Positions 1 to 64,000 of a DNA stretch of 64,000 nucleotides are shown one piece after another. The translations under genes and the position numbers were made by a program. Source of the stretch: Candidatus Krumholzibacteriota bacterium. Its GTDB lineage: Bacteria > Krumholzibacteriota > Krumholzibacteriia > LZORAL124-64-63. The first letter of the stretch is position 1, and every line of letters starts with the position of its first letter. The stretch is taken from contig JAKLEB010000002.1 of the NCBI GenBank assembly GCA_022711765.1, forward strand, positions 689,726 to 753,725, given 5' to 3'. The notes beneath the pieces are model-generated. The model searched no databases. It had not been told where the DNA came from and was given only the letters and a program-made list of their open reading frames with translations.

Positions 1-1451
1 AAGAAGCTCGGCATCAGGATCCCCTGCTCCTCGGCGATCGACTTGACCATGAAGTTGGGCGCGTTGCCGATGTAGGTGTTGGCGCCCATGAAGACCGCGC
101 CGGCGGAGATCGCCGTGAGGATCCTGACGAACTCGGGGCTGGGCGCGACGCCGAGCGCGTTGGCGTAGCCGAGCATGCCAGCGACGTGGCTCTCGGGCGC
201 GCCGATCTGGCCGAGCGCAGCGTTGAAGAACGTCAGGTAGGTCGGCGCGTTGTCGAGGAACGACGAGAGCGCGCCGGTTGCCCAGAAGTAGTGCGCCGGT
301 TCGCGCACTGCGCGCACGAGACCGGCCAGGGCGCCGTGCTCGCCGGCCTGCAGGATCGCGAGCGCGGGGATGATCGTCACGAAGATGCCGAAGAATAGGT
401 AAGCGACCTCCTGGATCGGTCCCCAGCTGAACCCGTTGGCCTTGCGCAGGTCCTGCTTCGTGGTCACGAGGCTCAAGACGCCCATGGCGATCAGGACAGC
501 GTCCTTGATCAGATTGCCCGCGTGCAGGGTCACGTGCCCGTAGACGTGGACGTCGCCGAGGCCCTTCGCGGCCGCGGTGCCGCTGAAGACCACGCCCGCC
601 ATCACGCCGGCCAGGAACAGGCCGTTGTGCGCGCCGCGGAGCGCGACGCCGCCCTTGCCGGCCGGGACCGGCTTGCTGGGCTCGGCAGCATAGCAGCGGC
701 GGTCCAGGAGATAGAAGACGGCGAGCAGGATCACGGCGGCGAGGAGGGTCTCCCGGATCATCCCCTTCGTGACCCAGAAGAACGGGACGCCGTGCAGAAA
801 ACCGAGGAACAGCGGTGGATCGCCGAGCGGCGTGAGGCTGCCGCCGATGTTGGCGACCAGGAAGATGAAGAAGCAGATCAGGTGGACCTTGTTCTGGCGC
901 CAGGCGTTGGCGCGCATGAGCGGGCGGATCATGAGCATCGCGGCGCCGGTCGTCCCGATCCAGGACGCCAGGAGGGTGCCGATCGACAGGACGAGCACGT
1001 TCGCGGCCGGCGTGCCGCGCAGGTCGCCTTCGAGCACGATGCCGCCGCTGATCGTGAAGAGCGCCCACAGCAGGATGATGAACGGCACGTAGTCCGCAAG
1101 CAGGATGTGCAGGAGCGACTGGACCGCGGCGCTTCCGAGCGCGATCACGAACGGCACGGCGAAGATCGCAGCCCAGGCGAAGCTCACCTTCGGGAAATGG
1201 CGGTGCCAGAAGTGGGGCGCGAGCAGCGGGAAGAGCGCGATGCTCAGCAGGATGCCCACGAACGGCAGGACCGTCCACAGGGGCAGCTGGCCGACGGGAT
1301 CGAGGTGCCCGCTCGCCGCGTCCCCGGCAGCCGCCTGGTCCGGCGGTGCGCCGGGTTGCGCGCCGGCCGGCGCCGCGCAGCCGCACAGCACGGCCGCGGC
1401 CAGGACCCCCCACGCGAGCAACCTGGTCGCCAAGGCCCGGGTCGATGTCAT
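1..1451 (-). CDS. ArsB/NhaD-superfamily ion transporter (putative Na+/H+ antiporter/anion permease); 3' end runs off the window
   Basis: Reverse-strand translation from ATG (rc of 1449-1451, preceded by GGAGG) gives a signal-like N-terminus, then polytopic membrane protein ending in the window as ...GANTYIGNAPNFMVKSIAEEQGI, typical of ArsB/NhaD/CitT-like permeases. Not in the ORF track because it is truncated. Confidence 0.6.
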   Translation of the reverse strand, partial: MTSTRALATRLLAWGVLAAAVLCGCAAPAGAQPGAPPDQAAAGDAASGHLDPVGQLPLWTVLPFVGILLSIALFPLLAPHFWHRHFPKVSFAWAAIFAVPFVIALGSAAVQSLLHILLADYVPFIILLWALFTISGGIVLEGDLRGTPAANVLVLSIGTLLASWIGTTGAAMLMIRPLMRANAWRQNKVHLICFFIFLVANIGGSLTPLGDPPLFLGFLHGVPFFWVTKGMIRETLLAAVILLAVFYLLDRRCYAAEPSKPVPAGKGGVALRGAHNGLFLAGVMAGVVFSGTAAAKGLGDVHVYGHVTLHAGNLIKDAVLIAMGVLSLVTTKQDLRKANGFSWGPIQEVAYLFFGIFVTIIPALAILQAGEHGALAGLVRAVREPAHYFWATGALSSFLDNAPTYLTFFNAALGQIGAPESHVAGMLGYANALGVAPSPEFVRILTAISAGAVFMGANTYIGNAPNFMVKSIAEEQGILMPSF

Positions 1452-1628
1452 ACGGCCTCCGTGCGGGAGTGACGGCCGGTGCGCGACGGGAGCGGGAGCG
1501 ACCGGATCGGGTTCTTCGGCTGCGTGCTGGCGCCGAGCGAGAAGCTACGGTACGTTCCCGGCGAAGTCAATTTCGCTCGACCGCGCCTCGCCGGCGTCCC
1601 ACGGAGGCAACCGGTCTTGCGCATCGCG

Positions 1629-2768
1629 ATGCTCAGCTCGCAGCGGGAGTTCTACGGGGGAGAGGTCCACCTGCTGGACCTGGCCGTGGCGTTGCGCGAC
1701 CGCGGGCATCGCGTGGCGTGCTTCGTGCGACCGGACAGCGAGCTGCGCCGCCGCCTCGTCGCGGCGGATCTCGAGGTCGCGGCGCTGCCGCTCGTCGACT
1801 GGTACGAGCCCGTCGGCATGGTGGCGCTCGCCCGTCGCCTCCGCGACTGGCGGCCCGACATCCTGCACACGCACAATCCGCGCGACTACTACATCGCGGG
1901 CGCGGCCACCGTCAATCTACGGACGGCGAACGTCGGCACGCGCCATCATCTGCGGCCGATCGCCTGCGCGCGCCTCAAGCGGCCCTTCTTGCGCCGCTTC
2001 GCCGCGATGATCGCCGTGAGCGAGGCCGTGCGCGGCAGCCTGCTCGCCGCGGGTCTGCCGGCCCGCCGCGTGGTGACCATTCCCAACGGCGTCCGCCTGC
2101 CCGTCGAGACCGCGTGCGCGACGGACCTGCGGCGGGAGCTGGGCGTGGACGCCGCGGCCGGTCCGGTGGTCGGCTGCGTCGGCCGGCTGAGTCCTGCCAA
2201 GGGGCCCCACCGGCTGCTCTGGGCGGCGGCGCTCCTGCGCCGGCGCTGGCCGGGCTTGCAGGTCGTGTTGATCGGCGGCGACAGCGGGAACGGCGGCTAC
2301 GCGCGCCGCCTGCGCGAGCTGGCCGCCGACCTGCGCGTGGATGCGAGGTTCTGCGGCTACCGGGAGTCGGCGGCGCGGCTGCTGCCGGCGCTGGACGTGC
2401 TCGCGGTGCCGTCGCGGGCCGAGCCATTCGGTCTGGTGACCGTCGAGGCGCTGGCGCGCGGTGTGCCCGTCGTGGCGACTCGCTCCGGCGGCAGCGGCGA
2501 GATCGTGAGGGACGGCCGGGACGGTCTCCTGGTGCCGCCGGACGACCCGGAGGCGCTGGCGGCGGCGCTCCACCGGATGCTCGCCGATTCCCTGCTGCGG
2601 GAGCGATGCCGGAGGTCCGGCGCCGCCCGCGTGGCCGCCCGCTTCACCCTGGCCCGCCAGTGCCTGTTGACGGAGAGGGTCTACGCGGCCGCGATGGCGG
2701 GGTGGCCGCCGGTCGCGCCGGCAACCGCCGGCGAGACCAGGCTCACCGGCGCCGGGGCGGGGCGCTAG
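1629..2768 (+). CDS. glycosyltransferase family 4 (GT-B fold)
   Basis: MLSSQREFYGGEVHLLDLAVAL..., EPFGLVTVEALARGVPVVAT and GGSGEIV motifs are characteristic of GT4 retaining glycosyltransferases. In-frame part of track ORF 1479..2768. Confidence 0.7.
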   Translation: MLSSQREFYGGEVHLLDLAVALRDRGHRVACFVRPDSELRRRLVAADLEVAALPLVDWYEPVGMVALARRLRDWRPDILHTHNPRDYYIAGAATVNLRTANVGTRHHLRPIACARLKRPFLRRFAAMIAVSEAVRGSLLAAGLPARRVVTIPNGVRLPVETACATDLRRELGVDAAAGPVVGCVGRLSPAKGPHRLLWAAALLRRRWPGLQVVLIGGDSGNGGYARRLRELAADLRVDARFCGYRESAARLLPALDVLAVPSRAEPFGLVTVEALARGVPVVATRSGGSGEIVRDGRDGLLVPPDDPEALAAALHRMLADSLLRERCRRSGAARVAARFTLARQCLLTERVYAAAMAGWPPVAPATAGETRLTGAGAGR

Positions 2769-3424
2769 AGGCGCTCGGCGAGATCCACGACCACCGGCAC
2801 GAGTCCGTCGATGATCAGCTGGACCGCGATCACGGTCAGCAGGAGGCCCATCAGCTTCTCGATGATGCGCATGCCGGTCCGCCCGAGGCGTCCGAGCACG
2901 CGATCGGCACCCGCGACGATCAGCCCGGTCAGCGACAGGATCACCACGAGCGCGGCCGTCACGAGGATGGCGCCGGTGGGACCGGGGATCTCCGGCCGCA
3001 GGACCATCACGGTCGTGATCGAGCCCGGGCCGGCCAGCAGGGGAATCGCGAGCGGGGTGATCGAAGGATCGTCGTCCTGATGGGGCGCGTCCGCTTCCTG
3101 CGGCGCCGGCTCGGCGCTGCGGCTGATGCCCGTCCGCCAACGACGGGGCTGGCTCTGGATCATGTCCAACCCGATGCCGAAGAAGATCACGCCGCCCGCG
3201 ATGCGGAAGGCGTCGATCGTGATTCCGAAGAGCGCCAGCAGGGCATTGCCGAGCCACGTGAAGAGCGCGAGCACGCAGAACGACACCACGAGCGCCCGGT
3301 ACAGCGTCCGGCGCTTCTGGCGCTCCGTCTGGTGGGCCGTGAGTCCGCTGAAGAAGGGAAGGCAGCCGAGGGGGTCGATGACCGCGAACAGCGACGACAG
3401 CGACAGCAGCACGAACGCGAGCAT
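2765..3424 (-). CDS. MarC family (UPF0056) integral membrane protein
   Basis: 219 aa, hydrophobic; N-terminus MLAFVLLSLSSLFAVIDPLGCLPFF matches the MarC/NAAT family. Confidence 0.65.
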   Translation of the reverse strand: MLAFVLLSLSSLFAVIDPLGCLPFFSGLTAHQTERQKRRTLYRALVVSFCVLALFTWLGNALLALFGITIDAFRIAGGVIFFGIGLDMIQSQPRRWRTGISRSAEPAPQEADAPHQDDDPSITPLAIPLLAGPGSITTVMVLRPEIPGPTGAILVTAALVVILSLTGLIVAGADRVLGRLGRTGMRIIEKLMGLLLTVIAVQLIIDGLVPVVVDLAERL

Positions 3425-3833
3425 GTCGAACCTTCCTGGACCGCCGGGCCGCCGGCGGCGCGAGCGCGACGGCGCCGGGCGGCTACGCTGCGGTCACTCG
3501 CGGACGCCGTGAGGGCGCACGCGATCCGGGTCCTCGTCGTCGCCCACGCGGACGGCGACGCGTACAGGTCCGGTCCACTCGCACCTCGCCTGCCCGATCA
3601 CCGCGAGGACGAACCTCACCAGGGGCAGGACGACTCTGGGCGCCATGGTCTTCACCCCACGCTTGCCGATGCACCGTCGAGTTGCCGGGACAGTCTCCCC
3701 ACGAGCGTGAGACGCGCCGAGGGCGCGATCGCCACGACCTAGCGGGAATTTACGCGCCGGATCGCCGCGATCAAGAACGAGATGTTGATTTTCGGGAAAC
3801 CTTTAGGTGTGTTGTAGGCCGGTCTCAGGAGAA

Positions 3834-3869
3834 CGCGCGCGCCGCCTTCTGCGGGGAAGGCGGCGCGCG
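3834..3869 (-). terminator. GC-rich hairpin (14-bp stem) immediately downstream of the MCP gene
   Basis: cgcgcgccgccttc-tgcggg-gaaggcggcgcgcg is a perfect inverted repeat 18 nt past the MCP stop. No clear U-tract. Confidence 0.4.
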
Positions 3870-3887
3870 GTGGTCCGACCGGGTCGA

Positions 3888-6113
3888 TCAGATCTCGGCC
3901 AGGTCGTCGTCGTCCAGCGGCAGCACGTCGGACGCGGTCACGCCGACTGCGACCTGCCGGGGCGCGGCCTTGGCCGCCGGCTTCGCCGGGGCCTTGGCCA
4001 TGGCCGCGTGAGCCGCGGCGGCCGGCTTGTGCGTCACGACGGACCGGTGCGCCGCGGCCGAGGGGCGCCGTGCCTTGTTCGCCGGGGACCTGGTCGCCTG
4101 GGGCGCGCCGTGCGACGCGGGCGCTTTCGCGACCACGTCGCGAACCTTGGCGGCTTCGCCGTAGGTCAGCTGGCGCAGGCCCTCGACCGAGGTCTGCACC
4201 AGGCGCGCCTGGCTCTCCAGATCCTTGCTCGCGGCAGCCGACTCCTCGGCGCTGGCCGCGTTGGTCTGGGTCAGCTGGTCGAGGCGGGTCATGGCGGTAT
4301 TGATCTCGCCGATGCCCTCGGCCTGCTCGTGGCTCGCCGACGCGACCTCGCCGACCAGGCGCTTGACCTCGTCGACGCTGGTCGTGATCTCGGCGAGGAT
4401 CTCGCCGACCTGCTCGGTCGCCTTGACCCCGCCGTCGGCGCTCTGCTGGCTCGCCTCGATCAGCTGGGCGGTGTTGCGCGCCGCCTCGGCGCTGCGCTGG
4501 GCCAGGTTGCGGACCTCTTCCGCCACCACGGCGAAGCCCTTGCCGGCCTCGCCGGCGCGCGCCGCCTCGACCGCGGCGTTCAGGGCGAGCAGATTCGTCT
4601 GGAACGCGATCTCGTCGATGGTCTTGAGGATGCGCGCCGTCTCGTCGCTGCTGCTCTTGATCTCGCCGATCACCTTCGAGAGGCGGTCCATCGCCTCGAC
4701 GCCCTTGCGGGCGGCCGCCGCGGCATTGGCGGTCACCTGGTCCGTCGCGGTGGCGTTGGTCGCGGTCTGCTGGGTGACCGAGGACATCTCCTGGAGCGAC
4801 GCGGCGATCTCCTCGAGCGCCGCAGCCTGCTCGCAGGCGCCGTCGGCCATCATCTGGCTCGAGCTCGCGACCTCGATCGACGAGTTGCCGACCTGGGCCG
4901 ACGCGCGGTTCAGTTCCCCGGACAGGTGGCCGATCTGGCGCGTGACCCCGGAGGCGACCAGGTACCAGAGGAGGCCGGCGAGCACGAGCGCGACGCCGGC
5001 GGTGACCAGTGCCGCGACGGTGTTGGCGCGGCCGAGGGCGGTCACCTTGTGCTCGGCGGCCATGAACTCGGCTTCGTAGGAGCCGGCGCCGATGATCCAG
5101 TCCCAGGGCGCGAAGTAGGCGACTCGCGCCACCTTCATGCGCGCCGCGGATTCGCCCTCGTTCTTCCAGGGGTACCACTGCTCGGCGAGGGTCCCTTCGG
5201 GCTGAGCCTTGGCCTTGGTGATCATCTCCTGGATGAACAGAGCGCCGTCCTCGTCCTTCGCCTGCCAGACGTTCTCGCCGTCACGAGCGCCGCCCTTCGA
5301 GATCACGTAGTTGCCCTGGCTGTCGAGGACGAACACGTAACCGGTCTGGCCGACCTTGACGTCCATGATGGACTGGCGCAGCGCCGTCGCGGACTCCAGC
5401 GGCACGCCGAAGTAGTTGATGCCGACCACGTCGCCGGTCGCGTCCTTGATGGGCTCGTAGGCGGTGATGTACCAGCGGTCCACCACGTACGCCTTGCCGA
5501 TGAAGGTCTTGCCGCCCAGGACGGACTGGACCACGGGGTTGGGCGCGCCGTCGGGATTCACCGCGGGGATGTAGGTGCCGATCGCGCGGGTGCCGTCCTC
5601 CTTGAGGACGGACGTGCACACGCGGAGCATGTCGCCCTGGACGTTCATGCGCTGGAAGATCGTCGCCGTGCCGCCGACGAGATCGCGCACCTCGTCGACG
5701 ATCGGGCTTTCGACGCCGGGGCTCTCGTTCTGGCCCAGCCATTCGTCGCCGACCAGCAGCTTGGGCAGTTGCACCTGCGTGGCCTGCTTGGTGGCCTGGT
5801 TGACGGCGTTCCAGGTCGCGTAATCGGCAGCGAAGGTGACCACGCCGCGGGAGGCGATCGCATCGCGAGCCACGGCGAGGCCGTCACGGACGTTGTCCTC
5901 GAGGACGGCCTGCTGGGTGGTGCACATCGCCCGGATGCCCGTGACGATGTGGTCCAGGTCGGCGAACGCCAGCGTCCGGCATTCCTCGGCCGCAGCCACC
6001 TTCATCTGGTTCTGCTTCGTGATCACGACGCCGATGATGACCGCCAGGGGGACCACCGTGATGGAGATGCCGATCAGGAGCAGGCGACTCCGCAGGGAGA
6101 GACGCGACCACAT
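3888..6113 (-). CDS. methyl-accepting chemotaxis protein with periplasmic dCache-type sensor, HAMP and MCP signalling domain
   Basis: Start [21 protein letters not shown] (TM1), large periplasmic domain, second TM, then the classic MCP signalling region ([30 protein letters not shown]). Ends with a long Ala/Pro/Lys-rich tail ...DDDDLAEI. Confidence 0.85.
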
Positions 6114-6249
6114 GTGCGACGTCCTTTCGCGAGCAAGGCCAGGCGCTCCCCTCAGAACTCCCCGGCGCACAGAACGATCGACGTCGTTTTCGGAGTCGCG
6201 CCGACAAACTGTAGCATTTTCTTGTCCGATTGGTCGGTCTCGCGGGCGG

Positions 6250-7368
6250 TCAAGATCGTCCGGGGAGCGCCGCGGCCAGGACCGCCACCAGCCGCCGGGC
6301 CAGCTCGCGGCCGTTCTGGGCGTCGTGGTTCAGGATGGAACCGGCCACCGTCACGTCGAGCGCTGGCACGTGGAAGGCGAAGGTGTTCCAGAAGCCCTGA
6401 TGGCCCCAGGCGAGGTGTCCGTCCAGATCCACGCACATCAGACCGAGGCGGTAGGTCGCGGTGCCGCCGCCGGTCATGGCCGCGAGGGAGGACGCCTCGC
6501 GCAGGACCCGGCCGCCGAGCAACGCGCGCATGAAGACGGCCAGATCACGGGCGTCGGACACCAGTCCGCCGCCGCCGTAGAGGTCCAGCGACGGATTCCA
6601 GTCGGTCGTGTCGAGCTCGCCGAAGTACTGGTGGGCGCGGGGGCCGGCGGCCCGGGGCGGGGTCTCCGCGACCTCCCACCAGGTCGCGTCCAGGTCCAGC
6701 GAGGCGAAGTCGAGCAGCTCCCGCACGGCGGGGCCGAGGCCGCGCCCGGCGACCCGTTCGACGACGCCGCCCAGCAAGACGTATCCGGTGTCCGAGTAGA
6801 CGAACCGCTCGCCGGGAGCGCCCACCGGGTCCTGCCATTCGACGCAGAGCCGGAGGTCCTCGGCCGGGGTCCATTCGTGCTGCGGATCGGCGAGGATCGC
6901 CTCGGCGAATCGCGGATCGGCGGTGTGGTCGCCGAGTCCCGCGGTGTGGCTGAGGACGTGGCGCAGGGTGATCGCGTCCAGGTCGTAGCGGTCGCCAGCG
7001 AGGAGCGCCCGCTGATCGGCGGAGAGGTAGCGGCCGAGGAGGTCGTCCAGGGAGAGCCGGCCCTGCTCGGCGAGCCGGAGCACCGCGGCGGCCACGTACG
7101 TCTTGGTGTTGCTGGCGATGCGAAAGGTGTGGTCCGGCGTGAGGGGGACCGTCGATCCGTGCGCCTCGGCGCCCGCCGCGCCGGTCCAGACCAGATCGAC
7201 CCCCGGCGCCTCCACGTGGGCGACCACGCCCGGCGCGAGCGGATTCTCCGCCAGGTACTGGGCGACGACGGCCTGCAGGTCGCGCGCCAGGGTGCCCGGG
7301 TCGGCGGCGGTCGCGGACCCGGCCAGCCAGGCGCCGAGGGCGAGGCTGAGACCGAAATGGCGGTTCAT
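6250..7368 (-). CDS. serine hydrolase, beta-lactamase / D-Ala-D-Ala carboxypeptidase family (class C-like), secreted
   Basis: Signal peptide [21 protein letters not shown]; S-x-x-K motif in [10 protein letters not shown]; YSDTGY (Y-x-N-like) motif. Confidence 0.75.
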
Positions 7369-7486
7369 GGCGTCTCCCGTCAAGCGAGCGGCCGGTTGTG
7401 CGGCGGCTCCATCTGGATTACCTTCCAGCGATCAGCGCCGGCCTTCCGGGCCGGCACATCGTCGCGCGATCCCCATGGCGAGAACT

Positions 7487-8347
7487 ATGCGATTAGGCGA
7501 CTGGACCTTCAAGCTCTTCAGTGACGGCCGCTTCCGCCTGGACGGCGGCGCGACCTTCGGAATCGTCCCCAAGCCGATGTGGGAGAAGCAGCTCGCGGCC
7601 GACAGCCTGAACCGCGTTCCGGTGGCGCTGCGGTGCCTGCTCGCCGAGGGTCACGACTGCCGCGTCCTGGTCGACACCGGGATCGGCGACCGCTGGGATG
7701 CCCGCCAGCGCGAGATCTACGGCATGGAGCGGCGCGCCGGGCAGCTGTTGACCGAGCTCGACGCGGCCGGCATCGCGCGCGACAGCATCACCGACGTCAT
7801 CCTGACGCACCTGCACTTCGACCACGCCGGCGGCGCCTGCCTCGACCTGGCGGGCGGCATGACCCCGGCCTTCCCGAACGCGCGCTGGTGGCTGCAGCGG
7901 CAGCACTGGGAATGGGCGCATCACCCCAGCGAGCGGGACCGCGCCAGCTTCCGTCCCGAGGACTTCGAAGCGCTGGCCGCGACCGGCCGCCTCGAGCTGG
8001 TCGAGGGCCACGTGGAGATCCTGCCCGGGCTGCGGGTCGCTCCGGCGAGCGGCCACACGCCCGGCATGCAGATCCCGGAATTCCACACCGACGAGGGCAC
8101 GCTGGTCTTCCTCGCCGACCTCATCCCCTCGGTGTCCCACGTCCATCTGCCCTGGGTCGCGGGCTGGGACCTGAATCCGCTGCTCACGCTCAGCGAGAAG
8201 CGCCAGCTGCTGAGCCGGGCGGTCGAGGACGACTATCTGCTCGTGTTCCAGCACGATCCCGTGCACGAAGCCTGCCGCGTCACGTTCCAGGACGGGCGGT
8301 TCCGGGCGCGCGAGATCTGCCAGCTGACGACGGCGACCGCCTCGTAG
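7487..8347 (+). CDS. MBL-fold metallo-hydrolase
   Basis: THLHFDHAGG (HxHxDH zinc motif) and MBL-like downstream His/Asp residues. Start could alternatively be ATG 7475. Confidence 0.75.
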   Translation: MRLGDWTFKLFSDGRFRLDGGATFGIVPKPMWEKQLAADSLNRVPVALRCLLAEGHDCRVLVDTGIGDRWDARQREIYGMERRAGQLLTELDAAGIARDSITDVILTHLHFDHAGGACLDLAGGMTPAFPNARWWLQRQHWEWAHHPSERDRASFRPEDFEALAATGRLELVEGHVEILPGLRVAPASGHTPGMQIPEFHTDEGTLVFLADLIPSVSHVHLPWVAGWDLNPLLTLSEKRQLLSRAVEDDYLLVFQHDPVHEACRVTFQDGRFRAREICQLTTATAS

Positions 8348-8360
8348 GAAGGACTCCGCG

Positions 8361-9248
8361 ATGAGCCCCCGGACCGTAGCGCGCAAGCCTCGCTGGCTGG
8401 TGATGCCGCGTCAGGGCGGCGAGGACTACAACCGCATGAAGCGCCTCCTTCGGACGGCGTCGCTGCACACGGTCTGCGAGTCGGCGAACTGCCCCAACCG
8501 CGGGGAATGCTTCGCCAGCGGCACGGCCACCTTCCTGCTCATGGGGCACACCTGCACCCGCCATTGCACGTTCTGCAACATCCCGGGCGGCCGGGTCTCG
8601 GCGCTCGATCGCGGCGAGCCGCGCCGCGTCGCGGAGACCGTCCGCCACCTCGGCCTGGGATTCGCGGTCGTCACCAGCGTGACCCGTGACGACCTGCCCG
8701 ACGGCGGCGCCGCGCACATCGCCGCCACGATCCGCGAGATCCGGCGGCTCAACCCTGGCTGCGGCGTCGAGGTGCTGATCCCCGACCTGCGCGGCGACCC
8801 GGTCGCGCTCGAGACGATCTTCACGGCCGCGCCGGAGGTCCTCAACCACAACCTGGAGACCGTGCCGCGGCTCTACCCGGCGATGCGCCCTCAGGCGCGG
8901 TACCTGACCTCGCTCCAGGTCCTGCGGCGAGCGCGCCAGTGGTCGGACGCCGAAGATCACGCCATGACCGTCAAGACCGGCATCATGGTCGGGGTCGGCG
9001 AGACGCGAGACGAGGTGGTCCAGGTCCTGCGGGACGCGGTCGAGCACGGGGTCGAGGTCATGACGATCGGGCAGTACCTGCAACCCACGGCGACCCACCA
9101 CCCGGTGGCGCGTTACGTGGAGCCCGCCGAGTTCACCGAGCTCGCGGCGATCGGGCGCGAGCTGGGGCTCGCCTGGGTGGAAGCGGGGCCGATGGTGCGG
9201 TCCAGCTACCACGCCCGCGAGCAGAGCGAGGCGCTGGGCGGCTCGTGA
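8361..9248 (+). CDS. lipA: lipoyl synthase (radical SAM)
   Basis: N-terminal auxiliary cluster motif CESANCPNRGEC and radical-SAM motif CTRHCTFC; length and overall profile of LipA. Confidence 0.9.
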   Translation: MSPRTVARKPRWLVMPRQGGEDYNRMKRLLRTASLHTVCESANCPNRGECFASGTATFLLMGHTCTRHCTFCNIPGGRVSALDRGEPRRVAETVRHLGLGFAVVTSVTRDDLPDGGAAHIAATIREIRRLNPGCGVEVLIPDLRGDPVALETIFTAAPEVLNHNLETVPRLYPAMRPQARYLTSLQVLRRARQWSDAEDHAMTVKTGIMVGVGETRDEVVQVLRDAVEHGVEVMTIGQYLQPTATHHPVARYVEPAEFTELAAIGRELGLAWVEAGPMVRSSYHAREQSEALGGS

Positions 9249-10399
9249 CCGTGTCCGCGAAGCTCGTGGCGTGGTCCGTCGCGGCCACCGTGTGCGCGCT
9301 CGCGGGCTGCGACCGGGCCCACCCTGAGCCGCGCGCGCCCGCGACGTGCCGCGGGCTCTGGATCACCCGCTGGGACTACCGCACGGCGGACGACGTCGAC
9401 CGCTGCCTCGACGCCGCCGCCGAGCTCGGCGCGACCGACGTGTTCTGGCAGGTGCGCGGCCAGGCGGACGCGCTCTACCGCAGCGATCTCGAGCCGTGGA
9501 GCGACCTGCTCGGCGTTGGCGATCCGGGCTTCGATCCCCTCGACCACGCCATCGCGCGCGCGCACCGGCGCGGGCTGCGCCTGCACGCCTGGGTCAACGT
9601 CTACCCGCTGTGGAAGGGGCTCGCGCCGCCGGCGGCCGCGACGCACCCCCTGAACCGCCATCCCTCCTGGCGACTGCACGACGAGACCGGCTCGCCCCAG
9701 CCGCTCAACGATCACTACGTCGTCGCGAATCCGACCGACCCGGCGGTCCAGGACCACATCGCCGCGGTCCTGCGCGATCTCTGCGCTCGATTCGAGATCG
9801 ACGGCCTGCACCTGGATTACGTGCGATTCGTGAGCGAGGGCCTCGACACGGCGCGCGTCTGGCCCGGCGATCCGGCGAGCTTCGACCGCTGGCGGGCAGC
9901 CGGCGCGAGCGGCGACCCGACGACGGCCGCCGGGCGAACCGCCTACCGCGCCTGGATCCGCGACGAGATCACGCGCCTGGTCGCCCGCGTGGCGCGCGAG
10001 GGGCGGGCGGCGCGCCCCGGGCTGGCGGTGTCGGCGGCGGTGATCCGGCGGCCCGACCGCGCGCGCGATCTCTACCTGCAAGACGCGGCCGCCTGGCTCG
10101 CGGCCGGCCACGTCGACCGCCTCCTGCCGATGATCTACACCCGCGACGCGTCGTCGTTCGCCGACGACCTCGCGGCGTGGCGGCTCGCGGCGCCGCCGTC
10201 CCGGCTGGTCGCGGGGATCGGCGTCCACCTGCAGGAGCCGGCGGACCTGGCGCCGCAGCTCGCCGCCTGCGCCGGCGCGGGCGGGTGGTCGATCTTCGCG
10301 TTCTCCTCCGTGGCGGAGAGCGTCGATCCCGAGCAGGACGACAGCCCGCTGGCCGCGCGGCGCCGCGACCGGCTGCGGTCGATCATCGCCGGATTCTGA
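9245..10399 (+). CDS. glycoside-hydrolase-like family 10 (GHL10/DUF187, YngK-like) lipoprotein
   Basis: GTG start overlaps the lipA stop (GTGA). Lipobox ...CALAGC; LWITRWDYRT...ATDVFWQVRGQADALYRSDLEPW matches the Glyco_hydro_like_10 family. Confidence 0.65.
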   Translation: MTVSAKLVAWSVAATVCALAGCDRAHPEPRAPATCRGLWITRWDYRTADDVDRCLDAAAELGATDVFWQVRGQADALYRSDLEPWSDLLGVGDPGFDPLDHAIARAHRRGLRLHAWVNVYPLWKGLAPPAAATHPLNRHPSWRLHDETGSPQPLNDHYVVANPTDPAVQDHIAAVLRDLCARFEIDGLHLDYVRFVSEGLDTARVWPGDPASFDRWRAAGASGDPTTAAGRTAYRAWIRDEITRLVARVAREGRAARPGLAVSAAVIRRPDRARDLYLQDAAAWLAAGHVDRLLPMIYTRDASSFADDLAAWRLAAPPSRLVAGIGVHLQEPADLAPQLAACAGAGGWSIFAFSSVAESVDPEQDDSPLAARRRDRLRSIIAGF

Positions 10400-10557
10400 C
10401 GCTTGCCAGATCCACGGCGCCGGTCCAGTATCGGCCGTCGACTGCGAATTCCAGCCGCGGAGGCCGCGCCTTGCCAGCCTGGTCCTACGCCCGGCAGACG
10501 ATCTTGAATCCGCATTCTCGCGCGTGCCTCTGGAAGCATCCGGTCCAGGCGACGCGG

Positions 10558-11277
10558 ATGATCGTCGGCGTGGGCGTGAACCACCTGCTCGGCCTGAGCG
10601 AGACGATCCTGCCGGCCGCCGACCAGACCTGTCCGGTCTGCCGCTGGCAAGGGCGGCGATTCCGGACCTTCGTCGCGCCCGACATCGTCATCCCCGCCAG
10701 CATCTGTCCCGAATGCGGCTCGTTCGACCGCCAGCGCCACGTGGTGCTCGGCATGCGCGAGGTGCTCGCGAACCCCGCGCGGGTGCCGCGGACCCTGCTC
10801 GGGCTGTCGCTCTCCCAGGCGATGAGCTACCTGGTCGCGCACGAGGGCCTCGGCCGCTGTTTCCGCTCGGACTACGACCGCCGCGACCCGCGTTACGAGC
10901 CCGACGCGATCATCGACATCGCCCGCGCCGGTTTTCGCACGGACGCCTTCGACTGGATCCTCTGCAGCCACGTGCTCGAGCACGTTCCGGACTTCGACGC
11001 CGCGGTCGACGAGCTGGTCCGCATCCTGCGGCCGGGCGGCCTGGCCTGGATCCAGGTCGCGTACCAGGAACACCTGGCCGAAAGCCGGCGGATTCCCCTC
11101 GATCCCCGCGACTTCGACGCCCACGCGTGGCGGTTCGGCCAGGATTTCGCGGTGCGGCTGGGCCGGCCGGGCTGGCAGGTGACGACAGTCGAGGCGTCGT
11201 TCCTGGCGCCCGCGGTGCGCCAGCGCCACGGCATCCACCCGGTCGAGCGCTACTGGCTCGCGCGCAAGCTCGGCTGA
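10558..11277 (+). CDS. class I SAM-dependent methyltransferase
   Basis: Methyltransf_11-like core (WILCSHVLEHVPDFDAAVDELVRILRPGGLAW). N-terminal CxxC...CxxC zinc-ribbon-like pair (CPVC...CPEC). Confidence 0.6.
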   Translation: MIVGVGVNHLLGLSETILPAADQTCPVCRWQGRRFRTFVAPDIVIPASICPECGSFDRQRHVVLGMREVLANPARVPRTLLGLSLSQAMSYLVAHEGLGRCFRSDYDRRDPRYEPDAIIDIARAGFRTDAFDWILCSHVLEHVPDFDAAVDELVRILRPGGLAWIQVAYQEHLAESRRIPLDPRDFDAHAWRFGQDFAVRLGRPGWQVTTVEASFLAPAVRQRHGIHPVERYWLARKLG

Positions 11278-11382
11278 CGGCTCCGGTCGACCGGCTGGTT
11301 CGCGCGAGCCCCTTGTCTGCATCGCCTGGAAGCGGGATAATCCTGGTTGACTGACGCCCGCCAACCCATGAGGAGCGGTCCC

Positions 11383-13047
11383 ATGCGTGCCTGTCTGGTT
11401 CTCTGCGCCCTGCTCGCGCCCGCGGTCGCTGCCGCCGACGTGACGTTGTCGACGATCCCCACCTGGATGTCGGTCGAGACCGACTTCAACGGCACGGGCC
11501 TCGACGTCGGCGACGTCGACGGCGACGGCTGGCTCGACCTCGCCGTGAGCAACGGCAACGACATCACCGCGTCGCCGAACTTCGTCTACCTGAGCCGGGA
11601 CGGCACGCTGCCCACCCAGGCCTCGTGGCTGAGCGACGACGAGCGCTTCAGCGGCCACTGCCAGCTTGCGGACGTCGACCACGACGGATTCCCCGAGCTG
11701 ATGGTCGCCAACTACATCGCCGCCGGCTGGGGGCCGGCGCAGGTGCAGCTGTACGACAACGTGGGCGGGGCGCTGGCGACCACGCCGACGTGGGAGACTC
11801 CCCCGACGATCCACAGCTTCCGCGCCGCCTTCGGCGACCCCGACCAGGACGGCGATCTCGACCTCGCCGTCGCCACGGGCGAGGCGTACAACGGGTACTA
11901 CGAGACCAACCGGATCTATTTCAACACGGGCGGCGCGCTCGCCACCGCGCCGGGCTGGACGAGCGCGGTCGCGGATGCGTCGTACGACATCAAGTTCGTC
12001 GACGTCGACGTGGACGGCGATCAGGACCTGGCCTGCCTCGGTGGCGGCTCGACCGGCAGGGTCCGGATCTACCTGAACGACGGCGGGGTGATCGCGACCG
12101 TCGCCGGCTGGACCACGACCGCCATCGACAACGGCAACACCTTCGACTTCGACGACCTCGACGGAGACGGCCGACCCGACCTGCTCGTCGGGTTCAACTC
12201 GCAACTGGGCGGCAGCGGCAAATTCGCCGTGTACCTGACTGCGGGCGGCGCGCTGCCCACGACGCCGACCTGGACGAGCGCCTTCAGCGGCTACGCCTCC
12301 GCCGTGGTCTGCTGCGACGTCGACGGCGAGAACGGGCCGGACCTCGTCTGCGGCGGCTGGTGGGAGCCGGTGCGCATCTACCTGAACCACGGGACGGGCG
12401 GCTTCGGGCGCGACCCGGAGTGGCAGACGGACGCCGCCTGGGAGTCCGTGGTCGAGAACCTCTGCTTCGCGGACTTCGACGAGTCGCACGCGCGGCAGGC
12501 GACGGCCGCGTTCCCGGCCGGCTCGCGCCTGCTGCCGCTGCCGGACCGGCACCTTCAGGCCGTGACCTCGGTATCCGTGGCGGGCAGCGAGCTGCCGGCG
12601 GCCGGCTGGTGCGCCAGTCTGCGCGACGGCTGGGTCTCGCTCGCGAACGCGGCGGCTGGTCCGGTCACCGTCGCCTACCGGGTGTCCGACGCGACCGACC
12701 TCGCGATCAGCAACTGGGACCAGGCCACGTTCGTCTTCCACGACCTGCGGCCGACGGCGGCTCCCGCCGCCGTGCCCGCCGCGGCGATCGGCGAGCTGAG
12801 GGCATGGCCCAATCCCTTCAACCCGAACACGACGCTCGGCTTCCGGCTCGCCGCCGCGACGCCCGAAGCGAGCGTCCGCGTCTACGATCTGCGGGGGCGC
12901 CTGGTCGACACGGTCCAAGCGGGACCGCTCGGCGAGGGCGCGCACCGGTTCGAGTGGCGGCCGCGCGGACTCGCCAGCGGCGTATACCTGTACCGGGTCG
13001 CGGCAGGGTCCGCGGTCGCCGGCGGCAAGATCGTGCTGGCCAGGTGA
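11383..13047 (+). CDS. FG-GAP/VCBS-repeat secreted protein with C-terminal FlgD-Ig-like (T9SS-CTD-like) domain
   Basis: Signal peptide MRACLVLCALLAPAVAAA; repeated DVDGDGWLDL / DQDGDLDL / DVDGDQDL FG-GAP motifs; C-terminus WPNPFNPNTTLGFRL...VRVYDLRGRLV...GVYLYRV. AGGAG RBS 7 nt upstream. Confidence 0.8.
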   Translation: MRACLVLCALLAPAVAAADVTLSTIPTWMSVETDFNGTGLDVGDVDGDGWLDLAVSNGNDITASPNFVYLSRDGTLPTQASWLSDDERFSGHCQLADVDHDGFPELMVANYIAAGWGPAQVQLYDNVGGALATTPTWETPPTIHSFRAAFGDPDQDGDLDLAVATGEAYNGYYETNRIYFNTGGALATAPGWTSAVADASYDIKFVDVDVDGDQDLACLGGGSTGRVRIYLNDGGVIATVAGWTTTAIDNGNTFDFDDLDGDGRPDLLVGFNSQLGGSGKFAVYLTAGGALPTTPTWTSAFSGYASAVVCCDVDGENGPDLVCGGWWEPVRIYLNHGTGGFGRDPEWQTDAAWESVVENLCFADFDESHARQATAAFPAGSRLLPLPDRHLQAVTSVSVAGSELPAAGWCASLRDGWVSLANAAAGPVTVAYRVSDATDLAISNWDQATFVFHDLRPTAAPAAVPAAAIGELRAWPNPFNPNTTLGFRLAAATPEASVRVYDLRGRLVDTVQAGPLGEGAHRFEWRPRGLASGVYLYRVAAGSAVAGGKIVLAR

Positions 13048-13057
13048 CGGCCCGCCG

Positions 13058-13741
13058 CTAGAACGGCTGCCCCAGCGCTTCGCAGAGGAACTTCACGAAC
13101 GGCGCCGAGCGGCGGAAGACCGTCGCGACGCGCTCGAGCGCGTCCGCGGCGAGCACGTCGCGGTGCGTGAGCGATCGCCAGACCCCGTATTCCTTCCAGC
13201 GCAGCTCGCCGGCCTGCGGGTGGTCCTTGGCGTAACCGGCGGGCACGCGCTGCAGCTGCTCGCCGAATCGCTCCAGGCTCGCCACGCCGGGGTCGTCGAG
13301 CACGGCCTGCCAGCGGGCGGGCCGCGCGGCGATCGCCTCGCGGATCCGGCTCAGCGCGGGCGCGTCCGGCTGCCAGACGCCGGCGGCGGCCAGGCACCCG
13401 CGTGGTTCGAGGTGGACGTAGAAGCCGGGCGCGTGCGCGTCGCGTCCGTTCTCGTGGCGGAAGTGGATGCCGGCGTGCGTCTTGTAGGGGCTCTTGTCCG
13501 CGCTGAAGCGGACGTCGCGGTGGATGCGGAAGAGCGAGCCGCCGCTCGGCCGCGGGTCGGCGTCGAAGTGGGGGCTCACCGCGCGCAGATGCGGGCCGAA
13601 GTCCACGATGAAGCGCAGCGCCGGCGTCTTGACGTGCTCCTCGTAACGGTCGCGGTTCCGCTGGAACCAGTCGCGGTCGTTATGCGCGGCGAGATCCTCG
13701 AGGAACGCGAAGAGCGCGGGCGTGAAGTACGGTCTGGCCAT
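13058..13741 (-). CDS. DUF2461 (TIGR02453) family protein
   Basis: N-terminus FLEDLAAHNDRDWFQRNRDRYEEHVKTPAL and HRDVRFSADKSPYKTH match DUF2461. Confidence 0.7.
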   Translation of the reverse strand: MARPYFTPALFAFLEDLAAHNDRDWFQRNRDRYEEHVKTPALRFIVDFGPHLRAVSPHFDADPRPSGGSLFRIHRDVRFSADKSPYKTHAGIHFRHENGRDAHAPGFYVHLEPRGCLAAAGVWQPDAPALSRIREAIAARPARWQAVLDDPGVASLERFGEQLQRVPAGYAKDHPQAGELRWKEYGVWRSLTHRDVLAADALERVATVFRRSAPFVKFLCEALGQPF

Positions 13742-13745
13742 GCGG

Positions 13746-14516
13746 TCAGGGCTCCTTCTCGTCGTCGATCGCCTCGAAGCGGCGGTCCGGGTAGGCGACG
13801 ACCAGCGTGCCGTCCACCGCGGTCAGGCCGCAGGCGGTCTCGTCCGGCAGCGTGAAGTACCGCGTGACGACGCCGCCGGCGAAGCCCTGGACCACGGCCG
13901 CGCCGGTGGTGTCCGCGCCGAGCGCCCAGAGCCAGCCGTCGAGCCAGGTCACGGCCCGCACGCCGGTCGCCGGGTCGAACAGGCTGAGCTCGTGAGTCTC
14001 CGGCAGGCTCGATTCGCCGGCGAATCCCGGCCCGTACTGCACGGTCGTGTAGGTCGTCGTGCCGGGGTCGCGGTAGATGACCACGAAGGAGTCGACGTCG
14101 GCGCGCCAGGCGATCCCGCAAGCCAGCGCGTGGCTGCCGACGAAGGGGTCCGCCCGGGTCCAGCCGATCTCGCCGACCGGCGAGACGGCGAAGAGCTGGC
14201 CGGTGCCGCGCGCCTGGAGATAGAGCGACTCGCCGTCGCTGCAGGCGGCGAGGTACCCCATCCCGTTCAAGCCGAGGCCGAAGCGGCCCTCCGGGAAGCC
14301 CCCCGGCGCGAACTTGAAGAGGTCGATCTGGCTGCCGCCGTGGCCGGACCGATCCTCGTTGGTCGTGAACAGATAGCCGCCCAGCGCCGCCACGTCGGCG
14401 ATCGGGTCGGTCAGGGTGTCGCGGTCGGTCGCGATCTCGTCCTCGTCGTCGCAGCCCGCGAGGACCAGGGCGACGGCGACCGCGGCCGCGGTCGCCAGCA
14501 GTTCGCGGTGGGACAT
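13746..14516 (-). CDS. hypothetical lipoprotein
   Basis: Lipobox LVLAGCDDEDE; 256 aa, GC3-biased ORF; no recognisable family. Confidence 0.5.
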   Translation of the reverse strand: MSHRELLATAAAVAVALVLAGCDDEDEIATDRDTLTDPIADVAALGGYLFTTNEDRSGHGGSQIDLFKFAPGGFPEGRFGLGLNGMGYLAACSDGESLYLQARGTGQLFAVSPVGEIGWTRADPFVGSHALACGIAWRADVDSFVVIYRDPGTTTYTTVQYGPGFAGESSLPETHELSLFDPATGVRAVTWLDGWLWALGADTTGAAVVQGFAGGVVTRYFTLPDETACGLTAVDGTLVVAYPDRRFEAIDDEKEP

Positions 14517-14725
14517 GGCAGACCTCCTGGGACACCATGATTGAACACGCGTCCGCCGCGCGCGTCAACCCGGGCGCGGCCGCCGCCCGGACCGGCGGGC
14601 TCGCCCCCCGGCGCAACCGACTTTCCGCCCACGGTGCGCTGTGTTATCTTGCGAGGTCCTTGCGGGCCCGGCCCGCGCGACTGTCGGTGCCGCCCTGGGC
14701 ACGCCCGGAAAGGACCTCGAGGACC

Positions 14726-16210
14726 ATGGCCGAGATCACCAAGCGCTCGGAGGACTACAGCCGCTGGTACCTGGACGTCATCCGTGAAGCCGAGCTGGCG
14801 GACAACTCGCCCGTGCGCGGCTGCATGGTCATCCGGCCGAACGGCTACGCGATCTGGGAGAACATCCAGCGCGATCTCGACGACCGGTTCAAGGCGCTCG
14901 GCCACGTCAACGCGTACTTCCCGCTGTTGATCCCCAAGAGCTTCCTCGCCAAGGAGGCCGAACACGTCGAGGGCTTCGCCAAGGAATGCGCCATCGTCAC
15001 GCATCACCGGCTCAAGCAGGTGACGCACCCGGACGGCAGGGTCGACGTGGTCCCGGACCCCGAGTCGAAGCTGGAGGAGGAGTACGTCATCCGCCCCACC
15101 AGCGAGACCGTGATCTGGGACATGTACCGCAAGTGGATCCAGAGCTACCGGGACCTGCCCCTGCTGATCAACCAGTGGGCCAACGTGATGCGCTGGGAGC
15201 TGCGCACGCGGATGTTCCTGCGCACGACGGAATTCCTCTGGCAGGAGGGGCACACCGCCCATGCGACGGCCGCCGAGGGGCGCCAGGAGACCTTGCAGAT
15301 GCTCGAGACCTACCGCCGGTTCGCCGAGGAAGCCCTGGCGATGCCGGTCGTCGCGGGCACGAAGACCGCCAACGAGCGCTTCGCCGGCGCGGTCGAGACC
15401 TACTCGATCGAGGCGATGATGCAGGACAACAAGGCGCTGCAGGCGGCGACGAGCCACGACCTCGGCCAGAACTTCGCGAAGGCTTTCGACGTCAAGTTCC
15501 AGTCGGCCGAAGGCCAGGTCGACCACGTGTGGGCCACGAGCTGGGGCATGTCGACGCGCATCGTCGGCGCCCTCATCATGACGCACAGCGACGACGATGG
15601 CCTGGTGCTGCCGCCGCGGATCGCGCGCGCCAAGGCGGTCGTCGTGCCGATCTGGAAGAACGACGAGGAGAAGGCGGCGGTCTGCGAGGCCGCCCGCCGG
15701 CTCGCCGCCGAGCTGCGCCCGGCGATCGGCCCGGTCCACGTCGACGACCGCGACAACCTGCGCCCCGGCTGGAAGTACAGCGAGTGGGAGCGCAAGGGCG
15801 TGCCGCTGCGCCTGGAGATCGGGCCGCGCGACGTCGCCGGCCAGACCGCCGTCTTGAAGTCGCGCCACGACCGCGCCAAGACCACCGTGCCCTTTGCGGG
15901 GATCGTGGCCGGCGTCGAGGCCGAGCTGGCGCGCATCCAGGACGACCTGCTCGCGCGCGCCCGGCGGCGCCTGGTCGCCAACACGTGCCGGGTCGACACC
16001 TGGGACGATTTCGTCGACCTCTTCGAGAACCGCGGCGGCGGCTTCGCGATGTGCCACTGGTGCGGTGACGGCCACTGCGAGCAGATGGTGCAGGACAAGA
16101 CCAAGGTCACGATTCGCAACATCCCGTTCGAGCGGGACGAGACTCCCGGCGCGTGCGTGCACTGCGGTAAGCCGAGCCGCGGCCGCGTGCTGTTCGCGCA
16201 GGGGTACTAG
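14726..16210 (+). CDS. proS: proline--tRNA ligase, archaeal/eukaryote-like type (no INS editing domain, C-terminal Zn-binding domain)
   Basis: Class II aaRS motifs, anticodon-binding domain and C-terminal HWCGDGHCE...CVHCGKPS zinc motif; 494 aa. Start at MAEITKRSEDYSRWY. Confidence 0.9.
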   Translation: MAEITKRSEDYSRWYLDVIREAELADNSPVRGCMVIRPNGYAIWENIQRDLDDRFKALGHVNAYFPLLIPKSFLAKEAEHVEGFAKECAIVTHHRLKQVTHPDGRVDVVPDPESKLEEEYVIRPTSETVIWDMYRKWIQSYRDLPLLINQWANVMRWELRTRMFLRTTEFLWQEGHTAHATAAEGRQETLQMLETYRRFAEEALAMPVVAGTKTANERFAGAVETYSIEAMMQDNKALQAATSHDLGQNFAKAFDVKFQSAEGQVDHVWATSWGMSTRIVGALIMTHSDDDGLVLPPRIARAKAVVVPIWKNDEEKAAVCEAARRLAAELRPAIGPVHVDDRDNLRPGWKYSEWERKGVPLRLEIGPRDVAGQTAVLKSRHDRAKTTVPFAGIVAGVEAELARIQDDLLARARRRLVANTCRVDTWDDFVDLFENRGGGFAMCHWCGDGHCEQMVQDKTKVTIRNIPFERDETPGACVHCGKPSRGRVLFAQGY

Positions 16211-16277
16211 CTTCCTTCGCGGTCGCCGCCGCCCGGGCGGGCGGCGCGGCGCCGGTGCGGGCACGGGAGGTACGGCC

Positions 16278-18188
<1,911 letters not shown>

Positions 18189-18189
18189 G

Positions 18190-19215
18190 CTAGTAGGACA
18201 TCGAGTCCAGCTTCACCTTGCCCTTGAACACCCGGTAGATGTGAATCGTGTAGCCGATCACGAGCGGCATCCCGATCGCGGCCATGACCAGCATCGTCTT
18301 GAGCGTGAGCGGCGAGCTGGACGCGTTGTACGCGGTCAAGCTGTTGGCGACGTCCGGCCGCGAGTGGATCAGCTCGGGGAACATGCCGAGCCCGAAGAGC
18401 AGCAAGAGCAACGCCATCGCCACCGCCGACGAGGTGAACGCGCGGACCTCGCGGCCCAGGTGCATCTCCCGCGGGATGTTCGCGATCGCGAGCACGTTCA
18501 GCGCGGGCACCAGGAACAGCAACGGCTGCCGGCGGAACGGCTCGGCCATGTGCTCGAGGTAGAGCAGCGTGGCGAGCGTGGTCACGGCGTACATGAGGAC
18601 GAAGAAGATGATGCAGGGGCGGACCCAGCCGCGCACGCGCTGGTTGAGGTCGCCCTCGGTCTTCATGACCAGGTAGATCGCGCCGTGCATCATGAAGACC
18701 GCGACCACCATGATCCCGGTGAGCAGCGAGTAGGGATGGATCTGCTGGAGCAGGTCGCCGCGGTAGCGGAACCCGGCCTCGATCGGCACGCCCCAGGCGA
18801 CGTTCCCCAGCGCGACGCCGATCAAGAGCGACGCGATCACGCTCGAGGCGCTGAACGCCCAGTCCCAGAACGCCCGCCAGGCGCGGCCGGCGCGCAGGCT
18901 GCGCACGTGGATCGACACCCCGCGGAAGATCAACATGAACAGCAAGAGGATGAACGCGACGTAGAAGCCGCTGAACGCCGTCGCGTATACGTGCGGGAAC
19001 GCGGCGAAGAGCGCGCCGCCGCCGGTCACGAGCCAGACCTGGTTGCCGTCCCAGAACGGGCCGATCGCGTTGAGGAAGACCCGGCGATCGCGATCGCTTC
19101 GCGCCAGCAGGTGGAGCGCGCCGGTGCCGAGGTCGAACCCATCCAGGATCGCGTAACCGGTGAGCAGGATGCCCACGAGGGCGTACCAGATCACGTTGTA
19201 GAGCTCGCTGCCCAT
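18190..19215 (-). CDS. cydB: cytochrome bd ubiquinol oxidase subunit II
   Basis: 341 aa polytopic protein MGSELYNVIWYALVGILLTGYAILDGFDLGTG... typical of CydB. Start overlaps the cydA stop (ATGA-type coupling). Confidence 0.85.
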   Translation of the reverse strand: MGSELYNVIWYALVGILLTGYAILDGFDLGTGALHLLARSDRDRRVFLNAIGPFWDGNQVWLVTGGGALFAAFPHVYATAFSGFYVAFILLLFMLIFRGVSIHVRSLRAGRAWRAFWDWAFSASSVIASLLIGVALGNVAWGVPIEAGFRYRGDLLQQIHPYSLLTGIMVVAVFMMHGAIYLVMKTEGDLNQRVRGWVRPCIIFFVLMYAVTTLATLLYLEHMAEPFRRQPLLFLVPALNVLAIANIPREMHLGREVRAFTSSAVAMALLLLLFGLGMFPELIHSRPDVANSLTAYNASSSPLTLKTMLVMAAIGMPLVIGYTIHIYRVFKGKVKLDSMSY

Positions 19216-20561
19216 CAGCGCACCTCCGCGACCGGGGGCAGGTCTTCGGGCAGGGGGCCCTTGCGGACCTTCTGGTCCAGCAGCACGATGAAGACGACGA
19301 AGAGCGCGAGGTAGATCACCGTGAACAGGATCAGGGAGAACAGGACCTGCCCGGCGGTGACCGTGTCGCTGGTGGCGTCGGCGGTGCGCATCAGCTCGTA
19401 GACGATCCACGGCTGGCGGCCGACCTCGGCGGCGGCCCAGCCGAGCTGGTTGGCGGCCTGGGGCAGCAGCACCGCCAGGACGTAGATCCACAGGAGCCAG
19501 CGCCAGCGGAACAACTGGCCGCGCCACGCGAGCAGCGCGCCCCCCCAGGCGAGTGCGATCAGGACCATCCCGATCGCGACCATCCAGTGGTAGCTCTGGA
19601 ACGTGAGCTGGACGGGCGGCCGGTCGGACGCCGGCCACTCGTCGAGGCCGCGGATCACGGTGTCCGTGCCGCCGCCCACGAGCCAGCTCAAGAGGCCGGG
19701 GATCTTGATGCCGCGGACCGTCCGGTTCTCCTCGTCGACCCAGCCGACGATCGTCAGGTCGGCGCTGGCGCCGGTCTCGTAGATCCCCTCGAAGGCCGCG
19801 AGCTTGGCGGGCTGGTGCTCGGCGACCATCACGGCGTTGCTGTGGCCGCTCACGAGCTGGCCGAGCGAGGCGACCGCGGCGACGGCCAGCGCGACCCGGA
19901 TCGAGGCGCGCGCGAACGCCTCGTGACGGCGCTTGAGCAGGTAGTACGCCGCCACCGAGATGACGAAGAACGCGCCGGCCTGCCAGGCGCCGAGCAGCGT
20001 GTGGACGAGGCGGTCGCCGGTGGAGGGATTGAGCACCGCGCCCCAGAAGCTCGTGATCTCGGCGCGCGGTCCGACCGCGGTCTCGACGATGCGGTACGCG
20101 GTCGGGGTCTGCATCCAGCTGTTGGCGACGATGATCCAGATCGCGCTGAAGTGCGCGCCCAGGCAGACCATCACGGTCGAGAAGAAGTGCAGGCGCGGGC
20201 TCACCCGCTCCCAGCCGAACAGCAGGACGGCGAGGAAGCCGGATTCGAGGAAGAACGCGAAGATGCCCTCGGCGGCGAGAGGGCTGCCGAAGATGTCCCC
20301 CACGAAGCGCGCGTAGCGGGACCAGTTGGTGCCGAACTCGAACTCCATGACGATGCCCGTGCCCACGCCGAACGCGAAGATCAGGCCGAATATGCGCACC
20401 CAGAACCGCGTGAGCTGGTGATAGAGCGGGTTGCGCGTGCGCAGGTAGAGCCCTTCCATCAGCACGAGCACGAGCCCCAGGCCGATGCTGAGCGGCGGGT
20501 AGAAGTAGTGGAAACCGATGGTGACGGCGAACTGGATCCGCGACAGTAGGACCATGTCCAT
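19215..20561 (-). CDS. cydA: cytochrome bd ubiquinol oxidase subunit I (short Q-loop type)
   Basis: MDMVLLSRIQFAVTIGFHYFYPPLSIGLG... and GRQPW motif; 448 aa. Confidence 0.9.
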   Translation of the reverse strand: MDMVLLSRIQFAVTIGFHYFYPPLSIGLGLVLVLMEGLYLRTRNPLYHQLTRFWVRIFGLIFAFGVGTGIVMEFEFGTNWSRYARFVGDIFGSPLAAEGIFAFFLESGFLAVLLFGWERVSPRLHFFSTVMVCLGAHFSAIWIIVANSWMQTPTAYRIVETAVGPRAEITSFWGAVLNPSTGDRLVHTLLGAWQAGAFFVISVAAYYLLKRRHEAFARASIRVALAVAAVASLGQLVSGHSNAVMVAEHQPAKLAAFEGIYETGASADLTIVGWVDEENRTVRGIKIPGLLSWLVGGGTDTVIRGLDEWPASDRPPVQLTFQSYHWMVAIGMVLIALAWGGALLAWRGQLFRWRWLLWIYVLAVLLPQAANQLGWAAAEVGRQPWIVYELMRTADATSDTVTAGQVLFSLILFTVIYLALFVVFIVLLDQKVRKGPLPEDLPPVAEVR

Positions 20562-20564
20562 CGT

Positions 20565-21824
20565 TCAGCTCACCGCCTCGCGCCCGATCGGCAGGGTCAG
20601 GCAGCGACAGCCGCCGCCGCCGCGGGCGAGCTCCGAACCGTCGATGGTGATCACGCAGCGCGCGTGCGCGTCCGGGTCGGCCCTGCCGGCGATGACGTCG
20701 CCGGCGGCGAGGATCGCGAAACCGTGCCGGTCGAGCTCGGCGAGCGTGTGCTCGTTGCGAGCGTAGCCGATGACCTTGCCGGGGGCCAGCGCGAAGAAGT
20801 TCGTGCCGGAATGCCACTGCTCCCGCTCCTGCGTCCAGCGATCGGCCGGCCCGCCGCAGACTGCGGGCGCGAGGTCGATGCCGATCTCGCGCAGCCCCGC
20901 GAGCAGCGAGTCGACCTCGCGGATCCGCTCGACCCTGCCGCCCGCGAGGCGGATCTGCACGGTCTCGTAGTGATTGTGCTCCAGGATGAGCGGGGCGTAG
21001 ACCATGCAGAGATCGCGGTCGAGCTGGGTGAACGCCATGTCGAGGTGGATGAACGACTCGGGCTCGGGCGGCAGTTCCTGCACGAAGACGTGGCGGACGG
21101 CGTGGTCGCCCGCGAGCCGCTCGAGCAGGAAGTCGACCGCGTGAGTGCTCGTGCGCCGGCCGACCCCGACGAGCAGCACGTCGTCGCGGATCACCAGCAC
21201 GTCGCCGCCCTCGATCGTGACCTCGGGGCGGTCAGCGCCCAGCCGGACCGGGTCGATGGTCTCGGTCCGCAGCTGCGGATGGTGGGTGAAGACGGCGTCC
21301 ATGATCAGCGCCTCGCGGGCGCGCACGGGGCTCGCCATGCGGCCGATGAGGACGCGGTCGCCGAGCGCGGCGGCGGCGTCGCGCATGAAGAAGAAGTTGT
21401 GCAGGGGCGGCAGGGCGAAGCGGTCGGGGCTCAGGAAGCGGGTCAGGGTGTCGCGCACCAGGGGCACGCCCTCGATCAGCGCGCGGGTCAGCTCCGCCGG
21501 CTCCAGGCCCAGCAGCGACGGCGCCAGCTCCGGCACCCGCTCGCGGGCGCAGACCCGCTCCACCAGGACCTCGCGCACGCTCCGCTCGGCGAGGATGTCC
21601 GCGAGCAGGTCGCGGACCGCGAAGGTGCGGGTCCAGCGCTCGAGCACGCCCTGCAGCTGCGCGTACTCCTGGGCGGCGACCCGCCGATTGAGGATGTCGC
21701 TGTAGAGCGCGCGCTCGGCCGTGGCCGGCGTCATCAGGGCGACCTCGGGACCCGGGCGGTGCAGGATCACGCCGGTGAGGCGGCCGACCTCCGAGCGCAC
21801 GTCGACCGGGAACGTCTCGCTCAT
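20565..21824 (-). CDS. arcA: arginine deiminase (amidinotransferase superfamily)
   Basis: N-terminus EVGRLTGVILHRPGPE, FFMRD motif and C-terminal catalytic Cys motif GGGGCRCLTLP; 419 aa; strong AAGGAAGGAG RBS. Ends 3 nt before the cydA start. Confidence 0.75.
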   Translation of the reverse strand: MSETFPVDVRSEVGRLTGVILHRPGPEVALMTPATAERALYSDILNRRVAAQEYAQLQGVLERWTRTFAVRDLLADILAERSVREVLVERVCARERVPELAPSLLGLEPAELTRALIEGVPLVRDTLTRFLSPDRFALPPLHNFFFMRDAAAALGDRVLIGRMASPVRAREALIMDAVFTHHPQLRTETIDPVRLGADRPEVTIEGGDVLVIRDDVLLVGVGRRTSTHAVDFLLERLAGDHAVRHVFVQELPPEPESFIHLDMAFTQLDRDLCMVYAPLILEHNHYETVQIRLAGGRVERIREVDSLLAGLREIGIDLAPAVCGGPADRWTQEREQWHSGTNFFALAPGKVIGYARNEHTLAELDRHGFAILAAGDVIAGRADPDAHARCVITIDGSELARGGGGCRCLTLPIGREAVS

Positions 21825-21853
21825 GATGCTCCTTCCTTGGCGGGCCGACTGGC

Positions 21854-22717
21854 TCAGCGCACCCGCGCGCGGCCGAGCGCCGCCAGAGCCGCCTCGAGGT
21901 CGGTCAGGTCCGCGACGCCGTCCAGGCGGTGCTCGTCGCCGACCAGCACGACGACCCCGGCGGAGGGAACCTCACGCCACGCGACCCGCTCGCCGCCGCG
22001 CTCCTGCAGGTGCCAGCTGCGGCCGAGGGTCTCGAAGAACCCGGCCGGCGGCGCGAAGGCGAAGAGCCGGTACCGGATGCTCGTCGCGGGGTCGCGGTAC
22101 GTCGCGTGCACGCACCCGCGCAGCTCGCCGAGGCCGAGGTAGTCACGACTCGCGTAGCCGGTCGAGCCGGGTATGCGGCCGGCGTCCGGGAGCCAGGATA
22201 GCTCCGGCGGCAGCTCGTCGCCGCCGGGCAGCCCCGCGGCCAGCGCCTCGACGATCGCCCGCAGCGCCTGCGCATCGAGGTCGCCGCGCGTGGCCTCGAC
22301 CTTCACGTAGAAGCGGTCCTTGAGCAGCAGCGCGCGGTAAGGCGGTTGCAGCACCGCGGCCGCGCCCGCGCGAACCGTGCCCTCGTCGCCGGCCGGACGC
22401 TCGAGCGCGAAGATCCCGAACGCGTCGAGGGGGCGACCCATGTCGTAGACGTGGAGCGAGATCGTCGTGTCGCCACGGGCGGCGTCGAGCGCGACGAGCT
22501 CGCGGCAGCCGTAGTCGAGGAACAGCGCCGCGGCGCCGCCGATGCAGGTCGAGAGGCGATCGGCCGGGTAGCGGACGGCGGGGGCGACCGCCTGCCAGCC
22601 GGCGGGCACCGGGACGTCGACGGGCGCGCCGTCGCCGGCCGGCGGCAGCGCCGTCGCCGGACAGGCGACGGCCAACAGGACGGTGGACGTCGCGACGGCG
22701 GGGATCCAGCAACGCAT
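21854..22717 (-). CDS. hypothetical secreted protein
   Basis: Signal peptide MRCWIPAVATSTVLLAVACPATA; strong GAGGAGG RBS; GC3-biased; no family recognised. Confidence 0.55.
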   Translation of the reverse strand: MRCWIPAVATSTVLLAVACPATALPPAGDGAPVDVPVPAGWQAVAPAVRYPADRLSTCIGGAAALFLDYGCRELVALDAARGDTTISLHVYDMGRPLDAFGIFALERPAGDEGTVRAGAAAVLQPPYRALLLKDRFYVKVEATRGDLDAQALRAIVEALAAGLPGGDELPPELSWLPDAGRIPGSTGYASRDYLGLGELRGCVHATYRDPATSIRYRLFAFAPPAGFFETLGRSWHLQERGGERVAWREVPSAGVVVLVGDEHRLDGVADLTDLEAALAALGRARVR

Positions 22718-22747
22718 CCGAAACCTCCTCGATCGGGCCGGGCTGAT

Positions 22748-24382
22748 TCAATCCGTGCCGGCGCCCGCGCGGCCGCCGAGCAGGGGCTGGTTCGCCGGAT
22801 GGCGGTCCTCGCCGGCGCTGGTGACGCGGATCGCGGCGACATCCTGGAACGGACACTTGGTCTCGCAGATGCCGCAACCGGTGCAGCGGTCGGGGTCGAC
22901 CCGGGGGAACTTCAGGGTCCGCACGCTCGCGTCGCGCTGGACCGACTCGCGCCGCTCGAAGGTGATGGCCTTGTCCGGGATCGGGCAGTGCTCCTCGCAG
23001 ACGATGCACTCGCGGCCGTGGGCGTACGGCAGGCAGCGCGAGGTGTCGATCACGGCGAGCCCGATCCTGACCTGCTTCTTCTCGGCGAGCGCCAGCGGCC
23101 GGATGGCCTGGGTCGGACAGACCTGGCCGCAGGCGTGGCACTCGAACTCGCAGTAGCCGATCGCCGGCACCAGCATCGGCGTCCAGACGCCTTCGAGGCC
23201 GGCCTCGTGCCAGGTGGGTTGCAGGCCGCCGGTGGGACAGGTCTGCAGGCAGAGGCCGCACTGGATGCAGCGCTGCAGGAACTCCCGCTCCGCGCGAGCG
23301 CCGGGCGGGCGGATCAGGAGCGGGTGGAACGTCTTGCCGTGAGCGGCCGGGGTGATCCTCATGAGCGCGACCGCGACCGCGCCGGCCGCGAGCGCGGCGA
23401 GCGAGCGGCGCTTGCCGAGGTCCACGGAGCCTCGCGAGGTCGCGCGCCAGGGAAGGGTCCAGCGGAAATCGAGACCCTCGTTTCCGCAGGCAGCGACGCA
23501 ATTCCAGCAGCCGAAGCACTCCGTCGCGAGCCACTGGTCCGGCTTCTCGGGCTGGGCGGCCGCCGGGCACCTCAACGTGCAGCGGCCGCAGCTATTGCAG
23601 GCGTCCGTCCGGCTGCGCAGGCGCAGCAGCGGACGGACCGCCGCGAAGCCGAGCAGGGCGCCGAGCGGGCACACGTAGCGGCACCAGAAGCGGTTGCGGA
23701 CGAGGTTCGCGCCGAGCGCCGCGGCGAAGACCAGGAGGATCACGCCGGCGCCGGTGAAGACGCGCAGCTCGGAACCGGCGACCCGGGCCTGCCACCACCG
23801 GTCGATCGGCTCGGTGAGGTCCCGCAGGTGGAGCGGGCCGAGCTGCGGGTCGCCGAGATAGACCGCGTTGGCCACCTCGCTCAGCGCGACGTCGCAGGCC
23901 GGCAGCACCGTCAGCGCCAGGCTGCGGTAGAGCAAGGAGAACGGGTCGAACACGCCGATCCAGTGCACGCCGCCGATCGCCATCAGCAGGAGCGCGATCA
24001 GGAGGTAGTACTTGGCGCGCTGCCAGCGGCTGGACCCCTCGGACCGCGGCGTCAGTCGCCGCCAGCCGCCGCGAAGCGAACCGACCGCGTTGTGCAGGGT
24101 CCCGAGCGGACAGAACCAGCCGCAGAACCAGCGGCCGAGTACGGCGGTCACGGCGAGGGTCACCAGACCGAGCAACGCGAGGCCGGCCAGCGTGCGGGTG
24201 GCGAGCCAGGTGGCGGCGAGCGCGAGCGGATCGAGGTCGAAGAACAGGCTGACCGGGCCGGTCGGGCCCTCACCCGAGGTCGGCCGGTTGGCCACGACAA
24301 GGACGAGGAACAGGAGCAATGCTCCCGTCTGCACAGCCCGGCGCGTCCAGATCAGGCGGCGGGCCCGCGCGCGGACCGTCAC
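22748..24382 (-). CDS. NapH/MauN-like membrane polyferredoxin (multiple 4Fe-4S binding motifs)
   Basis: Two CGWFCP/CRYVCP motifs in a membrane region plus six CxxCxxCxxxCP-type ferredoxin motifs. GTG start overlaps the DUF362 stop. Confidence 0.8.
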   Translation of the reverse strand: MTVRARARRLIWTRRAVQTGALLLFLVLVVANRPTSGEGPTGPVSLFFDLDPLALAATWLATRTLAGLALLGLVTLAVTAVLGRWFCGWFCPLGTLHNAVGSLRGGWRRLTPRSEGSSRWQRAKYYLLIALLLMAIGGVHWIGVFDPFSLLYRSLALTVLPACDVALSEVANAVYLGDPQLGPLHLRDLTEPIDRWWQARVAGSELRVFTGAGVILLVFAAALGANLVRNRFWCRYVCPLGALLGFAAVRPLLRLRSRTDACNSCGRCTLRCPAAAQPEKPDQWLATECFGCWNCVAACGNEGLDFRWTLPWRATSRGSVDLGKRRSLAALAAGAVAVALMRITPAAHGKTFHPLLIRPPGARAEREFLQRCIQCGLCLQTCPTGGLQPTWHEAGLEGVWTPMLVPAIGYCEFECHACGQVCPTQAIRPLALAEKKQVRIGLAVIDTSRCLPYAHGRECIVCEEHCPIPDKAITFERRESVQRDASVRTLKFPRVDPDRCTGCGICETKCPFQDVAAIRVTSAGEDRHPANQPLLGGRAGAGTD

Positions 24383-25323
24383 GACAGCGTGCGCTCGACC
24401 TGCGGCAGCGAGCGGAAGTCGAGGGTGCCGAGGCCCCGCGCCGCCGCGGCGCCCAGGCTGGCGATCGCCGCCGGCTGGTGGCCCAGGAGGGTGGCGCCCA
24501 GCGCGTCGATCGCCACGAGGTCGGTGCCGGCCGCGACGGTGCCCACGAGCGTCACGTCGGCGGGGTCGCCCCCGGTCGGTCCGTGGGCGGTGAGCACGCG
24601 AACGGCGTCGAGCACGACGAGCCGCGGGCGCAGGAACGCCGTGACGTCGCAGAGGCAGTCCGCCATCTGCTGGTGCCAGGCGCTGCGCTGGCCGCCGGCG
24701 ACGCCCATGAGGTTCTTCATGCCGAGCGAGACGTCGGTCAGACCGTGGTGCTTGGCGATCGGGACGTTGATGACGAGGTCGGCCTCGACGATCTCGGGAT
24801 ACAGCGGCCAGGAGTCGAGCCGTTCGCCGCCGAGTTTCAGGTCACGGAAACGGCGGTCGTCCAGGAAGACGACCTGGGCTCCCTGGGCCTCGGCGGCCGC
24901 CGCGATGCCGCTCGTGGCGTAGCAATGCCGCGCGGGGTGGCACGGATTGTCGCCGACCTTGACGGTCTTCGCGCCGGCCTCGTAACACAGGCGCACGAGG
25001 GCGCCGACCACGTCGGGATTGGTGTCGGCCGCGAGCGCGGGCGCCCGGTTCCAGCCGATGTTGGGCTTGACCCAGACCACGTCGCCCTTGCTCACGAACC
25101 GGCCCATGCCGCCGAGACCGGCGATCGCCGCCTCGGTGAGCCTGCCTGCGGCCGCGGCGAGGTCGGCCGTCGCGAGCGCAGCCGGGTCCCAGCGGGCGAC
25201 GCTCAGCGCCATGGGATCCTGGGCCAGCGCCGCGCGGGGCAGCGCCAGGGCATCGCCGAGCGCCAACCCGCCGCCGAGGACGGCCGCCGTCTTGAGGAAC
25301 TCGCGCCGAGTGGGTCGCAGCAT
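24379..25323 (-). CDS. DUF362 domain protein with twin-arginine (Tat) signal
   Basis: RREFLKTAAVLGGGLAL Tat motif; DUF362-like core (VWVKPNIGW..., VINVPIAKHHGLTDVSLGMKNLMG). Confidence 0.7.
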   Translation of the reverse strand: MLRPTRREFLKTAAVLGGGLALGDALALPRAALAQDPMALSVARWDPAALATADLAAAAGRLTEAAIAGLGGMGRFVSKGDVVWVKPNIGWNRAPALAADTNPDVVGALVRLCYEAGAKTVKVGDNPCHPARHCYATSGIAAAAEAQGAQVVFLDDRRFRDLKLGGERLDSWPLYPEIVEADLVINVPIAKHHGLTDVSLGMKNLMGVAGGQRSAWHQQMADCLCDVTAFLRPRLVVLDAVRVLTAHGPTGGDPADVTLVGTVAAGTDLVAIDALGATLLGHQPAAIASLGAAAARGLGTLDFRSLPQVERTLS

Positions 25324-25567
25324 GGGATCCGCCTTCGCTGATCGCCCGCGGGCGATGGAGGGACATCAGGGGAAACCCGCCGGGGGCGTAGGCGTCGATT
25401 CTAGCGACATCGCGGGGGCAAGTCCACGACGGCCTGGGGCCGCGACGCGTCGCTCCAAGGAGGGCGCGGCCGCGGGTGGCGATCCTCGGGCGCATATTCC
25501 GGACTATTTACCTCTCGCAATGAACCCGAATCCGATCTTTCCGTCGTTCGATACAGATACCGCTAAA

Positions 25568-25596
25568 TTGACTGGCGATAATCAATGATCTACAGT
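25568..25596 (+). promoter_or_regulatory. sigma70-like promoter (TTGACT-17-TACAGT) giving a ~170-nt 5' UTR for the CRTAC1-like gene
   Basis: TTGACT at 25568-25573, 17-nt spacer, TACAGT at 25591-25596, in the AT-richer divergent intergenic region. Confidence 0.35.
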
Positions 25597-25772
25597 CACC
25601 TTCCTTTTCCACCGAGATCCGACCGAGTTGCCGGCACCGCCGCGCCGGTCTCCGGTCCGCACTCGTGAACCGATTCGCCATGCCAAGGAGGTGCCGATTC
25701 GCGCAATGACCCCGGCCTCTTCGTTGCGTCGTTCAATCCGAGATCCAGTTCATCGATCGAGGAGGATCGCCC

Positions 25773-28700
25773 ATGAATCACCATACCAAGATCACGAGAC
25801 TACTTCTTGTTCTCACCGTCATGGTCGTCATCTCCAACCTGCCAGCCATGGCCGCGACGGAACAGGTCAAGCGCCAAGCCATCGATTCCGGCCTCGTCTG
25901 GCTCGCCGTCAACCAGACCCGCGCTGGCGACGAAGGATACTGGCCCTATGAAAACACCGGCACCCTGGCGGCCACCGCTGCCGCGGCGCTTGCCTTCATC
26001 GAGGAAGGATACCTGCCGGGCGCCGACGTCGTGATCAACGAAGTCAACTATGGCGACGTCGTCGGCTACGCCCTCAACTACATGTTCAACCGTGCCCTCG
26101 TCGACACGCGGTTCGGCGTGGAGTATGCGGTTTATGAGCGTTATGCCGAGGACTACAACAACGACGGGATCTACGGCGAGGGCAACGACCAGGCGATCTA
26201 CTTCGAACCTGGCGATTCCAATCGCCGGCTCTACACGACCGGCATCTGCACGCCCGTCGTCTACGCGCTCGGCGTCGCGCTGGGTCGCGATACGGTCATC
26301 GGCCGCGGGACGGCAGTCGTCGAGAACATGACCTATGCCGAGGCCATGCAGGACCTCATCGACTGGTTCAGCTTCGCGCAGGTCGAACCGAACCTGGGCA
26401 ACTGGCGCGGCGGCTGGCGCTACGACGCCAACTACTCGAGTTCGGACAATTCGACGGCGCAGTGGGGAGCGCTACCGCTCCTGTACGGTATCTCCTGGGG
26501 TCTGGGCACGCCGAACTACGTCTTCGCTGAACTCGAACTCTGGGTGAACTACATCCAGAACGCCAACGGCGGCTCCGGTTATTCCTACCCCTGGGAGTAC
26601 GTCAACGTGTCCAAGACGGGCGGCTTGCTCCTCCAGATGCGGGCGATCGGCAGGCCGCTCGAGCATGAGCGGGTCCAGGCCGCGATCAACTACATCAACA
26701 GCTACTGGAACACGTATCCGAGCGGGACGTGGTACGGAAACCTGAATCACCCGTACGCGATGTGGGCAGTCTACAAGGGACTCGAGATCTATGGTCTGAC
26801 GGACGTCATCATGTCCTTCAACCATCTCGTCATGATCGGCACGGACATGCCGGCGGCTCCCGGCGGTTTCACGATCGGCTACGAGCAGGATCCCTCCTTG
26901 TCTCTGGCCGGCGACTGGTACTCCCATTACTCCGATTACCTGGTGAGCATCCAGAACGCCAATGGGAGCTGGAACGGTTACGATTACTGGACCGGTTATC
27001 TCGCCTCGGCGTGGTACATCAACATCCTCAACGCCGGCGGCAACATCCCGCCGCCCGGCAATCCCTACATCGAGATGACCTCGACCTTCGCAGGTCCCTG
27101 CCCGTGGCATGGCGACCCGATTCTGCACGATGTCCACTACTTCTATGGAACGCCGGGAAACCCCGATCCCGAGGTACCGCCGGCCGAGGACGTCGAGGTC
27201 GTCGTCACGCTCAACGAACACATGACATTCGTGGCCGCGAGCGGCGCGGGCGATTACGATCCCGCCACCCATACCGTCACGTGGGAGGTGGGCCAGTTGC
27301 CGGACGGCAGCGAGGGCTTCGAATCCGTATCTTGCGTGATCGCGGATACGGCGCCACCGGATGCTGACCTGCGCACCTTGGCGGACGTGAGCGCGAGCAA
27401 TGTCCCCTGGTACGAGTGGGGGCACGCCGAGACCATCGTCCACACCTGCGCGACCCCGGTACCCGACGAATGCGTCTGGCAGGAGTGGACCGACCTCGCC
27501 GAGCACGCGGTATCCCACGCCACCGCCTGGGGCGACTATGACAACGACGGCGATCAGGACCTCTTGATCGCCGGCTCGGGGCTCAACCGGCTCTACGAGA
27601 ACGTCGGCGGCGTGATGGTGGAGGTCGTCGGTTGGTGCGACGACGCCGAGCCCTCGTTCGGCGCGGTGTGGGGCGACTACGACAGCGACGGCGACCTCGA
27701 TCTCTACGTGGTCAACGCGCTGGTCGCAAACGCGCTGTATCGCAACGAAGGTGGCGCTTTCGTGCGCGTCGATGCCGGGGATGCCGCAGACACCGGCGAC
27801 GGTTACGACGCAGCCTGGGCCGACGTCGACAACGACGGCGATCTCGACCTTTATCTCTGCAACCGCGACGGCACGAACCACCTTTACCGCAACGATGGAG
27901 GCGCGTTCGTAGACTGGGGCGGCGTGACCGCAGTCAGCGGCACCAGCCGTGGCTGCGCGTTCGCGGACTACGACAACGACCAGGACCAGGACCTCTACGT
28001 GAGCATGCTGGGCGCCAACTACCTGTTCCGCAACGATGGCGGGGTGTACGTCGATGTGTCGGCGCCGCCGGTGAACGACCTGGGCCAGGGCAAGGGCGTG
28101 GCCTGGGGCGACTACGACAACGATGGCGACCTGGACCTGTACCTGGTCAACACGGGCGGTGCCAACAAGCTGTTCCGCAACGACCTGCCGGAGTTCTTCA
28201 CCGACGTGACGGACGACCTCACGGGCGACGCGAACAACGGCCGGGCCTGCGCCTGGGTCGACTATGACAACGACGGTTGGCTCGACCTGTTCCTGACCAA
28301 CATCTCCGGCTGGAACCGCCTGTTCGAGAACATCGAGGGCGCCTTCGCGGACAGCACGTGCGGCGCGCTGGCCGTGACCGCGGACCTACCGTCGTGGGGC
28401 TGTGCGTTCGCGGACTACGATGCAGACGGCGACCAGGACCTGGCGATGGCGGTCGCCAGCCTCGCTGATCCGAGCAAGCTGTTCCGCAATGACCGCTACG
28501 AAGTGCCGATCGCGAACTGGCTGCAGATCGATCTACGCGGCGTCGCGTCGAACCGCTTCGGCGTGGGGGCGAAGATCTTCGTCGACAACGGCGAGTTCAC
28601 CCAGCTGCGCGAGGTGTCCGCGAGCGGCAACTACCTGAGCCAGGCGCCGCTGACGGCGAGCTACGGCGTGGCGGCGGCGACGCGCGTCGACGTCACGATC

Positions 28701-29087
28701 GTCTGGCCGTCGGGCCTGGTGCAGGAGCTGCAGCAGGTGCCGGTGAACCAGCGGCTGGTCGTGCCGGAGCAGGCCGGTGCGTTGCCGGTCGGCGAGCTGC
28801 CGGTGCCGACTCTCCTGGAGGTTGTGAACTACCCGAACCCGTTCAACCCGAGCACGACGATCGAGTTCGCGCTGCCACGGGCTTCGCGCGTCGATCTGCA
28901 GATCCTCGATGCGCGCGGGAGGCTGGTGAGCGCGCTGCTCACCGGGGAACGCTACGCTGCGGGCCGGCATCAGGTGCAGTGGTTGGGGCGTAACGCCGAG
29001 GGCCAAACCGTGCCTTCGGGAGTGTATTTCTACCGGTGTGTCGCGAACGGGGAGTCCGTGACCGGAAGAATGGTGTTGTTGAAGTAA
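25773..29087 (+). CDS. CRTAC1-family secreted protein: N-terminal prenyltransferase/terpene-cyclase-like alpha-toroid repeats, FG-GAP/VCBS repeats, ASPIC/UnbV domain, C-terminal FlgD-Ig-like domain
   Basis: Signal peptide; repeated WGDYDNDGDLDLY... FG-GAP units; RFGVGAKIFVDNGEFTQLREVSASGNYLSQAPLTASYG (UnbV_ASPIC); C-terminus NYPNPFNPSTTIEFALP...GVYFYRC. GAGGAGGA RBS. Confidence 0.85.
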   Translation: MNHHTKITRLLLVLTVMVVISNLPAMAATEQVKRQAIDSGLVWLAVNQTRAGDEGYWPYENTGTLAATAAAALAFIEEGYLPGADVVINEVNYGDVVGYALNYMFNRALVDTRFGVEYAVYERYAEDYNNDGIYGEGNDQAIYFEPGDSNRRLYTTGICTPVVYALGVALGRDTVIGRGTAVVENMTYAEAMQDLIDWFSFAQVEPNLGNWRGGWRYDANYSSSDNSTAQWGALPLLYGISWGLGTPNYVFAELELWVNYIQNANGGSGYSYPWEYVNVSKTGGLLLQMRAIGRPLEHERVQAAINYINSYWNTYPSGTWYGNLNHPYAMWAVYKGLEIYGLTDVIMSFNHLVMIGTDMPAAPGGFTIGYEQDPSLSLAGDWYSHYSDYLVSIQNANGSWNGYDYWTGYLASAWYINILNAGGNIPPPGNPYIEMTSTFAGPCPWHGDPILHDVHYFYGTPGNPDPEVPPAEDVEVVVTLNEHMTFVAASGAGDYDPATHTVTWEVGQLPDGSEGFESVSCVIADTAPPDADLRTLADVSASNVPWYEWGHAETIVHTCATPVPDECVWQEWTDLAEHAVSHATAWGDYDNDGDQDLLIAGSGLNRLYENVGGVMVEVVGWCDDAEPSFGAVWGDYDSDGDLDLYVVNALVANALYRNEGGAFVRVDAGDAADTGDGYDAAWADVDNDGDLDLYLCNRDGTNHLYRNDGGAFVDWGGVTAVSGTSRGCAFADYDNDQDQDLYVSMLGANYLFRNDGGVYVDVSAPPVNDLGQGKGVAWGDYDNDGDLDLYLVNTGGANKLFRNDLPEFFTDVTDDLTGDANNGRACAWVDYDNDGWLDLFLTNISGWNRLFENIEGAFADSTCGALAVTADLPSWGCAFADYDADGDQDLAMAVASLADPSKLFRNDRYEVPIANWLQIDLRGVASNRFGVGAKIFVDNGEFTQLREVSASGNYLSQAPLTASYGVAAATRVDVTIVWPSGLVQELQQVPVNQRLVVPEQAGALPVGELPVPTLLEVVNYPNPFNPSTTIEFALPRASRVDLQILDARGRLVSALLTGERYAAGRHQVQWLGRNAEGQTVPSGVYFYRCVANGESVTGRMVLLK

Positions 29088-29126
29088 CGCACCGATATCA
29101 GAGTCGATCGAGTAATCCTCTCCTTC

Positions 29127-29158
29127 CCGGGCCTGGAGAAGCAGTACTCCAGGCCCGG
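29127..29158 (+). terminator. hairpin terminator downstream of the CRTAC1-like gene
   Basis: ccgggcctgga-gaagcagtac-tccaggcccgg is an 11-bp perfect stem 40 nt after the stop codon. Confidence 0.45.
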
Positions 29159-29750
29159 TAGGCAAATCAGATCTGATGAGACACGTCAGATGGTGATCTA
29201 TGAGAGACTTCGCGCCGGAGAAGAAGAGGGGCGCAAAGGCAGTAAACAAAGCGAGGAAGAGGCACGAAATGGATGGTTCTGGTCGATGGCGCGAGTACTT
29301 CGCTTGGAGCACACGTGGACGCAAAGTGCCCGGCGATAGTGAAACTCGAAAAGCGGACGATCCAAAACGTCTCCATGAGGCGAACGCATACGCCAAGCCG
29401 ACCATGACGAATTTAATTTGAATGACTGCGAATCGCACTTACGAAAGTAATCCGCGTCGTACAAACTTGGACAGGCGGCTTATCGAGCTGACCATTCCCG
29501 CTCGTTCGATACATCTCACATCCAGTCACCGAAACAGCCGAGAACTAAGGAGATACCGCTATCGTTGAATCGCGAAGCCAACGGTCACTTGGTTTGGAGG
29601 CTTCCGCCGTTTGCTGTTGTGGTATGAGCGACTGATTGGAACGTACCAGGAGTTGTTTAATGGCGCGTGTGCGTTTGTTGAGCTTTCGAGATATACGAAA
29701 TGGGCGCTGGGTACGGAATTGTACTTATGTAATTAATGAGAGGTACTAAG

Positions 29751-32700
29751 ATGTCACGTCGAAGCATCGTTCCCTGCGGTTCTTTAAGCGTAGGATTCGG
29801 GTACTTCTGGTTCGCGCTAGCCGTAGTCGCACAGACGCCCTCGCCGATGGATTTGCCGCCTATATTGCCGGTGGAATGGTCGATACCACAATCAATAGAA
29901 GTCTACTACGACGAAACAATAAGCTCACAAAGCAATCCGTTCGGTGATCCCGCTACGGTGCGCGCGGCGATCGAACAGGCTATTGAAGAGTGGAACTTCG
30001 AGTTGCTAGAAGCAGGGGCGTGGCTGAGTTTCCATCGCAATAACGCTGAGATGTACCTCGGCGGTAGCTTGCCTAGTCCCGCATTTCATGGAGTTGTGTT
30101 TAGTTATGGGACGCACTATATGGACGAAGATGGACAGCCAGACCTCTTTGGGTGGACTTACTACAGCCCACGGAATGTCTGCGGCGCAATGGACTGGAAC
30201 GTCGTTGAAATCAGTGACGGGTGGGATAGAAGCTGCCCGGCGATGTTGCGTGCGGTAGCGCTTCATGAATTGGGACATGTGCTGGGGCTTGGCGATCATC
30301 CGGATGATCTTTCTTGTCTCGACGACCAACTAATGTGTAACGCGTATTTAAATTGTGAGATGTACCAGAATCGATTCATCGATCCAATCACGCTGACCGC
30401 GCTCCATTGCATATACGGATGGGGTGAGTGCCCAGGTCAGAATGTCAGCGTAGATATGTGGTACTATCTAGACGGTCCTCACACAATTCACCTCGGCCGT
30501 TGTAGCTGCCAACCGATTCCTAGCGGTGGTAAGTCGAAGGAGGTTACACACGCAGAAATCGCTCGCGCAAGAATACGCGATACAATTTATGAGTTGGCCA
30601 TTAGCCAAGATGACAGCCTCTATATGCCGTTTGCTTACGTGGGGGAGGAGGAGTGGGTTGATGACATCTACGGCCACGCTTTCGCGACATCCCGTGAGCA
30701 CGCGAAGGTGAGAATGCGATATTATAATAGCGGCGTGCTAGTTGACGAGGCTAAAACGTATCAATGGGTAGACGTTGAGGCGGCCGGTCTCGGTGTTGTG
30801 CCGGAATTGCCGTGGTACGTAGACGGCTTTCAGGGCGGACCGTTTGACACGACTTGTGTAGGTTATACAGTCCGGAACAACACCGCAGCGGGGTTGGAGT
30901 GGCGCGTAGCGCTCGATGCGCCGTGGCTAGAGATAGGGCCGGATTATGGAATCCTATCGGCCGGCCAAGAGGTCATGCTAGACCTCTGTCTCAACAGTGG
31001 CGCGGACGCACTCACCTTGGGCGTACACGAGGGGATCCTCACGTTTACGGATGTTACGGCCGGCTATTCGTTCACCCGTAAGTATCAACTATACGTAGAG
31101 TTGTGTCCCCCCTCTCCGCTACCCTTGTGCGATAACGTTGTGATCGAAACTCCTGTCGGAGGTAGCGGTGAGGCTGTCCTCCAGATCGGTAACGATCTCG
31201 ATGCGTGCCAGCCGTTGGAGTTCTCGATCACCACGGCCGTGCAGGGTGGCGCGGGGAGCAGTGTGGACGTCGAAGGAAGCACTGCGCTGGCAAACTATGC
31301 CAATGGACGCTATATCGGCAATGTCTTCGAGGTTGCGGAGAGCACCAGTATTCTGCAAATCGGTGCATATCTGAACTTTACGGGTAGCCGCCAGCTGAAT
31401 TTCGTGATCCTCGAAGCGCCGGTTCAGGCTGGCCCCTACCAGGAGATCTGCAGTCAGGTCGTCGACGTCGTTGGCAACGGCGAAGGGTTCTACGATTCGC
31501 AGCCGTTGAGCGTGCCGCTAGCTGAGGGGAAGTTCTACATCGTAGGTGTCGGCTGGACGGGCGGTAATATCACATACTACTGGGATACGGCTAGCATGCC
31601 CCACGCGGTCAGTTTTGGTCAGAAACACTACGGCTTCCGGTGGGATGGATATCCACTGCCAGGTACGGTACCCAGCCCGGCTTTCTACACCGCGAATTAC
31701 TACCAGCGTATAACAACGGAAAGCATGTGGTTGTGCGTCGTCCCGAACTTCGGGAGCGTTATTCCTGGCGGTCAGTTGGATGTGATCGTAAGTGTTTCGG
31801 CTGTTGGTCTGGAGGAAGGTATCCATCTCGGGAGCGTTCACGTTGCGACAAACGTCGGAGAATCGGAGCCTGATTCTATCCCGGTAGCCTTAGTTGTTGG
31901 ACTGACCTCAGAAGAGCCGGCATGTACGGTGGAACCAGATACGGTTCAGTTGACGATGCAGCCGGATTCGCAGCAGGCTGCAACCGTGACGGTCAGTAAC
32001 ACGGGTGAAGAGGCGTCGGTACTTCTGTACGTTTTGACGGTTCAGGGGAACGCGCTGCGACAAGCCGGACACGGCGCAAAAAACATCGCGGGCTCGACGG
32101 TTACCTGCGCGGAAACCGTCTATATGCCAGCAAGCACGGTTAATCTGCACTTCACAGTCTACAATGGCAGCGCGGATGACGAATGGCTGACGGACGTGAC
32201 GCTCGATTTCCCGCCGGGGATGTTCGTCAATTTGTCCACGAACTTTGTTGGTGGCTCCGTCGGGCCGATGGTTTCCAATGGAGCATCGGGAAACGGTGCA
32301 ATCGTTGCTTGGCACGGCGACAGCGGCGCACCGGATTACTACGGTGTGGTCCGAATGGGCGAATCGGCGACGGCCACCGTCAACGTCAGTTTCGCCGCGG
32401 ACCTCGCGGGCCTGCAGCAGATAGCGTACACGATTACCGGCGATCAGTGGGGCGATGCCCCGCACACGGTATCCGGCATGATCGCGCTACAATATGGTGG
32501 GTCGAGTATCGCGGTTCTGGCGCCCAATGGCGGAGAGAGACTTGCCATCGGGTCGCTGTACGACGTGCTCTGGACAACCACGGGCAGCCTGCCGGCGGTG
32601 AGGATCGATCTCAGTCGCAATTCGGGTGGCAACTGGGAACCCGTAGTAGCCAGCATACCCAATGGCGGCATTTACCCTTGGGAGGTCAGTGGATCGAGCG

Positions 32701-33269
32701 CGAATCAGTGCCTTTTCCGGGTCTCGAGCCCCGATCAGACCGTCAGCGATCAGAGTGACGGCGTCTTCGCGATTCATGACCCGGCACCCTGGCTACAGGT
32801 GAATCCGTCAAGCGGGATACTTGAGCACGGGCAGAGCCATGTGCTTGATCTCAACGTGGATACCACTGGGCTGACGGAGGGACAGTACCAAGCGTGGATC
32901 GTCATCGACCATAACGGGCAGAGCAGCCCTACCGTCTTACCCGTCGCTCTGGTCGTCGAACCCCCCAGTGGTGCGGAAGAGAGTCTCCCGGCAGTATTAT
33001 GGCTTGAGACCAACTACCCGAATCCGTTCAACCCTGTGACTACAATCCGCTTCGGCCTGCCATCCCCTTGTCCCGTGGTTCTGAGGATCTATGACGTTCA
33101 GGGCCGCCTCGTGCGTACACTCTGGACTGGCGACCTGCCTGCCGGTGAGCAAGAAGTGTTCTGGAATGGACGGGACGACAAGGGTCGGACAGTCGCATCG
33201 GGTGTCTATTTCTGCAGCCTCCGTGCGGGCCGGGAGTCTCGAACGACGAAGATGACGATGGTGCGATAA
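29751..33269 (+). CDS. secreted multidomain protein with N-terminal metzincin-type zinc-metalloprotease motif and C-terminal FlgD-Ig-like domain
   Basis: Signal peptide; HELGHVLGLGDH (HExxHxxGxxH); about 800 aa of beta-rich, unassigned sequence; C-terminus NYPNPFNPVTTIRFGLP...GVYFCSL. GAGAGG RBS. Low GC3, unlike neighbours. Confidence 0.8.
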   Translation: MSRRSIVPCGSLSVGFGYFWFALAVVAQTPSPMDLPPILPVEWSIPQSIEVYYDETISSQSNPFGDPATVRAAIEQAIEEWNFELLEAGAWLSFHRNNAEMYLGGSLPSPAFHGVVFSYGTHYMDEDGQPDLFGWTYYSPRNVCGAMDWNVVEISDGWDRSCPAMLRAVALHELGHVLGLGDHPDDLSCLDDQLMCNAYLNCEMYQNRFIDPITLTALHCIYGWGECPGQNVSVDMWYYLDGPHTIHLGRCSCQPIPSGGKSKEVTHAEIARARIRDTIYELAISQDDSLYMPFAYVGEEEWVDDIYGHAFATSREHAKVRMRYYNSGVLVDEAKTYQWVDVEAAGLGVVPELPWYVDGFQGGPFDTTCVGYTVRNNTAAGLEWRVALDAPWLEIGPDYGILSAGQEVMLDLCLNSGADALTLGVHEGILTFTDVTAGYSFTRKYQLYVELCPPSPLPLCDNVVIETPVGGSGEAVLQIGNDLDACQPLEFSITTAVQGGAGSSVDVEGSTALANYANGRYIGNVFEVAESTSILQIGAYLNFTGSRQLNFVILEAPVQAGPYQEICSQVVDVVGNGEGFYDSQPLSVPLAEGKFYIVGVGWTGGNITYYWDTASMPHAVSFGQKHYGFRWDGYPLPGTVPSPAFYTANYYQRITTESMWLCVVPNFGSVIPGGQLDVIVSVSAVGLEEGIHLGSVHVATNVGESEPDSIPVALVVGLTSEEPACTVEPDTVQLTMQPDSQQAATVTVSNTGEEASVLLYVLTVQGNALRQAGHGAKNIAGSTVTCAETVYMPASTVNLHFTVYNGSADDEWLTDVTLDFPPGMFVNLSTNFVGGSVGPMVSNGASGNGAIVAWHGDSGAPDYYGVVRMGESATATVNVSFAADLAGLQQIAYTITGDQWGDAPHTVSGMIALQYGGSSIAVLAPNGGERLAIGSLYDVLWTTTGSLPAVRIDLSRNSGGNWEPVVASIPNGGIYPWEVSGSSANQCLFRVSSPDQTVSDQSDGVFAIHDPAPWLQVNPSSGILEHGQSHVLDLNVDTTGLTEGQYQAWIVIDHNGQSSPTVLPVALVVEPPSGAEESLPAVLWLETNYPNPFNPVTTIRFGLPSPCPVVLRIYDVQGRLVRTLWTGDLPAGEQEVFWNGRDDKGRTVASGVYFCSLRAGRESRTTKMTMVR

Positions 33270-33493
33270 GGAGAAACATCGGCTAATACGGGCATTCGCC
33301 ATAGGAGGCGAACCTGACATCCTGCATCCTCGGCGGCGATGAGGAACAGGGAACAAGGAAGTAGGGCCGGCGACGTCCGACGGTTGCGGGTTGGCGCGGC
33401 GCTCGCTACCGTCGTCTGTCCGGCGCTGCCCGCCCGTCCTGTCTGGACCGCCTTCCTCCCCGAGGCGGTCGCCGTCGCCGAGGGAGGCCGCCC

Positions 33494-34087
33494 GTGAGAT
33501 TGCTCATGGTCGACAACTACGACAGCTTCACGTACAACGTCGTGCAGGCGTTGAGCGAGCTGGGGGCGGAGGTCGCGGTCCGGCGCAACGACGCGATCAC
33601 GCCCGACGAGGCCGCGGCCCTCGCTACGGCCGGCCTCGTGATCTCGCCCGGTCCCGGCGCGCCCGCCGACGCCGGGGTGTCGGCGGTCCTCATCGAACGC
33701 TTCGCGGGCCGCGTGCCGATCCTCGGCGTCTGCCTCGGCCACCAGGCGATCGTCGAGGTCTTCGGCGGCCGCGTGGCGCGGGCCGACCGCGTGATGCACG
33801 GCAAGACGAGCCCCGTTTACCACGACGGGCGCACGGTCTACGCCGGCCTCGGCAATCCGTTCACCGCGACCCGCTACCACTCCCTGATCGCCCGCGAGCA
33901 GGACGTGCCGGCGAGCCTAGAGATCTCGGCCCGCACCGCCGAGGGCGAGGTCATGGGCGTGCGGCACCGCGTGCTGCCGGTCGAGGGCGTGCAGTTCCAT
34001 CCCGAGTCGGTGATGACCGGGGAAGGTCGACTGCTGTTCGCCAACTGGCTGCGGCTCTGCGGGCTGGCGGCGGAAAGCCGGGCATGA
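33494..34087 (+). CDS. anthranilate/aminodeoxychorismate synthase component II (class-I glutamine amidotransferase)
   Basis: MVDNYDSFTYNVVQ..., catalytic GVCLGHQ and HPES motifs; GTG start with GGGAGG RBS. Confidence 0.85.
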   Translation: MRLLMVDNYDSFTYNVVQALSELGAEVAVRRNDAITPDEAAALATAGLVISPGPGAPADAGVSAVLIERFAGRVPILGVCLGHQAIVEVFGGRVARADRVMHGKTSPVYHDGRTVYAGLGNPFTATRYHSLIAREQDVPASLEISARTAEGEVMGVRHRVLPVEGVQFHPESVMTGEGRLLFANWLRLCGLAAESRA

Positions 34088-34419
34088 CCGGGGCAACGTT
34101 CGCGCTCTCTCGCGGGCGAGCACTGCGACGCCGTCCGGCTCGGCGGCCGAGTCCGTCCTGGCGGCAGGCAGTCGACAGGTGATACTCTGCGAGCGAGGAA
34201 TCCCGACGTTCGCGACGGCGACCTTCGTCCCGCCGGACATCGGCGCGGTTTCGGTCGCCAGGAGCCGGCGCCGCCCGCCGGCGGCGCGCGCTCGTGCGCT
34301 CCCGCCCTCGCGCTGTCAGCGCTGGCCGCAGGTCAGGACGGGATTATGGTGAAGATGCGTCCGGCGCTGGGTCGGCCAACGGCGCACGGGAGGTCCCGAG
34401 GCGGCCTGGAGGTGACGGC

Positions 34420-35739
34420 TTGAGACTGGTCGTGAAGCAGTGCGAACGCCTGGCCGGCGAGCTGAGGATGCCCGGGGACAAGTCGGTGGCGCACCGGGTG
34501 TTGATCCTCGGCGCTCTCGCCGACGGAGCGATGCGGATTCGCGGGTTGCCCCAGGGCGGCGACGTGGCGAGCACCCGGCGTTGCCTCGAGGCGCTCGGCG
34601 CCGGCTTCGTGGCGGAGGCCGGCGGCCTGCGCGTCGTCCCGCCGGACTCCTGGCGGCGCGACGTCCGGCTGGACTGCGGCAACTCGGGCACGACGACCCG
34701 CCTGCTCGCGGGCGTCCTCGCGGGGCTGGGCGTGCCGGCCGTGCTCGACGGCGACGCGTCGCTGCGCCGCCGGCCGATGAGCCGGGTGACGGAGCCGCTG
34801 GCGCGGCTCGGCGCCCGCGTCACGAGCAATCCCGACGGGCTGCTGCCCCTGCGGATCGAAGCCGGCGACGGTCCCCTGCGCGGTGCCCGCATCGACGTCG
34901 CGGTGGCGAGCGCCCAGGTCAAGAGCGCGATCCTCCTGGCGGGGCTCTTCGCCGAGGGCGAGACGACGGTCGTCGAGCCGGCCCCGACTCGCGACCATAC
35001 CGAGCGGCTGCTCGCCGCGATGGGTGCGGACGTGCGGCGCGACGGCCTCGCCATCACCGTGCGCGGCAACGAGTCGGGCGCGAACCTGCGCGGTCTCGAC
35101 CTCGATCTGCCGGGCGACATCTCGACGGCTGCGTTCTTCCTCGTGGCCGCCACCCTCGTCCCCGACGCGCGAGTCACGCTGCGCGGCGTCGGCACGAATC
35201 CCACGCGGACCGGCGTGCTCGACGCGCTCGCGGCGATGGGCGCGCGGATCAAGATCACGGGCAAGCGGGATGCCGGCGGCGAGCCGGTCGCTGACCTGAC
35301 CGTCAAGACCGCGCCCCTGCGGGCGACCACGGTCGAGGGCGCGCTCGTGCCGCGCCTCATCGACGAGCTGCCGGTCCTCGCGGTGCTCGCGACCCAGGCC
35401 TGGGGCACGACCCTGGTGCGCGACGCGGCCGAGCTGCGGCACAAGGAGTCCGACCGCATCGCGACCACCGTGAGCCAGCTCCGGCAACTCGGCGCGGAGA
35501 TCGACGAGCATCGCGACGGTTTCTCGATCCACGGTCCCACCCCGCTGCACGGCGGTGAGGTCACGGCCGACGGCGATCACCGGCTCGCGATGGCGCTCGC
35601 GGTGGCGGGTCTCGTCGCCACCGGCGAGACCGTGATCACGGGCGCGGAGGCAGCCGCGGTCTCGTACCCGGCCTTCTGGGAGGACCTCGCGCAACTCGCC
35701 GGCCCCGGCATCGTGCGGACCCCGGAGACGGCGGCATGA
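34420..35739 (+). CDS. aroA: 3-phosphoshikimate 1-carboxyvinyltransferase (EPSP synthase)
   Basis: MPGDKSVAHRVLILGALADG, LDCGNSGTTTRLLAG, RPM..., LRHKESDRIA motifs. TTG start 5 nt after GGAGGTGA; start uncertain by a few codons. Confidence 0.85.
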   Translation: MRLVVKQCERLAGELRMPGDKSVAHRVLILGALADGAMRIRGLPQGGDVASTRRCLEALGAGFVAEAGGLRVVPPDSWRRDVRLDCGNSGTTTRLLAGVLAGLGVPAVLDGDASLRRRPMSRVTEPLARLGARVTSNPDGLLPLRIEAGDGPLRGARIDVAVASAQVKSAILLAGLFAEGETTVVEPAPTRDHTERLLAAMGADVRRDGLAITVRGNESGANLRGLDLDLPGDISTAAFFLVAATLVPDARVTLRGVGTNPTRTGVLDALAAMGARIKITGKRDAGGEPVADLTVKTAPLRATTVEGALVPRLIDELPVLAVLATQAWGTTLVRDAAELRHKESDRIATTVSQLRQLGAEIDEHRDGFSIHGPTPLHGGEVTADGDHRLAMALAVAGLVATGETVITGAEAAAVSYPAFWEDLAQLAGPGIVRTPETAA

Positions 35740-36596
35740 CCATCGGCGGCGCGACCCGCGTCTTCGGACTCGTCGGCCGGCCCATCGCCCACAGCCTCTC
35801 GCCGCGCCTGATGAACGACGCCTTCGCGCGGCTCGGCCTCGACGCGGTGTACGTCGCGTTCCCTGCGGATCCGGCGCGACCGCGGGAGCTGCTCGCGGGC
35901 CTCGATGCGCTCGGCGTCGCCGGGGCCAACGTCACCTACCCGCTCAAGGCCGCCGTGATGCCCGACCTGGTCGTGGTCGCTCCGGCAGCGCGGGCGATCG
36001 GCGCGGTCAACGTGCTGAGCCGCGAGCCCGCCGGCGGCTTCCGCGGCGAGAACACCGACGGCGGCGGCCTGGTCCTGGCCCTGCGCCAGGCCCTCGGCTG
36101 GGAACCCGGCGGCTGCCGCGTCGCAATCGTCGGCGCGGGTGGCGCGGCGCGGGCCGCGGCCCACGGTCTGTGTGATGCCGGCGTGGCGTCGGTCACGTTT
36201 CTTGCGCGGTCGCCGGAGCGAGCGGCGGCCGATCTCGCGAGCCTTCGCGCGGCCCTGCCCGGCCGGCCGCTGGCGGTCGTGGCGCTCGGCGCCGGGGCCG
36301 CGGCCCTGGCGGACGCGGACCTCGTGGTCCAGGCCACGCCGATCGGCCTCGACGGCCCCGGCGCCGCGCTGCTCGTCGATCCCGACGCGGCGCCGCGCGC
36401 CGTCGGCTTCGAGCTCGTGTACGGTGCGCAGCCCACGTCCTTCGCCGCGGCCTGGCGCCGGGCCGGGCGCGTCTGCCTCGACGGTCGCGACCTCCTTGCC
36501 GCGCAGGCGCACCTGACGCTCCGCGTGTGGCTCGGAATGGCGCCCGATCTCGCGGACATGCGGAAAATCATCGCGGACCGGGAGATCCCGGCATGA
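35736..36596 (+). CDS. aroE: shikimate dehydrogenase
   Basis: [17 protein letters not shown]... and NVTYPLK motifs; ATGA overlap with the aroA stop. Confidence 0.8.
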
Positions 36597-38260
36597 GCGA
36601 CGCTGCCCGCAACCTCGTCGTCGTGGGCTTCATGGGCACCGGCAAGACCGCCGTGGGGCGCGAGCTGGCCGCGCTCCTGGAACGCCCGTTCATCGACCTC
36701 GACGACGTGATCGCCGAGCGCGCCGGTCGCTCGATCTCCGGGATCTTCGCCGCCGAGGGCGAGGCCGGGTTCCGCGATCGGGAGCGCGCGGCGGTCGCGG
36801 GTTTCGCGGAACCGTGCGGATGCGTGCTCGCCACGGGCGGCGGCGTCCTGCTCGACCCGCGCAACCGCGACCTGCTCGCCGCCGGCGGCGACCTCGTGCT
36901 GCTTCGCGCCGCCCCGGCGGTGCTCGCCGAGCGGCTCGCCGCCGACCGCGACCGCCCGCTCCTGCGCGGCGCGACCGACCTGCGCGCGCGCATCGAGGAC
37001 CTGCTCGCCGCCCGCGAGCGGGCGTACACGGGCTGCCCGTATACGCTCGACACGAGCGAGCTCGCGCCGAACGAGGCCGCGGTTCGCATCGCGGCGATGG
37101 TGCCGCTCGGACTCGGCGAGCGCGCCATCCCGATTCCCGGCGCGGCCGGTCATCCCGCGCTCGCGGCGCGCGACCTCGACGCGACGCGCGTGATCACCGG
37201 CCGGGGCGCGGCCTGCCGGCTCGGCCTCGACCTGCGGCGCTGCGGGGTCGAGGGTCGCGTGGTCGTGATGCTGCCGGAGGTCGTCCGGCGTCACTACCAG
37301 CCGCGCCTCGGCGCGTCCCTCGCGGCGGCGGGCCTGCCGTGGGCCGCCGTCACGGTCCGCGACGGCGACGCCGAGAAGACCTTCGCGCAGGTCGCGGAGC
37401 TGGTCGAGGAACTCGCGGCTCTCGGCGCCGATCGAGGGACCTGCGTCGTCGCCGCGGGCGGCGGCGTCACGGGCGACCTCGTCGGCTTCGCCGCCGCGGT
37501 CTACATGCGCGGCATCACGCTCGCGATGGTGCCGACCACGCTGCTCGCGATGGTCGACGCGCACCTCGGCGGCAAGACCGGGGTGAACGGCGCGCGCGTC
37601 AAGAACCTGGCCGGGGCGTTCCACCCGCCGGTGCTCGTCGCGGCCGATCCGAGCGTGCTCGCGACCCTGCCCGACCGCGAGCTGGCGAACGGCTACGCCG
37701 AGGTCGTGAAGACGGCGCTGATCGGCGATCCCGCCCTCTTCGCGCGCCTCGAGAGCGAGCTGGCGGGGGAGAGGGCGGGCGCGGTCGACCCGCGTCGCGC
37801 GCCCGCGCTGCTCGAGGCCTGCGTCGCGGCCTGCGCGGCGGTCAAGGGCGGCATCGTGGGTCGCGACCCCTGGGAGCTGGGCGAGCGACGGCTTCTGAAC
37901 CTCGGCCACACGCTCGGCCACGCCCTCGAGGCGCAGAGCGAGTTCGGATTGAGCCACGGCGAGGCGGTGTCGCTCGGGCTGGTGGCCGCGCTGCGGCTCG
38001 CCGTGGAGCGCGGCGCGGCCGCGCCCGAGTTGCTCGCCCGGACGCGGCGGGTGCTGCGCGCCTGCGGCCTGCCGACCGTGATCCCGGCCTTCGACCCCGT
38101 CGACCTTCGCGCCCGCCTGCGCCTCGACAAGAAGAACCGCGACGGCCGGCTGCGCTTCGTGATGCCGCTGGACGTCGGCCGGGTCACGGTCGCCGCGGAC
38201 GTCTCGGAGGACGAGGCGCTCGCGGCCCTCGCGAAGGAGCAGGCATGCGCATCCTCGTGA
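36593..38260 (+). CDS. aroKB: bifunctional shikimate kinase / 3-dehydroquinate synthase (AroK-AroB fusion)
   Basis: N-terminal P-loop [14 protein letters not shown] (AroK, about 170 aa), then AroB core ([20 protein letters not shown]..., HTLGHALE). ATGA overlap with aroE. Confidence 0.8.
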
Positions 38261-38703
38261 TCCATGGCCCCAACCTCAACCTGCTCGGCCGTCGCGAGCC
38301 CGCGATCTACGGCTACGACACCCTCGCCGACATCGAAGTGCGCCTGCGGGCGCGCGCCGGCGAGCTCGCGGTCGACCTCGATACCTTCCAGAGCAACCAC
38401 GAGGGCGCGATCGTGGACCGGATCCAGGCGGCCGTGCTCGCCGAGCCGCACGCCGACGGTCTCGTGATCAACCCGGCTGCGTACACGCACACCAGCGTCG
38501 CGATCCGCGACGCGATCGCCGCCGTCGCGCTCCCGGCGTGGGAGGTCCACCTCTCCGACCCCGCGACGCGCGAGGGCTTCCGTCGCGTCTCGTACGTGCG
38601 CGACGTCTGCGTCGGCCACACCGCCGGTCGCGGCGCCGACGGTTACCTCGAAGCGCTCGCGGGTCTCGTCGAGCACCTGCGCGGCCCGGGCGCCCGAACC
38701 TGA
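38245..38703 (+). CDS. aroQ: type II 3-dehydroquinate dehydratase
   Basis: [23 protein letters not shown]... hallmark N-terminus; 152 aa; overlaps the end of aroKB. Confidence 0.85.
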
Positions 38704-38714
38704 AGGAGTCCGCC

Positions 38715-39812
38715 GTGTCCAGCTCGTTCGGTACGCTCTTCCGCGTGACCACCTTCGGCGAGAGCCACGGCGCTGGACTCGGCGCGGTGGTCGACGGCTG
38801 TCCGCCGCGGCTGGCGCTCGCGGCCGCCGACATCCAGGCCGCGCTCGACCGCCGCCGCCCCGGCCAGAGCGACCTCACGACGCCGCGCCAGGAGACCGAC
38901 CGGGTCGAGATCCTCTCGGGCGTCCAGGACGGCGTCACCCTCGGCACGCCGATCGGCCTCATCGTGCGCAACGCCGATCAGCGGCCCGGCGACTACGGGA
39001 ACCTCGACACGGTGCCGCGCCCCAGCCACGCCGACTTCACCTACCAGGCGAAGTATGGTCTGCGCGCCCGCAGCGGCGGCGGCCGGGCCAGCGCGCGCGA
39101 GACGGCGATGCGCGTGGCGGCGGGCGCGATCGCGGCGAAGCTGCTGCGCGTACGGTGGAACGTGGAGATCGTCGCCTGGGTGGACGCGGTCGGCGACGTC
39201 GCGCCCGCGGCGGTCGACCCCGAATCGGTGACCGTCGCCGCGGTCGATGGGAATCCGGTGCGCTGTCCGGACCTCGCGGCGGCCGAGCGATTCACCGCGG
39301 CGATCGTCGCGGCGAAGGCGGACGCGGACTCGGTGGGCGGCGTCGTCGCCTGCGTCGCGCGCGGCGTGCCAGCCGGCTGGGGCGAACCCGTCTTCGGCAA
39401 GTGCGAAGCGCAGCTCGCCGGCGCGATGCTGTCGATCCCGGCGACCAAGGGCTTCGAGGTCGGCAGCGGGTTTGCGGGCGCGCGCCTGCGCGGCAGCGCG
39501 CACAACGACGCATTCGTGGCGCGCGCGGACGGTACTCTCGGCACGGCCACGAATCGCAGTGGCGGCATCCAGGGCGGGATCACCAACAGCGAGCCGATCG
39601 TCTTCAGGATCGCGTTCAAGCCGCCGGCCACGATCGGCCGCGAGCAGGTGACCGCCGACTACGCCGGCCGGCCGGTGACCCTCGCCGCGCGGGGTCGCCA
39701 CGACCCGTGCGTGGTGCCGCGCGCCGTGCCGATCGTCGAGGCGATGGCGGCGCTGGTGCTGGCGGACCTGGCGATGATCCAGGCGGCCCGGGAGGCGGCG
39801 GCGCCGCGGTGA
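38715..39812 (+). CDS. aroC: chorismate synthase
   Basis: [15 protein letters not shown]..., GGRSSARETA and [13 protein letters not shown] motifs; GTG start 6 nt after GAAGGAG. Confidence 0.9.
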
Positions 39813-39890
39813 AAGCGACCTCGCCGGCGACCAGCCGGTCGCCATCGTCGGGACCACCGGCCACGATCATCGCGGAGCGATGGTCTGCGA

Positions 39891-40529
39891 TCAGGGACCG
39901 CGGCGACGCTGATAGTGCCGGCGAGCCTTGGCGCGGTTGCCGCAACTCGCCATGGAGCACCAGCGGCGCGAGCGGTTGCGGCTCGTGTCGATGAACAGCC
40001 AGGTACAGCCGTCGGCGTCGCATTCGCGCACGCGGGCCCGGCGCTCGCCGGTCAACAACTCGGCGGCCGACCGCACGATCGGCGCCAGCGGCCGATCCAG
40101 GTCTCCGGGCGCGGCATCGTTCCAGTGCCAGGCGAACGCACCATCCTCGGGCGCGATGCGCAGCCGCGCCAGGGCGGGGCCGAGCGCCTCGTTGAGCCGT
40201 GCCAGGTCCGCTGCCGCGATGGGACGACCGGCGGCCAGGTTCGAGAACAGGCGGTAGAGGACGTCGCGCAGCCCGCGCGCTCGCGCCAGCGCGCGGTAGG
40301 CGCCGGCCGGGTCGCCCGCCGCGAGGTCGCGGAGTCCCTCTCCCGCCTGCCGGCCGACAGCCTCGGACTGGACCGCGAAGGCGACGAGCTGGTCGTACGA
40401 CGCCAGCCGGTCGGTCTCGGGCCGGCCGCGATCACTCCAGGTATTCGCGAAGTCGAGGCACAGCGAGCCGCTGGACAGATCGAAGGGCTCCTGGGGCGGA
40501 TTCGGATCGGTGACGCTCATGGTCACCAT
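39891..40529 (-). CDS. ABATE-domain / CGNR zinc-finger putative regulator
   Basis: C-terminus CDADGCTWLFIDTSRNRSRRWCSMASCGNRAKARRHYQR is the CGNR zinc-finger signature. Start at 40529 or 40520. Confidence 0.75.
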   Translation of the reverse strand: MVTMSVTDPNPPQEPFDLSSGSLCLDFANTWSDRGRPETDRLASYDQLVAFAVQSEAVGRQAGEGLRDLAAGDPAGAYRALARARGLRDVLYRLFSNLAAGRPIAAADLARLNEALGPALARLRIAPEDGAFAWHWNDAAPGDLDRPLAPIVRSAAELLTGERRARVRECDADGCTWLFIDTSRNRSRRWCSMASCGNRAKARRHYQRRRGP

Positions 40530-40549
40530 GATAACCCATAAAAGGCCGG

Positions 40550-40578
40550 TTGACAGGTTAGAATATTCGGACTATACT
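40550..40578 (+). promoter_or_regulatory. near-consensus sigma70 promoter (TTGACA-17-TATACT) embedded in GGTTAG/CTAACC repeats
   Basis: TTGACA 40550-40555 and TATACT 40573-40578. GGTTAG copies at 40556, 40593, 40601 and CTAACC at 40576. About 75 nt upstream of the 40655 start. Confidence 0.5.
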
Positions 40579-40654
40579 AACCCCATTATATAGGTTAGAG
40601 GGTTAGGCGGTGTGAACTCGACCGACCGGCGCGCGCGAGCGCGGGAGGCAAGGC

Positions 40655-41629
40655 ATGACCACTCTCGAAATTCACGCCCGCGAGCACTTGCTCGCCCGCC
40701 GCGCGCAACTCGTCGACCTGACGCGGTCGCGTCGCGAAGAGAGCCTCATCGACCTGCTCCGGCGGGTCGACGCCGCTCTCGGCGCGCTGGACGTCGGCGA
40801 GTGGGGAAAATGCTCGGTGTGCCACGACCCGATCTCGCCCGCGCGGCTGGCGAACGATCCGCTGGTCACCGTCTGCCTGGAATGCCTCTCCGAGGACGAT
40901 CGCCGCGCGCTCGAGCGCGACCTCGAGGCGGCCGCGCGCGTGCAGCGAACGCTGCTGCCGGCGCCGCTCCTGCGCCGCGACGGCTGGGAGGTCGCGTTCG
41001 CCTGGGACCCCCACGGCGTGGTGTCCGGCGATCACGTGGATATCCTGCAGCCGCGCGGCGACGGAATGCCCCTGCACCTGCTGCTCGGCGACGTCGCCGG
41101 CAAGGGGGTGGCGGCGTCCTACCTTCAGTCGCACCTGCATGCCCTCGTCCGCGTCGTCGCCGCGGCCGAATGTTCGGTCGCCGAGCTGCTCGCGCGCACG
41201 AACCGCTTCTTCTGCGAGGCGACGCCGGCGGCCAACTACGCGACCCTGGTCGTGCTGAGGCTCCATCCCGACGGGCGGGTCGAATTCGGCAACGCCGGCC
41301 ACCCGCGGCCGCTGCTCGCCGATGCGCGGGGGGTGCGGCCGGTCGAGGGCGCCGGGGTGCCGCTCGGGCTCTTCTGCGAGTCGACCTACGAGGTCCGGGA
41401 CCTCCAGCTGAAGGCCGGTGAGACCCTGCTGCTCTACACCGACGGGTGGACGGAGCCGGAGCGCGACGGCAAGGAGTACGGAGCCGGCCGGGCGGCCGCC
41501 GTCCTGAGCCGCGCGCGGGACCTGCTCTTGCCGGACCTGATCGCCGCCTGCCGGGACGACCTCGCGGAGTTCCTGCGCGGCGTCCCGCGCGACGACGACC
41601 TGACCCTCCTCGCGGCTCGGCGGGTCTGA
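40655..41629 (+). CDS. DksA/TraR-type C4 zinc finger fused to PP2C/SpoIIE-family protein phosphatase domain
   Basis: CSVCHDPIS...CLEC zinc finger (res. 54-77), then LHLLLGDVAGKGVAASYL..., VVLRLHPDGRVEFGNAGHPRP, LYTDGWTEPE PP2C motifs. Confidence 0.75.
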   Translation: MTTLEIHAREHLLARRAQLVDLTRSRREESLIDLLRRVDAALGALDVGEWGKCSVCHDPISPARLANDPLVTVCLECLSEDDRRALERDLEAAARVQRTLLPAPLLRRDGWEVAFAWDPHGVVSGDHVDILQPRGDGMPLHLLLGDVAGKGVAASYLQSHLHALVRVVAAAECSVAELLARTNRFFCEATPAANYATLVVLRLHPDGRVEFGNAGHPRPLLADARGVRPVEGAGVPLGLFCESTYEVRDLQLKAGETLLLYTDGWTEPERDGKEYGAGRAAAVLSRARDLLLPDLIAACRDDLAEFLRGVPRDDDLTLLAARRV

Positions 41630-41672
41630 GCGGTCGCTGGCGCGGATCGGGCGCGTGCCGGGCGGTGCGCCG

Positions 41673-42452
41673 TCAACTCCGCAGTTCGCCCGCGAGCCAG
41701 GTCACCGCTTCCCCGGCCACGAGCACGCGGTCGCCCGCGAGCTTGCACCGCAGCTCGCCGCCGCGCGTCGAGACCTGGCGCGCCGCGAGCTCGACGCGTC
41801 CCAGCCTCGCCGCCCACCACGGCACCAGCGTGCAGTGCGCCGATCCGGTCACCGGGTCCTCGTCGATCCCCGCGCGCGGCGTGAAGTACCGCGAGACGAA
41901 GTCGACGTCGCCGCCGCGCGCCGTGACGCAGACCCCGGCATCGTCGAGACGGGCGATCGCCGCGAAATCCGGCCGCAGCGCGCGCACGGCGCCCTCGTCG
42001 CCGAGTTCGACGAGCAGGTCCCGACCGCGCGCAACCGCGAGCGGTTCGGCGCCGAGCGCCGCGGCGAGCCCCCGCGGCTCGGCGCACGCCGAGGCCGGGC
42101 ACGACGGCAGATCGAGCACGAGCCGCGGCTCGTCCCGCGTCACCTCGAGCCGTCCGCTCTGCGTGTGGAACACCAGGCTCTCCGCCGACACGCCGCGCTC
42201 GCGCCACAGCACGTGGGCCGAGGCGAGCGTCGCGTGCCCGCAGAGGTCGACCTCGACGGCTGGCGTGAACCAGCGCAGGTTCCAGGCGCCGTCGGACCGC
42301 GGCACGAGGAACGCCGTCTCGGACAGGCCGACCTCGCCGGCGATCCCCTGCAGGCGAGCGTCCGGCAGCCAGGCGTCAAGCAGGCACACGCCCGCAGGAT
42401 TGCCGCCGTGCGGGTCACGGGTGAAGGCCTGGACCTGGTAGTAGGAAATCAC
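41673..42452 (-). CDS. PhzF-family (phenazine-biosynthesis-like) isomerase
   Basis: MISYYQVQAFTRDPHGGNPAGVCLL...FLVPRSDGAWNLRWFTPAVEVDLCGHATLASAHVL matches the PhzF/YddE fold family. Confidence 0.75.
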   Translation of the reverse strand: MISYYQVQAFTRDPHGGNPAGVCLLDAWLPDARLQGIAGEVGLSETAFLVPRSDGAWNLRWFTPAVEVDLCGHATLASAHVLWRERGVSAESLVFHTQSGRLEVTRDEPRLVLDLPSCPASACAEPRGLAAALGAEPLAVARGRDLLVELGDEGAVRALRPDFAAIARLDDAGVCVTARGGDVDFVSRYFTPRAGIDEDPVTGSAHCTLVPWWAARLGRVELAARQVSTRGGELRCKLAGDRVLVAGEAVTWLAGELRS

Positions 42453-42626
42453 AGGGAACCTCCTCGCGATGAATTCAGGCGGGTAGAGCGAGCAGCCAGT
42501 GCGCGGCCGGGAGCGTCAGTGGTGCTGGCGGTCGAGGCGCGGGCCATGGTCGGTCTCCGGGAAAGAGGAGTGTAACGACGCGATTGCCACAATTAACTTG
42601 ACGGGTACAATCGATGCAATTTAATT

Positions 42627-42643
42627 ATTGTCACTATGACAAT
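42627..42643 (+). promoter_or_regulatory. perfect 7-bp inverted repeat ATTGTCA-cta-TGACAAT spanning the start codon of the MocR-family regulator (candidate autoregulatory operator)
   Basis: attgtcactatgacaat; the ATG of MTIWRP lies at 42636-42638 inside the palindrome. Confidence 0.45.
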
Positions 42644-44021
42644 ATGGCGACCGGAGATCAGCGAGAGGCCGGGTCCTCGCTACAAATCGATCGCGGACGC
42701 GATCGGCGACGATGTCAGCCTCGGCAAGCTCAGGCCCGGCGACCAGTTGCCGACCCAGCGCGACCTGGCCGAGTACCTCGATCTGACGCTTGGCACGGTG
42801 ACCCGCGCCTACAAGGAGGCCGAGCGCCGCGGACTGATCCAGGGCGAGGTCGGCCGGGGCACCTTCGTGTGCGCCGAGCGCGACCACCACGATCCGCTCC
42901 TCGAGCCGGGCCGCGAACCTGCCGGGATGATCGACCTCGGACTGAACCTCCCGCTGTATGCCGAGGACCCGGACCTCGCGGGCGCGTTGCGCGGGCTGAG
43001 CAAGCGGCGAGACCTGGCGGGCCTGCTCTCGTACCAGCCGTTCACCGGCAACGAGCGGTACCGCCGCGCCGGCGTGGAGTGGATCGGGCGGCACGGCCTT
43101 GCGGTTGAGCCCGAGCAGATCGTGATCACCGGCGGCGCCCAGCATGCGATCACGGTCGCCCTCAGCGCGCTGTGCCGCGCCGGGGATCTGGTCCTCACCG
43201 AGGCGCTCACCTATCCCGGCCTCAAGACCGCGGCCAAGCTGCTGGGCGTCGAGGTCGCGCCGGTCGCGATGGACGGCGAGGGGATCCTGCCGGCGGCGCT
43301 CGACCGCGCGGCGCAGGAGACCGGAGCGCGCGTGGTCTACTGCATGCCGACCCTGCACAACCCGACCACCGCAACGATGAGCCGGGCGCGGCGCGACGCG
43401 GTCGCCGAGGTCGTCGCGCGGCGGCAGCTGCAGGTCATCGAGGACGACGTCCACGGACTGCTCGCGGCCGAGCCGGAACCGCCGCTCGCGGGTCTCGTGC
43501 CCGAGCGCGCGCTGTACATCGCGAGCACGTCGAAGGTGCTGGCGGGCGGCCTCCGCGTGGCCTTCGTGGCGGCGCCGCCGGCGCTCGTCGAGCGGCTGGC
43601 GTTCGCGGTGGCGGCGTCGCTGTGGGCGCTGCCGGCGCTGAGCGTCGAGGTGGCGACGCTGTGGATCGCCGACGGCACGGCCGCAGCGGTGACCGGCCGC
43701 AAGCGCAGCGAAGCAGCGGCCCGGCAGGAGCTGGCGCGGCGAGTGCTGCCGGAAGCGCGATTCCGGCGCACCGAACGCTCGTACTTCCTGTGGCTCGAGC
43801 TGCCCGAGCCGTGGCGCAGCGACCGCTTCGCCCGCGCGGCGCGCGACCTCGGCGTCGTGGTTTCGCCGGCCGAGGCGTTCGCCGCGGGGCGGACGCCGCC
43901 GCCGCCCGCGGTGCGCGTGAGCCTGAGCTCGCCGGCCGGCCGCGGCGAGCTCGAACACGGGCTGCGCACCCTGGCCGGGATGCTGGAGCGGGGCCCGGCC
44001 CCCGAACCGGCCATCGTCTGA
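42636..44021 (+). CDS. MocR-family transcriptional regulator (GntR-type HTH fused to aminotransferase-like PLP domain); PdxR-like by context
   Basis: N-terminal [53 protein letters not shown] (GntR wHTH) plus fold-type-I aminotransferase domain with the SKVLAGGLR lysine region. Sits directly upstream of pdxS and pdxT. Confidence 0.75.
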
Positions 44022-44193
44022 CCCGGCAAGCCGGCCGGGCCGCGGTGGCCGTGAGCTTTCGCCGTCGCGAGGGAGGACTTATCTTGCCCCCTCGCGCGAA
44101 GCTGCGGGGCGCCCGGCCGGGTCGGGCGCTGCAGACCTGACGCAAGCGGGGGCGCGCCGCGCAGCGGCGGCGATCCCGAGGAGGCATGGAGCG

Positions 44194-45099
44194 ATGATGT
44201 TCCCCTGGGTCAGCACCGAGGCGCAGGAGCTGATGCGCCAGAAGATCGGCCTCGCCGACATGCTCAAGGGCGGCACGATCATGGACGTGACCAATGCCGA
44301 CCAGGCGAAGGTCGCCGAGGAGGCCGGCGCGGTCGCGGTGATGGCGCTCGAGCGCATTCCCGCCGACATCCGCGCCGACGGCGGCATCGCCCGCATGAGC
44401 CAGCCGCGCATGATCAAGGAGATCCAGGACCGGGTGTCGATCCCGGTCATGGCCAAGTGCCGGATCGGCCACTTCGCCGAGGCGCAGGTCCTCGAGGCCC
44501 TCGGCGTGGATTTCGTCGACGAATCGGAGGTCCTCACTCCCGCCGACGAGCACAACCACGTCTGGAAGTGGGACTTCAAGGTGCCGTTCGTCTGCGGCTG
44601 CCGGGATCTCGGCGAGGCCCTGCGCCGCATCGGCGAGGGCGCCGCGATGATCCGGACCAAGGGCGAGGCCGGTTCGGGCAACATCGTCGAGGCGGTGCGC
44701 CACATGCGGATGGTCCAGGAGGGGATCAGGCGCCTGACCGTGCTGCGCGACGACGAGCTGATGGCGGAGGCCAAGAACCTGGGCGCGCCGGTGTCGCTGC
44801 TCTTCGAAGTCAAGCGCCTGGGCAAGCTGCCGGTGCCGAACTTCGCGGCGGGCGGCGTCGCGACGCCGGCCGACGCAGCGCTGATGATGCAGCTCGGCGC
44901 CGAGACCGTGTTCGTCGGTTCCGGCATCTTCAAGAGCAACGACCCCAAGCCGCGCGCCGAGGCGATCGTGCAGGCGGTGACCTACCACGACGACCCGCGG
45001 AAGCTGCTCGAGATCTCGATGGAGCTGGGCGAGGCCATGGCGGGCATCGACGTCGCCGCGATCCCCGACGAGAAGAAGATGGCGAGCCGCGGCTGGTGA
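44194..45099 (+). CDS. pdxS: pyridoxal 5'-phosphate synthase lyase subunit
   Basis: GGVIMDV-like [35 protein letters not shown] motifs; GAGGAGG RBS. Confidence 0.9.
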
Positions 45100-45103
45100 C
45101 ACG

Positions 45104-45691
45104 ATGACGCTCCCGATCGGATTGCTGGCGCTGCAGGGCGATTTCGAACTGCATCGACGCGCGCTGGCCTCGCTGGGACGCGCGACCATGCCCGTGCGCC
45201 GGCCGGCGGAGCTCGCCGCGGTGAGCGGTCTCGTGATCCCGGGCGGCGAGTCGACGACCCTCTCGCGCCTCATCGATCGCGCCGGCCTGCGCGTTCCGCT
45301 CGCGGACTTCGCCGCCGGCGGCCGGCCGATCCTGGGCACCTGCGCCGGGCTCATCATGCTCTCGAGCGGACTCGACGGCGAGACCCGGCCCGACTGGCAC
45401 GGCGTGCAGCCGCTGGGCCTGCTCGACGTGCGCGTCCAGCGCAACGGTTTCGGGCGCCAGGTGGACAGCTTCACCGAGGATCTCGACCTCGACGGTCTCG
45501 CGGCGCCCGGCGCGCGCTTCGCGGCCGTTTACATCCGGGCGCCGCGGATCACGGCAGTCGGACCGACCGCCGCCGTGATCTGCCGCCGGCCGGGCGGCGA
45601 GGTCGTGGGAGTGCGTCAGGGGCGCGTGGTCGGACTCACCTTCCATCCCGAATTGACCGACGACGGGCGCTTTCACGCGCTGCTGACCTGA
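45104..45691 (+). CDS. pdxT: pyridoxal 5'-phosphate synthase glutaminase subunit
   Basis: IGLLALQGDFELH..., GTCAGLIML (catalytic Cys), FHPEL motifs. Confidence 0.9.
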   Translation: MTLPIGLLALQGDFELHRRALASLGRATMPVRRPAELAAVSGLVIPGGESTTLSRLIDRAGLRVPLADFAAGGRPILGTCAGLIMLSSGLDGETRPDWHGVQPLGLLDVRVQRNGFGRQVDSFTEDLDLDGLAAPGARFAAVYIRAPRITAVGPTAAVICRRPGGEVVGVRQGRVVGLTFHPELTDDGRFHALLT

Positions 45692-45788
45692 CCATCCACG
45701 GGGGGCCGGGAGCCGGCGCGCGTGCGGATGCCGGCAATTTGGCTATTCGTGTGCCTGAAAAATCCCAGTCTATAAAGAGGAGCTCGAG

Positions 45789-48146
45789 ATGCCCGTCGGC
45801 GCCCCACCGTCCAGCGGCCGCGAAGTCCGGGATCCGGTCTGCGGGATGACCACGACCGAGCCGTCCCGCTGGCTCGCGCAGGAGCACGCCGGCCGAATCC
45901 ACTATTTCTGCAGCGGCGGCTGCCGCGAGAGGTTCCTGCGCGACCCCGAGGCGTACGGGTCCGCGCCGGGGCACGATGCCGCCGGCCCCCGCGCGCCAGA
46001 GCCCGGACCCGCCGCTGCCGGGCGACTCTATACCTGTCCGATGCATCCCGAGGTGCGCCAGCTCGGGCCGGGGTCGTGCCCGAAGTGCGGGATGGCGCTC
46101 GAACCGGTCCTGGCCGAGTCCGACGACGAGGCCGCTGCGGACCCCGAGCTGCACGACTTCGCCCGGCGGTTGCGACTCGCCGCCGCGCTCACCCTGCCGC
46201 TGGTCCTGGTCGCCATGCGCCACATGCTCGGGCTCGGTTCGCTGGCGCACGCGTTGCCGGCGCGGGTGTGGCCCTGGCTCGAACTGCTCCTCGCGACGCC
46301 GGTCGTCGTGTGGGCCGGCTGGGTCCTGCACGCGCGGGCCTGGCGATCGCTGCGGCTCCGCAGCCCGAACATGTTCACGCTGATCGGGCTCGGGACCGGC
46401 GTGGCCTACGCGTACAGCGTGGCCGGCGTCGTCGCCCCCGGGGCGTTCCCCGCGTCGGCGCGCCTGGACGACGGCTCGGTCGGCCTGTACTTCGAGGCTG
46501 CCGCGGTGATCGTCACGCTGGTCCTCCTGGGCCAGGTGTTCGAGCTGCGCGCGCGCGGCCGCACGGGCGCCGCGATCCGGTCGCTATTGCAGCTCGCGCC
46601 GCGGACGGCGCGGCGGATCGGCGGGGACGGCACGGAGTCGGAGGTGGCGCTGTCCGCCATCCAGCCGGGCGATCGACTCCGCGTCCGTCCGGGCGAGAAG
46701 ATCCCGGTCGACGGGGTCGTCCTCGAGGGGAACAGCCGCGTCGACGAATCGATGCTCACGGGCGAACCGGCGCCGGTCGCGAAGTCGACGGCGGACCAGG
46801 TCACCGGCGGCACGGTGAACGGCTCCGGCTCCTTCGTGATGAGGGCGGACCGGGTCGGCGCCGACACCCTGCTCGCGCGGATCGTCCAGATGGTGGCGGA
46901 AGCGCAGCGCAGCCGGGCGCCGATCCAGCGGCTGGCCGACGCGGTGGCCGCGTGGTTCGTGCCGGCGGTGGTCGCGATCGCGGCCGCGGCGTTCGCGGCG
47001 TGGCTGATCTGGGGCCCGCAGCCGCGGCTCGCCCACGCGCTCGTCGCCGCGGTGTCCGTCCTGATCGTCGCCTGTCCGTGCGCGCTCGGCCTCGCGACGC
47101 CGATGTCGATCATGGTCGCCACCGGCCGCGGAGCCCTGGCGGGCGTGCTGTTCCGCAACGCCGAGGCGATCGAGAACCTCAGGCGCGTCGATACGATCGT
47201 CGTCGACAAGACCGGCACCCTCACCGAGGGCAAGCCGCGCCTGGCCGACGTGGTCGTCGCCGAAGGCTGGGACGCGGCCGAGGTGGTGAGCCTGGCGGCG
47301 GCGGTGGAGGTGGGGAGCGAGCACCCGCTCGCCGCCGCGGTCGTCGCCGGCGCGCGCGAGCGGAACGCCGGGCAGGCGGCGGCCGCCCGCGATTTCGCGT
47401 CGTACGCCGGCAAGGGAGTCACCGGCGAGGTCGGCGGGCGGACCGTCCTCGTGGGCACCGCGGACCTGCTCGCCGAGCACGGCGTCGACGGCGGCGCGCT
47501 CGCGTCGCGGGCCGAGGACCTGAGAGCCATGGCCAGCACGGTCGTCCACGTGGCCGTCGACGGCCGGCTCGCGGGTCTGCTCGCGATCGCCGACCCGATC
47601 AAGGCGAGCACGCCCGACGCGCTCGAGCGGCTGCGGGCCCTGGGACTGCGGATCGTGATGGTGACGGGCGACAGCGAGGCGACGGCGCGAGCGGTCGGGT
47701 CGAGGCTCGCGCTGTCGGACGTCGTCGCGGGGGTCCTGCCGGAGCAGAAGGCGGCGATGGTCGCGCGCCTACAGGGCGAGGGCCGCATCGTCGCGATGGC
47801 CGGCGACGGGATCAACGATGCGCCCGCGCTGGCGCGCGCCGACGTGGGGATCGCGATGGGAACGGGGACCGACGTGGCGATCCAGAGCGCTCCGGTGACG
47901 CTCGTGCGGGGAGACCTGCGAGCGATCGCGCGCGCGTACGCACTCAGCCGGGCGACCATGCGCAACATCCGCGAGAACCTCTTCTTCGCGTTCGTCTACA
48001 ACGCGCTCGGCGTACCCGTGGCGGCTGGGGTCCTGTACCCGGCCTTCGGGATCCTGCTGTCGCCGATGATCGCGGCGGCAGCCATGAGTTTCAGCTCCGT
48101 TTCGGTCGTCGCCAACGCCCTGCGGCTGCGCCGCGTCCGGCTGTGA
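45789..48146 (+). CDS. copA: copper-translocating P1B-type ATPase with N-terminal YHS/TRASH-type metal-binding domains
   Basis: DPVCGM...YFCSGGC (YHS), YTCPMHPEV...CPKCGM, CPC transmembrane motif ([12 protein letters not shown]), DKTGTLT phosphorylation site, [10 protein letters not shown]. Confidence 0.85.
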
Positions 48147-48202
48147 GCCCGGGGACCCGGCCGGGTCTCGCCGACTCCCCGCCCGGGAACGATGGCCGTC
48201 GC

Positions 48203-49285
48203 TTGCCGAGCGGCCTCTCGGTCATCCGATCTCGCGCCGAGTTCGCCCGCCTGCGGCGGGCCTGGAACGAGTGCCTCGCCACGATGCCGGGCGCGCATCT
48301 CTTCCTCACGCACGAGTGGCTCGCGGCGTGGCTCGAGCATCAGGGCCGCGGGGCCGAGTTGTTCGTGCCGGTCGTCGCGGACGGCGGCGCGATCCTGGCG
48401 GCCGCCCCGCTGGTCCGGCGGCGCGGCCGGTACTACGGGCTGCCGGTCGAGGAGATCGTCCTGATCGGCAACCACACCAGCGATCGCGTCCAGTTCCTCG
48501 TCCAGCCCGACCACGAGGATCTCTGCGAGACGCTCTGGCGGGCCATCCTGGCCGAGTGCGGACAGTGGCGGATCGTCCGCCTGGAGCAGGTCCCGGCCAC
48601 GGCGCCCACGGTGACGCGCCGCCCCGTGCGCGGTTGCCGCGTGGGCTGCGAGCCGACCTCGTCGCTGCCCTTCATCGACATCGCCGGCAGCTGGGAGGAC
48701 TTCGAGAAGTCGCTGGCGCCGAAATTCCGGTCCAAGCTCCGCAACAAGGAGAAGACGTTCGCCCACTGGGGGGACTGGACGCTGCGCGTCGTCCGCGGCT
48801 GTGAGACGATCGACCACCTGGATCAGCTCGTCGCCGTCGAGCTGGACAGCGCGAAGGCGGCGGGCGGTTATGCGTTCTTCGCCTCGGCGACCAACGTCGA
48901 GTTCGCGCGCGCCCTCCTGCGCTCCAGCCCGCCGCTCGATCCTCTCCTGTGCGAGCTGGTCATCGGGGACGAGGTCGTCGCCTATACCCTCGGGTTCATC
49001 CACGGCGGGGTCTACTTCGGCTACAACATGGCCTACCGCCGTGGCTACGAGGCGGGCAACTGCGGCAAGTGGCTGATCCACCAGACTTTCAAGTACGCGT
49101 TCGAGCATGGGTTGCGCGGCCTGGACCTGTTGCGCGGCGCCAGCGACGTCAAGCGCAACTGGCGCCCGCGCCTCGAACAGAACTGCCGCCTCGTGGTCTT
49201 TCCCCGCAATCCGCTGTTCCTGCCGCACAAGCTCGCGGTCTTCCACGTCCGGCCGGCCCTCAAGTCCCTCGTGAAAGGGAGGTAG
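48203..49285 (+). CDS. GNAT-fold acetyltransferase, FemAB/BioF2-like/CelD-like family
   Basis: N-terminus ...EFARLRRAWNECLATMPGAHLFLTHEWLAAWLEH and C-terminus GYEAGNCGKWLIHQTFKYAFEHGLRGLDLLRGASDVKRNW match the Acetyltransf_6/CelD-like family. Start codon (TTG 48203) uncertain. Confidence 0.6.
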   Translation: MPSGLSVIRSRAEFARLRRAWNECLATMPGAHLFLTHEWLAAWLEHQGRGAELFVPVVADGGAILAAAPLVRRRGRYYGLPVEEIVLIGNHTSDRVQFLVQPDHEDLCETLWRAILAECGQWRIVRLEQVPATAPTVTRRPVRGCRVGCEPTSSLPFIDIAGSWEDFEKSLAPKFRSKLRNKEKTFAHWGDWTLRVVRGCETIDHLDQLVAVELDSAKAAGGYAFFASATNVEFARALLRSSPPLDPLLCELVIGDEVVAYTLGFIHGGVYFGYNMAYRRGYEAGNCGKWLIHQTFKYAFEHGLRGLDLLRGASDVKRNWRPRLEQNCRLVVFPRNPLFLPHKLAVFHVRPALKSLVKGR

Positions 49286-49402
49286 TCCCGCGGCGCCGCG
49301 CCGGGTCGAACTACGCCTTGCGCTCGTGGACTTCGGCGGACATTATGTCGTGGCTGTCCATCGTCGAGACCGGGTGTCTCCGGGTGGGAATCGAGGCGAC
49401 AG

Positions 49403-50113
49403 ATGCAGATCGGCGTCCGTGAGGCTGCCCGCCTCCTGACCGTTTCCGAGAAGACGATCTACCGGTGGATCAAGGACGGCCGGCTGCCCGCCTACCTGAT
49501 CAACGAGCAGTACCGCTTCAACAAGGCGGAGCTGCTCGAATGGGCCACGGGCCGCAAGATCAACGTGTCGCCCCAGATCTTCGAGGAGCCGCCGGACGCC
49601 GACCGCGTGACGCTCCCCGCGGTCAGCGAGGCGCTCGAGGCCGGTGGCATCCACTATCGCGTCGCCGGCAAGGACACGTCCGCGGTGCTGATGGCGATCG
49701 TGGAATTGATGCGGCTGCCCGACGAGGTCGACCGGACCTTTCTGCACCAGGTCCTGCTCGCCCGGGAGTCGCTCGGCTCGACCGGCGTGGGCGACGGCAT
49801 CGCGATCCCGCACGTTCGCAATCCGATCGTCCTGCACGTCCCGCGGCCGACGGTGACGCTCTGTTTCCTGGAGCGGCCGATCGATTTCGGCGCGATCGAC
49901 GGCAAGCCGGTCAGCACGCTGTTCACGATCGTGAGCCCGGCGGTCCGGGCGCACCTGCATATCCTCTCGCGCCTCGTCTTCATCCTGCGCGACCTGACGC
50001 TGCGCGACCAGCTCGCCCGTCAGGCCTCCCGCGACGAGATCCTGGCCACGGTGCGCCGGGCCGAGGCGAGGGCGGTCACGGAGCCGCCGGCGGCGCCGCG
50101 GGAGGCGCCGTGA
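49403..50113 (+). CDS. putative regulator: N-terminal HTH_17 (excisionase/MerR-type) DNA-binding domain fused to PTS EIIA(Ntr)-type (PTS_EIIA_2) domain
   Basis: LTVSEKTIYRWIKDGRLPAYLINEQYRFNKAELLEWA (HTH), then EIIA-2 fold with active-site His in GDGIAIPHVRNP. Stop overlaps the GTG start of the next gene (GTGA). Confidence 0.75.
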   Translation: MQIGVREAARLLTVSEKTIYRWIKDGRLPAYLINEQYRFNKAELLEWATGRKINVSPQIFEEPPDADRVTLPAVSEALEAGGIHYRVAGKDTSAVLMAIVELMRLPDEVDRTFLHQVLLARESLGSTGVGDGIAIPHVRNPIVLHVPRPTVTLCFLERPIDFGAIDGKPVSTLFTIVSPAVRAHLHILSRLVFILRDLTLRDQLARQASRDEILATVRRAEARAVTEPPAAPREAP

Positions 50114-52083
50114 TCCTGCTGATCGCGTCGCTCGCCCTGCTGCTCGGCGGCGGCGCCGCGGCGCTGGCCGCGTCACGCCGGGATCGGCTGAGGAACGGGA
50201 TCGTGCTCGGCAGCCTGGTCGGCGCCTCGCTCGCGTCGCTGCCCGTGGCCATCGTGACGATCGCGCGCGGCGAATCGCTGGCGCTGCAGTGGCCGTGGAG
50301 CGTACCGCTGGGGTCGTTCGCCCTGGGCCTGGATCCGCTGTCCGCCTTCTTCCTCCTGCCGATCCTGGTGCTGGCACCGCTCGCGGGGATCTACGGCGTC
50401 GGTTACCTGCGCGCGTGGCAGGGCCGCAAGAATCTGGGCGCCTCGTGGTTCTTCTTCAACGTCCTGGTCGCCTGCATGATGCTGGTGGTCGTGGCGCGCA
50501 ACGCCGTGCTCTTCCTGGTCGCCTGGGAGGCCATGGCGCTCGCGTCGTACGCGCTGGTGGTGTTCGAGGACGAGCGAGGCGACGTGCGCGGCGCCGGCCG
50601 CACCTATCTCGTCGCGACGCACCTCGGGACGGGCGCCCTCTTCGTGCTCTTCGTCCTGCTGGGCCAGCCCGCGGGCTCGCTCGACTTCGCCGACCTGGGC
50701 GCCGGCGCGGGATCGCTGTCGCTCCTCTTCGCGCTGGCCGTGATTGGTTTCGGCACCAAGGCCGGGTTCATGCCGCTGCACGTCTGGTTGCCGGAGGCCC
50801 ACCCCGCGTCGCCGAGCCACGTCTCGGCGCTGATGTCCGGCGTGATGATCAAGACCGGCATCTACGGGCTGCTGCGCATCCTCATGGTCCTCGGGGCGCC
50901 GCCGCCGGCCTGGGGCTGGACGATGGTCGCGATCGGCGCGACCTCCGGCGTGCTCGGCGTGCTCTTCGCGCTGGCCCAGCACGACGTCAAGCGGCTGCTC
51001 GCCTATCACAGCGTCGAGAACATCGGCATCATCGCGCTCGGGCTCGGCGTGGGCCTGCTGGGCCGAAGCTACGACCAGCCGGCGATGGCGTACCTCGGGT
51101 TCGCCGGGGCGCTGCTCCACGTCGCGAACCACGCGCTGTTCAAGGGGCTGCTCTTCCTGGGCGCCGGCGCCGTCGCGCACGCCACGCACACGCGCGAGAT
51201 CGATCACCTGGGCGGCCTGCTGAAGCGGATGCCCTGGACCGGAACGACCTTCCTGGCCGGCTCCGCGGCGATCAGCGGGCTGCCGCCGTTCAACGGTTTC
51301 GTGAGCGAGTTCCTCATCTTCCTGGGCGCGCTGACCGGCGCCGTCACGCTCGGCGGCGCCGGCGCCGCGGTCGGGGCGGTCACGACGGGCGCGCTCGGCC
51401 TGATCGGCGGCCTGGCGGCCGCGTGCTTCGCGAAGGCCTTCGGCATCATGTTCCTCGGCGAGCCGCGCAGCCGTCACGCGGCGGATGCGACCGAGGTGGG
51501 CCGGTCGCTGCGCGTGCCGCTCGTCGTGCTGGCCGCGGCGTGCCTCGCGATCGGCCTCGGCGCTCCGTTCGTGGTCGCCGGCCTGGACAGCGTCGTCGTC
51601 GCGGCCGCCGGGTTGCCGCCGCACGACCCGGCCGGCCGAGCGCTGGCGGGACCGCCGCTGCGCATGGTCGCGCTCGGCAGCGCCGTCCTCCTCGCGCTGG
51701 TCGGCGCGCTCGTCCTGGCTCGCCGGGGTCTGCTGGCGAGACGGACCATCACGACCGCCCTGACCTGGGATTGCGGTTACGCGGCGCCCGATCGGCGGAT
51801 GCAGTACACCGCCGCCGGCTTCGCCCAGCCGCTGACCAGCCTGTTCCGGTTCGCCCTTCGGACGCGGCGCGAGGGCGAGCCCGTGCGGGGTCTGTTCCCG
51901 GCGCGAGCGTCGCTCGCGACCTCGACCCCGGATCCGATGCACCGCGAGATCTACGAGCCGGTCTTCGCGGCGGTCGGCCGGCTGTTCGCGAAACGGCGGT
52001 GGGTGCAGGGCGGTCAGACGCAGCTCTACGTCCTGTACATCGTCCTGACGCTCCTGGTGCTCCTCGTCTGGGAGCTCTCGTGA
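50110..52083 (+). CDS. HyfB/HycC/NuoL-like proton-conducting antiporter-type membrane subunit
   Basis: 657 aa polytopic; PF00361-type core (WLPEAHPASPSHVSALMSGVMIKTGIYGLLR...). Translationally coupled at both ends. Confidence 0.8.
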   Translation: MILLIASLALLLGGGAAALAASRRDRLRNGIVLGSLVGASLASLPVAIVTIARGESLALQWPWSVPLGSFALGLDPLSAFFLLPILVLAPLAGIYGVGYLRAWQGRKNLGASWFFFNVLVACMMLVVVARNAVLFLVAWEAMALASYALVVFEDERGDVRGAGRTYLVATHLGTGALFVLFVLLGQPAGSLDFADLGAGAGSLSLLFALAVIGFGTKAGFMPLHVWLPEAHPASPSHVSALMSGVMIKTGIYGLLRILMVLGAPPPAWGWTMVAIGATSGVLGVLFALAQHDVKRLLAYHSVENIGIIALGLGVGLLGRSYDQPAMAYLGFAGALLHVANHALFKGLLFLGAGAVAHATHTREIDHLGGLLKRMPWTGTTFLAGSAAISGLPPFNGFVSEFLIFLGALTGAVTLGGAGAAVGAVTTGALGLIGGLAAACFAKAFGIMFLGEPRSRHAADATEVGRSLRVPLVVLAAACLAIGLGAPFVVAGLDSVVVAAAGLPPHDPAGRALAGPPLRMVALGSAVLLALVGALVLARRGLLARRTITTALTWDCGYAAPDRRMQYTAAGFAQPLTSLFRFALRTRREGEPVRGLFPARASLATSTPDPMHREIYEPVFAAVGRLFAKRRWVQGGQTQLYVLYIVLTLLVLLVWELS

Positions 52084-52085
52084 TC

Positions 52086-53000
52086 ATGGCCATCGCCGCC
52101 GTCATCCACCTGCTGGTCGCGCTGCTCCTGGCGCCGCTGCTGCTCGGCGTCATCAACCGGACCAAGGCCGTCTTCGCCGGACGGCGAGGGCAGCCGCTGC
52201 TGCAGCTCTACGCCGACCTCGCCAAGCTCCTGCGCAAGGGAGCCGTCTACAGCGGCACGACGACCTGGGTGTTCCGGGCGGGACCGCTCGTGACCCTGGC
52301 GGCGGTCACCGTGTCCCTGCTCGTCGTGCCGTTCGCCGGCGTGCGCGCCGTGGGGGCCTTCCCGGGCGACTTCGTGCTCTTTGCCTACCTGCTCGCCGTC
52401 GCCCGCTTCTTCACCGTGATCGCCGCGCTCGACACCGGTTCGAGTTTCGAGGGGATGGGCGCGAGCCGCGAGGTCGCCTTCTCCGCGCTGGCCGAGCCCG
52501 CCCTCCTCGTCGGGCTCGCGGCCCTGGCCAGGCGCGCCGGCGGCGCGTCTCTGTCGGACTGCTACGAGGCGGTGCGGCTCTTCGACTTCGGACCGAACGG
52601 CGGCTTGCCGCTGCTCTTGATCGGCGCAGCCTTCTTCGTCGTCTTCCTGGCGGAGAACGCGCGGATCCCGTTCGACGATCCGAACACGCACCTCGAATTG
52701 ACGATGATCCACGAGGTGATGGTCCTGGACCACGGCGGGCCGGACCTCGCGTTCGTGCAGTACGCGGCGGCGCTGAAGCTGTGGGTGCTCGGCGCCCTGG
52801 TGGTGGGAATCCTGCTGCCGCTGCGCACCGGCTTCGTCGCCCTCGACTTCGGGTTCGGCCTGGCCGCCATGGCGGTGCTGGCCGTGGCGACGGGTTGTGT
52901 CGAATCGACGAAGGCCAGGGTGCGCCTGACGGGGGTGCCCCAGTTGCTGGTGGCCGCGACGGTCCTGGCCGGAGTCGGCTTCGGGCTGACGCTGCGGTAG
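52086..53000 (+). CDS. HyfC/HycD/NuoH-like membrane subunit
   Basis: MAIAAVIHLLVALLLAPLLLGVINRTKAVFAGRRGQPLLQLYADLAKLL closely parallels the HycD/NuoH N-terminus; 304 aa. Confidence 0.8.
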   Translation: MAIAAVIHLLVALLLAPLLLGVINRTKAVFAGRRGQPLLQLYADLAKLLRKGAVYSGTTTWVFRAGPLVTLAAVTVSLLVVPFAGVRAVGAFPGDFVLFAYLLAVARFFTVIAALDTGSSFEGMGASREVAFSALAEPALLVGLAALARRAGGASLSDCYEAVRLFDFGPNGGLPLLLIGAAFFVVFLAENARIPFDDPNTHLELTMIHEVMVLDHGGPDLAFVQYAAALKLWVLGALVVGILLPLRTGFVALDFGFGLAAMAVLAVATGCVESTKARVRLTGVPQLLVAATVLAGVGFGLTLR

Positions 53001-53026
53001 GAGGAGCGCGTGGTATCCGGGAGGCG

Positions 53027-53680
53027 ATGGCGGAGATGAACGACTGGATCGACGCGGCGATCGCGCTCGTCGTGCTCGGCAACCTGAGCTTGCTCGGGAC
53101 GAGCCGCCTCGTCGCCTGCATCCGGATCCTGGCGCTGCAGGGCCTCTTGCTGGGCCTGCTTCCCCTCTTCTTCCACGCGGACGACCTCACCCTGCGGGTC
53201 GTCCTCCAGGTCACCGCGAGCACGATCAGCAAGGGCATCGTCTTCCCCTGGCTGCTGACCCGCGCGGTGCGCGGCGCGGACGAGCGGCGCGAGGTCGCGC
53301 CCGTGGTCGGCTACACGCCGTCGCTGTTGATCGGCGGCGCGCTGCTCGGCCTCGCGCTGTGGCTGGGCGGGCGCCTGCCGCTGCCCGGCGACGCCGAATC
53401 GGAATTCCTGGTCGCGGTCGCGCTGAACACGACGATGGTCGGTCTCTTCCTCATCATCGCGCGGCGGATGGCGATCACCCAGGTGCTCGGCTACCTCGCA
53501 ATGGAGAACGGAATCACCACCTTCGGCCTGGTCTTCGCCGAGCGGGAACCGCTCCTGGTGGAGATGGGCATCTTCCTCGACGCGTTCATGGCGGTCTTCG
53601 TCATGGGCCTGATGGTCTACAACATCAACCGGGAGTTCCGTCACCTCGACACCGAACGGCTGTCGAACCTGACGGACTGA
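53027..53680 (+). CDS. HyfE-like small membrane subunit
   Basis: 217 aa, multiple TM helices, position and size equivalent to HyfE; GGGAGG RBS. Confidence 0.6.
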   Translation: MAEMNDWIDAAIALVVLGNLSLLGTSRLVACIRILALQGLLLGLLPLFFHADDLTLRVVLQVTASTISKGIVFPWLLTRAVRGADERREVAPVVGYTPSLLIGGALLGLALWLGGRLPLPGDAESEFLVAVALNTTMVGLFLIIARRMAITQVLGYLAMENGITTFGLVFAEREPLLVEMGIFLDAFMAVFVMGLMVYNINREFRHLDTERLSNLTD

Positions 53681-53695
53681 CGCCCGCGGAGCGCG

Positions 53696-55159
53696 ATGAT
53701 CGTCGCCCTCGTCCTGTTGCCCCTCACGGCCGGCGCGCTGGCGTTCTTCCTGCGCAGCGACGGGCTGCGCCGCGGTCTGCTGGTCGCGACCGCGCTCGCC
53801 CACTCCGGGCTCACGGTCGCGGCGTGGCTGCGGCGGCCGCTGGCCGAGCTGGGCGGCTGGCTGGAACTGGACGACCTCGAGCTGCTCATCCTGGCGGTCA
53901 CCAGCCTGCTCTTCCTGGTCGCGGCCGTCTACGCGGTGGGCTATCTGCGCCGCGAGGGCCGGGACCAGCGGGAGGACTACACGGAGGGTTTCCTCTTCGT
54001 CAACGCGCCGGAGGCCACCTTCACTGGCTGTCTGCTGCTCTTCCTCGGCGCCATGACCCTGGTCATCGGCGCGCAGCACTTCGGCCTGATGTGGGTCGCC
54101 GTCGAGGGCACCACGCTGGCGAGCGCGCCCCTCATCCACTTCCACCGCCATCATCGGTCCCTCGAGGCCGCCTGGAAGTACCTCGTCATCTGTTCGGTCG
54201 GCATCGCGATCGCCCTGCTGGGGAACTTCTTCCTCGTGGTGGCGACCTCCGCGCTGGACGACCAGCTCGGCGGCCTGACCGTGCGGGCCCTGGCCGAACA
54301 CGCCGGCCAGCTCGATCCCACCTGGCTGCGCGCGGCGTTCCTTCTCCTGCTCGTCGGCTACGGCACCAAGATGGGCCTCGCGCCCCTGCACACGTGGCTT
54401 CCCGACGCGCACAGCGAGGCGCCGTCGGTGGTCTCGGCGCTGCTCTCGGGTGCGCTGCTGAACTGCGCGTTCCTGGCGATCCTGCGCCTGCACGGCGTGT
54501 GCGTGGCCGCGGGTCAGGCGGCGTTCAGCGCGAACCTCCTGGTGGGTTTCGGCCTGGTCTCGATGGGCTTCGCCGCGGTCTTCATCGTCGGCCAGCGCGA
54601 CTACAAGCGGATGCTGGCGTACTCCAGCGTCGAGCACATGGGCATTGCCGCCCTCGGCGTGGGGCTCGGCGGCGCCGCGGGCTTCGGCGCGCTGCTCCAC
54701 GTGGTGAACCACTCGTTGACCAAGGGCATGCTGTTCCTGATCGCGGGCAACGTACTCGCGGCGTACCGCACGCGCTCCTCCGCGGAGGTCACCGGCCTGT
54801 TGCGCGCGCTGCCCGCCAGCGGCTTGCTGTGGCTGGCGGGGTTCCTCGCGGTCACCGGGTCGCCGCCGTTCGGACCGTTCCTGAGCGAGTTCACGATCCT
54901 GCGCGGCGGATTGGCGGCGCAGCGACCGGTCATCGCGGTCGTCTACCTCGTGCTCCTGTTGCTGGTGTTCGTCGGCATGGCGATGATCGTGCCCGGCATG
55001 GCCCATGGGGAGACGAACGTCGCCCGGCGGCGGGAGCCGTGGCTGGCCGTCGTGCCGCCGGCCTGCCTGGGGATCGGCGTGCTGATCCTCGGCGTCTACG
55101 TGCCCCGTCCCCTCGCCGACGCCATCACCCGCGCTCTGGGCGCCCTGGGGCTGTCATGA
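53696..55159 (+). CDS. HyfF/NuoM/NuoN-like proton-conducting membrane subunit
   Basis: 487 aa; PF00361 core (GTKMGLAPLHTWLPDAHSEAPSVVSALLSG...). Confidence 0.8.
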   Translation: MIVALVLLPLTAGALAFFLRSDGLRRGLLVATALAHSGLTVAAWLRRPLAELGGWLELDDLELLILAVTSLLFLVAAVYAVGYLRREGRDQREDYTEGFLFVNAPEATFTGCLLLFLGAMTLVIGAQHFGLMWVAVEGTTLASAPLIHFHRHHRSLEAAWKYLVICSVGIAIALLGNFFLVVATSALDDQLGGLTVRALAEHAGQLDPTWLRAAFLLLLVGYGTKMGLAPLHTWLPDAHSEAPSVVSALLSGALLNCAFLAILRLHGVCVAAGQAAFSANLLVGFGLVSMGFAAVFIVGQRDYKRMLAYSSVEHMGIAALGVGLGGAAGFGALLHVVNHSLTKGMLFLIAGNVLAAYRTRSSAEVTGLLRALPASGLLWLAGFLAVTGSPPFGPFLSEFTILRGGLAAQRPVIAVVYLVLLLLVFVGMAMIVPGMAHGETNVARRREPWLAVVPPACLGIGVLILGVYVPRPLADAITRALGALGLS

Positions 55160-56607
55160 GTGCGCATTTGGGCAACGGCGAATCGATCGCCCTTGGTGAC
55201 CTTCCCGTCCTGTCCGTGGCGGCGCTGCGCGACGAGGTGATCGGCGGCGTCGCGCGCGGCCGGCGGCTGGCGGCGTACTTCGGCGCGGGCCGGCGGGGCG
55301 ACGCGCTGCGCGTGGTCGCCGTCGTCGCGGGGGACGACGACGGCGAGTTGCTCGCGTGCGCGGCCGACGTTTCCGGCAGCTACGACGCGCTGACGCCCGA
55401 CTGCCCCCAGGCGCACTGGTTCGAGCGCGAGCTGGCCGAGCAGTGGGGTGTCGAGCCGCGCGGCCACCCGTGGCTCAAACCGATCCGCCGCATCCCGGAC
55501 GCGTTCTTCCGCGTCGACGGCGAGGAGGTCCACGAGGTCGCCGTGGGCCCGGTCCATGCCGGCGTCATCGAACCCGGCCACTTCCGTTTCCAGTGCCACG
55601 GCGAGGAGGTGCTGCATCTCGAGATCGCGCTCGGGTACCAGCACCGCGGCGTCGAGCGCGCGCTCGTCGGTGGACCCGACCGGCGCACGCTGGCGTACAT
55701 GGAGACCCTCGCCGGCGACACCACCATCGGGCACGCCCTGGCCCACGCGCTCGTCAGGGAAGCGCTCGGCGGCGGCGGCGCGCCGCCCCGCGCCCTGGCG
55801 ATCGCCGGCATCGCCCTCGAGCTCGAGCGCCTCGCCAACCACATCGGCGACCTGGGCGCTCTCGCCGGCGACGTCGGGTTCCTTCCGACCGCCGCCTACT
55901 GCGGGCGCATCCGCGGCGACGTGCTCAACGCCACCGCCCAGCTCTGCGGCAACCGCTTCGGCCGCGGTCTCGTGCGCCCCTACGGCCTCGACCACGACGT
56001 CGACGACGCCTTGCGCGAGGATCTCCAGCGCCGGCTCGCCGCCGCCCGCCAGGACTTCGCGGTCGCCGATCGCCTGCTCTGGGACTCCCCGTCGGTGATG
56101 GCCCGATTCGAGGGCACCGGCCTGCTCTCCCTGGACGTGTGCGACGAGATCGGACTCGTCGGCCCCGCCGCCCGCGCCTGCGGCGCCGAGCGCGACGTTC
56201 GCCAGAACCACCCCCACGGCATCTACCGCTTCGTCCACATCCCGATCTGCACCTGGCCGACGGGCGACGTCTTCGGGCGCGCTCACGTCCGCTCGATCGA
56301 GGTCCAGCGGTCGTTCGCCTTCATCCAGGAGCTGCTCGACAGCCTGCCGGGCGGACCGGTCGCGCTGGAGCGCCCGGCGCCGCCGGCGGCCGACCGACTC
56401 GCCGTGGCCCTCGTCGAAGGCTGGCGCGGCGAGATCTGCCACGTCGCGCTCACGGGCGCCGATGGGCGCTTCGCGCGCTACAAGGTCGTCGACCCCTCGT
56501 TCCACAACTGGTTCGGGCTGGCGCTCGCGATGCGCGGTCAGCAGATCTCCGACTTCCCGCTCTGCAACAAGAGCTTCAATCTCAGCTACTGCGGACACGA
56601 CCTATGA
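55156..56607 (+). CDS. NuoC/NuoD-like fused 'large subunit' (HycE/HyfG homologue) lacking the canonical [NiFe]-binding cysteine motifs
   Basis: GPVHAGVIEPGHFRFQCHGEEVLHLEIALGYQHRGVE (NuoD/HycE signature). The L1 motif RxCGxCxxxH is replaced by TLAGDTTIGH, and the C-terminus LCNKSFNLSYCGHDL replaces DPCxxCxxH. ATGA coupling on both sides. Confidence 0.75.
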   Translation: MSAHLGNGESIALGDLPVLSVAALRDEVIGGVARGRRLAAYFGAGRRGDALRVVAVVAGDDDGELLACAADVSGSYDALTPDCPQAHWFERELAEQWGVEPRGHPWLKPIRRIPDAFFRVDGEEVHEVAVGPVHAGVIEPGHFRFQCHGEEVLHLEIALGYQHRGVERALVGGPDRRTLAYMETLAGDTTIGHALAHALVREALGGGGAPPRALAIAGIALELERLANHIGDLGALAGDVGFLPTAAYCGRIRGDVLNATAQLCGNRFGRGLVRPYGLDHDVDDALREDLQRRLAAARQDFAVADRLLWDSPSVMARFEGTGLLSLDVCDEIGLVGPAARACGAERDVRQNHPHGIYRFVHIPICTWPTGDVFGRAHVRSIEVQRSFAFIQELLDSLPGGPVALERPAPPAADRLAVALVEGWRGEICHVALTGADGRFARYKVVDPSFHNWFGLALAMRGQQISDFPLCNKSFNLSYCGHDL

Positions 56608-57380
56608 TCAAGACGACCCTGGCGAGGCTCCAGCAGAAACACCGGACGACCCGGTACCCGGACGGTCCGCCGCCGTCGTTGCCGGATCGCTACCGCGGCC
56701 GGCCGGTCATCGCGGCCGGCGCCTGCCCCGAGGGATGCCGGCAGTGCGCGGACGAATGTCCGACCGGCGCGATCACGCTCGAGGGGAGCGTGGGCCTGGA
56801 CCTCGGGAAGTGCCTGTTCTGCGCGAGGTGCGAGGCGGTCTGCCCGGCGCAGGCGATCCGGTTCGGCCGCGACCATCAGCTCGCCGCGAGCCGGCGCGAG
56901 GACCTGGTGCTCGGCCCCGAGGGCGCCCGCCTCGCGGTCGAGCTGAGCGACCGGCTGCGACGCCTGTTGGGCCGATCCCTGAAGCTGCGCGTGGTGAGCG
57001 CGGGGGGCTGCAACGCTTGCGAGGCCGACACGAACGTCCTGTCGACCGTCGGCTGGGATCTCGGCCGGTTCGGCATCCAGTTCGTCGCGTCGCCGCGCCA
57101 CGCCGACGGGCTCCTGATCACCGGACCGGTGACCGCGGCCATGCGCCCGGCTCTGCGCAAGACGTGGGAGGCGGTGCCCGAGCCCAAGATCGTGATCGCC
57201 GTCGGCGCGTGTGCGATCAGCGGCGGCCCCTTCCTCGGCCATGCCGAGCAGCACGACGGCGCCGCGTCGACGGTGCCGGTCGACCTCCACATCCCGGGCT
57301 GTCCGCCCCACCCGCTGACCATCCTGGACGGCCTGCTCCGGCTGCTCGGCCGGATCCCGGAACCGGAGGCCGGCGGCTGA
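56604..57380 (+). CDS. fused NuoI-like 2x[4Fe-4S] ferredoxin and NuoB/hydrogenase small-subunit-like protein
   Basis: CPEGCRQCADECP and CLFCARCEAVCP (ferredoxin half), then GGCNACEAD...SPRHADGLLITGPVT...VGACAISGGPF...PGCPP (small-subunit cluster-binding cysteines conserved). Confidence 0.75.
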   Translation: MIKTTLARLQQKHRTTRYPDGPPPSLPDRYRGRPVIAAGACPEGCRQCADECPTGAITLEGSVGLDLGKCLFCARCEAVCPAQAIRFGRDHQLAASRREDLVLGPEGARLAVELSDRLRRLLGRSLKLRVVSAGGCNACEADTNVLSTVGWDLGRFGIQFVASPRHADGLLITGPVTAAMRPALRKTWEAVPEPKIVIAVGACAISGGPFLGHAEQHDGAASTVPVDLHIPGCPPHPLTILDGLLRLLGRIPEPEAGG

Positions 57381-57394
57381 CCAGGGTCGCGGGT

Positions 57395-58405
57395 TCAGGG
57401 CAGACCGGCCGCCTTGCGCACCATCTCCGCCGCTTCCATCGCGCGCAGCCCGTCGCGACCGCCGACCTGCGGCGCCACGCCCTCCCGGATGCACCGCGCG
57501 AATGCGGCGAGCTCGTCGCGCAACGGGTTCGCGTCCGGGTCCACCGGCGGTTTCTCGACCGAGACCAGATTATTCTGCACGAAATCGGTCGGGGACAGGC
57601 CGCCGAGGTCCTGGGGCGTCAGCGCTTCCGGTTTGATCTCCCCGGATTCGAGCCGCGGGTCGCGGCGGGTCACCGTCGCGATCCGGTCCATGAAATCGAC
57701 CTCGATGAACGCGTCCGGTTGGTAGATGCGCAGGCGCCGCTCGGTACGCAGCGCGGTGCGCACGGCCTTCAGCTGCGCGCAGGCGCCGCCCCTGAACTCG
57801 ATCCAGGCGGCGGCCAGGTCCTCGGTGGAGGAGAAGACCGGCGTCGCCCACGCGCGCACCTCGACGATCTCGTCGCGCACGAGGGCCAGGATGATCTCGA
57901 GGTCGTGGATCATGAGGTCGAGCACGACGCCGACATCGGTCGCGCGGAACGGGTAGGGCGCCACGCGCACCGCCTCGAGGAAGCGGGGATTGGCGATCTT
58001 CCGGGTGACAGCCCGCAGCGCGGGGTTGAACCGCTCGATATGGCCCACCTGGAGCAGGGTCTGCTGGCGCTCCGCGAGCTCGCAGAGCGAGCGCGCCTCG
58101 GCGGCGGTCGCCGCCATGGGCTTCTCGACCAGGCACGGGATCCGTTGTTCGAGGAAGTGGGTCGCCAGGCGGTGGTGCAGGGTCGTCGGCGCGGCGATCG
58201 TGACGCCGTCCACCGCGCCCGCTTCGAGGTCCTCGTGCCGCGGCACCCACCGGCAGCCGTAGAGGTCGGCGAGGGTCTTGCGCGAAGGATCGGGGTCGCA
58301 GATCGCGACCAGTTCGATACCCGACAGGCCGGCCAGCTGCTGGGCGTGCCAGCGGCCGAGATGGCCGGCGCCGACCACGGCGATGCGCAGGGATTGGGAA
58401 GGCAT
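57395..58405 (-). CDS. Gfo/Idh/MocA family NAD(P)-dependent oxidoreductase
   Basis: RIAVVGAGHLGRWHAQ (Rossmann GxGxxG), EKP motif (CLVEKPMA); 336 aa. Confidence 0.75.
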   Translation of the reverse strand: MPSQSLRIAVVGAGHLGRWHAQQLAGLSGIELVAICDPDPSRKTLADLYGCRWVPRHEDLEAGAVDGVTIAAPTTLHHRLATHFLEQRIPCLVEKPMAATAAEARSLCELAERQQTLLQVGHIERFNPALRAVTRKIANPRFLEAVRVAPYPFRATDVGVVLDLMIHDLEIILALVRDEIVEVRAWATPVFSSTEDLAAAWIEFRGGACAQLKAVRTALRTERRLRIYQPDAFIEVDFMDRIATVTRRDPRLESGEIKPEALTPQDLGGLSPTDFVQNNLVSVEKPPVDPDANPLRDELAAFARCIREGVAPQVGGRDGLRAMEAAEMVRKAAGLP

Positions 58406-58531
58406 GGATCGCGTCCTTTCGTTGCCGGCGAATCTAGCAGCGAAACGCCCGTCTGGCGATCCTGGCGTTGGCGACGGCGCCGGGCGCGGGCGTGCGGGCC
58501 GTGTCCCCGGCCGGCGGCCGGCCGGGCGCGG

Positions 58532-59923
58532 TCACTTCACGTACGCGAGGCGACAGGTCGCCGGACCCGCCGGGCGATCGACCCGGGCGACGTACGCGCC
58601 GGTCGCGAGCGGCCGCCCCCGGGCGTCGGCCGCATCCCAGTCCACCGTCCCGCGGCCGTCCCGCAGAGGCATCACGAGCGTGTCCACGCGGCGGCCGCGC
58701 AGATCGTAGATCACCGCCTCGGCGTTCGCCCCGACGCCGGGCGCCTCGAGCGCGAGGGTCGTCCGCCCGTTGAACGGGTTCGGACTCGCCGTCAGCCTGG
58801 CGGCCGGCGGCGCAACGGCCGAAGGGACCGCCGTCACGCCGGCGAGGCCGGCCACCGTGGCGGTCGCCGTCACGGCCACCCGCACGTTCCGCGTGGTGAA
58901 GGTCGGGTCGAGGTAGATCACGAGGTCGCCCGTCGTGTGGTAGCGGGGATTGAAGTCGGGGTCGCCCCAGTCCCAGGCTTCCTCGTGGTTGACGGCCGCA
59001 TACCCCTCCTGCCAGAACGAGTAGAAGTCGCCCCACCAGATGTCCTCGGCCTCGTGGAGGACGAAGGGCATGTCGGCGTAGGTGGTCGCCGCGTCGACGA
59101 CCGCGGCCGCGAGGCACTGCGAATGCGCGTTGGTCTCGATCTCGAGGTCGAACGGCACGCCGGGCTCCCACCACCCGACCATGTCGAAGTTCAGGGCGCC
59201 GAGGATGGCGGCGCCCTGCGACGCCTGCAGCTGGACCCACGCGCGGCTGCCGCGCAGGCCCTGCTCCTCGCCGCCGAAGAGCGCGTACTGGACGGTATAG
59301 CCCAGCTGGTGGCCGGCCAGCAGCCGGGCGCAAGTCAGCACCGCGATCGCGCCGCTCGCATTGTCGTCGGCGCCGGGAGTCGCGACCTCCGGCGCCTCGC
59401 TCGTGGCGTCGTAGTGCGCGCAGACCACCACGATCGAATCGGGCTGGACCTCGCCCACCTGGGTGGCGATGACGTTGGGCACGACGATCCCGGAGATCGT
59501 GAAGTCGTGCTGCTCGGTCGCGAGGCCCAGAGCCGCGAACCTGGCCTCGAGCTGGTCGGCCACGACGTGGATGTTCGCGTTCAGGCTGTGACGGACGCCG
59601 AGCCCCACGAGCCACTCGAGGTCGGCCTGGAGATCGCCCCAGACCACCTGGTCGGCGAGGTTCTGCACGCGCGGATCGGGGTCGCGCAGCGGGGTCCAGG
59701 CGCGCGCCGCGGCGCGCGGCGCGGGCACCGGTGCCGGCCGGGCGCCGGGCCACCGGTCGACGAGCTCGGCCGGACCCTCCACCAGCCAGAGGTCGCCGCG
59801 CCGGTCGAGGACGCGGACGCCCGGCGGAGCCGCGGGCGAGGGGACGACGAAGCGGATGTCGTCCGCCAGGGCCGCGGTCGCGACGGCGGTCAGGCAGAGC
59901 ATGGCGGCGATCGAGCGGGGCAT
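58532..59923 (-). CDS. M28-family zinc aminopeptidase with C-terminal FlgD-Ig-like domain, secreted
   Basis: Signal peptide; CAHYDATS, GADDNASG, LFGGEEQGLRGS M28 metal/catalytic motifs; C-terminus ASPNPFNGRTTLALEAP...GAYVARV. Confidence 0.8.
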   Translation of the reverse strand: MPRSIAAMLCLTAVATAALADDIRFVVPSPAAPPGVRVLDRRGDLWLVEGPAELVDRWPGARPAPVPAPRAAARAWTPLRDPDPRVQNLADQVVWGDLQADLEWLVGLGVRHSLNANIHVVADQLEARFAALGLATEQHDFTISGIVVPNVIATQVGEVQPDSIVVVCAHYDATSEAPEVATPGADDNASGAIAVLTCARLLAGHQLGYTVQYALFGGEEQGLRGSRAWVQLQASQGAAILGALNFDMVGWWEPGVPFDLEIETNAHSQCLAAAVVDAATTYADMPFVLHEAEDIWWGDFYSFWQEGYAAVNHEEAWDWGDPDFNPRYHTTGDLVIYLDPTFTTRNVRVAVTATATVAGLAGVTAVPSAVAPPAARLTASPNPFNGRTTLALEAPGVGANAEAVIYDLRGRRVDTLVMPLRDGRGTVDWDAADARGRPLATGAYVARVDRPAGPATCRLAYVK

Positions 59924-60069
59924 GGCGCGCTCCAGTCAGTTGGCTGGCCGGCGATTCATTTGAACAATGATACCATGGGACCCGGGCGGGCGACAGGCAG
60001 GAACTCCTGCACATCGCGATCCCGTTTCGCGCATAGCGGTCTGAACCCGAACCCCTGGAGGTCCAGACC

Positions 60070-61668
60070 ATGACTAGCAAGATCCTGATCGCCGCGTGCG
60101 TTCTCTCGCTCCACCTCGCCTCGATCGCCGAGGCCCGCTTCATCATGTTCGACGCCCACTTCGACAATCGCGCCGTCGGCTCGAGCCTCGACCGGCGAGG
60201 CGCCCGTTTCGGCGAGCCGATCGAGGCGGACGGCGACAACCACAGCGAGGTCGTCGTCCAGGACGGCCCCGGCGACCGCTCCGTGCAGATCTGGGACACG
60301 ACCAGCACCGGCAGCGACGAGCTCACCTTCGCCCTGGTCGACGGCCGGGAGGTCGTTGACGGCAAGCTCAACATCTCGCTCGAACTGCAGCTCGACTCGG
60401 TCGACGTCTACAAGGTCGCGATCGAGGGGCCGAATCCCAACGCCATGTGGTTCTTCGACCTCACCCTCGACGCCGCCGGCATCATGTACCTGTCCGACGC
60501 CGACGATTTCCCGCTGGCCGCGTTCGACACCTATGCCGCGGGCGACCTGCTCCTGATCGAGTTGAGCTTCAACCTGAACAACGGGACCTACGATTTCACC
60601 CTCAACGGCGTCCCCGTCCTCACCAACGAGACCCACGGCCTGACGGCCTACGGCCCGGCGCTCATCGTGGTCGGCAACCAGTCCGACGGCAACGCCACCG
60701 GCTCGGTCCGGCTGGACAACCTGTCGGTCGACTGGGCGCCGGGCACCGCCGACGAGCTGCTGACGGCGAATTTCAACGACGAGCCGATCGGCCAGCCCAT
60801 CGGCACCGGCGGCGCGGCGCTCGGCCAGCCGATCGAATATTCCGGCTGCACGCCGACCGTCGAGAACGGCGGCTTCGCCACGCCCGCGCTGCTGATCCAG
60901 GACGAGTCCACGACCACCACGTCGCGCGTGCGATTCGGGTTCCTGAACGACATCGAGGCGACCGGCGATCTCTCGATCTCGTTCCGGCTGTACTTCGAAT
61001 CCCTGGAATCCTACTTCGTCTACCTCCGCGAGGAGGGCACGAGCGCGGCCCAGTTCCTCACCCTCAAATTCACCCCGACAGGCGACGTGCTGTTCGACGA
61101 CGAGACCAGCGCCGGCACGCACTACCACACCGAGTCGTACGTCGCGCAGCAGCCGATCCACGTCGAGCTGGCCTACTACGCGGCTCTCGGCGTGTACAGC
61201 GTCTGGATGGACGGCGAGCGCGTGGTGCACCGCCGCGAGCACGGGGTCGCGGGCCGCGGCATCGGCGGGATCCTCTTCGGCGCGTCCTTCGATGGCAATG
61301 TCGACGGCCAGATGCGGGTGGACGCGATCAACGTCGACGCCCTGGACGGCACGTTGACCCCGGTCCGGGAGGATGACGCGCCCGCGCTCTTGCCGGCCAC
61401 GTTCCGGGCGGCGCCCAACCCGTTCAATCCGGCGACGGCGCTGCGCTTCACGCTGCCGCAGGCGGGTCGGGTCCAGCTCGACATCGTCGATCTGCGCGGC
61501 CGCCGCGTGCGGCAGCTCGTGAGCGAGGCGCTCGCGGCGGGCGAGCACGCGGTCACCTGGCAGGGGACCGATGAGGCCGGGTGCCCGGCGGCCTCCGGCG
61601 TGTACCAGGCGCTGCTGCGTGTCGACGGTCGCCTCCGCGAGCGCGTGCCGCTCACGCTGGTGAAGTAG
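60070..61668 (+). CDS. secreted hypothetical protein (two beta-sandwich-like regions) with C-terminal FlgD-Ig-like domain
   Basis: Signal peptide MTSKILIAACVLSLHLASIAEA; C-terminus AAPNPFNPATALRFTLP...GVYQALL. Confidence 0.65.
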   Translation: MTSKILIAACVLSLHLASIAEARFIMFDAHFDNRAVGSSLDRRGARFGEPIEADGDNHSEVVVQDGPGDRSVQIWDTTSTGSDELTFALVDGREVVDGKLNISLELQLDSVDVYKVAIEGPNPNAMWFFDLTLDAAGIMYLSDADDFPLAAFDTYAAGDLLLIELSFNLNNGTYDFTLNGVPVLTNETHGLTAYGPALIVVGNQSDGNATGSVRLDNLSVDWAPGTADELLTANFNDEPIGQPIGTGGAALGQPIEYSGCTPTVENGGFATPALLIQDESTTTTSRVRFGFLNDIEATGDLSISFRLYFESLESYFVYLREEGTSAAQFLTLKFTPTGDVLFDDETSAGTHYHTESYVAQQPIHVELAYYAALGVYSVWMDGERVVHRREHGVAGRGIGGILFGASFDGNVDGQMRVDAINVDALDGTLTPVREDDAPALLPATFRAAPNPFNPATALRFTLPQAGRVQLDIVDLRGRRVRQLVSEALAAGEHAVTWQGTDEAGCPAASGVYQALLRVDGRLRERVPLTLVK

Positions 61669-61913
61669 CGACCGCGTTTCCACGCAACGGCCCGGCGTCC
61701 GCCATCTCGCGGATGCCGGGCCGTTCCAGGGCCGATCGACGTGCGGTCCCGCCGCCCACCTGGTCAACGCGGCGTCGCGGCGAATCCGGTGACAACCAGC
61801 GCGAATCGGTGGCGCCAATGTGGTGGGATCGGTGAGCCGCGGCGAGGAGAGGCGGGCGAGGGCCTTGGGAGAGGTGCTGTGTCCGTCCTGCTGGCTTCAG
61901 AGGGGAGGGAGTC

Positions 61914-62382
61914 ATGGTCCGCATCACGTTCACCGTACGACGGTCGGCTACGGGGACGACTACGACGAGCTCTGCCCCGTGCTGGCATCCGGCTCGCCGG
62001 ACGTGGTCTACCGGTTCGCGCCGCAGGCCGACGTCACGGTCGACATCGACACGTGGGGATCGCAGTTCGACACCAAGATCTACGTCTACCGCGACGACTT
62101 CCAGCTGGTGGCGTGCAACGGCGACTACTGGAGCGAAGGGACCTCGCGGATCGACGCGCTGCCGCTCGCTGCGAGCGTGAAATCCTTCCTCGTCGTCGAC
62201 GGCCTTGTCGAGATCACCGGCGATGCGGAGGAACCCGCCGGGCTGATGGAGCTGGCGCCGGGCGAATGCGGAAACGTCGCGATCGTCCAGGCGTCGCCGA
62301 TACCACGCCGTGGGCCGGGCCCGCGGCGCCGGTCGCCATCGAGACCCGCACCTGGACGGCAGCGAAGGGCCAATTCCGCTGA
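61914..62382 (+). pseudogene. small gene with strong RBS whose coding signal hops between three frames (two apparent -1 frameshifts); beta-sandwich/PPC-like domain
   Basis: GGGGAGGGAG then ATG 61914 (frame 0) yields junk after about 8 codons. Strong GC3-biased coding from about 61940 to 62300 lies in the frame of track ORF 61820..62692 (DIDTWGSQFDTKIYVYRDDFQLVACNGDYW...). Coding signal then continues in the frame ending at TGA 62382 (...VADTTPWAGPAAPVAIETRTWTAAKGQFR). Confidence 0.35.
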
Positions 62383-62482
62383 CCGCGCTGGCTTGGCGGA
62401 GCAACCCGCGTCGTGCCGGAGCGCTTCGTCGTCGAAGCGTCCTCTTGTCCGCCCTCTCCGCTCGCCCGCACAGGAACGAAGA

Positions 62483-62512
62483 AAGGCCGTCTCCCTGAAG
62501 GAAAACGGCCTT
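62483..62512 (-). terminator. hairpin between convergent genes
   Basis: aaggccgt-ctccctgaaggaaa-acggcctt, 8-bp stem. It lies 20 nt past the stop of the 62532..63251 gene; the minus-strand RNA has a U-rich stretch after the stem. Confidence 0.4.
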
Positions 62513-62531
62513 GACCGGGGGTCACTCCAGA

Positions 62532-63251
62532 TCAACGGAACAGGGACTTCACCGTGGTCCAGGACTCCTGCTCGACCACGACCAGGCCCTTGGCGGGATC
62601 GTCGAGCGACACGTGCACGCGGCGCCCGCTGCCCGGAACGATACCGTCGACGCAGATCTCGTCGATCGCGAACTCCTGACCGCCGACGGTGAACCGGTCC
62701 ACGTGACCGACCAGCCGGCTGATGCCCTTCTTCCCGCCTGGCACGGCCACCTCCATCACGCTGTAGGCGACTCCGGGCGCGATCGCCGCCGGCGCCAGGT
62801 CCAGCTCGCCGACGTACAGCGGCGCGCCGTTCACGCGGAGGTTCTCGAAACCGCCGAGATCGAGCCAGTGAAACGTCACCGTGGTCACGACGATGCCCAG
62901 GCCGCTGAGATCGAAGGTCAGATTGACGTTGTTCTCGCGGCAGATGTTGACGTTGCCGAACACGAACGGCGCCACGATCGCGGGAACGATGCCGGCGCCG
63001 CCGAACGCCGACCCGCCGCCGGGGAACATGAACTGGTTGGCGGACACGGTGATGCCGTCCTCGACGAACAGGACGTCGCCCGGCATGACGCCGGTGGCCG
63101 GGCTGAAGACGGTGCCGGCGACGAGCGTGTCGAACGTCACCTCGGCCTCGCAGGCGTCGGCGGCGAACGGCACCCCGGTGACGAAGGCCAGGATCACGAT
63201 CAAGACGACGGCGCTGGTTCGCGGCGTACGGATCTCGGTGGACGTACTCAT
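62532..63251 (-). CDS. hypothetical secreted protein
   Basis: ATG with AGGAGG RBS; signal peptide MSTSTEIRTPRTSAVVLIVILAFVTGVPFAADA; 239 aa; GC3-biased. The longer 388-aa track ORF extends upstream as junk. Confidence 0.6.
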   Translation of the reverse strand: MSTSTEIRTPRTSAVVLIVILAFVTGVPFAADACEAEVTFDTLVAGTVFSPATGVMPGDVLFVEDGITVSANQFMFPGGGSAFGGAGIVPAIVAPFVFGNVNICRENNVNLTFDLSGLGIVVTTVTFHWLDLGGFENLRVNGAPLYVGELDLAPAAIAPGVAYSVMEVAVPGGKKGISRLVGHVDRFTVGGQEFAIDEICVDGIVPGSGRRVHVSLDDPAKGLVVVEQESWTTVKSLFR

Positions 63252-63525
63252 GACATTCCTCCTGTCGGCTGAGGATTCCCTGGAGCGGCCGGGGCTTGGT
63301 CCCCGCGTTCCTTCATCCTCGTGTGCCGGGACATGCGCAGGCCGGTCGCCGGATGTGCAGTCGGCGGTGCCGAAACTCCCGGCCGGTTGAACGGGCCGTG
63401 TCCGTCGCCGGGGAGACGGCGACAGAAATCGGAGTATATTAATCCGGTGTTGCCGGACGGCGGCGACGAGTCGCTGCACATCGAGACGGGGAAATGCGCA
63501 TCTCCCGGACAAAGGGAGTTCGATC

Positions 63526-64000
63526 GTGACCACTGGCCGCTTCATCGCCCTCGCCTTGCTCGCCAACGTCTTGCCGTACGCGACCGCCCGTGCGACCACC
63601 CGTGTCGTCGATCCCGGCGGCGGCGGCGACTTCACGGCCATCCAGCCCGCGCTCGCGGCGGCGGCGCCGGGCGACCTGGTGCTGGTCGTCCCCGGCACCT
63701 ACACCGGACCGGACAACCGGAACCTCGACTTCGGCGGGAAGGACCTGACGCTCCGGTCCACGAACGGCGCCGCCGCCACCACCATCGACGCCGAGAACGC
63801 CGGCCGCGCGTTCACGTTCGATTCGGGGGAGTCGGGTGCGGCCACCGTCGACGGATTCACGATCATCCGCGCGCCGGCGGGCAGCGCGCTGCGCATCGCC
63901 GGCGGCGCGTCGCCGACGATTCGCGACTGCCGATTCGAGGGCAACGCCGTCGCCGGCGCGCCGGGCGGCGCCGTGTCCTGCCTGGGCTCGTCGCCCGTGT
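63526..64000 (+). CDS. secreted right-handed parallel beta-helix repeat protein (pectate-lyase-fold); continues beyond the window
   Basis: GTG start after AAGGGAG; signal peptide VTTGRFIALALLANVLPYATARA; GGGGDFTAIQPALAAAAPGDLVLVVPGTYTG...TIRDCRF typical of NosD/pectin-lyase-like beta-helix proteins. Confidence 0.55.
   Translation, partial: MTTGRFIALALLANVLPYATARATTRVVDPGGGGDFTAIQPALAAAAPGDLVLVVPGTYTGPDNRNLDFGGKDLTLRSTNGAAATTIDAENAGRAFTFDSGESGAATVDGFTIIRAPAGSALRIAGGASPTIRDCRFEGNAVAGAPGGAVSCLGSSPV

What the first reader, a model, noticed from the sequence alone, without database searches (positions are those of the whole stretch)
55156..56607. Large subunit has lost both [NiFe]-ligating cysteine pairs but keeps two differently spaced C-terminal cysteines (C-x8-C-G-H)
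The NuoD/HycE signature GPVHAGVIEPGHFRF... is present and an N-terminal NuoC-like extension is fused, as in HycE/HyfG. Where group-4 hydrogenases have R-x-C-G-x-C-x3-H, this protein reads T-L-A-G-D-T-T-I-G-H (His kept, both Cys gone). The C-terminus reads ...DFPLCNKSFNLSYCGHDL instead of DPCxxCxxH.

This argues against H2 chemistry. The residual Cys...Cys-Gly-His cluster at the extreme C-terminus is still reminiscent of a metal site and is not what NuoD has either.
Basis: seen in the sequence. Interest (0 to 1): 0.7.

Follow-up and report, generated by a model that had tools for sequence, protein, structure and literature searches.

The report
Hydrogenase-like subunit lacking nickel-iron site
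This gene encodes the large subunit of an "Ehr" membrane complex, a widespread relative of energy-converting hydrogenases and respiratory complex I that has lost its nickel-iron centre and whose function is still unknown; its two unusual end cysteines are almost invariant in its own clade but not across the family.

Summary
ORF 55156-56607 (483 aa) has a HycE-like fold (predicted-model TM-score 0.91 to 7z0s_E). It reads ETLAGDTTIGH where hydrogenases have RxCGxCxxxH, and it ends in DFPLCNKSFNLSYCGHDL.

An ungapped comparison with its nearest true [NiFe] relatives (tail DFPLINKSFELCYSCTDR) gives these equivalences:
- The four metal ligands have become Ala186, Thr189, Ser477 and Gly480.
- Cys479 sits one residue before the lost fourth ligand.
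- Cys470 replaces an Ile or Val.

So the tail scaffold is inherited from a hydrogenase, and only the two cysteine positions are new. In this clade both are near-invariant (79/80 species each, at least 12 phyla). Across 96 Ehr-type representatives at 50% identity, only 52 have both, 13 have neither, and His481 varies.

[quoted passage not shown] The family has been known since 2005, and loss of the CxxC motifs defines it.

The complex does not look like a relic:
- All 12 Fe-S cysteines of the fused small subunit are conserved.
- The hydrogenase substrate-proton path is retained.
- Two new near-invariant aspartates (188, 239) line the pocket.
- The seven-gene cassette, including a PtsN-like regulator, recurs across phyla.

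It is most likely a ferredoxin-driven ion pump that reduces a non-proton acceptor. The acceptor is unknown. A new metal or thiol site is not excluded.

The parts
49403..50113 (+). Regulator: HTH_17 DNA-binding domain plus a PTS EIIA-2 (PtsN-like) domain. It is the first gene of the cassette.
   Evidence: Pfam PF12728 (4.7e-15) and PF00359 (9.6e-23). Its stop overlaps the GTG start of the next gene (GTGA at 50110-50113). It lies directly upstream of the cassette in 57 of 80 species loci, and the phospho-acceptor His of GDGIAIPH is kept in 57/57.
50110..52083 (+). HyfB/NuoL-like antiporter-type membrane subunit
   Evidence: PF00361 1.3e-51. NCBIfam 'hydrogenase 4 subunit B' scores 630 bits over its full length, just below the cut-off of 667.
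52086..53000 (+). HyfC/HycD/NuoH-like membrane anchor of the peripheral arm
   Evidence: PF00146 NADHdh 8.2e-30.
53037..53680 (+). HyfE-like small membrane subunit (NuoK-like C-terminal part). The start codon is approximate.
   Evidence: NCBIfam 'hydrogenase 4 membrane subunit' 3.7e-26; PF00420 4.6e-5. Start region read.
53696..55159 (+). HyfF/NuoM/N-like antiporter-type membrane subunit
   Evidence: PF00361 9.1e-51; NCBIfam 'hydrogenase 4 subunit F' 2.7e-114.
55156..56607 (+). Ehr-type large subunit (truncated NuoC-like N-terminus plus a NuoD/HycE-like core) without [NiFe] ligands
   Evidence: AlphaFold2 model pLDDT 95.9. Best solved match is HycE 7z0s_E, TM-score 0.91 normalised to the query.
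55546..55590 (+). Beta1-beta2 loop GPVHAGVIEPGHFRF. It contains Glu139, which corresponds to the HycE E193 / MbhL E21 proton-gate glutamate.
   Evidence: Alignments. Glu139 is kept in 105/109 Ehr sequences and in 4/4 NiFe sisters. Residue roles come from PMC9474812 and PMC7684303.
55702..55734 (+). Former L1 motif, ETLAGDTTIGH. Ala186 and Thr189 replace the two N-terminal NiFe cysteines. Asp188 is a new near-invariant residue. Gly187 sits at the position of Nqo4 Tyr87.
   Evidence: Asp188 is present in 104/109 Ehr sequences and is V/A in the NiFe sisters.
56548..56604 (+). C-terminal tail SDFPLCNKSFNLSYCGHDL. Ser477 and Gly480 replace the two C-terminal NiFe cysteines. Cys470, Cys479 and His481 are the features that were flagged. 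The chain ends at the position where HycE is cleaved (R537).
56604..57380 (+). Fused small subunit: a HycF/NuoI-like 2x[4Fe-4S] domain plus a HycG/NuoB-like proximal [4Fe-4S] domain
   Evidence: PF01058 4.5e-27 plus Fer4 families. Best PDB matches are HycG 5.4e-30 and MbhJ 2.2e-29 for the C-terminal half, and HycF 1.4e-13 for the N-terminal half. All 12 ligand cysteines are kept in >=73 of 75 sequences.

Best explanation
The gene encodes the large subunit (EhrL-type) of an Ehr complex. This is a six-subunit membrane complex that descends from a Hyf-type group 4 [NiFe] hydrogenase and has lost the NiFe centre.

Shown:
- All four metal-ligand cysteines are replaced.
- The fold is HycE-like.
- The tail that carries Cys470, Cys479 and His481 is the ancestral hydrogenase tail with two new cysteine positions. 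These are fixed in this clade but variable in the wider family.
- The three-cluster Fe-S wire of the small subunit, the hydrogenase substrate-proton path and the gene cassette are all under strong conservation.

Inferred mechanism:
1. Electrons enter at the ferredoxin-like 2x[4Fe-4S] domain. The donor is most likely reduced ferredoxin, because no dehydrogenase module is encoded with the cassette.
2. They pass to the hydrogenase-type proximal [4Fe-4S] cluster.
3. They reduce, with protonation, a non-proton acceptor bound in the remodelled former NiFe pocket (Glu139 gate, Arg424/Asn228/Asn475 canopy, new Asp188 and Asp239, Ser477, Cys479).
4. The reaction is coupled through the beta1-beta2 loop and the NuoH-like anchor to ion translocation by the two antiporter-like subunits.

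The acceptor is unknown. My ranking is a membrane quinone (about 0.3), a sulfur or disulfide compound (about 0.2), and something else for the remainder.

On this reading the tail cysteines are clade-specific pocket or second-shell residues, not the family's universal catalytic ligands.
For: Identity:
- Pfam and NCBIfam place all six structural genes in the Hyf/Nuo families.
- Best PDB sequence hit is HycE at 1.1e-40, then Nqo4 at 6.2e-34 and MbhL at 3e-29.
- The predicted model (pLDDT 95.9) matches HycE with TM-score 0.91, and no closer solved structure exists.
- PF00374 (NiFeSe_Hases) hits the sister hydrogenase but not this protein.

Ligand loss and tail ancestry:
- Ungapped comparison with sisters P0229, P0236, P0245 and P0251.
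- A neighbour-joining tree rooted on those sisters gives the order: Ehr forms with no tail Cys, then Cys470 only, then Cys470 plus Cys479.

Not a relic:
- 6027 representatives at 50% identity match at E <= 1e-3.
- The cassette is conserved in 80 species from at least 12 phyla.
- All 12 Fe-S cysteines are conserved.
- The small subunit has the hydrogenase-type GGCNACE motif.
- Glu139, His229, Arg340, Glu382 and Arg424 correspond to HycE E193, H284, R395, E437 and R478 (roles from PMC9474812) and are kept in 99-107 of 109 Ehr sequences.

No attached partner: no flanking gene family recurs in more than 7 of 80 loci.

Literature: Ehr complexes lack the CxxC motifs, are not considered hydrogenases, and have no known function (PMC10284858, PMC12342949, PMC6349859, PMC5037454, PMC10432482).
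Against: - No donor or acceptor is demonstrated. Ferredoxin is inferred only from domain type and from the absence of a partner gene.
- The quinone ligands of complex I are absent: Gly187 sits at the Nqo4 Tyr87 position and Ile138 at His38.
- The near-invariance of Cys470, Cys479 and His481 across phyla within this clade, and the co-occurrence of four Ehr-specific cysteines (147, 264, 470, 479), could mean a specific site that I am underrating.
- Spatial proximity could not be measured.
- Orthology to the name-giving Geobacter Ehr was not testable.
- hyp maturation genes elsewhere in the genome cannot be excluded from a 64-kb window.
Confidence: 0.7

Rival explanations
1. One reading: the tail cysteines and histidine, possibly with Cys147, Cys264 and Asp188, form a new metal-binding or redox-active thiol site. 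This site would replace the NiFe centre and would be the catalytic centre of this clade, for example a mononuclear Fe/Ni/Zn site or a thiol/disulfide relay fed by the proximal cluster.
For: - Cys470 and Cys479 are each present in 79/80 species and His481 in 77/80. In the close homologues they are 120/120, 120/120 and 117/120.
- Cys479 is flanked by the positions of the two lost C-terminal ligands.
- The four Ehr-specific cysteines most often occur together, and Cys479 never occurs without Cys147 (35 against 0).
- The proton path to the pocket is retained.
Against: - 44 of 96 Ehr representatives lack one or both tail cysteines, and His481 is present in only 42/101 tails.
- The substitutes are Ser/Ala/Ile/Val.
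- The cysteines are no more conserved than the whole inherited tail.
- Co-occurrence is confounded by nested phylogeny.
- Cys470 lies mid-helix (H464-474) and Cys479 lies in the terminal coil. Their distance is unknown.
- MBS precedent: the C85A/C385A mutant remained active (PMC7684303).
Confidence: 0.15
2. The complex is specifically a ferredoxin:quinone oxidoreductase. It would be a minimal complex-I/NDH-1-like enzyme, possibly reversible, with the pocket serving as a quinone site.
For: - A NuoH-like anchor and two antiporter-like subunits are present.
- Asp239 aligns with Nqo4 Asp139. It is near-invariant in Ehr (102/109) but is Gly in 3 of 4 NiFe sisters.
- The family occurs in many aerobic, quinone-respiring genera (Variovorax, Burkholderia, Sinorhizobium, Rhodococcus, Allomeiothermus).
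- Ehr has been described as a link between hydrogenases and complex I (PMC6728331, citing Marreiros 2013).
Against: - Tyr87 and His38 equivalents are absent (Gly187, Ile138).
- The small subunit has the hydrogenase CxxC motif, not the complex-I CC motif.
- There are no NuoA or NuoJ homologues in the cassette.
- The beta1-beta2 loop is hydrogenase-like, with the proton-gate Glu retained.
Confidence: 0.3
3. The complex is a decaying, non-functional remnant of a hydrogenase, as assumed for Geobacter in PMC13194489.
For: The catalytic metal ligands are lost. One paper treats Ehr as non-functional (PMC13194489).
Against: - The tail and the beta1-beta2 loop are the most conserved segments.
- All 12 Fe-S cysteines are kept.
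- The cassette is syntenic across at least 12 phyla, with overlapping start and stop codons.
- There are thousands of homologues.
- All Ehr subunits were detected, and were more abundant on formate, in Geobacter proteomes (PMC7894505).
Confidence: 0.03
4. It is a normal [NiFe] hydrogenase whose CxxC motifs are hidden by sequencing or assembly errors.
For: None found.
Against: The same Cys-less motifs occur in 120 independent homologues and in 80 species genomes. The reading frame is continuous and is translationally coupled on both sides.
Confidence: 0.01

Closest known systems
Ehr (energy-converting / Ech-hydrogenase-related) complexes: Geobacter sulfurreducens GSU0739-45, Nitrospira, the M. 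tuberculosis Rv0082-87 locus
   Same: - The large subunit is homologous to group 4 hydrogenases but lacks the CxxC NiFe ligands.
- It is encoded together with NuoL/M-like, NuoH-like and HyfE-like membrane subunits and an Fe-S small subunit.
- The function is unknown (PMC7894505, PMC10284858, PMC12342949, PMC6728331).
- A Nitrospiraceae MAG carries a 63%-identical copy in the same gene order (L014).
   Different: - Direct orthology to the Geobacter or M. tuberculosis proteins could not be tested. Neither was among the 80 best genome hits.
- I found no mention in the accessible literature of the C-x8-C-G-H tail, of Asp188/Asp239, or of the PtsN-like regulator. Coppi 2005 and Marreiros 2013 could not be read.
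E. coli formate hydrogenlyase large subunit HycE (PDB 7z0s_E) and the Hyf (hydrogenase-4) operon
   Same: - Best sequence match (1.1e-40) and best structural match (TM-score 0.91).
- Fused NuoC-like N-terminus.
- EPGH beta1-beta2 loop with the proton-gate Glu.
- Canopy Arg and proton-path residues are retained.
- Hyf-like gene order.
- The chain ends at the position of the HycE processing site.
   Different: - Cys241, Cys244, Cys531 and Cys534 are replaced by Ala, Thr, Ser and Gly.
- The canopy Asp529 is Asn475.
- There is no formate dehydrogenase, no HyfD, and no C-terminal extension.
- HycF and HycG are fused into one polypeptide.
- Sequence identity is only 26%.
Sister [NiFe] hydrogenases with the same architecture (e.g. 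P0271, 'Candidatus Wujingus californicus'; probably HydDB group 4f, by the statement in PMC10284858 that Ehr is close to 4f)
   Same: - The same six-gene layout, including the fused small subunit.
- An almost identical tail scaffold, DFPL[IV]NKSFELCYSCxD[LR].
- 34-39% identity to the query.
   Different: - They keep ER[IV]CG[VA]C..H and CxxC, and they hit PF00374.
- They lack Asp188 (V/A) and mostly lack Asp239 (G).
- There is no PtsN-like regulator upstream.
MBS (Mbx) sulfane-sulfur reductase of Pyrococcus furiosus, MbsL/MbsJ (PDB 6u8y)
   Same: It is a hydrogenase-derived, ferredoxin-driven ion pump that has lost NiFe and reduces a non-proton acceptor, with residual cysteines near the proximal cluster (PMC7684303).
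   Different: - MBS keeps two of the original ligand positions, whereas here all four are lost and the cysteines sit at new positions.
- MBS lacks the proton-gate Glu and has a three-Cys proximal cluster on a shortened motif. Here Glu139 and a full-length CxxC motif are present.
- The sequence match is much weaker (1.3e-17).
- The membrane arm is of a different, Mrp type.
Complex I NuoD / Nqo4 / 49-kDa subunit
   Same: - No NiFe ligands.
- The Asp139 equivalent is present (Asp239).
- No C-terminal extension.
- NCBIfam NuoD models hit, but well below their cut-offs (164 bits against 360).
   Different: - No Tyr87 or His38 equivalents.
- The beta1-beta2 loop is hydrogenase-type.
- The partner NuoB-like domain has CxxC rather than CC.
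- There are no NuoA, NuoJ or NuoEFG homologues.

Membership tests
[quoted passage not shown] | N-terminal L1 motif RxCGxCxxxH with two metal-ligand cysteines | tested here: not met
   It reads E-T-L-A-G-D-T-T-I-G-H. Ala186 and Thr189 sit at the Cys positions.
[quoted passage not shown] | C-terminal L2 motif [DE][PL]CxxCxx[HR] with two metal-ligand cysteines | tested here: not met
   N-L-S-Y-C-G-H-D-L. Ser477 and Gly480 sit at the Cys positions, and Cys479 is off-register by one residue.
[quoted passage not shown] | Match to the Pfam NiFeSe_Hases model (PF00374) | tested here: not met
   Only PF00346 and PF00329 hit the query. PF00374 is on record for the sister P0271.
[quoted passage not shown] | HycE-like fold, beta1-beta2 loop proton-gate glutamate and canopy arginine | tested here: met
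   TM-score 0.91 to 7z0s_E. Glu139 corresponds to HycE E193 and Arg424 to R478.
[quoted passage not shown] | Hyp maturation machinery present in the genome | not testable with these tools
   No hyp-like gene was found among the window genes scanned around the locus (39.9-63.7 kb), and none recurs in the flanks of 80 loci. The rest of the genome is not available.
Ehr (hydrogenase-related) complex | Large subunit homologous to group 4 hydrogenases but lacking all NiFe-ligand cysteines | tested here: met
   The definition is as given in PMC10284858, PMC12342949 and PMC6349859.
Ehr (hydrogenase-related) complex | Encoded with antiporter-like, NuoH-like and HyfE-like membrane subunits and an Fe-S small subunit | tested here: met
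   The subunit list matches the EhrA/C/L/S description in PMC7894505.
Ehr (hydrogenase-related) complex | Orthology to the name-giving Geobacter sulfurreducens EhrL (GSU0739-45 cluster) | not testable with these tools
   The Geobacter sequence was not retrievable, and it was not among the 80 best of 273 genome hits. Coppi 2005 is not held.
Complex I NuoD/Nqo4 (quinone-reducing) | Quinone head-group ligands Tyr87 and His38 (T. thermophilus numbering) | tested here: not met
   Gly187 and Ile138 sit at these positions in the ungapped HMMER alignment to 2fug_4.
Complex I NuoD/Nqo4 (quinone-reducing) | Score above the NCBIfam NuoD cut-off | tested here: not met
   NF004739 scores 164 bits against a cut-off of 360. 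TIGR01962 scores 127 against 459.
Complex I NuoD/Nqo4 (quinone-reducing) | Partner NuoB with adjacent CC ligands, and NuoA/J/K plus NuoEFG subunits | tested here: not met
   The small subunit has GGCNACE (CxxC), aligned ungapped to HycG and MbhJ. No NuoA, NuoJ or NuoEFG homologue is in the cassette.
MBS/Mbx sulfane-sulfur reductase | Two of the four original NiFe cysteines retained; proton-gate Glu absent; proximal cluster with three Cys on a shortened motif | tested here: not met
   None of the four original positions is Cys. Glu139 is present. The full-length CxxC motif is present with all four cysteines. The features are as described in PMC7684303.

The most novel reading that the evidence does not exclude
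In the large, cross-phylum clade to which this protein belongs, the Ehr-specific cysteines would assemble a new, non-NiFe metal or thiol-based catalytic site in the old hydrogenase pocket. The candidates are Cys479 and Cys470, possibly with Cys147 and Cys264, together with His481 and the new Asp188. The site would still be served by the intact hydrogenase proton path and by the proximal cluster. Ehr would then have a so far undescribed proton-coupled reductase chemistry, conceivably even H2 turnover without nickel-iron.
Probability: 0.12. Interest if true: 0.85.

Novelty: new member of a known kind. Interest (0 to 1): 0.42.

Why it matters
Ehr complexes are among the most widespread members of the complex-I superfamily that still have no assigned function. 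This search found 6027 cluster representatives at 50% identity. They include nitrifiers, Geobacter, mycobacteria and many uncultured phyla.

Loss of the NiFe ligands is already known and is not news.

This analysis adds a residue-level map of what replaced the metal site:
- The tail scaffold is inherited from a hydrogenase.
- The Fe-S wire and the substrate-proton path are retained.
- Asp188 and Asp239 are family-wide gains.
- Cysteines were acquired stepwise, and the Cys470/Cys479/His481 set is fixed in one large clade.
- The cassette is autonomous and carries a PtsN-like regulator.

Together these argue that the pocket still performs proton-coupled redox chemistry. They also give concrete mutagenesis targets, and cultured carriers such as Variovorax sp. 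PBL-E5, for attacking the open question of what Ehr does.

Tried and rejected
- **Measuring Cys-Cys distances.** Structure prediction gave a confident model but no coordinates. The spatial test of the metal-site idea could not be done.
- **afdb50 fold search** to find named UniProt relatives such as Geobacter EhrL: the library was unavailable.
- **Primary Ehr papers.** Coppi 2005 and Marreiros 2013 are not held. What they say is cited only through later papers or from memory.
- **Literature search on 'EhrL'.** It was swamped by Ehrlichia hits and was wasted.
- **Conserved partner genes.** Clustering the flanking ORFs of 80 loci found no family in more than 7 loci. An attached formate dehydrogenase, as proposed for other Ehr clades in PMC6349859, is not supported for this clade.
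- **rRNA or ncRNA explanation for the low-GC stretch at 26-33 kb.** There is no Rfam hit in the window.
- **Sequencing-error explanation.** Rejected.
- **Pseudogene or relic explanation.** Rejected on conservation.
- **Cysteine co-occurrence statistics.** These are suggestive but are confounded by the nested phylogeny seen, so I do not treat them as evidence of contact.

Full report
**1. The observation**

Window 55156-56607 (+) is an uninterrupted ORF of 483 codons. Its ATG overlaps the stop of the preceding gene (ATGA). Its TGA overlaps the ATG of the following gene. It therefore sits inside a translationally coupled operon.

- GPVHAGVIEPGHFRF at residues 131-145.
- METLAGDTTIGH at residues 182-193.
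- The C-terminus ISDFPLCNKSFNLSYCGHDL, with Cys470, Cys479 and His481.

Pfam finds the complex-I 49-kDa domain (PF00346, 9.3e-36) and a short piece of the 30-kDa/NuoC domain (PF00329, 24.2 bits against a cut-off of 22.5). It does not find the NiFeSe hydrogenase model. NCBIfam NuoD models hit far below their cut-offs.

**2. The locus**

The gene is the sixth of a seven-gene, same-strand cassette:

| Coordinates | Product |
|---|---|
| 49403-50113 | HTH_17 plus PTS-EIIA (PtsN-like) regulator |
| 50110-52083 | HyfB/NuoL-like |
| 52086-53000 | HyfC/NuoH-like |
| about 53037-53680 | HyfE-like |
| 53696-55159 | HyfF/NuoM-like |
| 55156-56607 | Large subunit |
| 56604-57380 | Single polypeptide fusing a HycF/NuoI-like 2x[4Fe-4S] domain to a HycG/NuoB-like domain |

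An identical protein is on record from 'Candidatus Krumholzibacteria bacterium' MAGs. The neighbouring genes are unrelated: PdxS/PdxT, a P-type ATPase, a GNAT, a GFO/IDH/MocA oxidoreductase on the other strand, and an M28 peptidase.

**3. Relation to solved structures**

By sequence, the closest solved chain is E. coli HycE (7z0s_E, 1.1e-40). Next come T. thermophilus Nqo4 (6.2e-34), P. furiosus MbhL (3e-29) and, much further away, MbsL (6u8y_L, 1.3e-17).

An AlphaFold2 model built on a 113-sequence alignment is confident (pLDDT 95.9, pTM 0.95). Its best Foldseek match in the PDB is again HycE (query-normalised TM-score 0.91, 26% identity), followed by the fused NuoCD of E. coli. Nothing closer has been solved.

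The HMMER alignments are ungapped across the functional motifs. They give a residue map that agrees with the numbering used in the FHL structure paper (PMC9474812):

| This protein | Equivalent |
|---|---|
| Glu139 | HycE E193 / MbhL E21 (proton gate) |
| Ala186, Thr189 | HycE C241, C244 |
| Asn228, His229 | HycE S283, H284 |
| Arg340 | HycE R395 |
| Glu382 | HycE E437 |
| Arg424 | HycE R478 (canopy) |
| Asn475 | HycE D529 (canopy) |
| Ser477, Gly480 | HycE C531, C534 |
| Leu483 | HycE R537 (site of C-terminal processing) |

Against Nqo4:
- Gly187 sits at the Tyr87 position.
- Ile138 sits at the His38 position.
- Asp239 sits at the Asp139 position.

**4. Conservation of the tail**

Among the 120 best homologues (59-100% identity; Planctomycetota, Acidobacteriota, Deltaproteobacteria, Kryptonia and others):
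- Cys470 and Cys479 are 120/120 and His481 is 117/120.
- Residues 465-483 form the most conserved 19-residue window of the whole protein: 18/19 columns at >=97.5%, against 34% of all columns.

A scan of one genome per species found 273 relatives. In the best 80 (all MAGs, at least 12 phyla):
- 72 share the identical 19-residue tail.
- One natural variant has Cys479 to Ser and one has Cys470 to Ile.

**5. Where the tail comes from**

A search of 1.84 billion cluster representatives at 50% identity found 6027 relatives at E <= 1e-3. Among the best 150 there are genuine [NiFe] enzymes (P0229, P0236, P0245, P0251, P0253). They carry ER[IV]CG[VA]C..H and the tail DFPL[IV]NKSFELCYSCxD[LR].

Placed next to DFPLCNKSFNLSYCGHDL, without any gap, this shows three things:
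- The tail is inherited almost letter for letter from a hydrogenase.
- The two ligand cysteines became Ser477 and Gly480.
- The two cysteines of the finding are at new positions. Cys479 is the residue before the lost fourth ligand (Ser/Ala in the hydrogenases). Cys470 replaces Ile/Val in the last helix (H464-474 in the model).

One such sister, from 'Candidatus Wujingus californicus', has the same six structural genes in the same order, including the fused small subunit. It has a PF00374 hit and no PtsN-like regulator.

**6. How general the triad is**

Of 96 Ehr-type representatives with an intact tail:

| Tail cysteines | Representatives |
|---|---|
| Both | 52 |
| Cys470 only | 25 |
| Cys479 only | 6 |
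| Neither | 13 |

Position 481 is His in only 42 of 101 tails. Otherwise it is N/F/V/T/Y.

A neighbour-joining tree rooted on the hydrogenases gives a stepwise picture:
1. Basal Ehr forms read ER-I-S-G-D-S ... SYSGND[LR], with serines at the ligand positions and no tail Cys.
2. Next come clades with Cys470 only.
3. Last come clades with Cys470 plus Cys479, which include the query's clade.

The family-wide features are different ones:
- Ser477 and Gly480.
- A new Asp188 between the two lost N-terminal ligands (104/109 Ehr; V/A in the sisters).
- Asp239 (102/109 Ehr; Gly in 3 of 4 sisters).

Two further Ehr-specific cysteines, Cys147 and Cys264, tend to accompany the tail pair, and Cys479 never occurs without Cys147. 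This statistic is not corrected for the nested phylogeny. The replacement spectrum at all four sites (Ser/Ala/Val/Ile/Thr) is that of buried small residues.

**7. Relic or working enzyme**

Several results argue against a relic:
- All 12 cysteines expected to hold three [4Fe-4S] clusters in the small subunit are kept in at least 73 of 75 orthologues, collected without regard to motif.
- The proximal-cluster motif GGCNACE aligns ungapped with HycG and MbhJ. It is not the complex-I CC type and it is not shortened as in MbsJ (PMC7684303).
- The residues that PMC9474812 assigns to the substrate-proton pathway of hydrogenases (E193, H284, R395, E437, R478) are kept in 99-107 of 109 Ehr sequences.
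- The seven-gene cassette is syntenic in essentially every locus with enough flank.
- No other gene family recurs next to it, with a maximum of 7 of 80 loci. There is no formate dehydrogenase, no NuoEFG, no CO dehydrogenase and no hyp genes.

These facts contradict the view that Ehr is simply non-functional (PMC13194489). They indicate an autonomous, redox-active, proton-consuming site.

**8. Comparison with the literature**

Complexes with exactly these properties are known as Ehr (Ech- or energy-converting-hydrogenase-related) complexes:
- They were first described in Geobacter sulfurreducens (GSU0739-45; EhrA/C/L/S, PMC7894505).
- They were later called a link between group 4 hydrogenases and complex I (Marreiros 2013, as cited in PMC6349859 and PMC6728331). 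I could not read the primary papers.
- HydDB deliberately excludes them from the hydrogenases (PMC5037454).
- They occur in about half of the analysed Nitrospirales genomes (PMC12342949).
- They occur in comammox Nitrospira, where they are placed close to group 4f (PMC10284858).
- They occur in ammonia-oxidising archaea (PMC10432482), in CPR bacteria (PMC7304191) and in M. tuberculosis (PMC6728331).
- All these papers state that the function is unknown.
- Expression hints are sparse. Abundance was higher on formate in Geobacter (PMC7894505). There was no induction by H2 in N. moscoviensis (PMC12342949).

A Nitrospiraceae MAG carries a 63%-identical copy in the same cassette (L014). Related cassettes sit on plasmids of cultured Variovorax, Allomeiothermus, Burkholderia, Sinorhizobium, Rhizobium and Rhodococcus. 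The Variovorax sp. PBL-E5 protein ends ...DFPLCNKSFDLSYCGNDL: both cysteines are present, with Asn in place of His.

I found no mention of the new cysteine positions, of Asp188/Asp239, or of the regulator in the accessible literature.

**9. Most likely mechanism (inferred)**

1. Reduced ferredoxin, or another low-potential carrier, docks on the ferredoxin-like domain.
2. Electrons pass over three [4Fe-4S] clusters to the former NiFe pocket.
3. There, an acceptor other than H+ is reduced and protonated through the retained Glu139 / Arg424 / His229 / Glu382 / Arg340 path.
4. The energy is transmitted through the beta1-beta2 loop and the NuoH-like anchor to the two antiporter-like subunits.

The acceptor cannot be identified from sequence:
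- A quinone is favoured by the Asp239 gain and by the occurrence of the family in aerobes. It is disfavoured by the missing Tyr and His ligands.
- A sulfur or disulfide compound is suggested by the cysteine-enriched pocket and by the MBS analogy. However, MBS lacks the proton path, and its residual cysteines are dispensable (PMC7684303).

**10. Verdict**

'Not a hydrogenase' is right and already known. 'A metal-site-like residual cluster' is not supported at family level and is untested at clade level.
- The object is a new member of a known but functionally unassigned family.
- Interest is moderate. The loss of the ligands is textbook for Ehr. The residue map, the evidence for a live proton-coupled site, and the conserved PtsN-like regulator sharpen a twenty-year-old open question without answering it.

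Noticed in passing
window 49403-50113 (+), and upstream of the cassette in loci L001-L080: A regulator that fuses an excisionase/MerR-type HTH (HTH_17) to a PTS EIIA-2 (PtsN-like) domain is translationally coupled to the first structural gene (GTGA overlap). It is found in 57 of 80 species loci, and the phospho-acceptor His (GDGIAIPH) is kept in 57/57. It is absent from the sister [NiFe] hydrogenase locus and from the Variovorax and Allomeiothermus plasmid cassettes. This suggests PTS(Ntr)-type phosphorylation control of this Ehr clade.
   Followed up: partly
window 56604-57380 (+): The small subunit is a single polypeptide that combines the HycF/NuoI-like two-cluster ferredoxin domain with the HycG/NuoB-like proximal-cluster domain. 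These are separate proteins in FHL, MBH and complex I. The same fusion exists in the sister [NiFe] hydrogenase (L081).
   Followed up: partly
window residues Cys147, Cys264, Cys470, Cys479 of the ORF 55156-56607 (alignment A1): Four Ehr-specific cysteines tend to occur together. All four together is the commonest pattern among representatives at 50% identity, and Cys479 never occurs without Cys147 (35 against 0). Whether they are close in space is unknown. The statistic is not corrected for phylogeny.
   Followed up: partly
alignment A1, position 186 (e.g. P0134, P0164, P0187, P0146, P0176, P0177, P0137, P0151): Eight of 68 Ehr representatives have a cysteine at the position of the first NiFe ligand (motif ESICGDS), although they lack the other three ligands.
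   Followed up: no
L085 (Variovorax sp. PBL-E5 plasmid 3, NZ_LR594673.1), locus coordinates 3734-11018 and 14430-19257: Two Hyf-like cassettes lie about 4 kb apart on one plasmid. The first is Ehr-type (tail ...CNKSFDLSYCGNDL). The second is annotated hyfB / NuoH / formate hydrogenlyase / hyfF and was not examined for NiFe ligands.
   Followed up: no
L083 7011-8807 (metagenome contig carrying the basal Ehr P0296): A flavoprotein gene (FAD_binding_2 plus Succ_DH_flav_C) lies directly downstream of a basal, cysteine-free Ehr cassette. It is a possible partner in that clade. It was seen in one locus only.
   Followed up: no
window 25773-33269 (+): There is a low-GC stretch (0.55-0.63, against 0.70-0.75 elsewhere). 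It holds two genes of more than 1100 aa (FG-GAP/ASPIC repeats; BACON domain), both ending in FlgD_ig / Por_Secre_tail sorting-type domains. Two further genes near the cassette, 58532-59923 (-) (an M28 peptidase) and 60070-61668 (+), end in the same FlgD_ig domain. No Rfam family matches anywhere in the window.
   Followed up: partly
window 45789-48146 (+): A P-type ATPase gene lies upstream of the cassette. Its N-terminus carries cysteine-rich motifs (CGM...FCSGGC and CPMHPE...CPKCGM), which by eye look like heavy-metal-binding domains. It was not scanned against any library.
   Followed up: no

Follow-up and report, generated by a model that had tools for sequence, protein, structure and literature searches.

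The gene at 56604..57380 on the + strand of the 64-kb stretch of DNA analysed here (the window) is very probably ehrS of Candidatus Krumholzibacteria, encoding the small subunit of a six-subunit Ehr complex (EhrA-B-C-D-L-S) and acting as the electron wire proposed below; nothing contradicts the assignment as EhrS, and the mechanism is weakly constrained. Its 258-aa product joins a NuoI/HycF-like module, a linker and a NuoB/HycG-like module in a single polypeptide, as a sequence-only reading of the window had claimed. That reading also implied that the fusion was new, which does not hold: a fused small subunit is already known, is a described hallmark of Ehr complexes, and represents their standard architecture rather than a peculiarity of this genome. 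Both domains had been assigned by automatic annotation, and the exact protein was already in GenBank (100% identity to a protein from a Candidatus Krumholzibacteria MAG). As a discovery the fusion therefore carries little weight; it is useful as a pointer to Ehr function.

Ehr denotes the energy-converting (Ech-) hydrogenase-related complex. According to papers that quote these two sources, the complex was named in Geobacter (Coppi 2005) and the family was defined by Marreiros et al. (2013). A 2019 study of Margulisbacteria, citing Marreiros 2013, states that in Ehr complexes the gene for NuoB includes a NuoI homologue and that for NuoD a NuoC homologue, accompanied by HyfB, HyfF, NuoH and HyfE (PMC6349859, Supplementary Note 4). 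The window has this content: NuoL/HyfB-, NuoH/HyfC-, HyfE- and NuoN/HyfF-like genes, then the large subunit and the small subunit, in this order, with Fer4 and Oxidored_q6 in one ORF and Complex1_30kDa and Complex1_49kDa together in ehrL. The Geobacter sulfurreducens genes ehrA-D, L and S are GSU0739-0743 and GSU0745, and the ehrABCDLS names are also in use for Methylacidiphilum. Ehr is found in hundreds of species of many phyla, among them nitrifiers, methanotrophs, Geobacter and many uncultured lineages.

All six ehr genes of the window lie on the + strand. ehrA (50110..52083, GTG start) encodes a 657-aa HyfB/NuoL-like antiporter-type subunit (Pfam Proton_antipo_M; NCBIfam hydrogenase 4 subunit B, 630 bits), ehrB (52086..53000) a 304-aa HyfC/NuoH-like membrane subunit (Pfam NADHdh, PF00146), ehrC (53027..53680) a HyfE-like small membrane subunit of 217 aa counted from the ATG at 53027 (an alternative ATG lies at 53036), and ehrD (53696..55159) a 487-aa HyfF/NuoN-like antiporter-type membrane subunit (Pfam Proton_antipo_M; NCBIfam hydrogenase 4 subunit F profiles). 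The 483-aa NuoC-NuoD/HycE-like large subunit is encoded by ehrL (55156..56607; Pfam Complex1_30kDa and Complex1_49kDa), whose stop codon overlaps the start of ehrS in an ATGA at 56604-56607. ehrS itself runs unbroken from ATG to TGA. It is co-transcribed with ehrL, whose NiFe ligands are all gone, and is probably translationally coupled to it.

The domain check suggested by the earlier reading (PF12838 plus PF01058) gave both domains: Fer4_7 (PF12838) and Fer4 (PF00037) hit EhrS residues 41-87, each above its cut-off, and Oxidored_q6 (PF01058) hits residues 136-246 (E 4.5e-27, 94.8 bits, cut-off 27). Among NCBIfam profiles, residues 7-102 correspond to positions 7-107 of the 180-position formate-hydrogenlyase Fe-S subunit profile (1.9e-18), and residues 135-252 match NuoB-family profiles (5.8e-32). 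Sequence comparison with the PDB gave E. coli formate hydrogenlyase (FHL) subunits as the nearest solved relatives of both halves: EhrS 15-102 aligns with HycF residues 15-107 (7z0s_F, 2.6e-14), and EhrS 118-252 aligns with HycG residues 30-164 (7z0s_G, 5e-30) and also with MbhJ (6cfw_J). We therefore divide the protein into a NuoI/HycF-type 2x[4Fe-4S] module (residues 1-102, 56604..56909), including an N-terminal NuoI-like segment that matches from profile position 3-7; a linker of about 15 residues (103-117, 56910..56954), being the stretch left uncovered between the HycF and HycG alignments; and a NuoB/HycG/MbhJ-type core (118-252, 56955..57359), supported by Pfam, NCBIfam, PDB alignments and Foldseek.

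All 12 cluster cysteines are present. The ferredoxin module was said to carry two CxxCxxCxxxCP motifs; its eight cysteines stand, each aligning with a HycF cysteine, and motif 2 (C70, C73, C76, C80; nt 56811-56846; C70LFC73ARC76EAVC80P) is canonical, but it is the only one of the two that is. Motif 1 (C41, C45, C48, C52; nt 56724-56762) reads C41-x3-C45-x2-C48-x3-C52-P (CPEGCRQCADECP), one residue longer than that of HycF; of 81 relatives in which the motif could be recognised, 70 share this Cx3C spacing. From its sequence we assume that the motif-1 cluster is occupied despite this spacing. The claim that the small-subunit half retains its four cluster ligands is borne out, with C136 and C139 in GGCNAC, C203 in GACAISGG and C233 in PGCPP all aligning with the HycG and MbhJ ligands. 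Apart from motif 1, the ferredoxin half departs from the NuoI/HycF type in lacking the C-terminal third of HycF (about 73 residues), and HycG has about 29 more N-terminal and about 90 more C-terminal residues than the EhrS core.

An AlphaFold2 model of EhrS (mean pLDDT 81.9, pTM 0.81) has pLDDT 87-91 over residues 31-100 and its lowest values, 57-72, in the linker, which is variable in sequence and length and poorly conserved across relatives, with conserved residues on both flanks. Foldseek searches of the PDB with the model returned 7z0s_G, 6cfw_J and complex I PSST/NuoB (rmsd 1.8-2.5 Å over about 130 columns, target TM 0.72-0.84), and no chain spanning both modules was found there (query TM at most 0.49); there is no solved structure of a fused homologue. 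All solved relatives have the modules on two different chains, as in Hyc, Mbh and complex I, in agreement with the earlier statement that HyfH/HycF and HyfI/HycG are separate proteins in Hyf/Hyc systems.

The partner subunit sets the complex apart from hydrogenases. The closest PDB relative of EhrL is HycE (7z0s_E), which binds NiFe and makes H2 with electrons from FdhF via HycB; in the alignment the HycE ligands C241, C244, C531 and C534 are replaced in EhrL by Ala, Thr, Ser and Gly, with AGDT instead of CGIC at L1 and LSYCG instead of PCYSC at L2. The large subunit thus has no NiFe site, as had been proposed, and the cysteines are also replaced in 47 orthologues, which show T..GD....H at L1. 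EhrS has the four-cysteine CxxC...C...CPP signature of group 4 [NiFe]-hydrogenase small subunits, but it is not filed as a hydrogenase subunit, because EhrL lacks the NiFe cysteines of L1 and L2. Nor is it a complex I NuoB. Respiratory and photosynthetic complex I share with EhrS the folds of NuoI (TYKY/NdhI) and NuoB (PSST/NdhK) and the N6a-N6b-N2 chain, and likewise have a large-subunit homologue without a NiFe site; unlike in EhrS, these subunits are separate, and N2 of Nqo6/PSST is bound by a tandem Cys-Cys (GLACCA) where EhrS has CxxC (GGCNAC). NuoD carries His and Tyr quinone ligands (H38 and Y87 of Nqo4); EhrL has Ile and Gly at these positions (alignment with 2fug_4), so quinone reduction, if any, would need a different site. 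A third comparison is with Pyrococcus furiosus MBH (6CFW; MbhN and MbhJ) and MBS, the former MBX (6U8Y), which like Ehr have a minimal peripheral arm and no dedicated dehydrogenase module, and differ in having separate subunits and an Mrp-type membrane arm. In MBH and MBS the NuoI-like subunit receives its electrons straight from ferredoxin, and the NiFe-less large subunit of MBS is still catalytic and ion-pumping, with polysulfide as substrate.

EhrS supplies in one chain what HycF+HycG, MbhN+MbhJ and NuoI+NuoB supply in two, the HycF-like part ending near HycF residue 107 and the HycG-like part setting in near HycG residue 30, and it keeps the ligands for three [4Fe-4S] clusters. Judged from the solved homologues, C41/C45/C48+C80 would hold the distal entry cluster (N6a equivalent), C70/C73/C76+C52 the middle cluster (N6b equivalent) and C136/C139/C203/C233 the proximal cluster facing EhrL (N2 equivalent), making EhrS a complete single-chain three-cluster electron wire. 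Clustering of all ORFs of at least 100 aa within ±10 kb in 80 genome loci revealed no conserved electron-donor gene near the ehr cluster; the only recurring ORFs were the ehr genes, a regulator described below and antisense shadow ORFs, and the Gfo/Idh/MocA gene downstream in the window is not conserved. With no conserved donor module (Fdh, HycB, NuoEFG) adjoining the cluster, a soluble carrier is the most likely partner. MBH, Ech and photosynthetic NDH-1 have a low-potential carrier such as ferredoxin docking on their NuoI-like module; the same may hold here, and by this analogy ferredoxin is probably the electron donor. At its other end the wire would exchange electrons with a non-NiFe site where EhrL, EhrS and EhrB meet, for which a membrane quinone is the leading candidate, and EhrA, EhrB, EhrC and EhrD would use the reaction to translocate ions. 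The organism uses quinones, since a cytochrome bd quinol oxidase is encoded in the same window. Of the earlier proposal that the proximal cluster passes electrons to a non-NiFe acceptor, the intact ligands and the NiFe-less EhrL hold, and the inferred transfer to such a site is reasonable and fits the Ehr literature. Biochemical work on an Ehr complex did not turn up in literature searches. Because it has only six subunits and a single 258-aa polypeptide holds its entire electron-transfer chain, Ehr is an attractive minimal model that could show how redox chemistry is coupled to ion pumping in complex-I-type machines.

The wire might also run the other way, with the membrane potential driving electrons from quinol, or another membrane donor, via EhrS up to ferredoxin. 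This is possible but, in our judgement, unlikely: the complex-I quinone-site residues are absent from EhrL, there is no direct evidence for this direction, and the window alone does not reveal the metabolism of Krumholzibacteria. What gives the idea its appeal is the occurrence of Ehr in aerobes and nitrifiers (comammox Nitrospira, ammonia-oxidising archaea and Methylacidiphilum), in which fermentative disposal of ferredoxin is unneeded, together with the quinol oxidase of the window. Nitrospira requires reduced ferredoxin for its reductive TCA cycle, and enzymes of the Ech and complex I types can in principle run in either direction.

A different departure from the preferred reading concerns the far end of the wire. 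Six other EhrL cysteines are conserved to at least 96% in the 47 orthologues (in the motifs RFQC, CGRxRGD, CGxRFGR, ExCH, FPxCNKSF and LSYCG), one of them within the old L2 motif and one beside a conserved active-site His, which raises the thought that in this clade the NiFe ligands were replaced by a different redox site and not merely lost. In that case the EhrS wire could serve a new catalytic centre built on a metal, an Fe-S cluster or a disulfide. We hold this to be very improbable, the reading being weakened because three distant Ehr large subunits, paired with the same fused small subunit, lack most of the six cysteines; a universal new metal site built from these clade-invariant residues loses ground for the same reason.

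Conservation bears on the proposal that Ehr is a decaying, non-functional hydrogenase relic whose fused subunit has no redox role. A 2026 paper reads mutations of Geobacter ehrA-2 and ehrB in this way, taking Ehr as non-functional, and the catalytic metal site is indeed gone from EhrL. We nevertheless find the proposal very hard to sustain. Full-length fused EhrS occurs in at least 523 species-representative genomes, close as well as distant relatives, so the search of public genomes called for by the sequence-only reading succeeded, and the absence from close relatives that would have spoken against a genuine fusion was not seen. The best 80 of these relatives, from Planctomycetota, Verrucomicrobiota, Desulfobacterota, Acidobacteriota, Spirochaetota, Lentisphaerota and other phyla, are 60-73% identical to EhrS over residues 1 to about 250. 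Taken one by one, the 12 cysteines are conserved in 89-100% of 104 sequences, and within the close clade just two members deviate; the three-cluster wire is intact under strong purifying selection. The order ehrA-B-C-D-L-S, with ehrS last, is found in most of the 80 genome loci, and the upstream ehr genes are almost always there when a locus extends far enough to include them; the overlapping start and stop codons are conserved along with this six-gene synteny. More distant fused relatives, at 37-43% identity, belong to a six-gene cluster of the same make-up, and their large subunits lack the NiFe ligands too. Finally, all Ehr subunits were detected as proteins in G. sulfurreducens and are regulated, being more abundant in formate-grown cells.

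Could EhrS instead serve a true H2-evolving group 4 [NiFe]-hydrogenase, of the Hyf/FHL-2 kind, with non-canonical metal ligands? Its affinities lean that way: hydrogenase 4 subunits B and F are the best NCBIfam matches of the membrane subunits, HycE, HycF and HycG are the nearest PDB relatives, the proximal cluster has hydrogenase-type CxxC ligation instead of the complex-I CC, and some Ehr-type clusters (D. ruminis) are reported to keep the four cysteines. The substitutions in EhrL, in its 47 orthologues and in the distant clusters make a hydrogenase scarcely credible, all the more as the examined parts of the window showed neither hyp maturation genes nor a formate dehydrogenase and the literature classes Ehr-type complexes as non-hydrogenases.

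That a frameshift or assembly artefact merged a hyfH-like and a hyfI-like gene, a caveat raised earlier about a window that comes from one assembly, has nothing in its favour and is rejected with near certainty, since the ORF is continuous, the identical protein is found on 6 contigs from several sources, hundreds of independent assemblies encode the same full-length protein (including the isolates Geomonas anaerohicana and Desulforhabdus sp. TSK), conserved residues flank the linker, and no separate HyfH-like gene occurs in the ehr clusters of the 80 genome loci.

Geobacter Ehr (GSU0739-0743, GSU0745) and the window cluster agree in the six genes, their order, the NiFe-less NuoC-NuoD large subunit and the NuoB+NuoI gene. 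For Geobacteraceae relatives other than G. sulfurreducens GSU0745, proteins from six loci of Geobacteraceae, Geobacter sp. and Geomonas (L031, L054, L056, L057, L073, L074) are 61-63% identical to EhrS over the full length. Ehr synteny is present in L056, L073 and L074, and the sizes in Geomonas L074 (658/304/213/477/503 aa plus the fusion) follow the order and sizes of the window; in L031 and L054 ehrS lies apart from the other ehr genes, and L057 has only an ehrL fragment about 2 kb upstream. Two differences, neither of them substantive, can be named. The window has a single ehrA; a second NuoL-like gene is found in Geobacter and many other loci. The window ehrA is also preceded by a putative regulator gene (49403..50113, +; Pfam HTH_17 DNA-binding domain and PTS EIIA-2 domain with a GIAIPH histidine motif), whose stop codon overlaps the ehrA start (GTGA); Geobacteraceae loci lack it, and 47 of the 80 genome loci have a homologue immediately before ehrA. 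EhrC, which has orthologues in 59 loci, shows a weak Oxidored_q2 (NuoK-like) match at its C-terminus.

The ehrS gene is an unbroken ORF of 258 residues (56604-57380, +), the final gene of a co-directional cluster whose members are closely spaced or overlapping. Upstream of it lie ehrA (50110-52083, +; HyfB/NuoL-like), ehrB (52086-53000, +; NuoH-like), ehrC (53027-53680, +; HyfE-like, with a weak NuoK match), ehrD (53696-55159, +; HyfF/NuoN-like) and ehrL (55156-56607, +; NuoC+NuoD-like), and the end of a convergent Gfo/Idh/MocA gene lies 14 bp 3' of ehrS. The ehrS ATG shares ATGA (56604-56607) with the TGA of ehrL, a pattern typical of translational coupling.

Pfam places 4Fe-4S dicluster domains on EhrS residues 41-87 and Oxidored_q6 (PF01058) on residues 136-246 (E 4.5e-27), all above curated cut-offs; NCBIfam aligns positions 7-107 (of 180) of the formate-hydrogenlyase Fe-S subunit profile with residues 7-102, and NuoB-family profiles with residues 135-252. 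Among PDB sequences, EhrS residues 15-102 align with residues 15-107 of HycF (7z0s_F, from E. coli formate hydrogenlyase) and also with MbhN of Pyrococcus furiosus MBH, and residues 118-252 with residues 30-164 of HycG (7z0s_G, 5e-30) and also with MbhJ (6cfw_J). By the alignments to HycF and HycG, EhrS is therefore HycF up to about residue 107, a linker of ~15 residues and the core of HycG; the final third of HycF has no counterpart in it, and the extensions at either end of HycG are likewise missing. The unbroken ORF and these profile and PDB alignments confirm the sequence-only reading of a NuoI-type ferredoxin and a NuoB-type small subunit fused in one polypeptide. Both modules are separate chains in every solved relative. 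AlphaFold2, run with 57 homologues, gave a confident model (mean pLDDT 81.9, pTM 0.81; lowest in the linker); HycG, MbhJ and PSST can be superposed on its C-terminal half at 1.8-2.5 Å, and a structure search with the model returned no PDB chain spanning both halves.

The gene is almost certainly the EhrS of an Ehr (Ech- or energy-converting hydrogenase-related) complex, and the fused EhrS is an ordinary, already known member of a described family. The complex got its name in Geobacter sulfurreducens, where ehrA-D, L and S are GSU0739-0743 and GSU0745 and all Ehr subunits are more abundant in formate-grown cells. Citing papers credit Marreiros et al. 2013 with generalising Ehr, and the supplement of Matheus Carnevali et al. 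2019 (PMC6349859) states that the Ehr NuoB gene also encodes a NuoI homologue and the NuoD gene a NuoC homologue, the remaining subunits being HyfB, HyfF, NuoH and HyfE, a composition exactly like that of the window cluster. Ehr has been reported in comammox Nitrospira, ammonia-oxidising archaea and Methylacidiphilum (as ehrABCDLS), in papers that all call its function unknown.

A GenBank protein from a Candidatus Krumholzibacteria MAG, present on six contigs, is 100% identical to EhrS. The best 120 database clusters (250-280 aa) have 66-85% identity to it, and nearly all of them carry the two Pfam domains; both halves already bear names in JGI annotation. When one genome per species was scanned, relatives were found in at least 523 genomes; the best 80 of these have 60-73% identity over residues 1 to ~250 and belong to Planctomycetota, Verrucomicrobiota, Lentisphaerota, Kiritimatiellia, Acidobacteriota, Desulfobacterota, Geobacteraceae, Spirochaetota, Latescibacterota and Eisenbacteria, with the isolates Geomonas anaerohicana, Desulforhabdus sp. 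TSK and Desulfobacterium sp. N47 among them. Tblastn and ORF clustering placed ehrA-B-C-D-L 5' of the fused gene in nearly all sufficiently long loci, and found no separate HyfH-like gene in the relatives' loci. When 1.8 billion cluster representatives were searched exhaustively without a profile, full-length fused relatives turned up down to ~35% identity; three at 37-43% sit either within the same six-gene cluster or immediately 3' of a large-subunit gene, and their paired large subunits also lack NiFe ligands. This spread disposes of both objections that had been attached to the fusion: a frameshift artefact is ruled out by the same full-length fusion across many genomes, isolates included, and a local peculiarity by its presence in close and distant relatives alike.

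Other arrangements also occur. In about a tenth of genomes a fused ehrS-like gene stands apart from other ehr genes (relatives' loci L030, L031, L051, L052, L054, L055, L058, L059 and L084), and in L033 and L065 ehrL and ehrS stand ~4 kb apart, with unrelated genes in between; these may be second copies or split operons. The orphan copies of L030 and L051 are near putative 2-oxoacid:ferredoxin oxidoreductase genes (judged by eye from N-terminal sequences), and that of L084 is 4 kb from NuoE/NuoF/[FeFe]-hydrogenase genes. Many relatives (e.g. L013, L018, L023, L029, L050) have ~2 kb of additional sequence between ehrA and ehrB, which would fit a second gene of NuoL type (ehrA-2 in Geobacter), whereas the window cluster has a single ehrA.

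Ligand sets for three [4Fe-4S] clusters are present on the one EhrS chain, ordered as in the NuoI-NuoB or HycF-HycG pair. The small-subunit motifs retain all four ligands, as had been claimed: C136 and C139 (GGCNAC), C203 (GACAISGG) and C233 (PGCPP) match the proximal-cluster ligands of HycG and MbhJ in alignment, with the hydrogenase-type CxxC spacing where N2 of complex I has a tandem CC. Each of the eight ferredoxin cysteines has an aligned counterpart in HycF, but of the two CxxCxxCxxxCP motifs first described, one needs correction: the first motif is C41-x3-C45-x2-C48-x3-C52-P, one residue longer than in HycF, and this Cx3C spacing is shared by 70 of the 81 relatives with a recognisable motif. 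Each of the twelve cysteines is retained in 89-100% of 104 sequences, a set taking in representatives at 35-50% identity, and a single Cys substitution occurs in only two sequences of the close clade. Six distant representatives (P0161, P0180, P0221, P0229, P0260, P0132) jointly lack the predicted distal-cluster ligands C41/C45/C48+C80 and keep C52+C70/73/76 and the NuoB-type set; three other distant fused relatives (P0153, P0168, P0246) lack all four NuoB-type cysteines. Judged from sequence, cluster loss among distant fused relatives is a coherent pattern, and the window EhrS sits in the fully equipped majority.

The closest PDB relative of EhrL is HycE (7z0s_E). In the alignments, EhrL has Ala, Thr, Ser and Gly at the positions of the HycE NiFe ligands C241, C244, C531 and C534, bearing out the claim of a large subunit without a NiFe site, and Ile and Gly at those of the complex-I quinone ligands Nqo4 His38 and Tyr87. 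Six non-NiFe cysteines are at least 96% conserved in 47 EhrL orthologues of the window clade (contexts RFQC, CGRxRGD, CGxRFGR, ExCH, FPxCNKSF and LSYCG, the last falling within the former L2 motif). This conservation could, with low probability, reflect a redox site that took over from the NiFe centre; most of the six are missing from three distant Ehr large subunits (loci L081, L082, L085), which have the same kind of fused partner. A C-terminal ...GHDL end is common to all EhrL compared, these three included.

EhrS is encoded beside a NuoCD-like subunit that lacks NiFe ligands and four complex-I/Mrp-type membrane subunits. By the ligation rule of ferredoxin folds and the structures of complex I, FHL and MBH, C41/C45/C48 with C80 would hold a distal, N6a-like entry cluster, C70/C73/C76 with C52 a middle, N6b-like cluster, and C136/C139/C203/C233 a proximal, N2-like cluster towards EhrL. 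A 2026 paper takes the complex to be non-functional; that sequence, synteny and all twelve cysteines are conserved across phyla speaks against this. EhrS is probably a redox wire of three clusters within a working oxidoreductase that translocates ions. ORF clustering of the relatives' loci found no conserved dehydrogenase module near the ehr cluster, so a soluble carrier, most likely ferredoxin, is the probable partner of this wire, and may dock on the NuoI-like face, in the manner known from MBH, Ech and photosynthetic NDH-1. At its opposite end the wire would connect to a non-NiFe site where EhrL, EhrS and EhrB meet; electron transfer to such a site had been proposed in the sequence-only reading, reasonably, but is not new for a member of a described family. 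Quinone would be the leading candidate acceptor there: a cytochrome bd is encoded in the window, but the canonical complex-I quinone ligands are absent from EhrL, and a ferredoxin-to-quinone reaction is offered tentatively. Either ferredoxin oxidation would build an ion gradient, or the gradient would drive ferredoxin reduction.

A regulator gene with HTH_17 and PTS EIIA-2 domains (49403-50113, +) precedes the cluster, its stop overlapping the ehrA GTG (GTGA), and carries the phosphorylatable-His motif GIAIPH in its EIIA-2 domain. We found no mention of it in the Ehr literature consulted; a homologue lies directly 5' of ehrA in 47 of the 80 loci, from many phyla but not Geobacteraceae, and it looks like a conserved seventh gene of the Ehr cluster, which would couple expression of Ehr to a phosphorylation signal of the PTS(Ntr) type.

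Elsewhere in the window, cytochrome bd oxidase subunit I (19215-20564, -; E 9e-164) lies ~2 kb from the gene for a ~700-aa protein with Fer4_5 and several 4Fe-4S dicluster domains (22748-24841, -), a NapH/NosR-type membrane polyferredoxin; the pair shows that the organism has a respiratory chain dependent on quinones. Large secreted proteins at 11341-13047 (+), 25710-29087 (+), 58532-59923 (-) and 60070-61668 (+), with FG-GAP/ASPIC repeats, an M28 peptidase and one of unknown function among them, share a FlgD-Ig/Por_Secre_tail-like C-terminal domain, which suggests a common T9SS-type sorting/secretion signal in this Krumholzibacteria genome. Also encoded are a SpoIIE/PP2C phosphatase with an N-terminal DksA/TraR C4 zinc finger (40655-41629, +) and a CopA-type P-type ATPase with both YHS and HMBD metal-binding domains (45789-48146, +).
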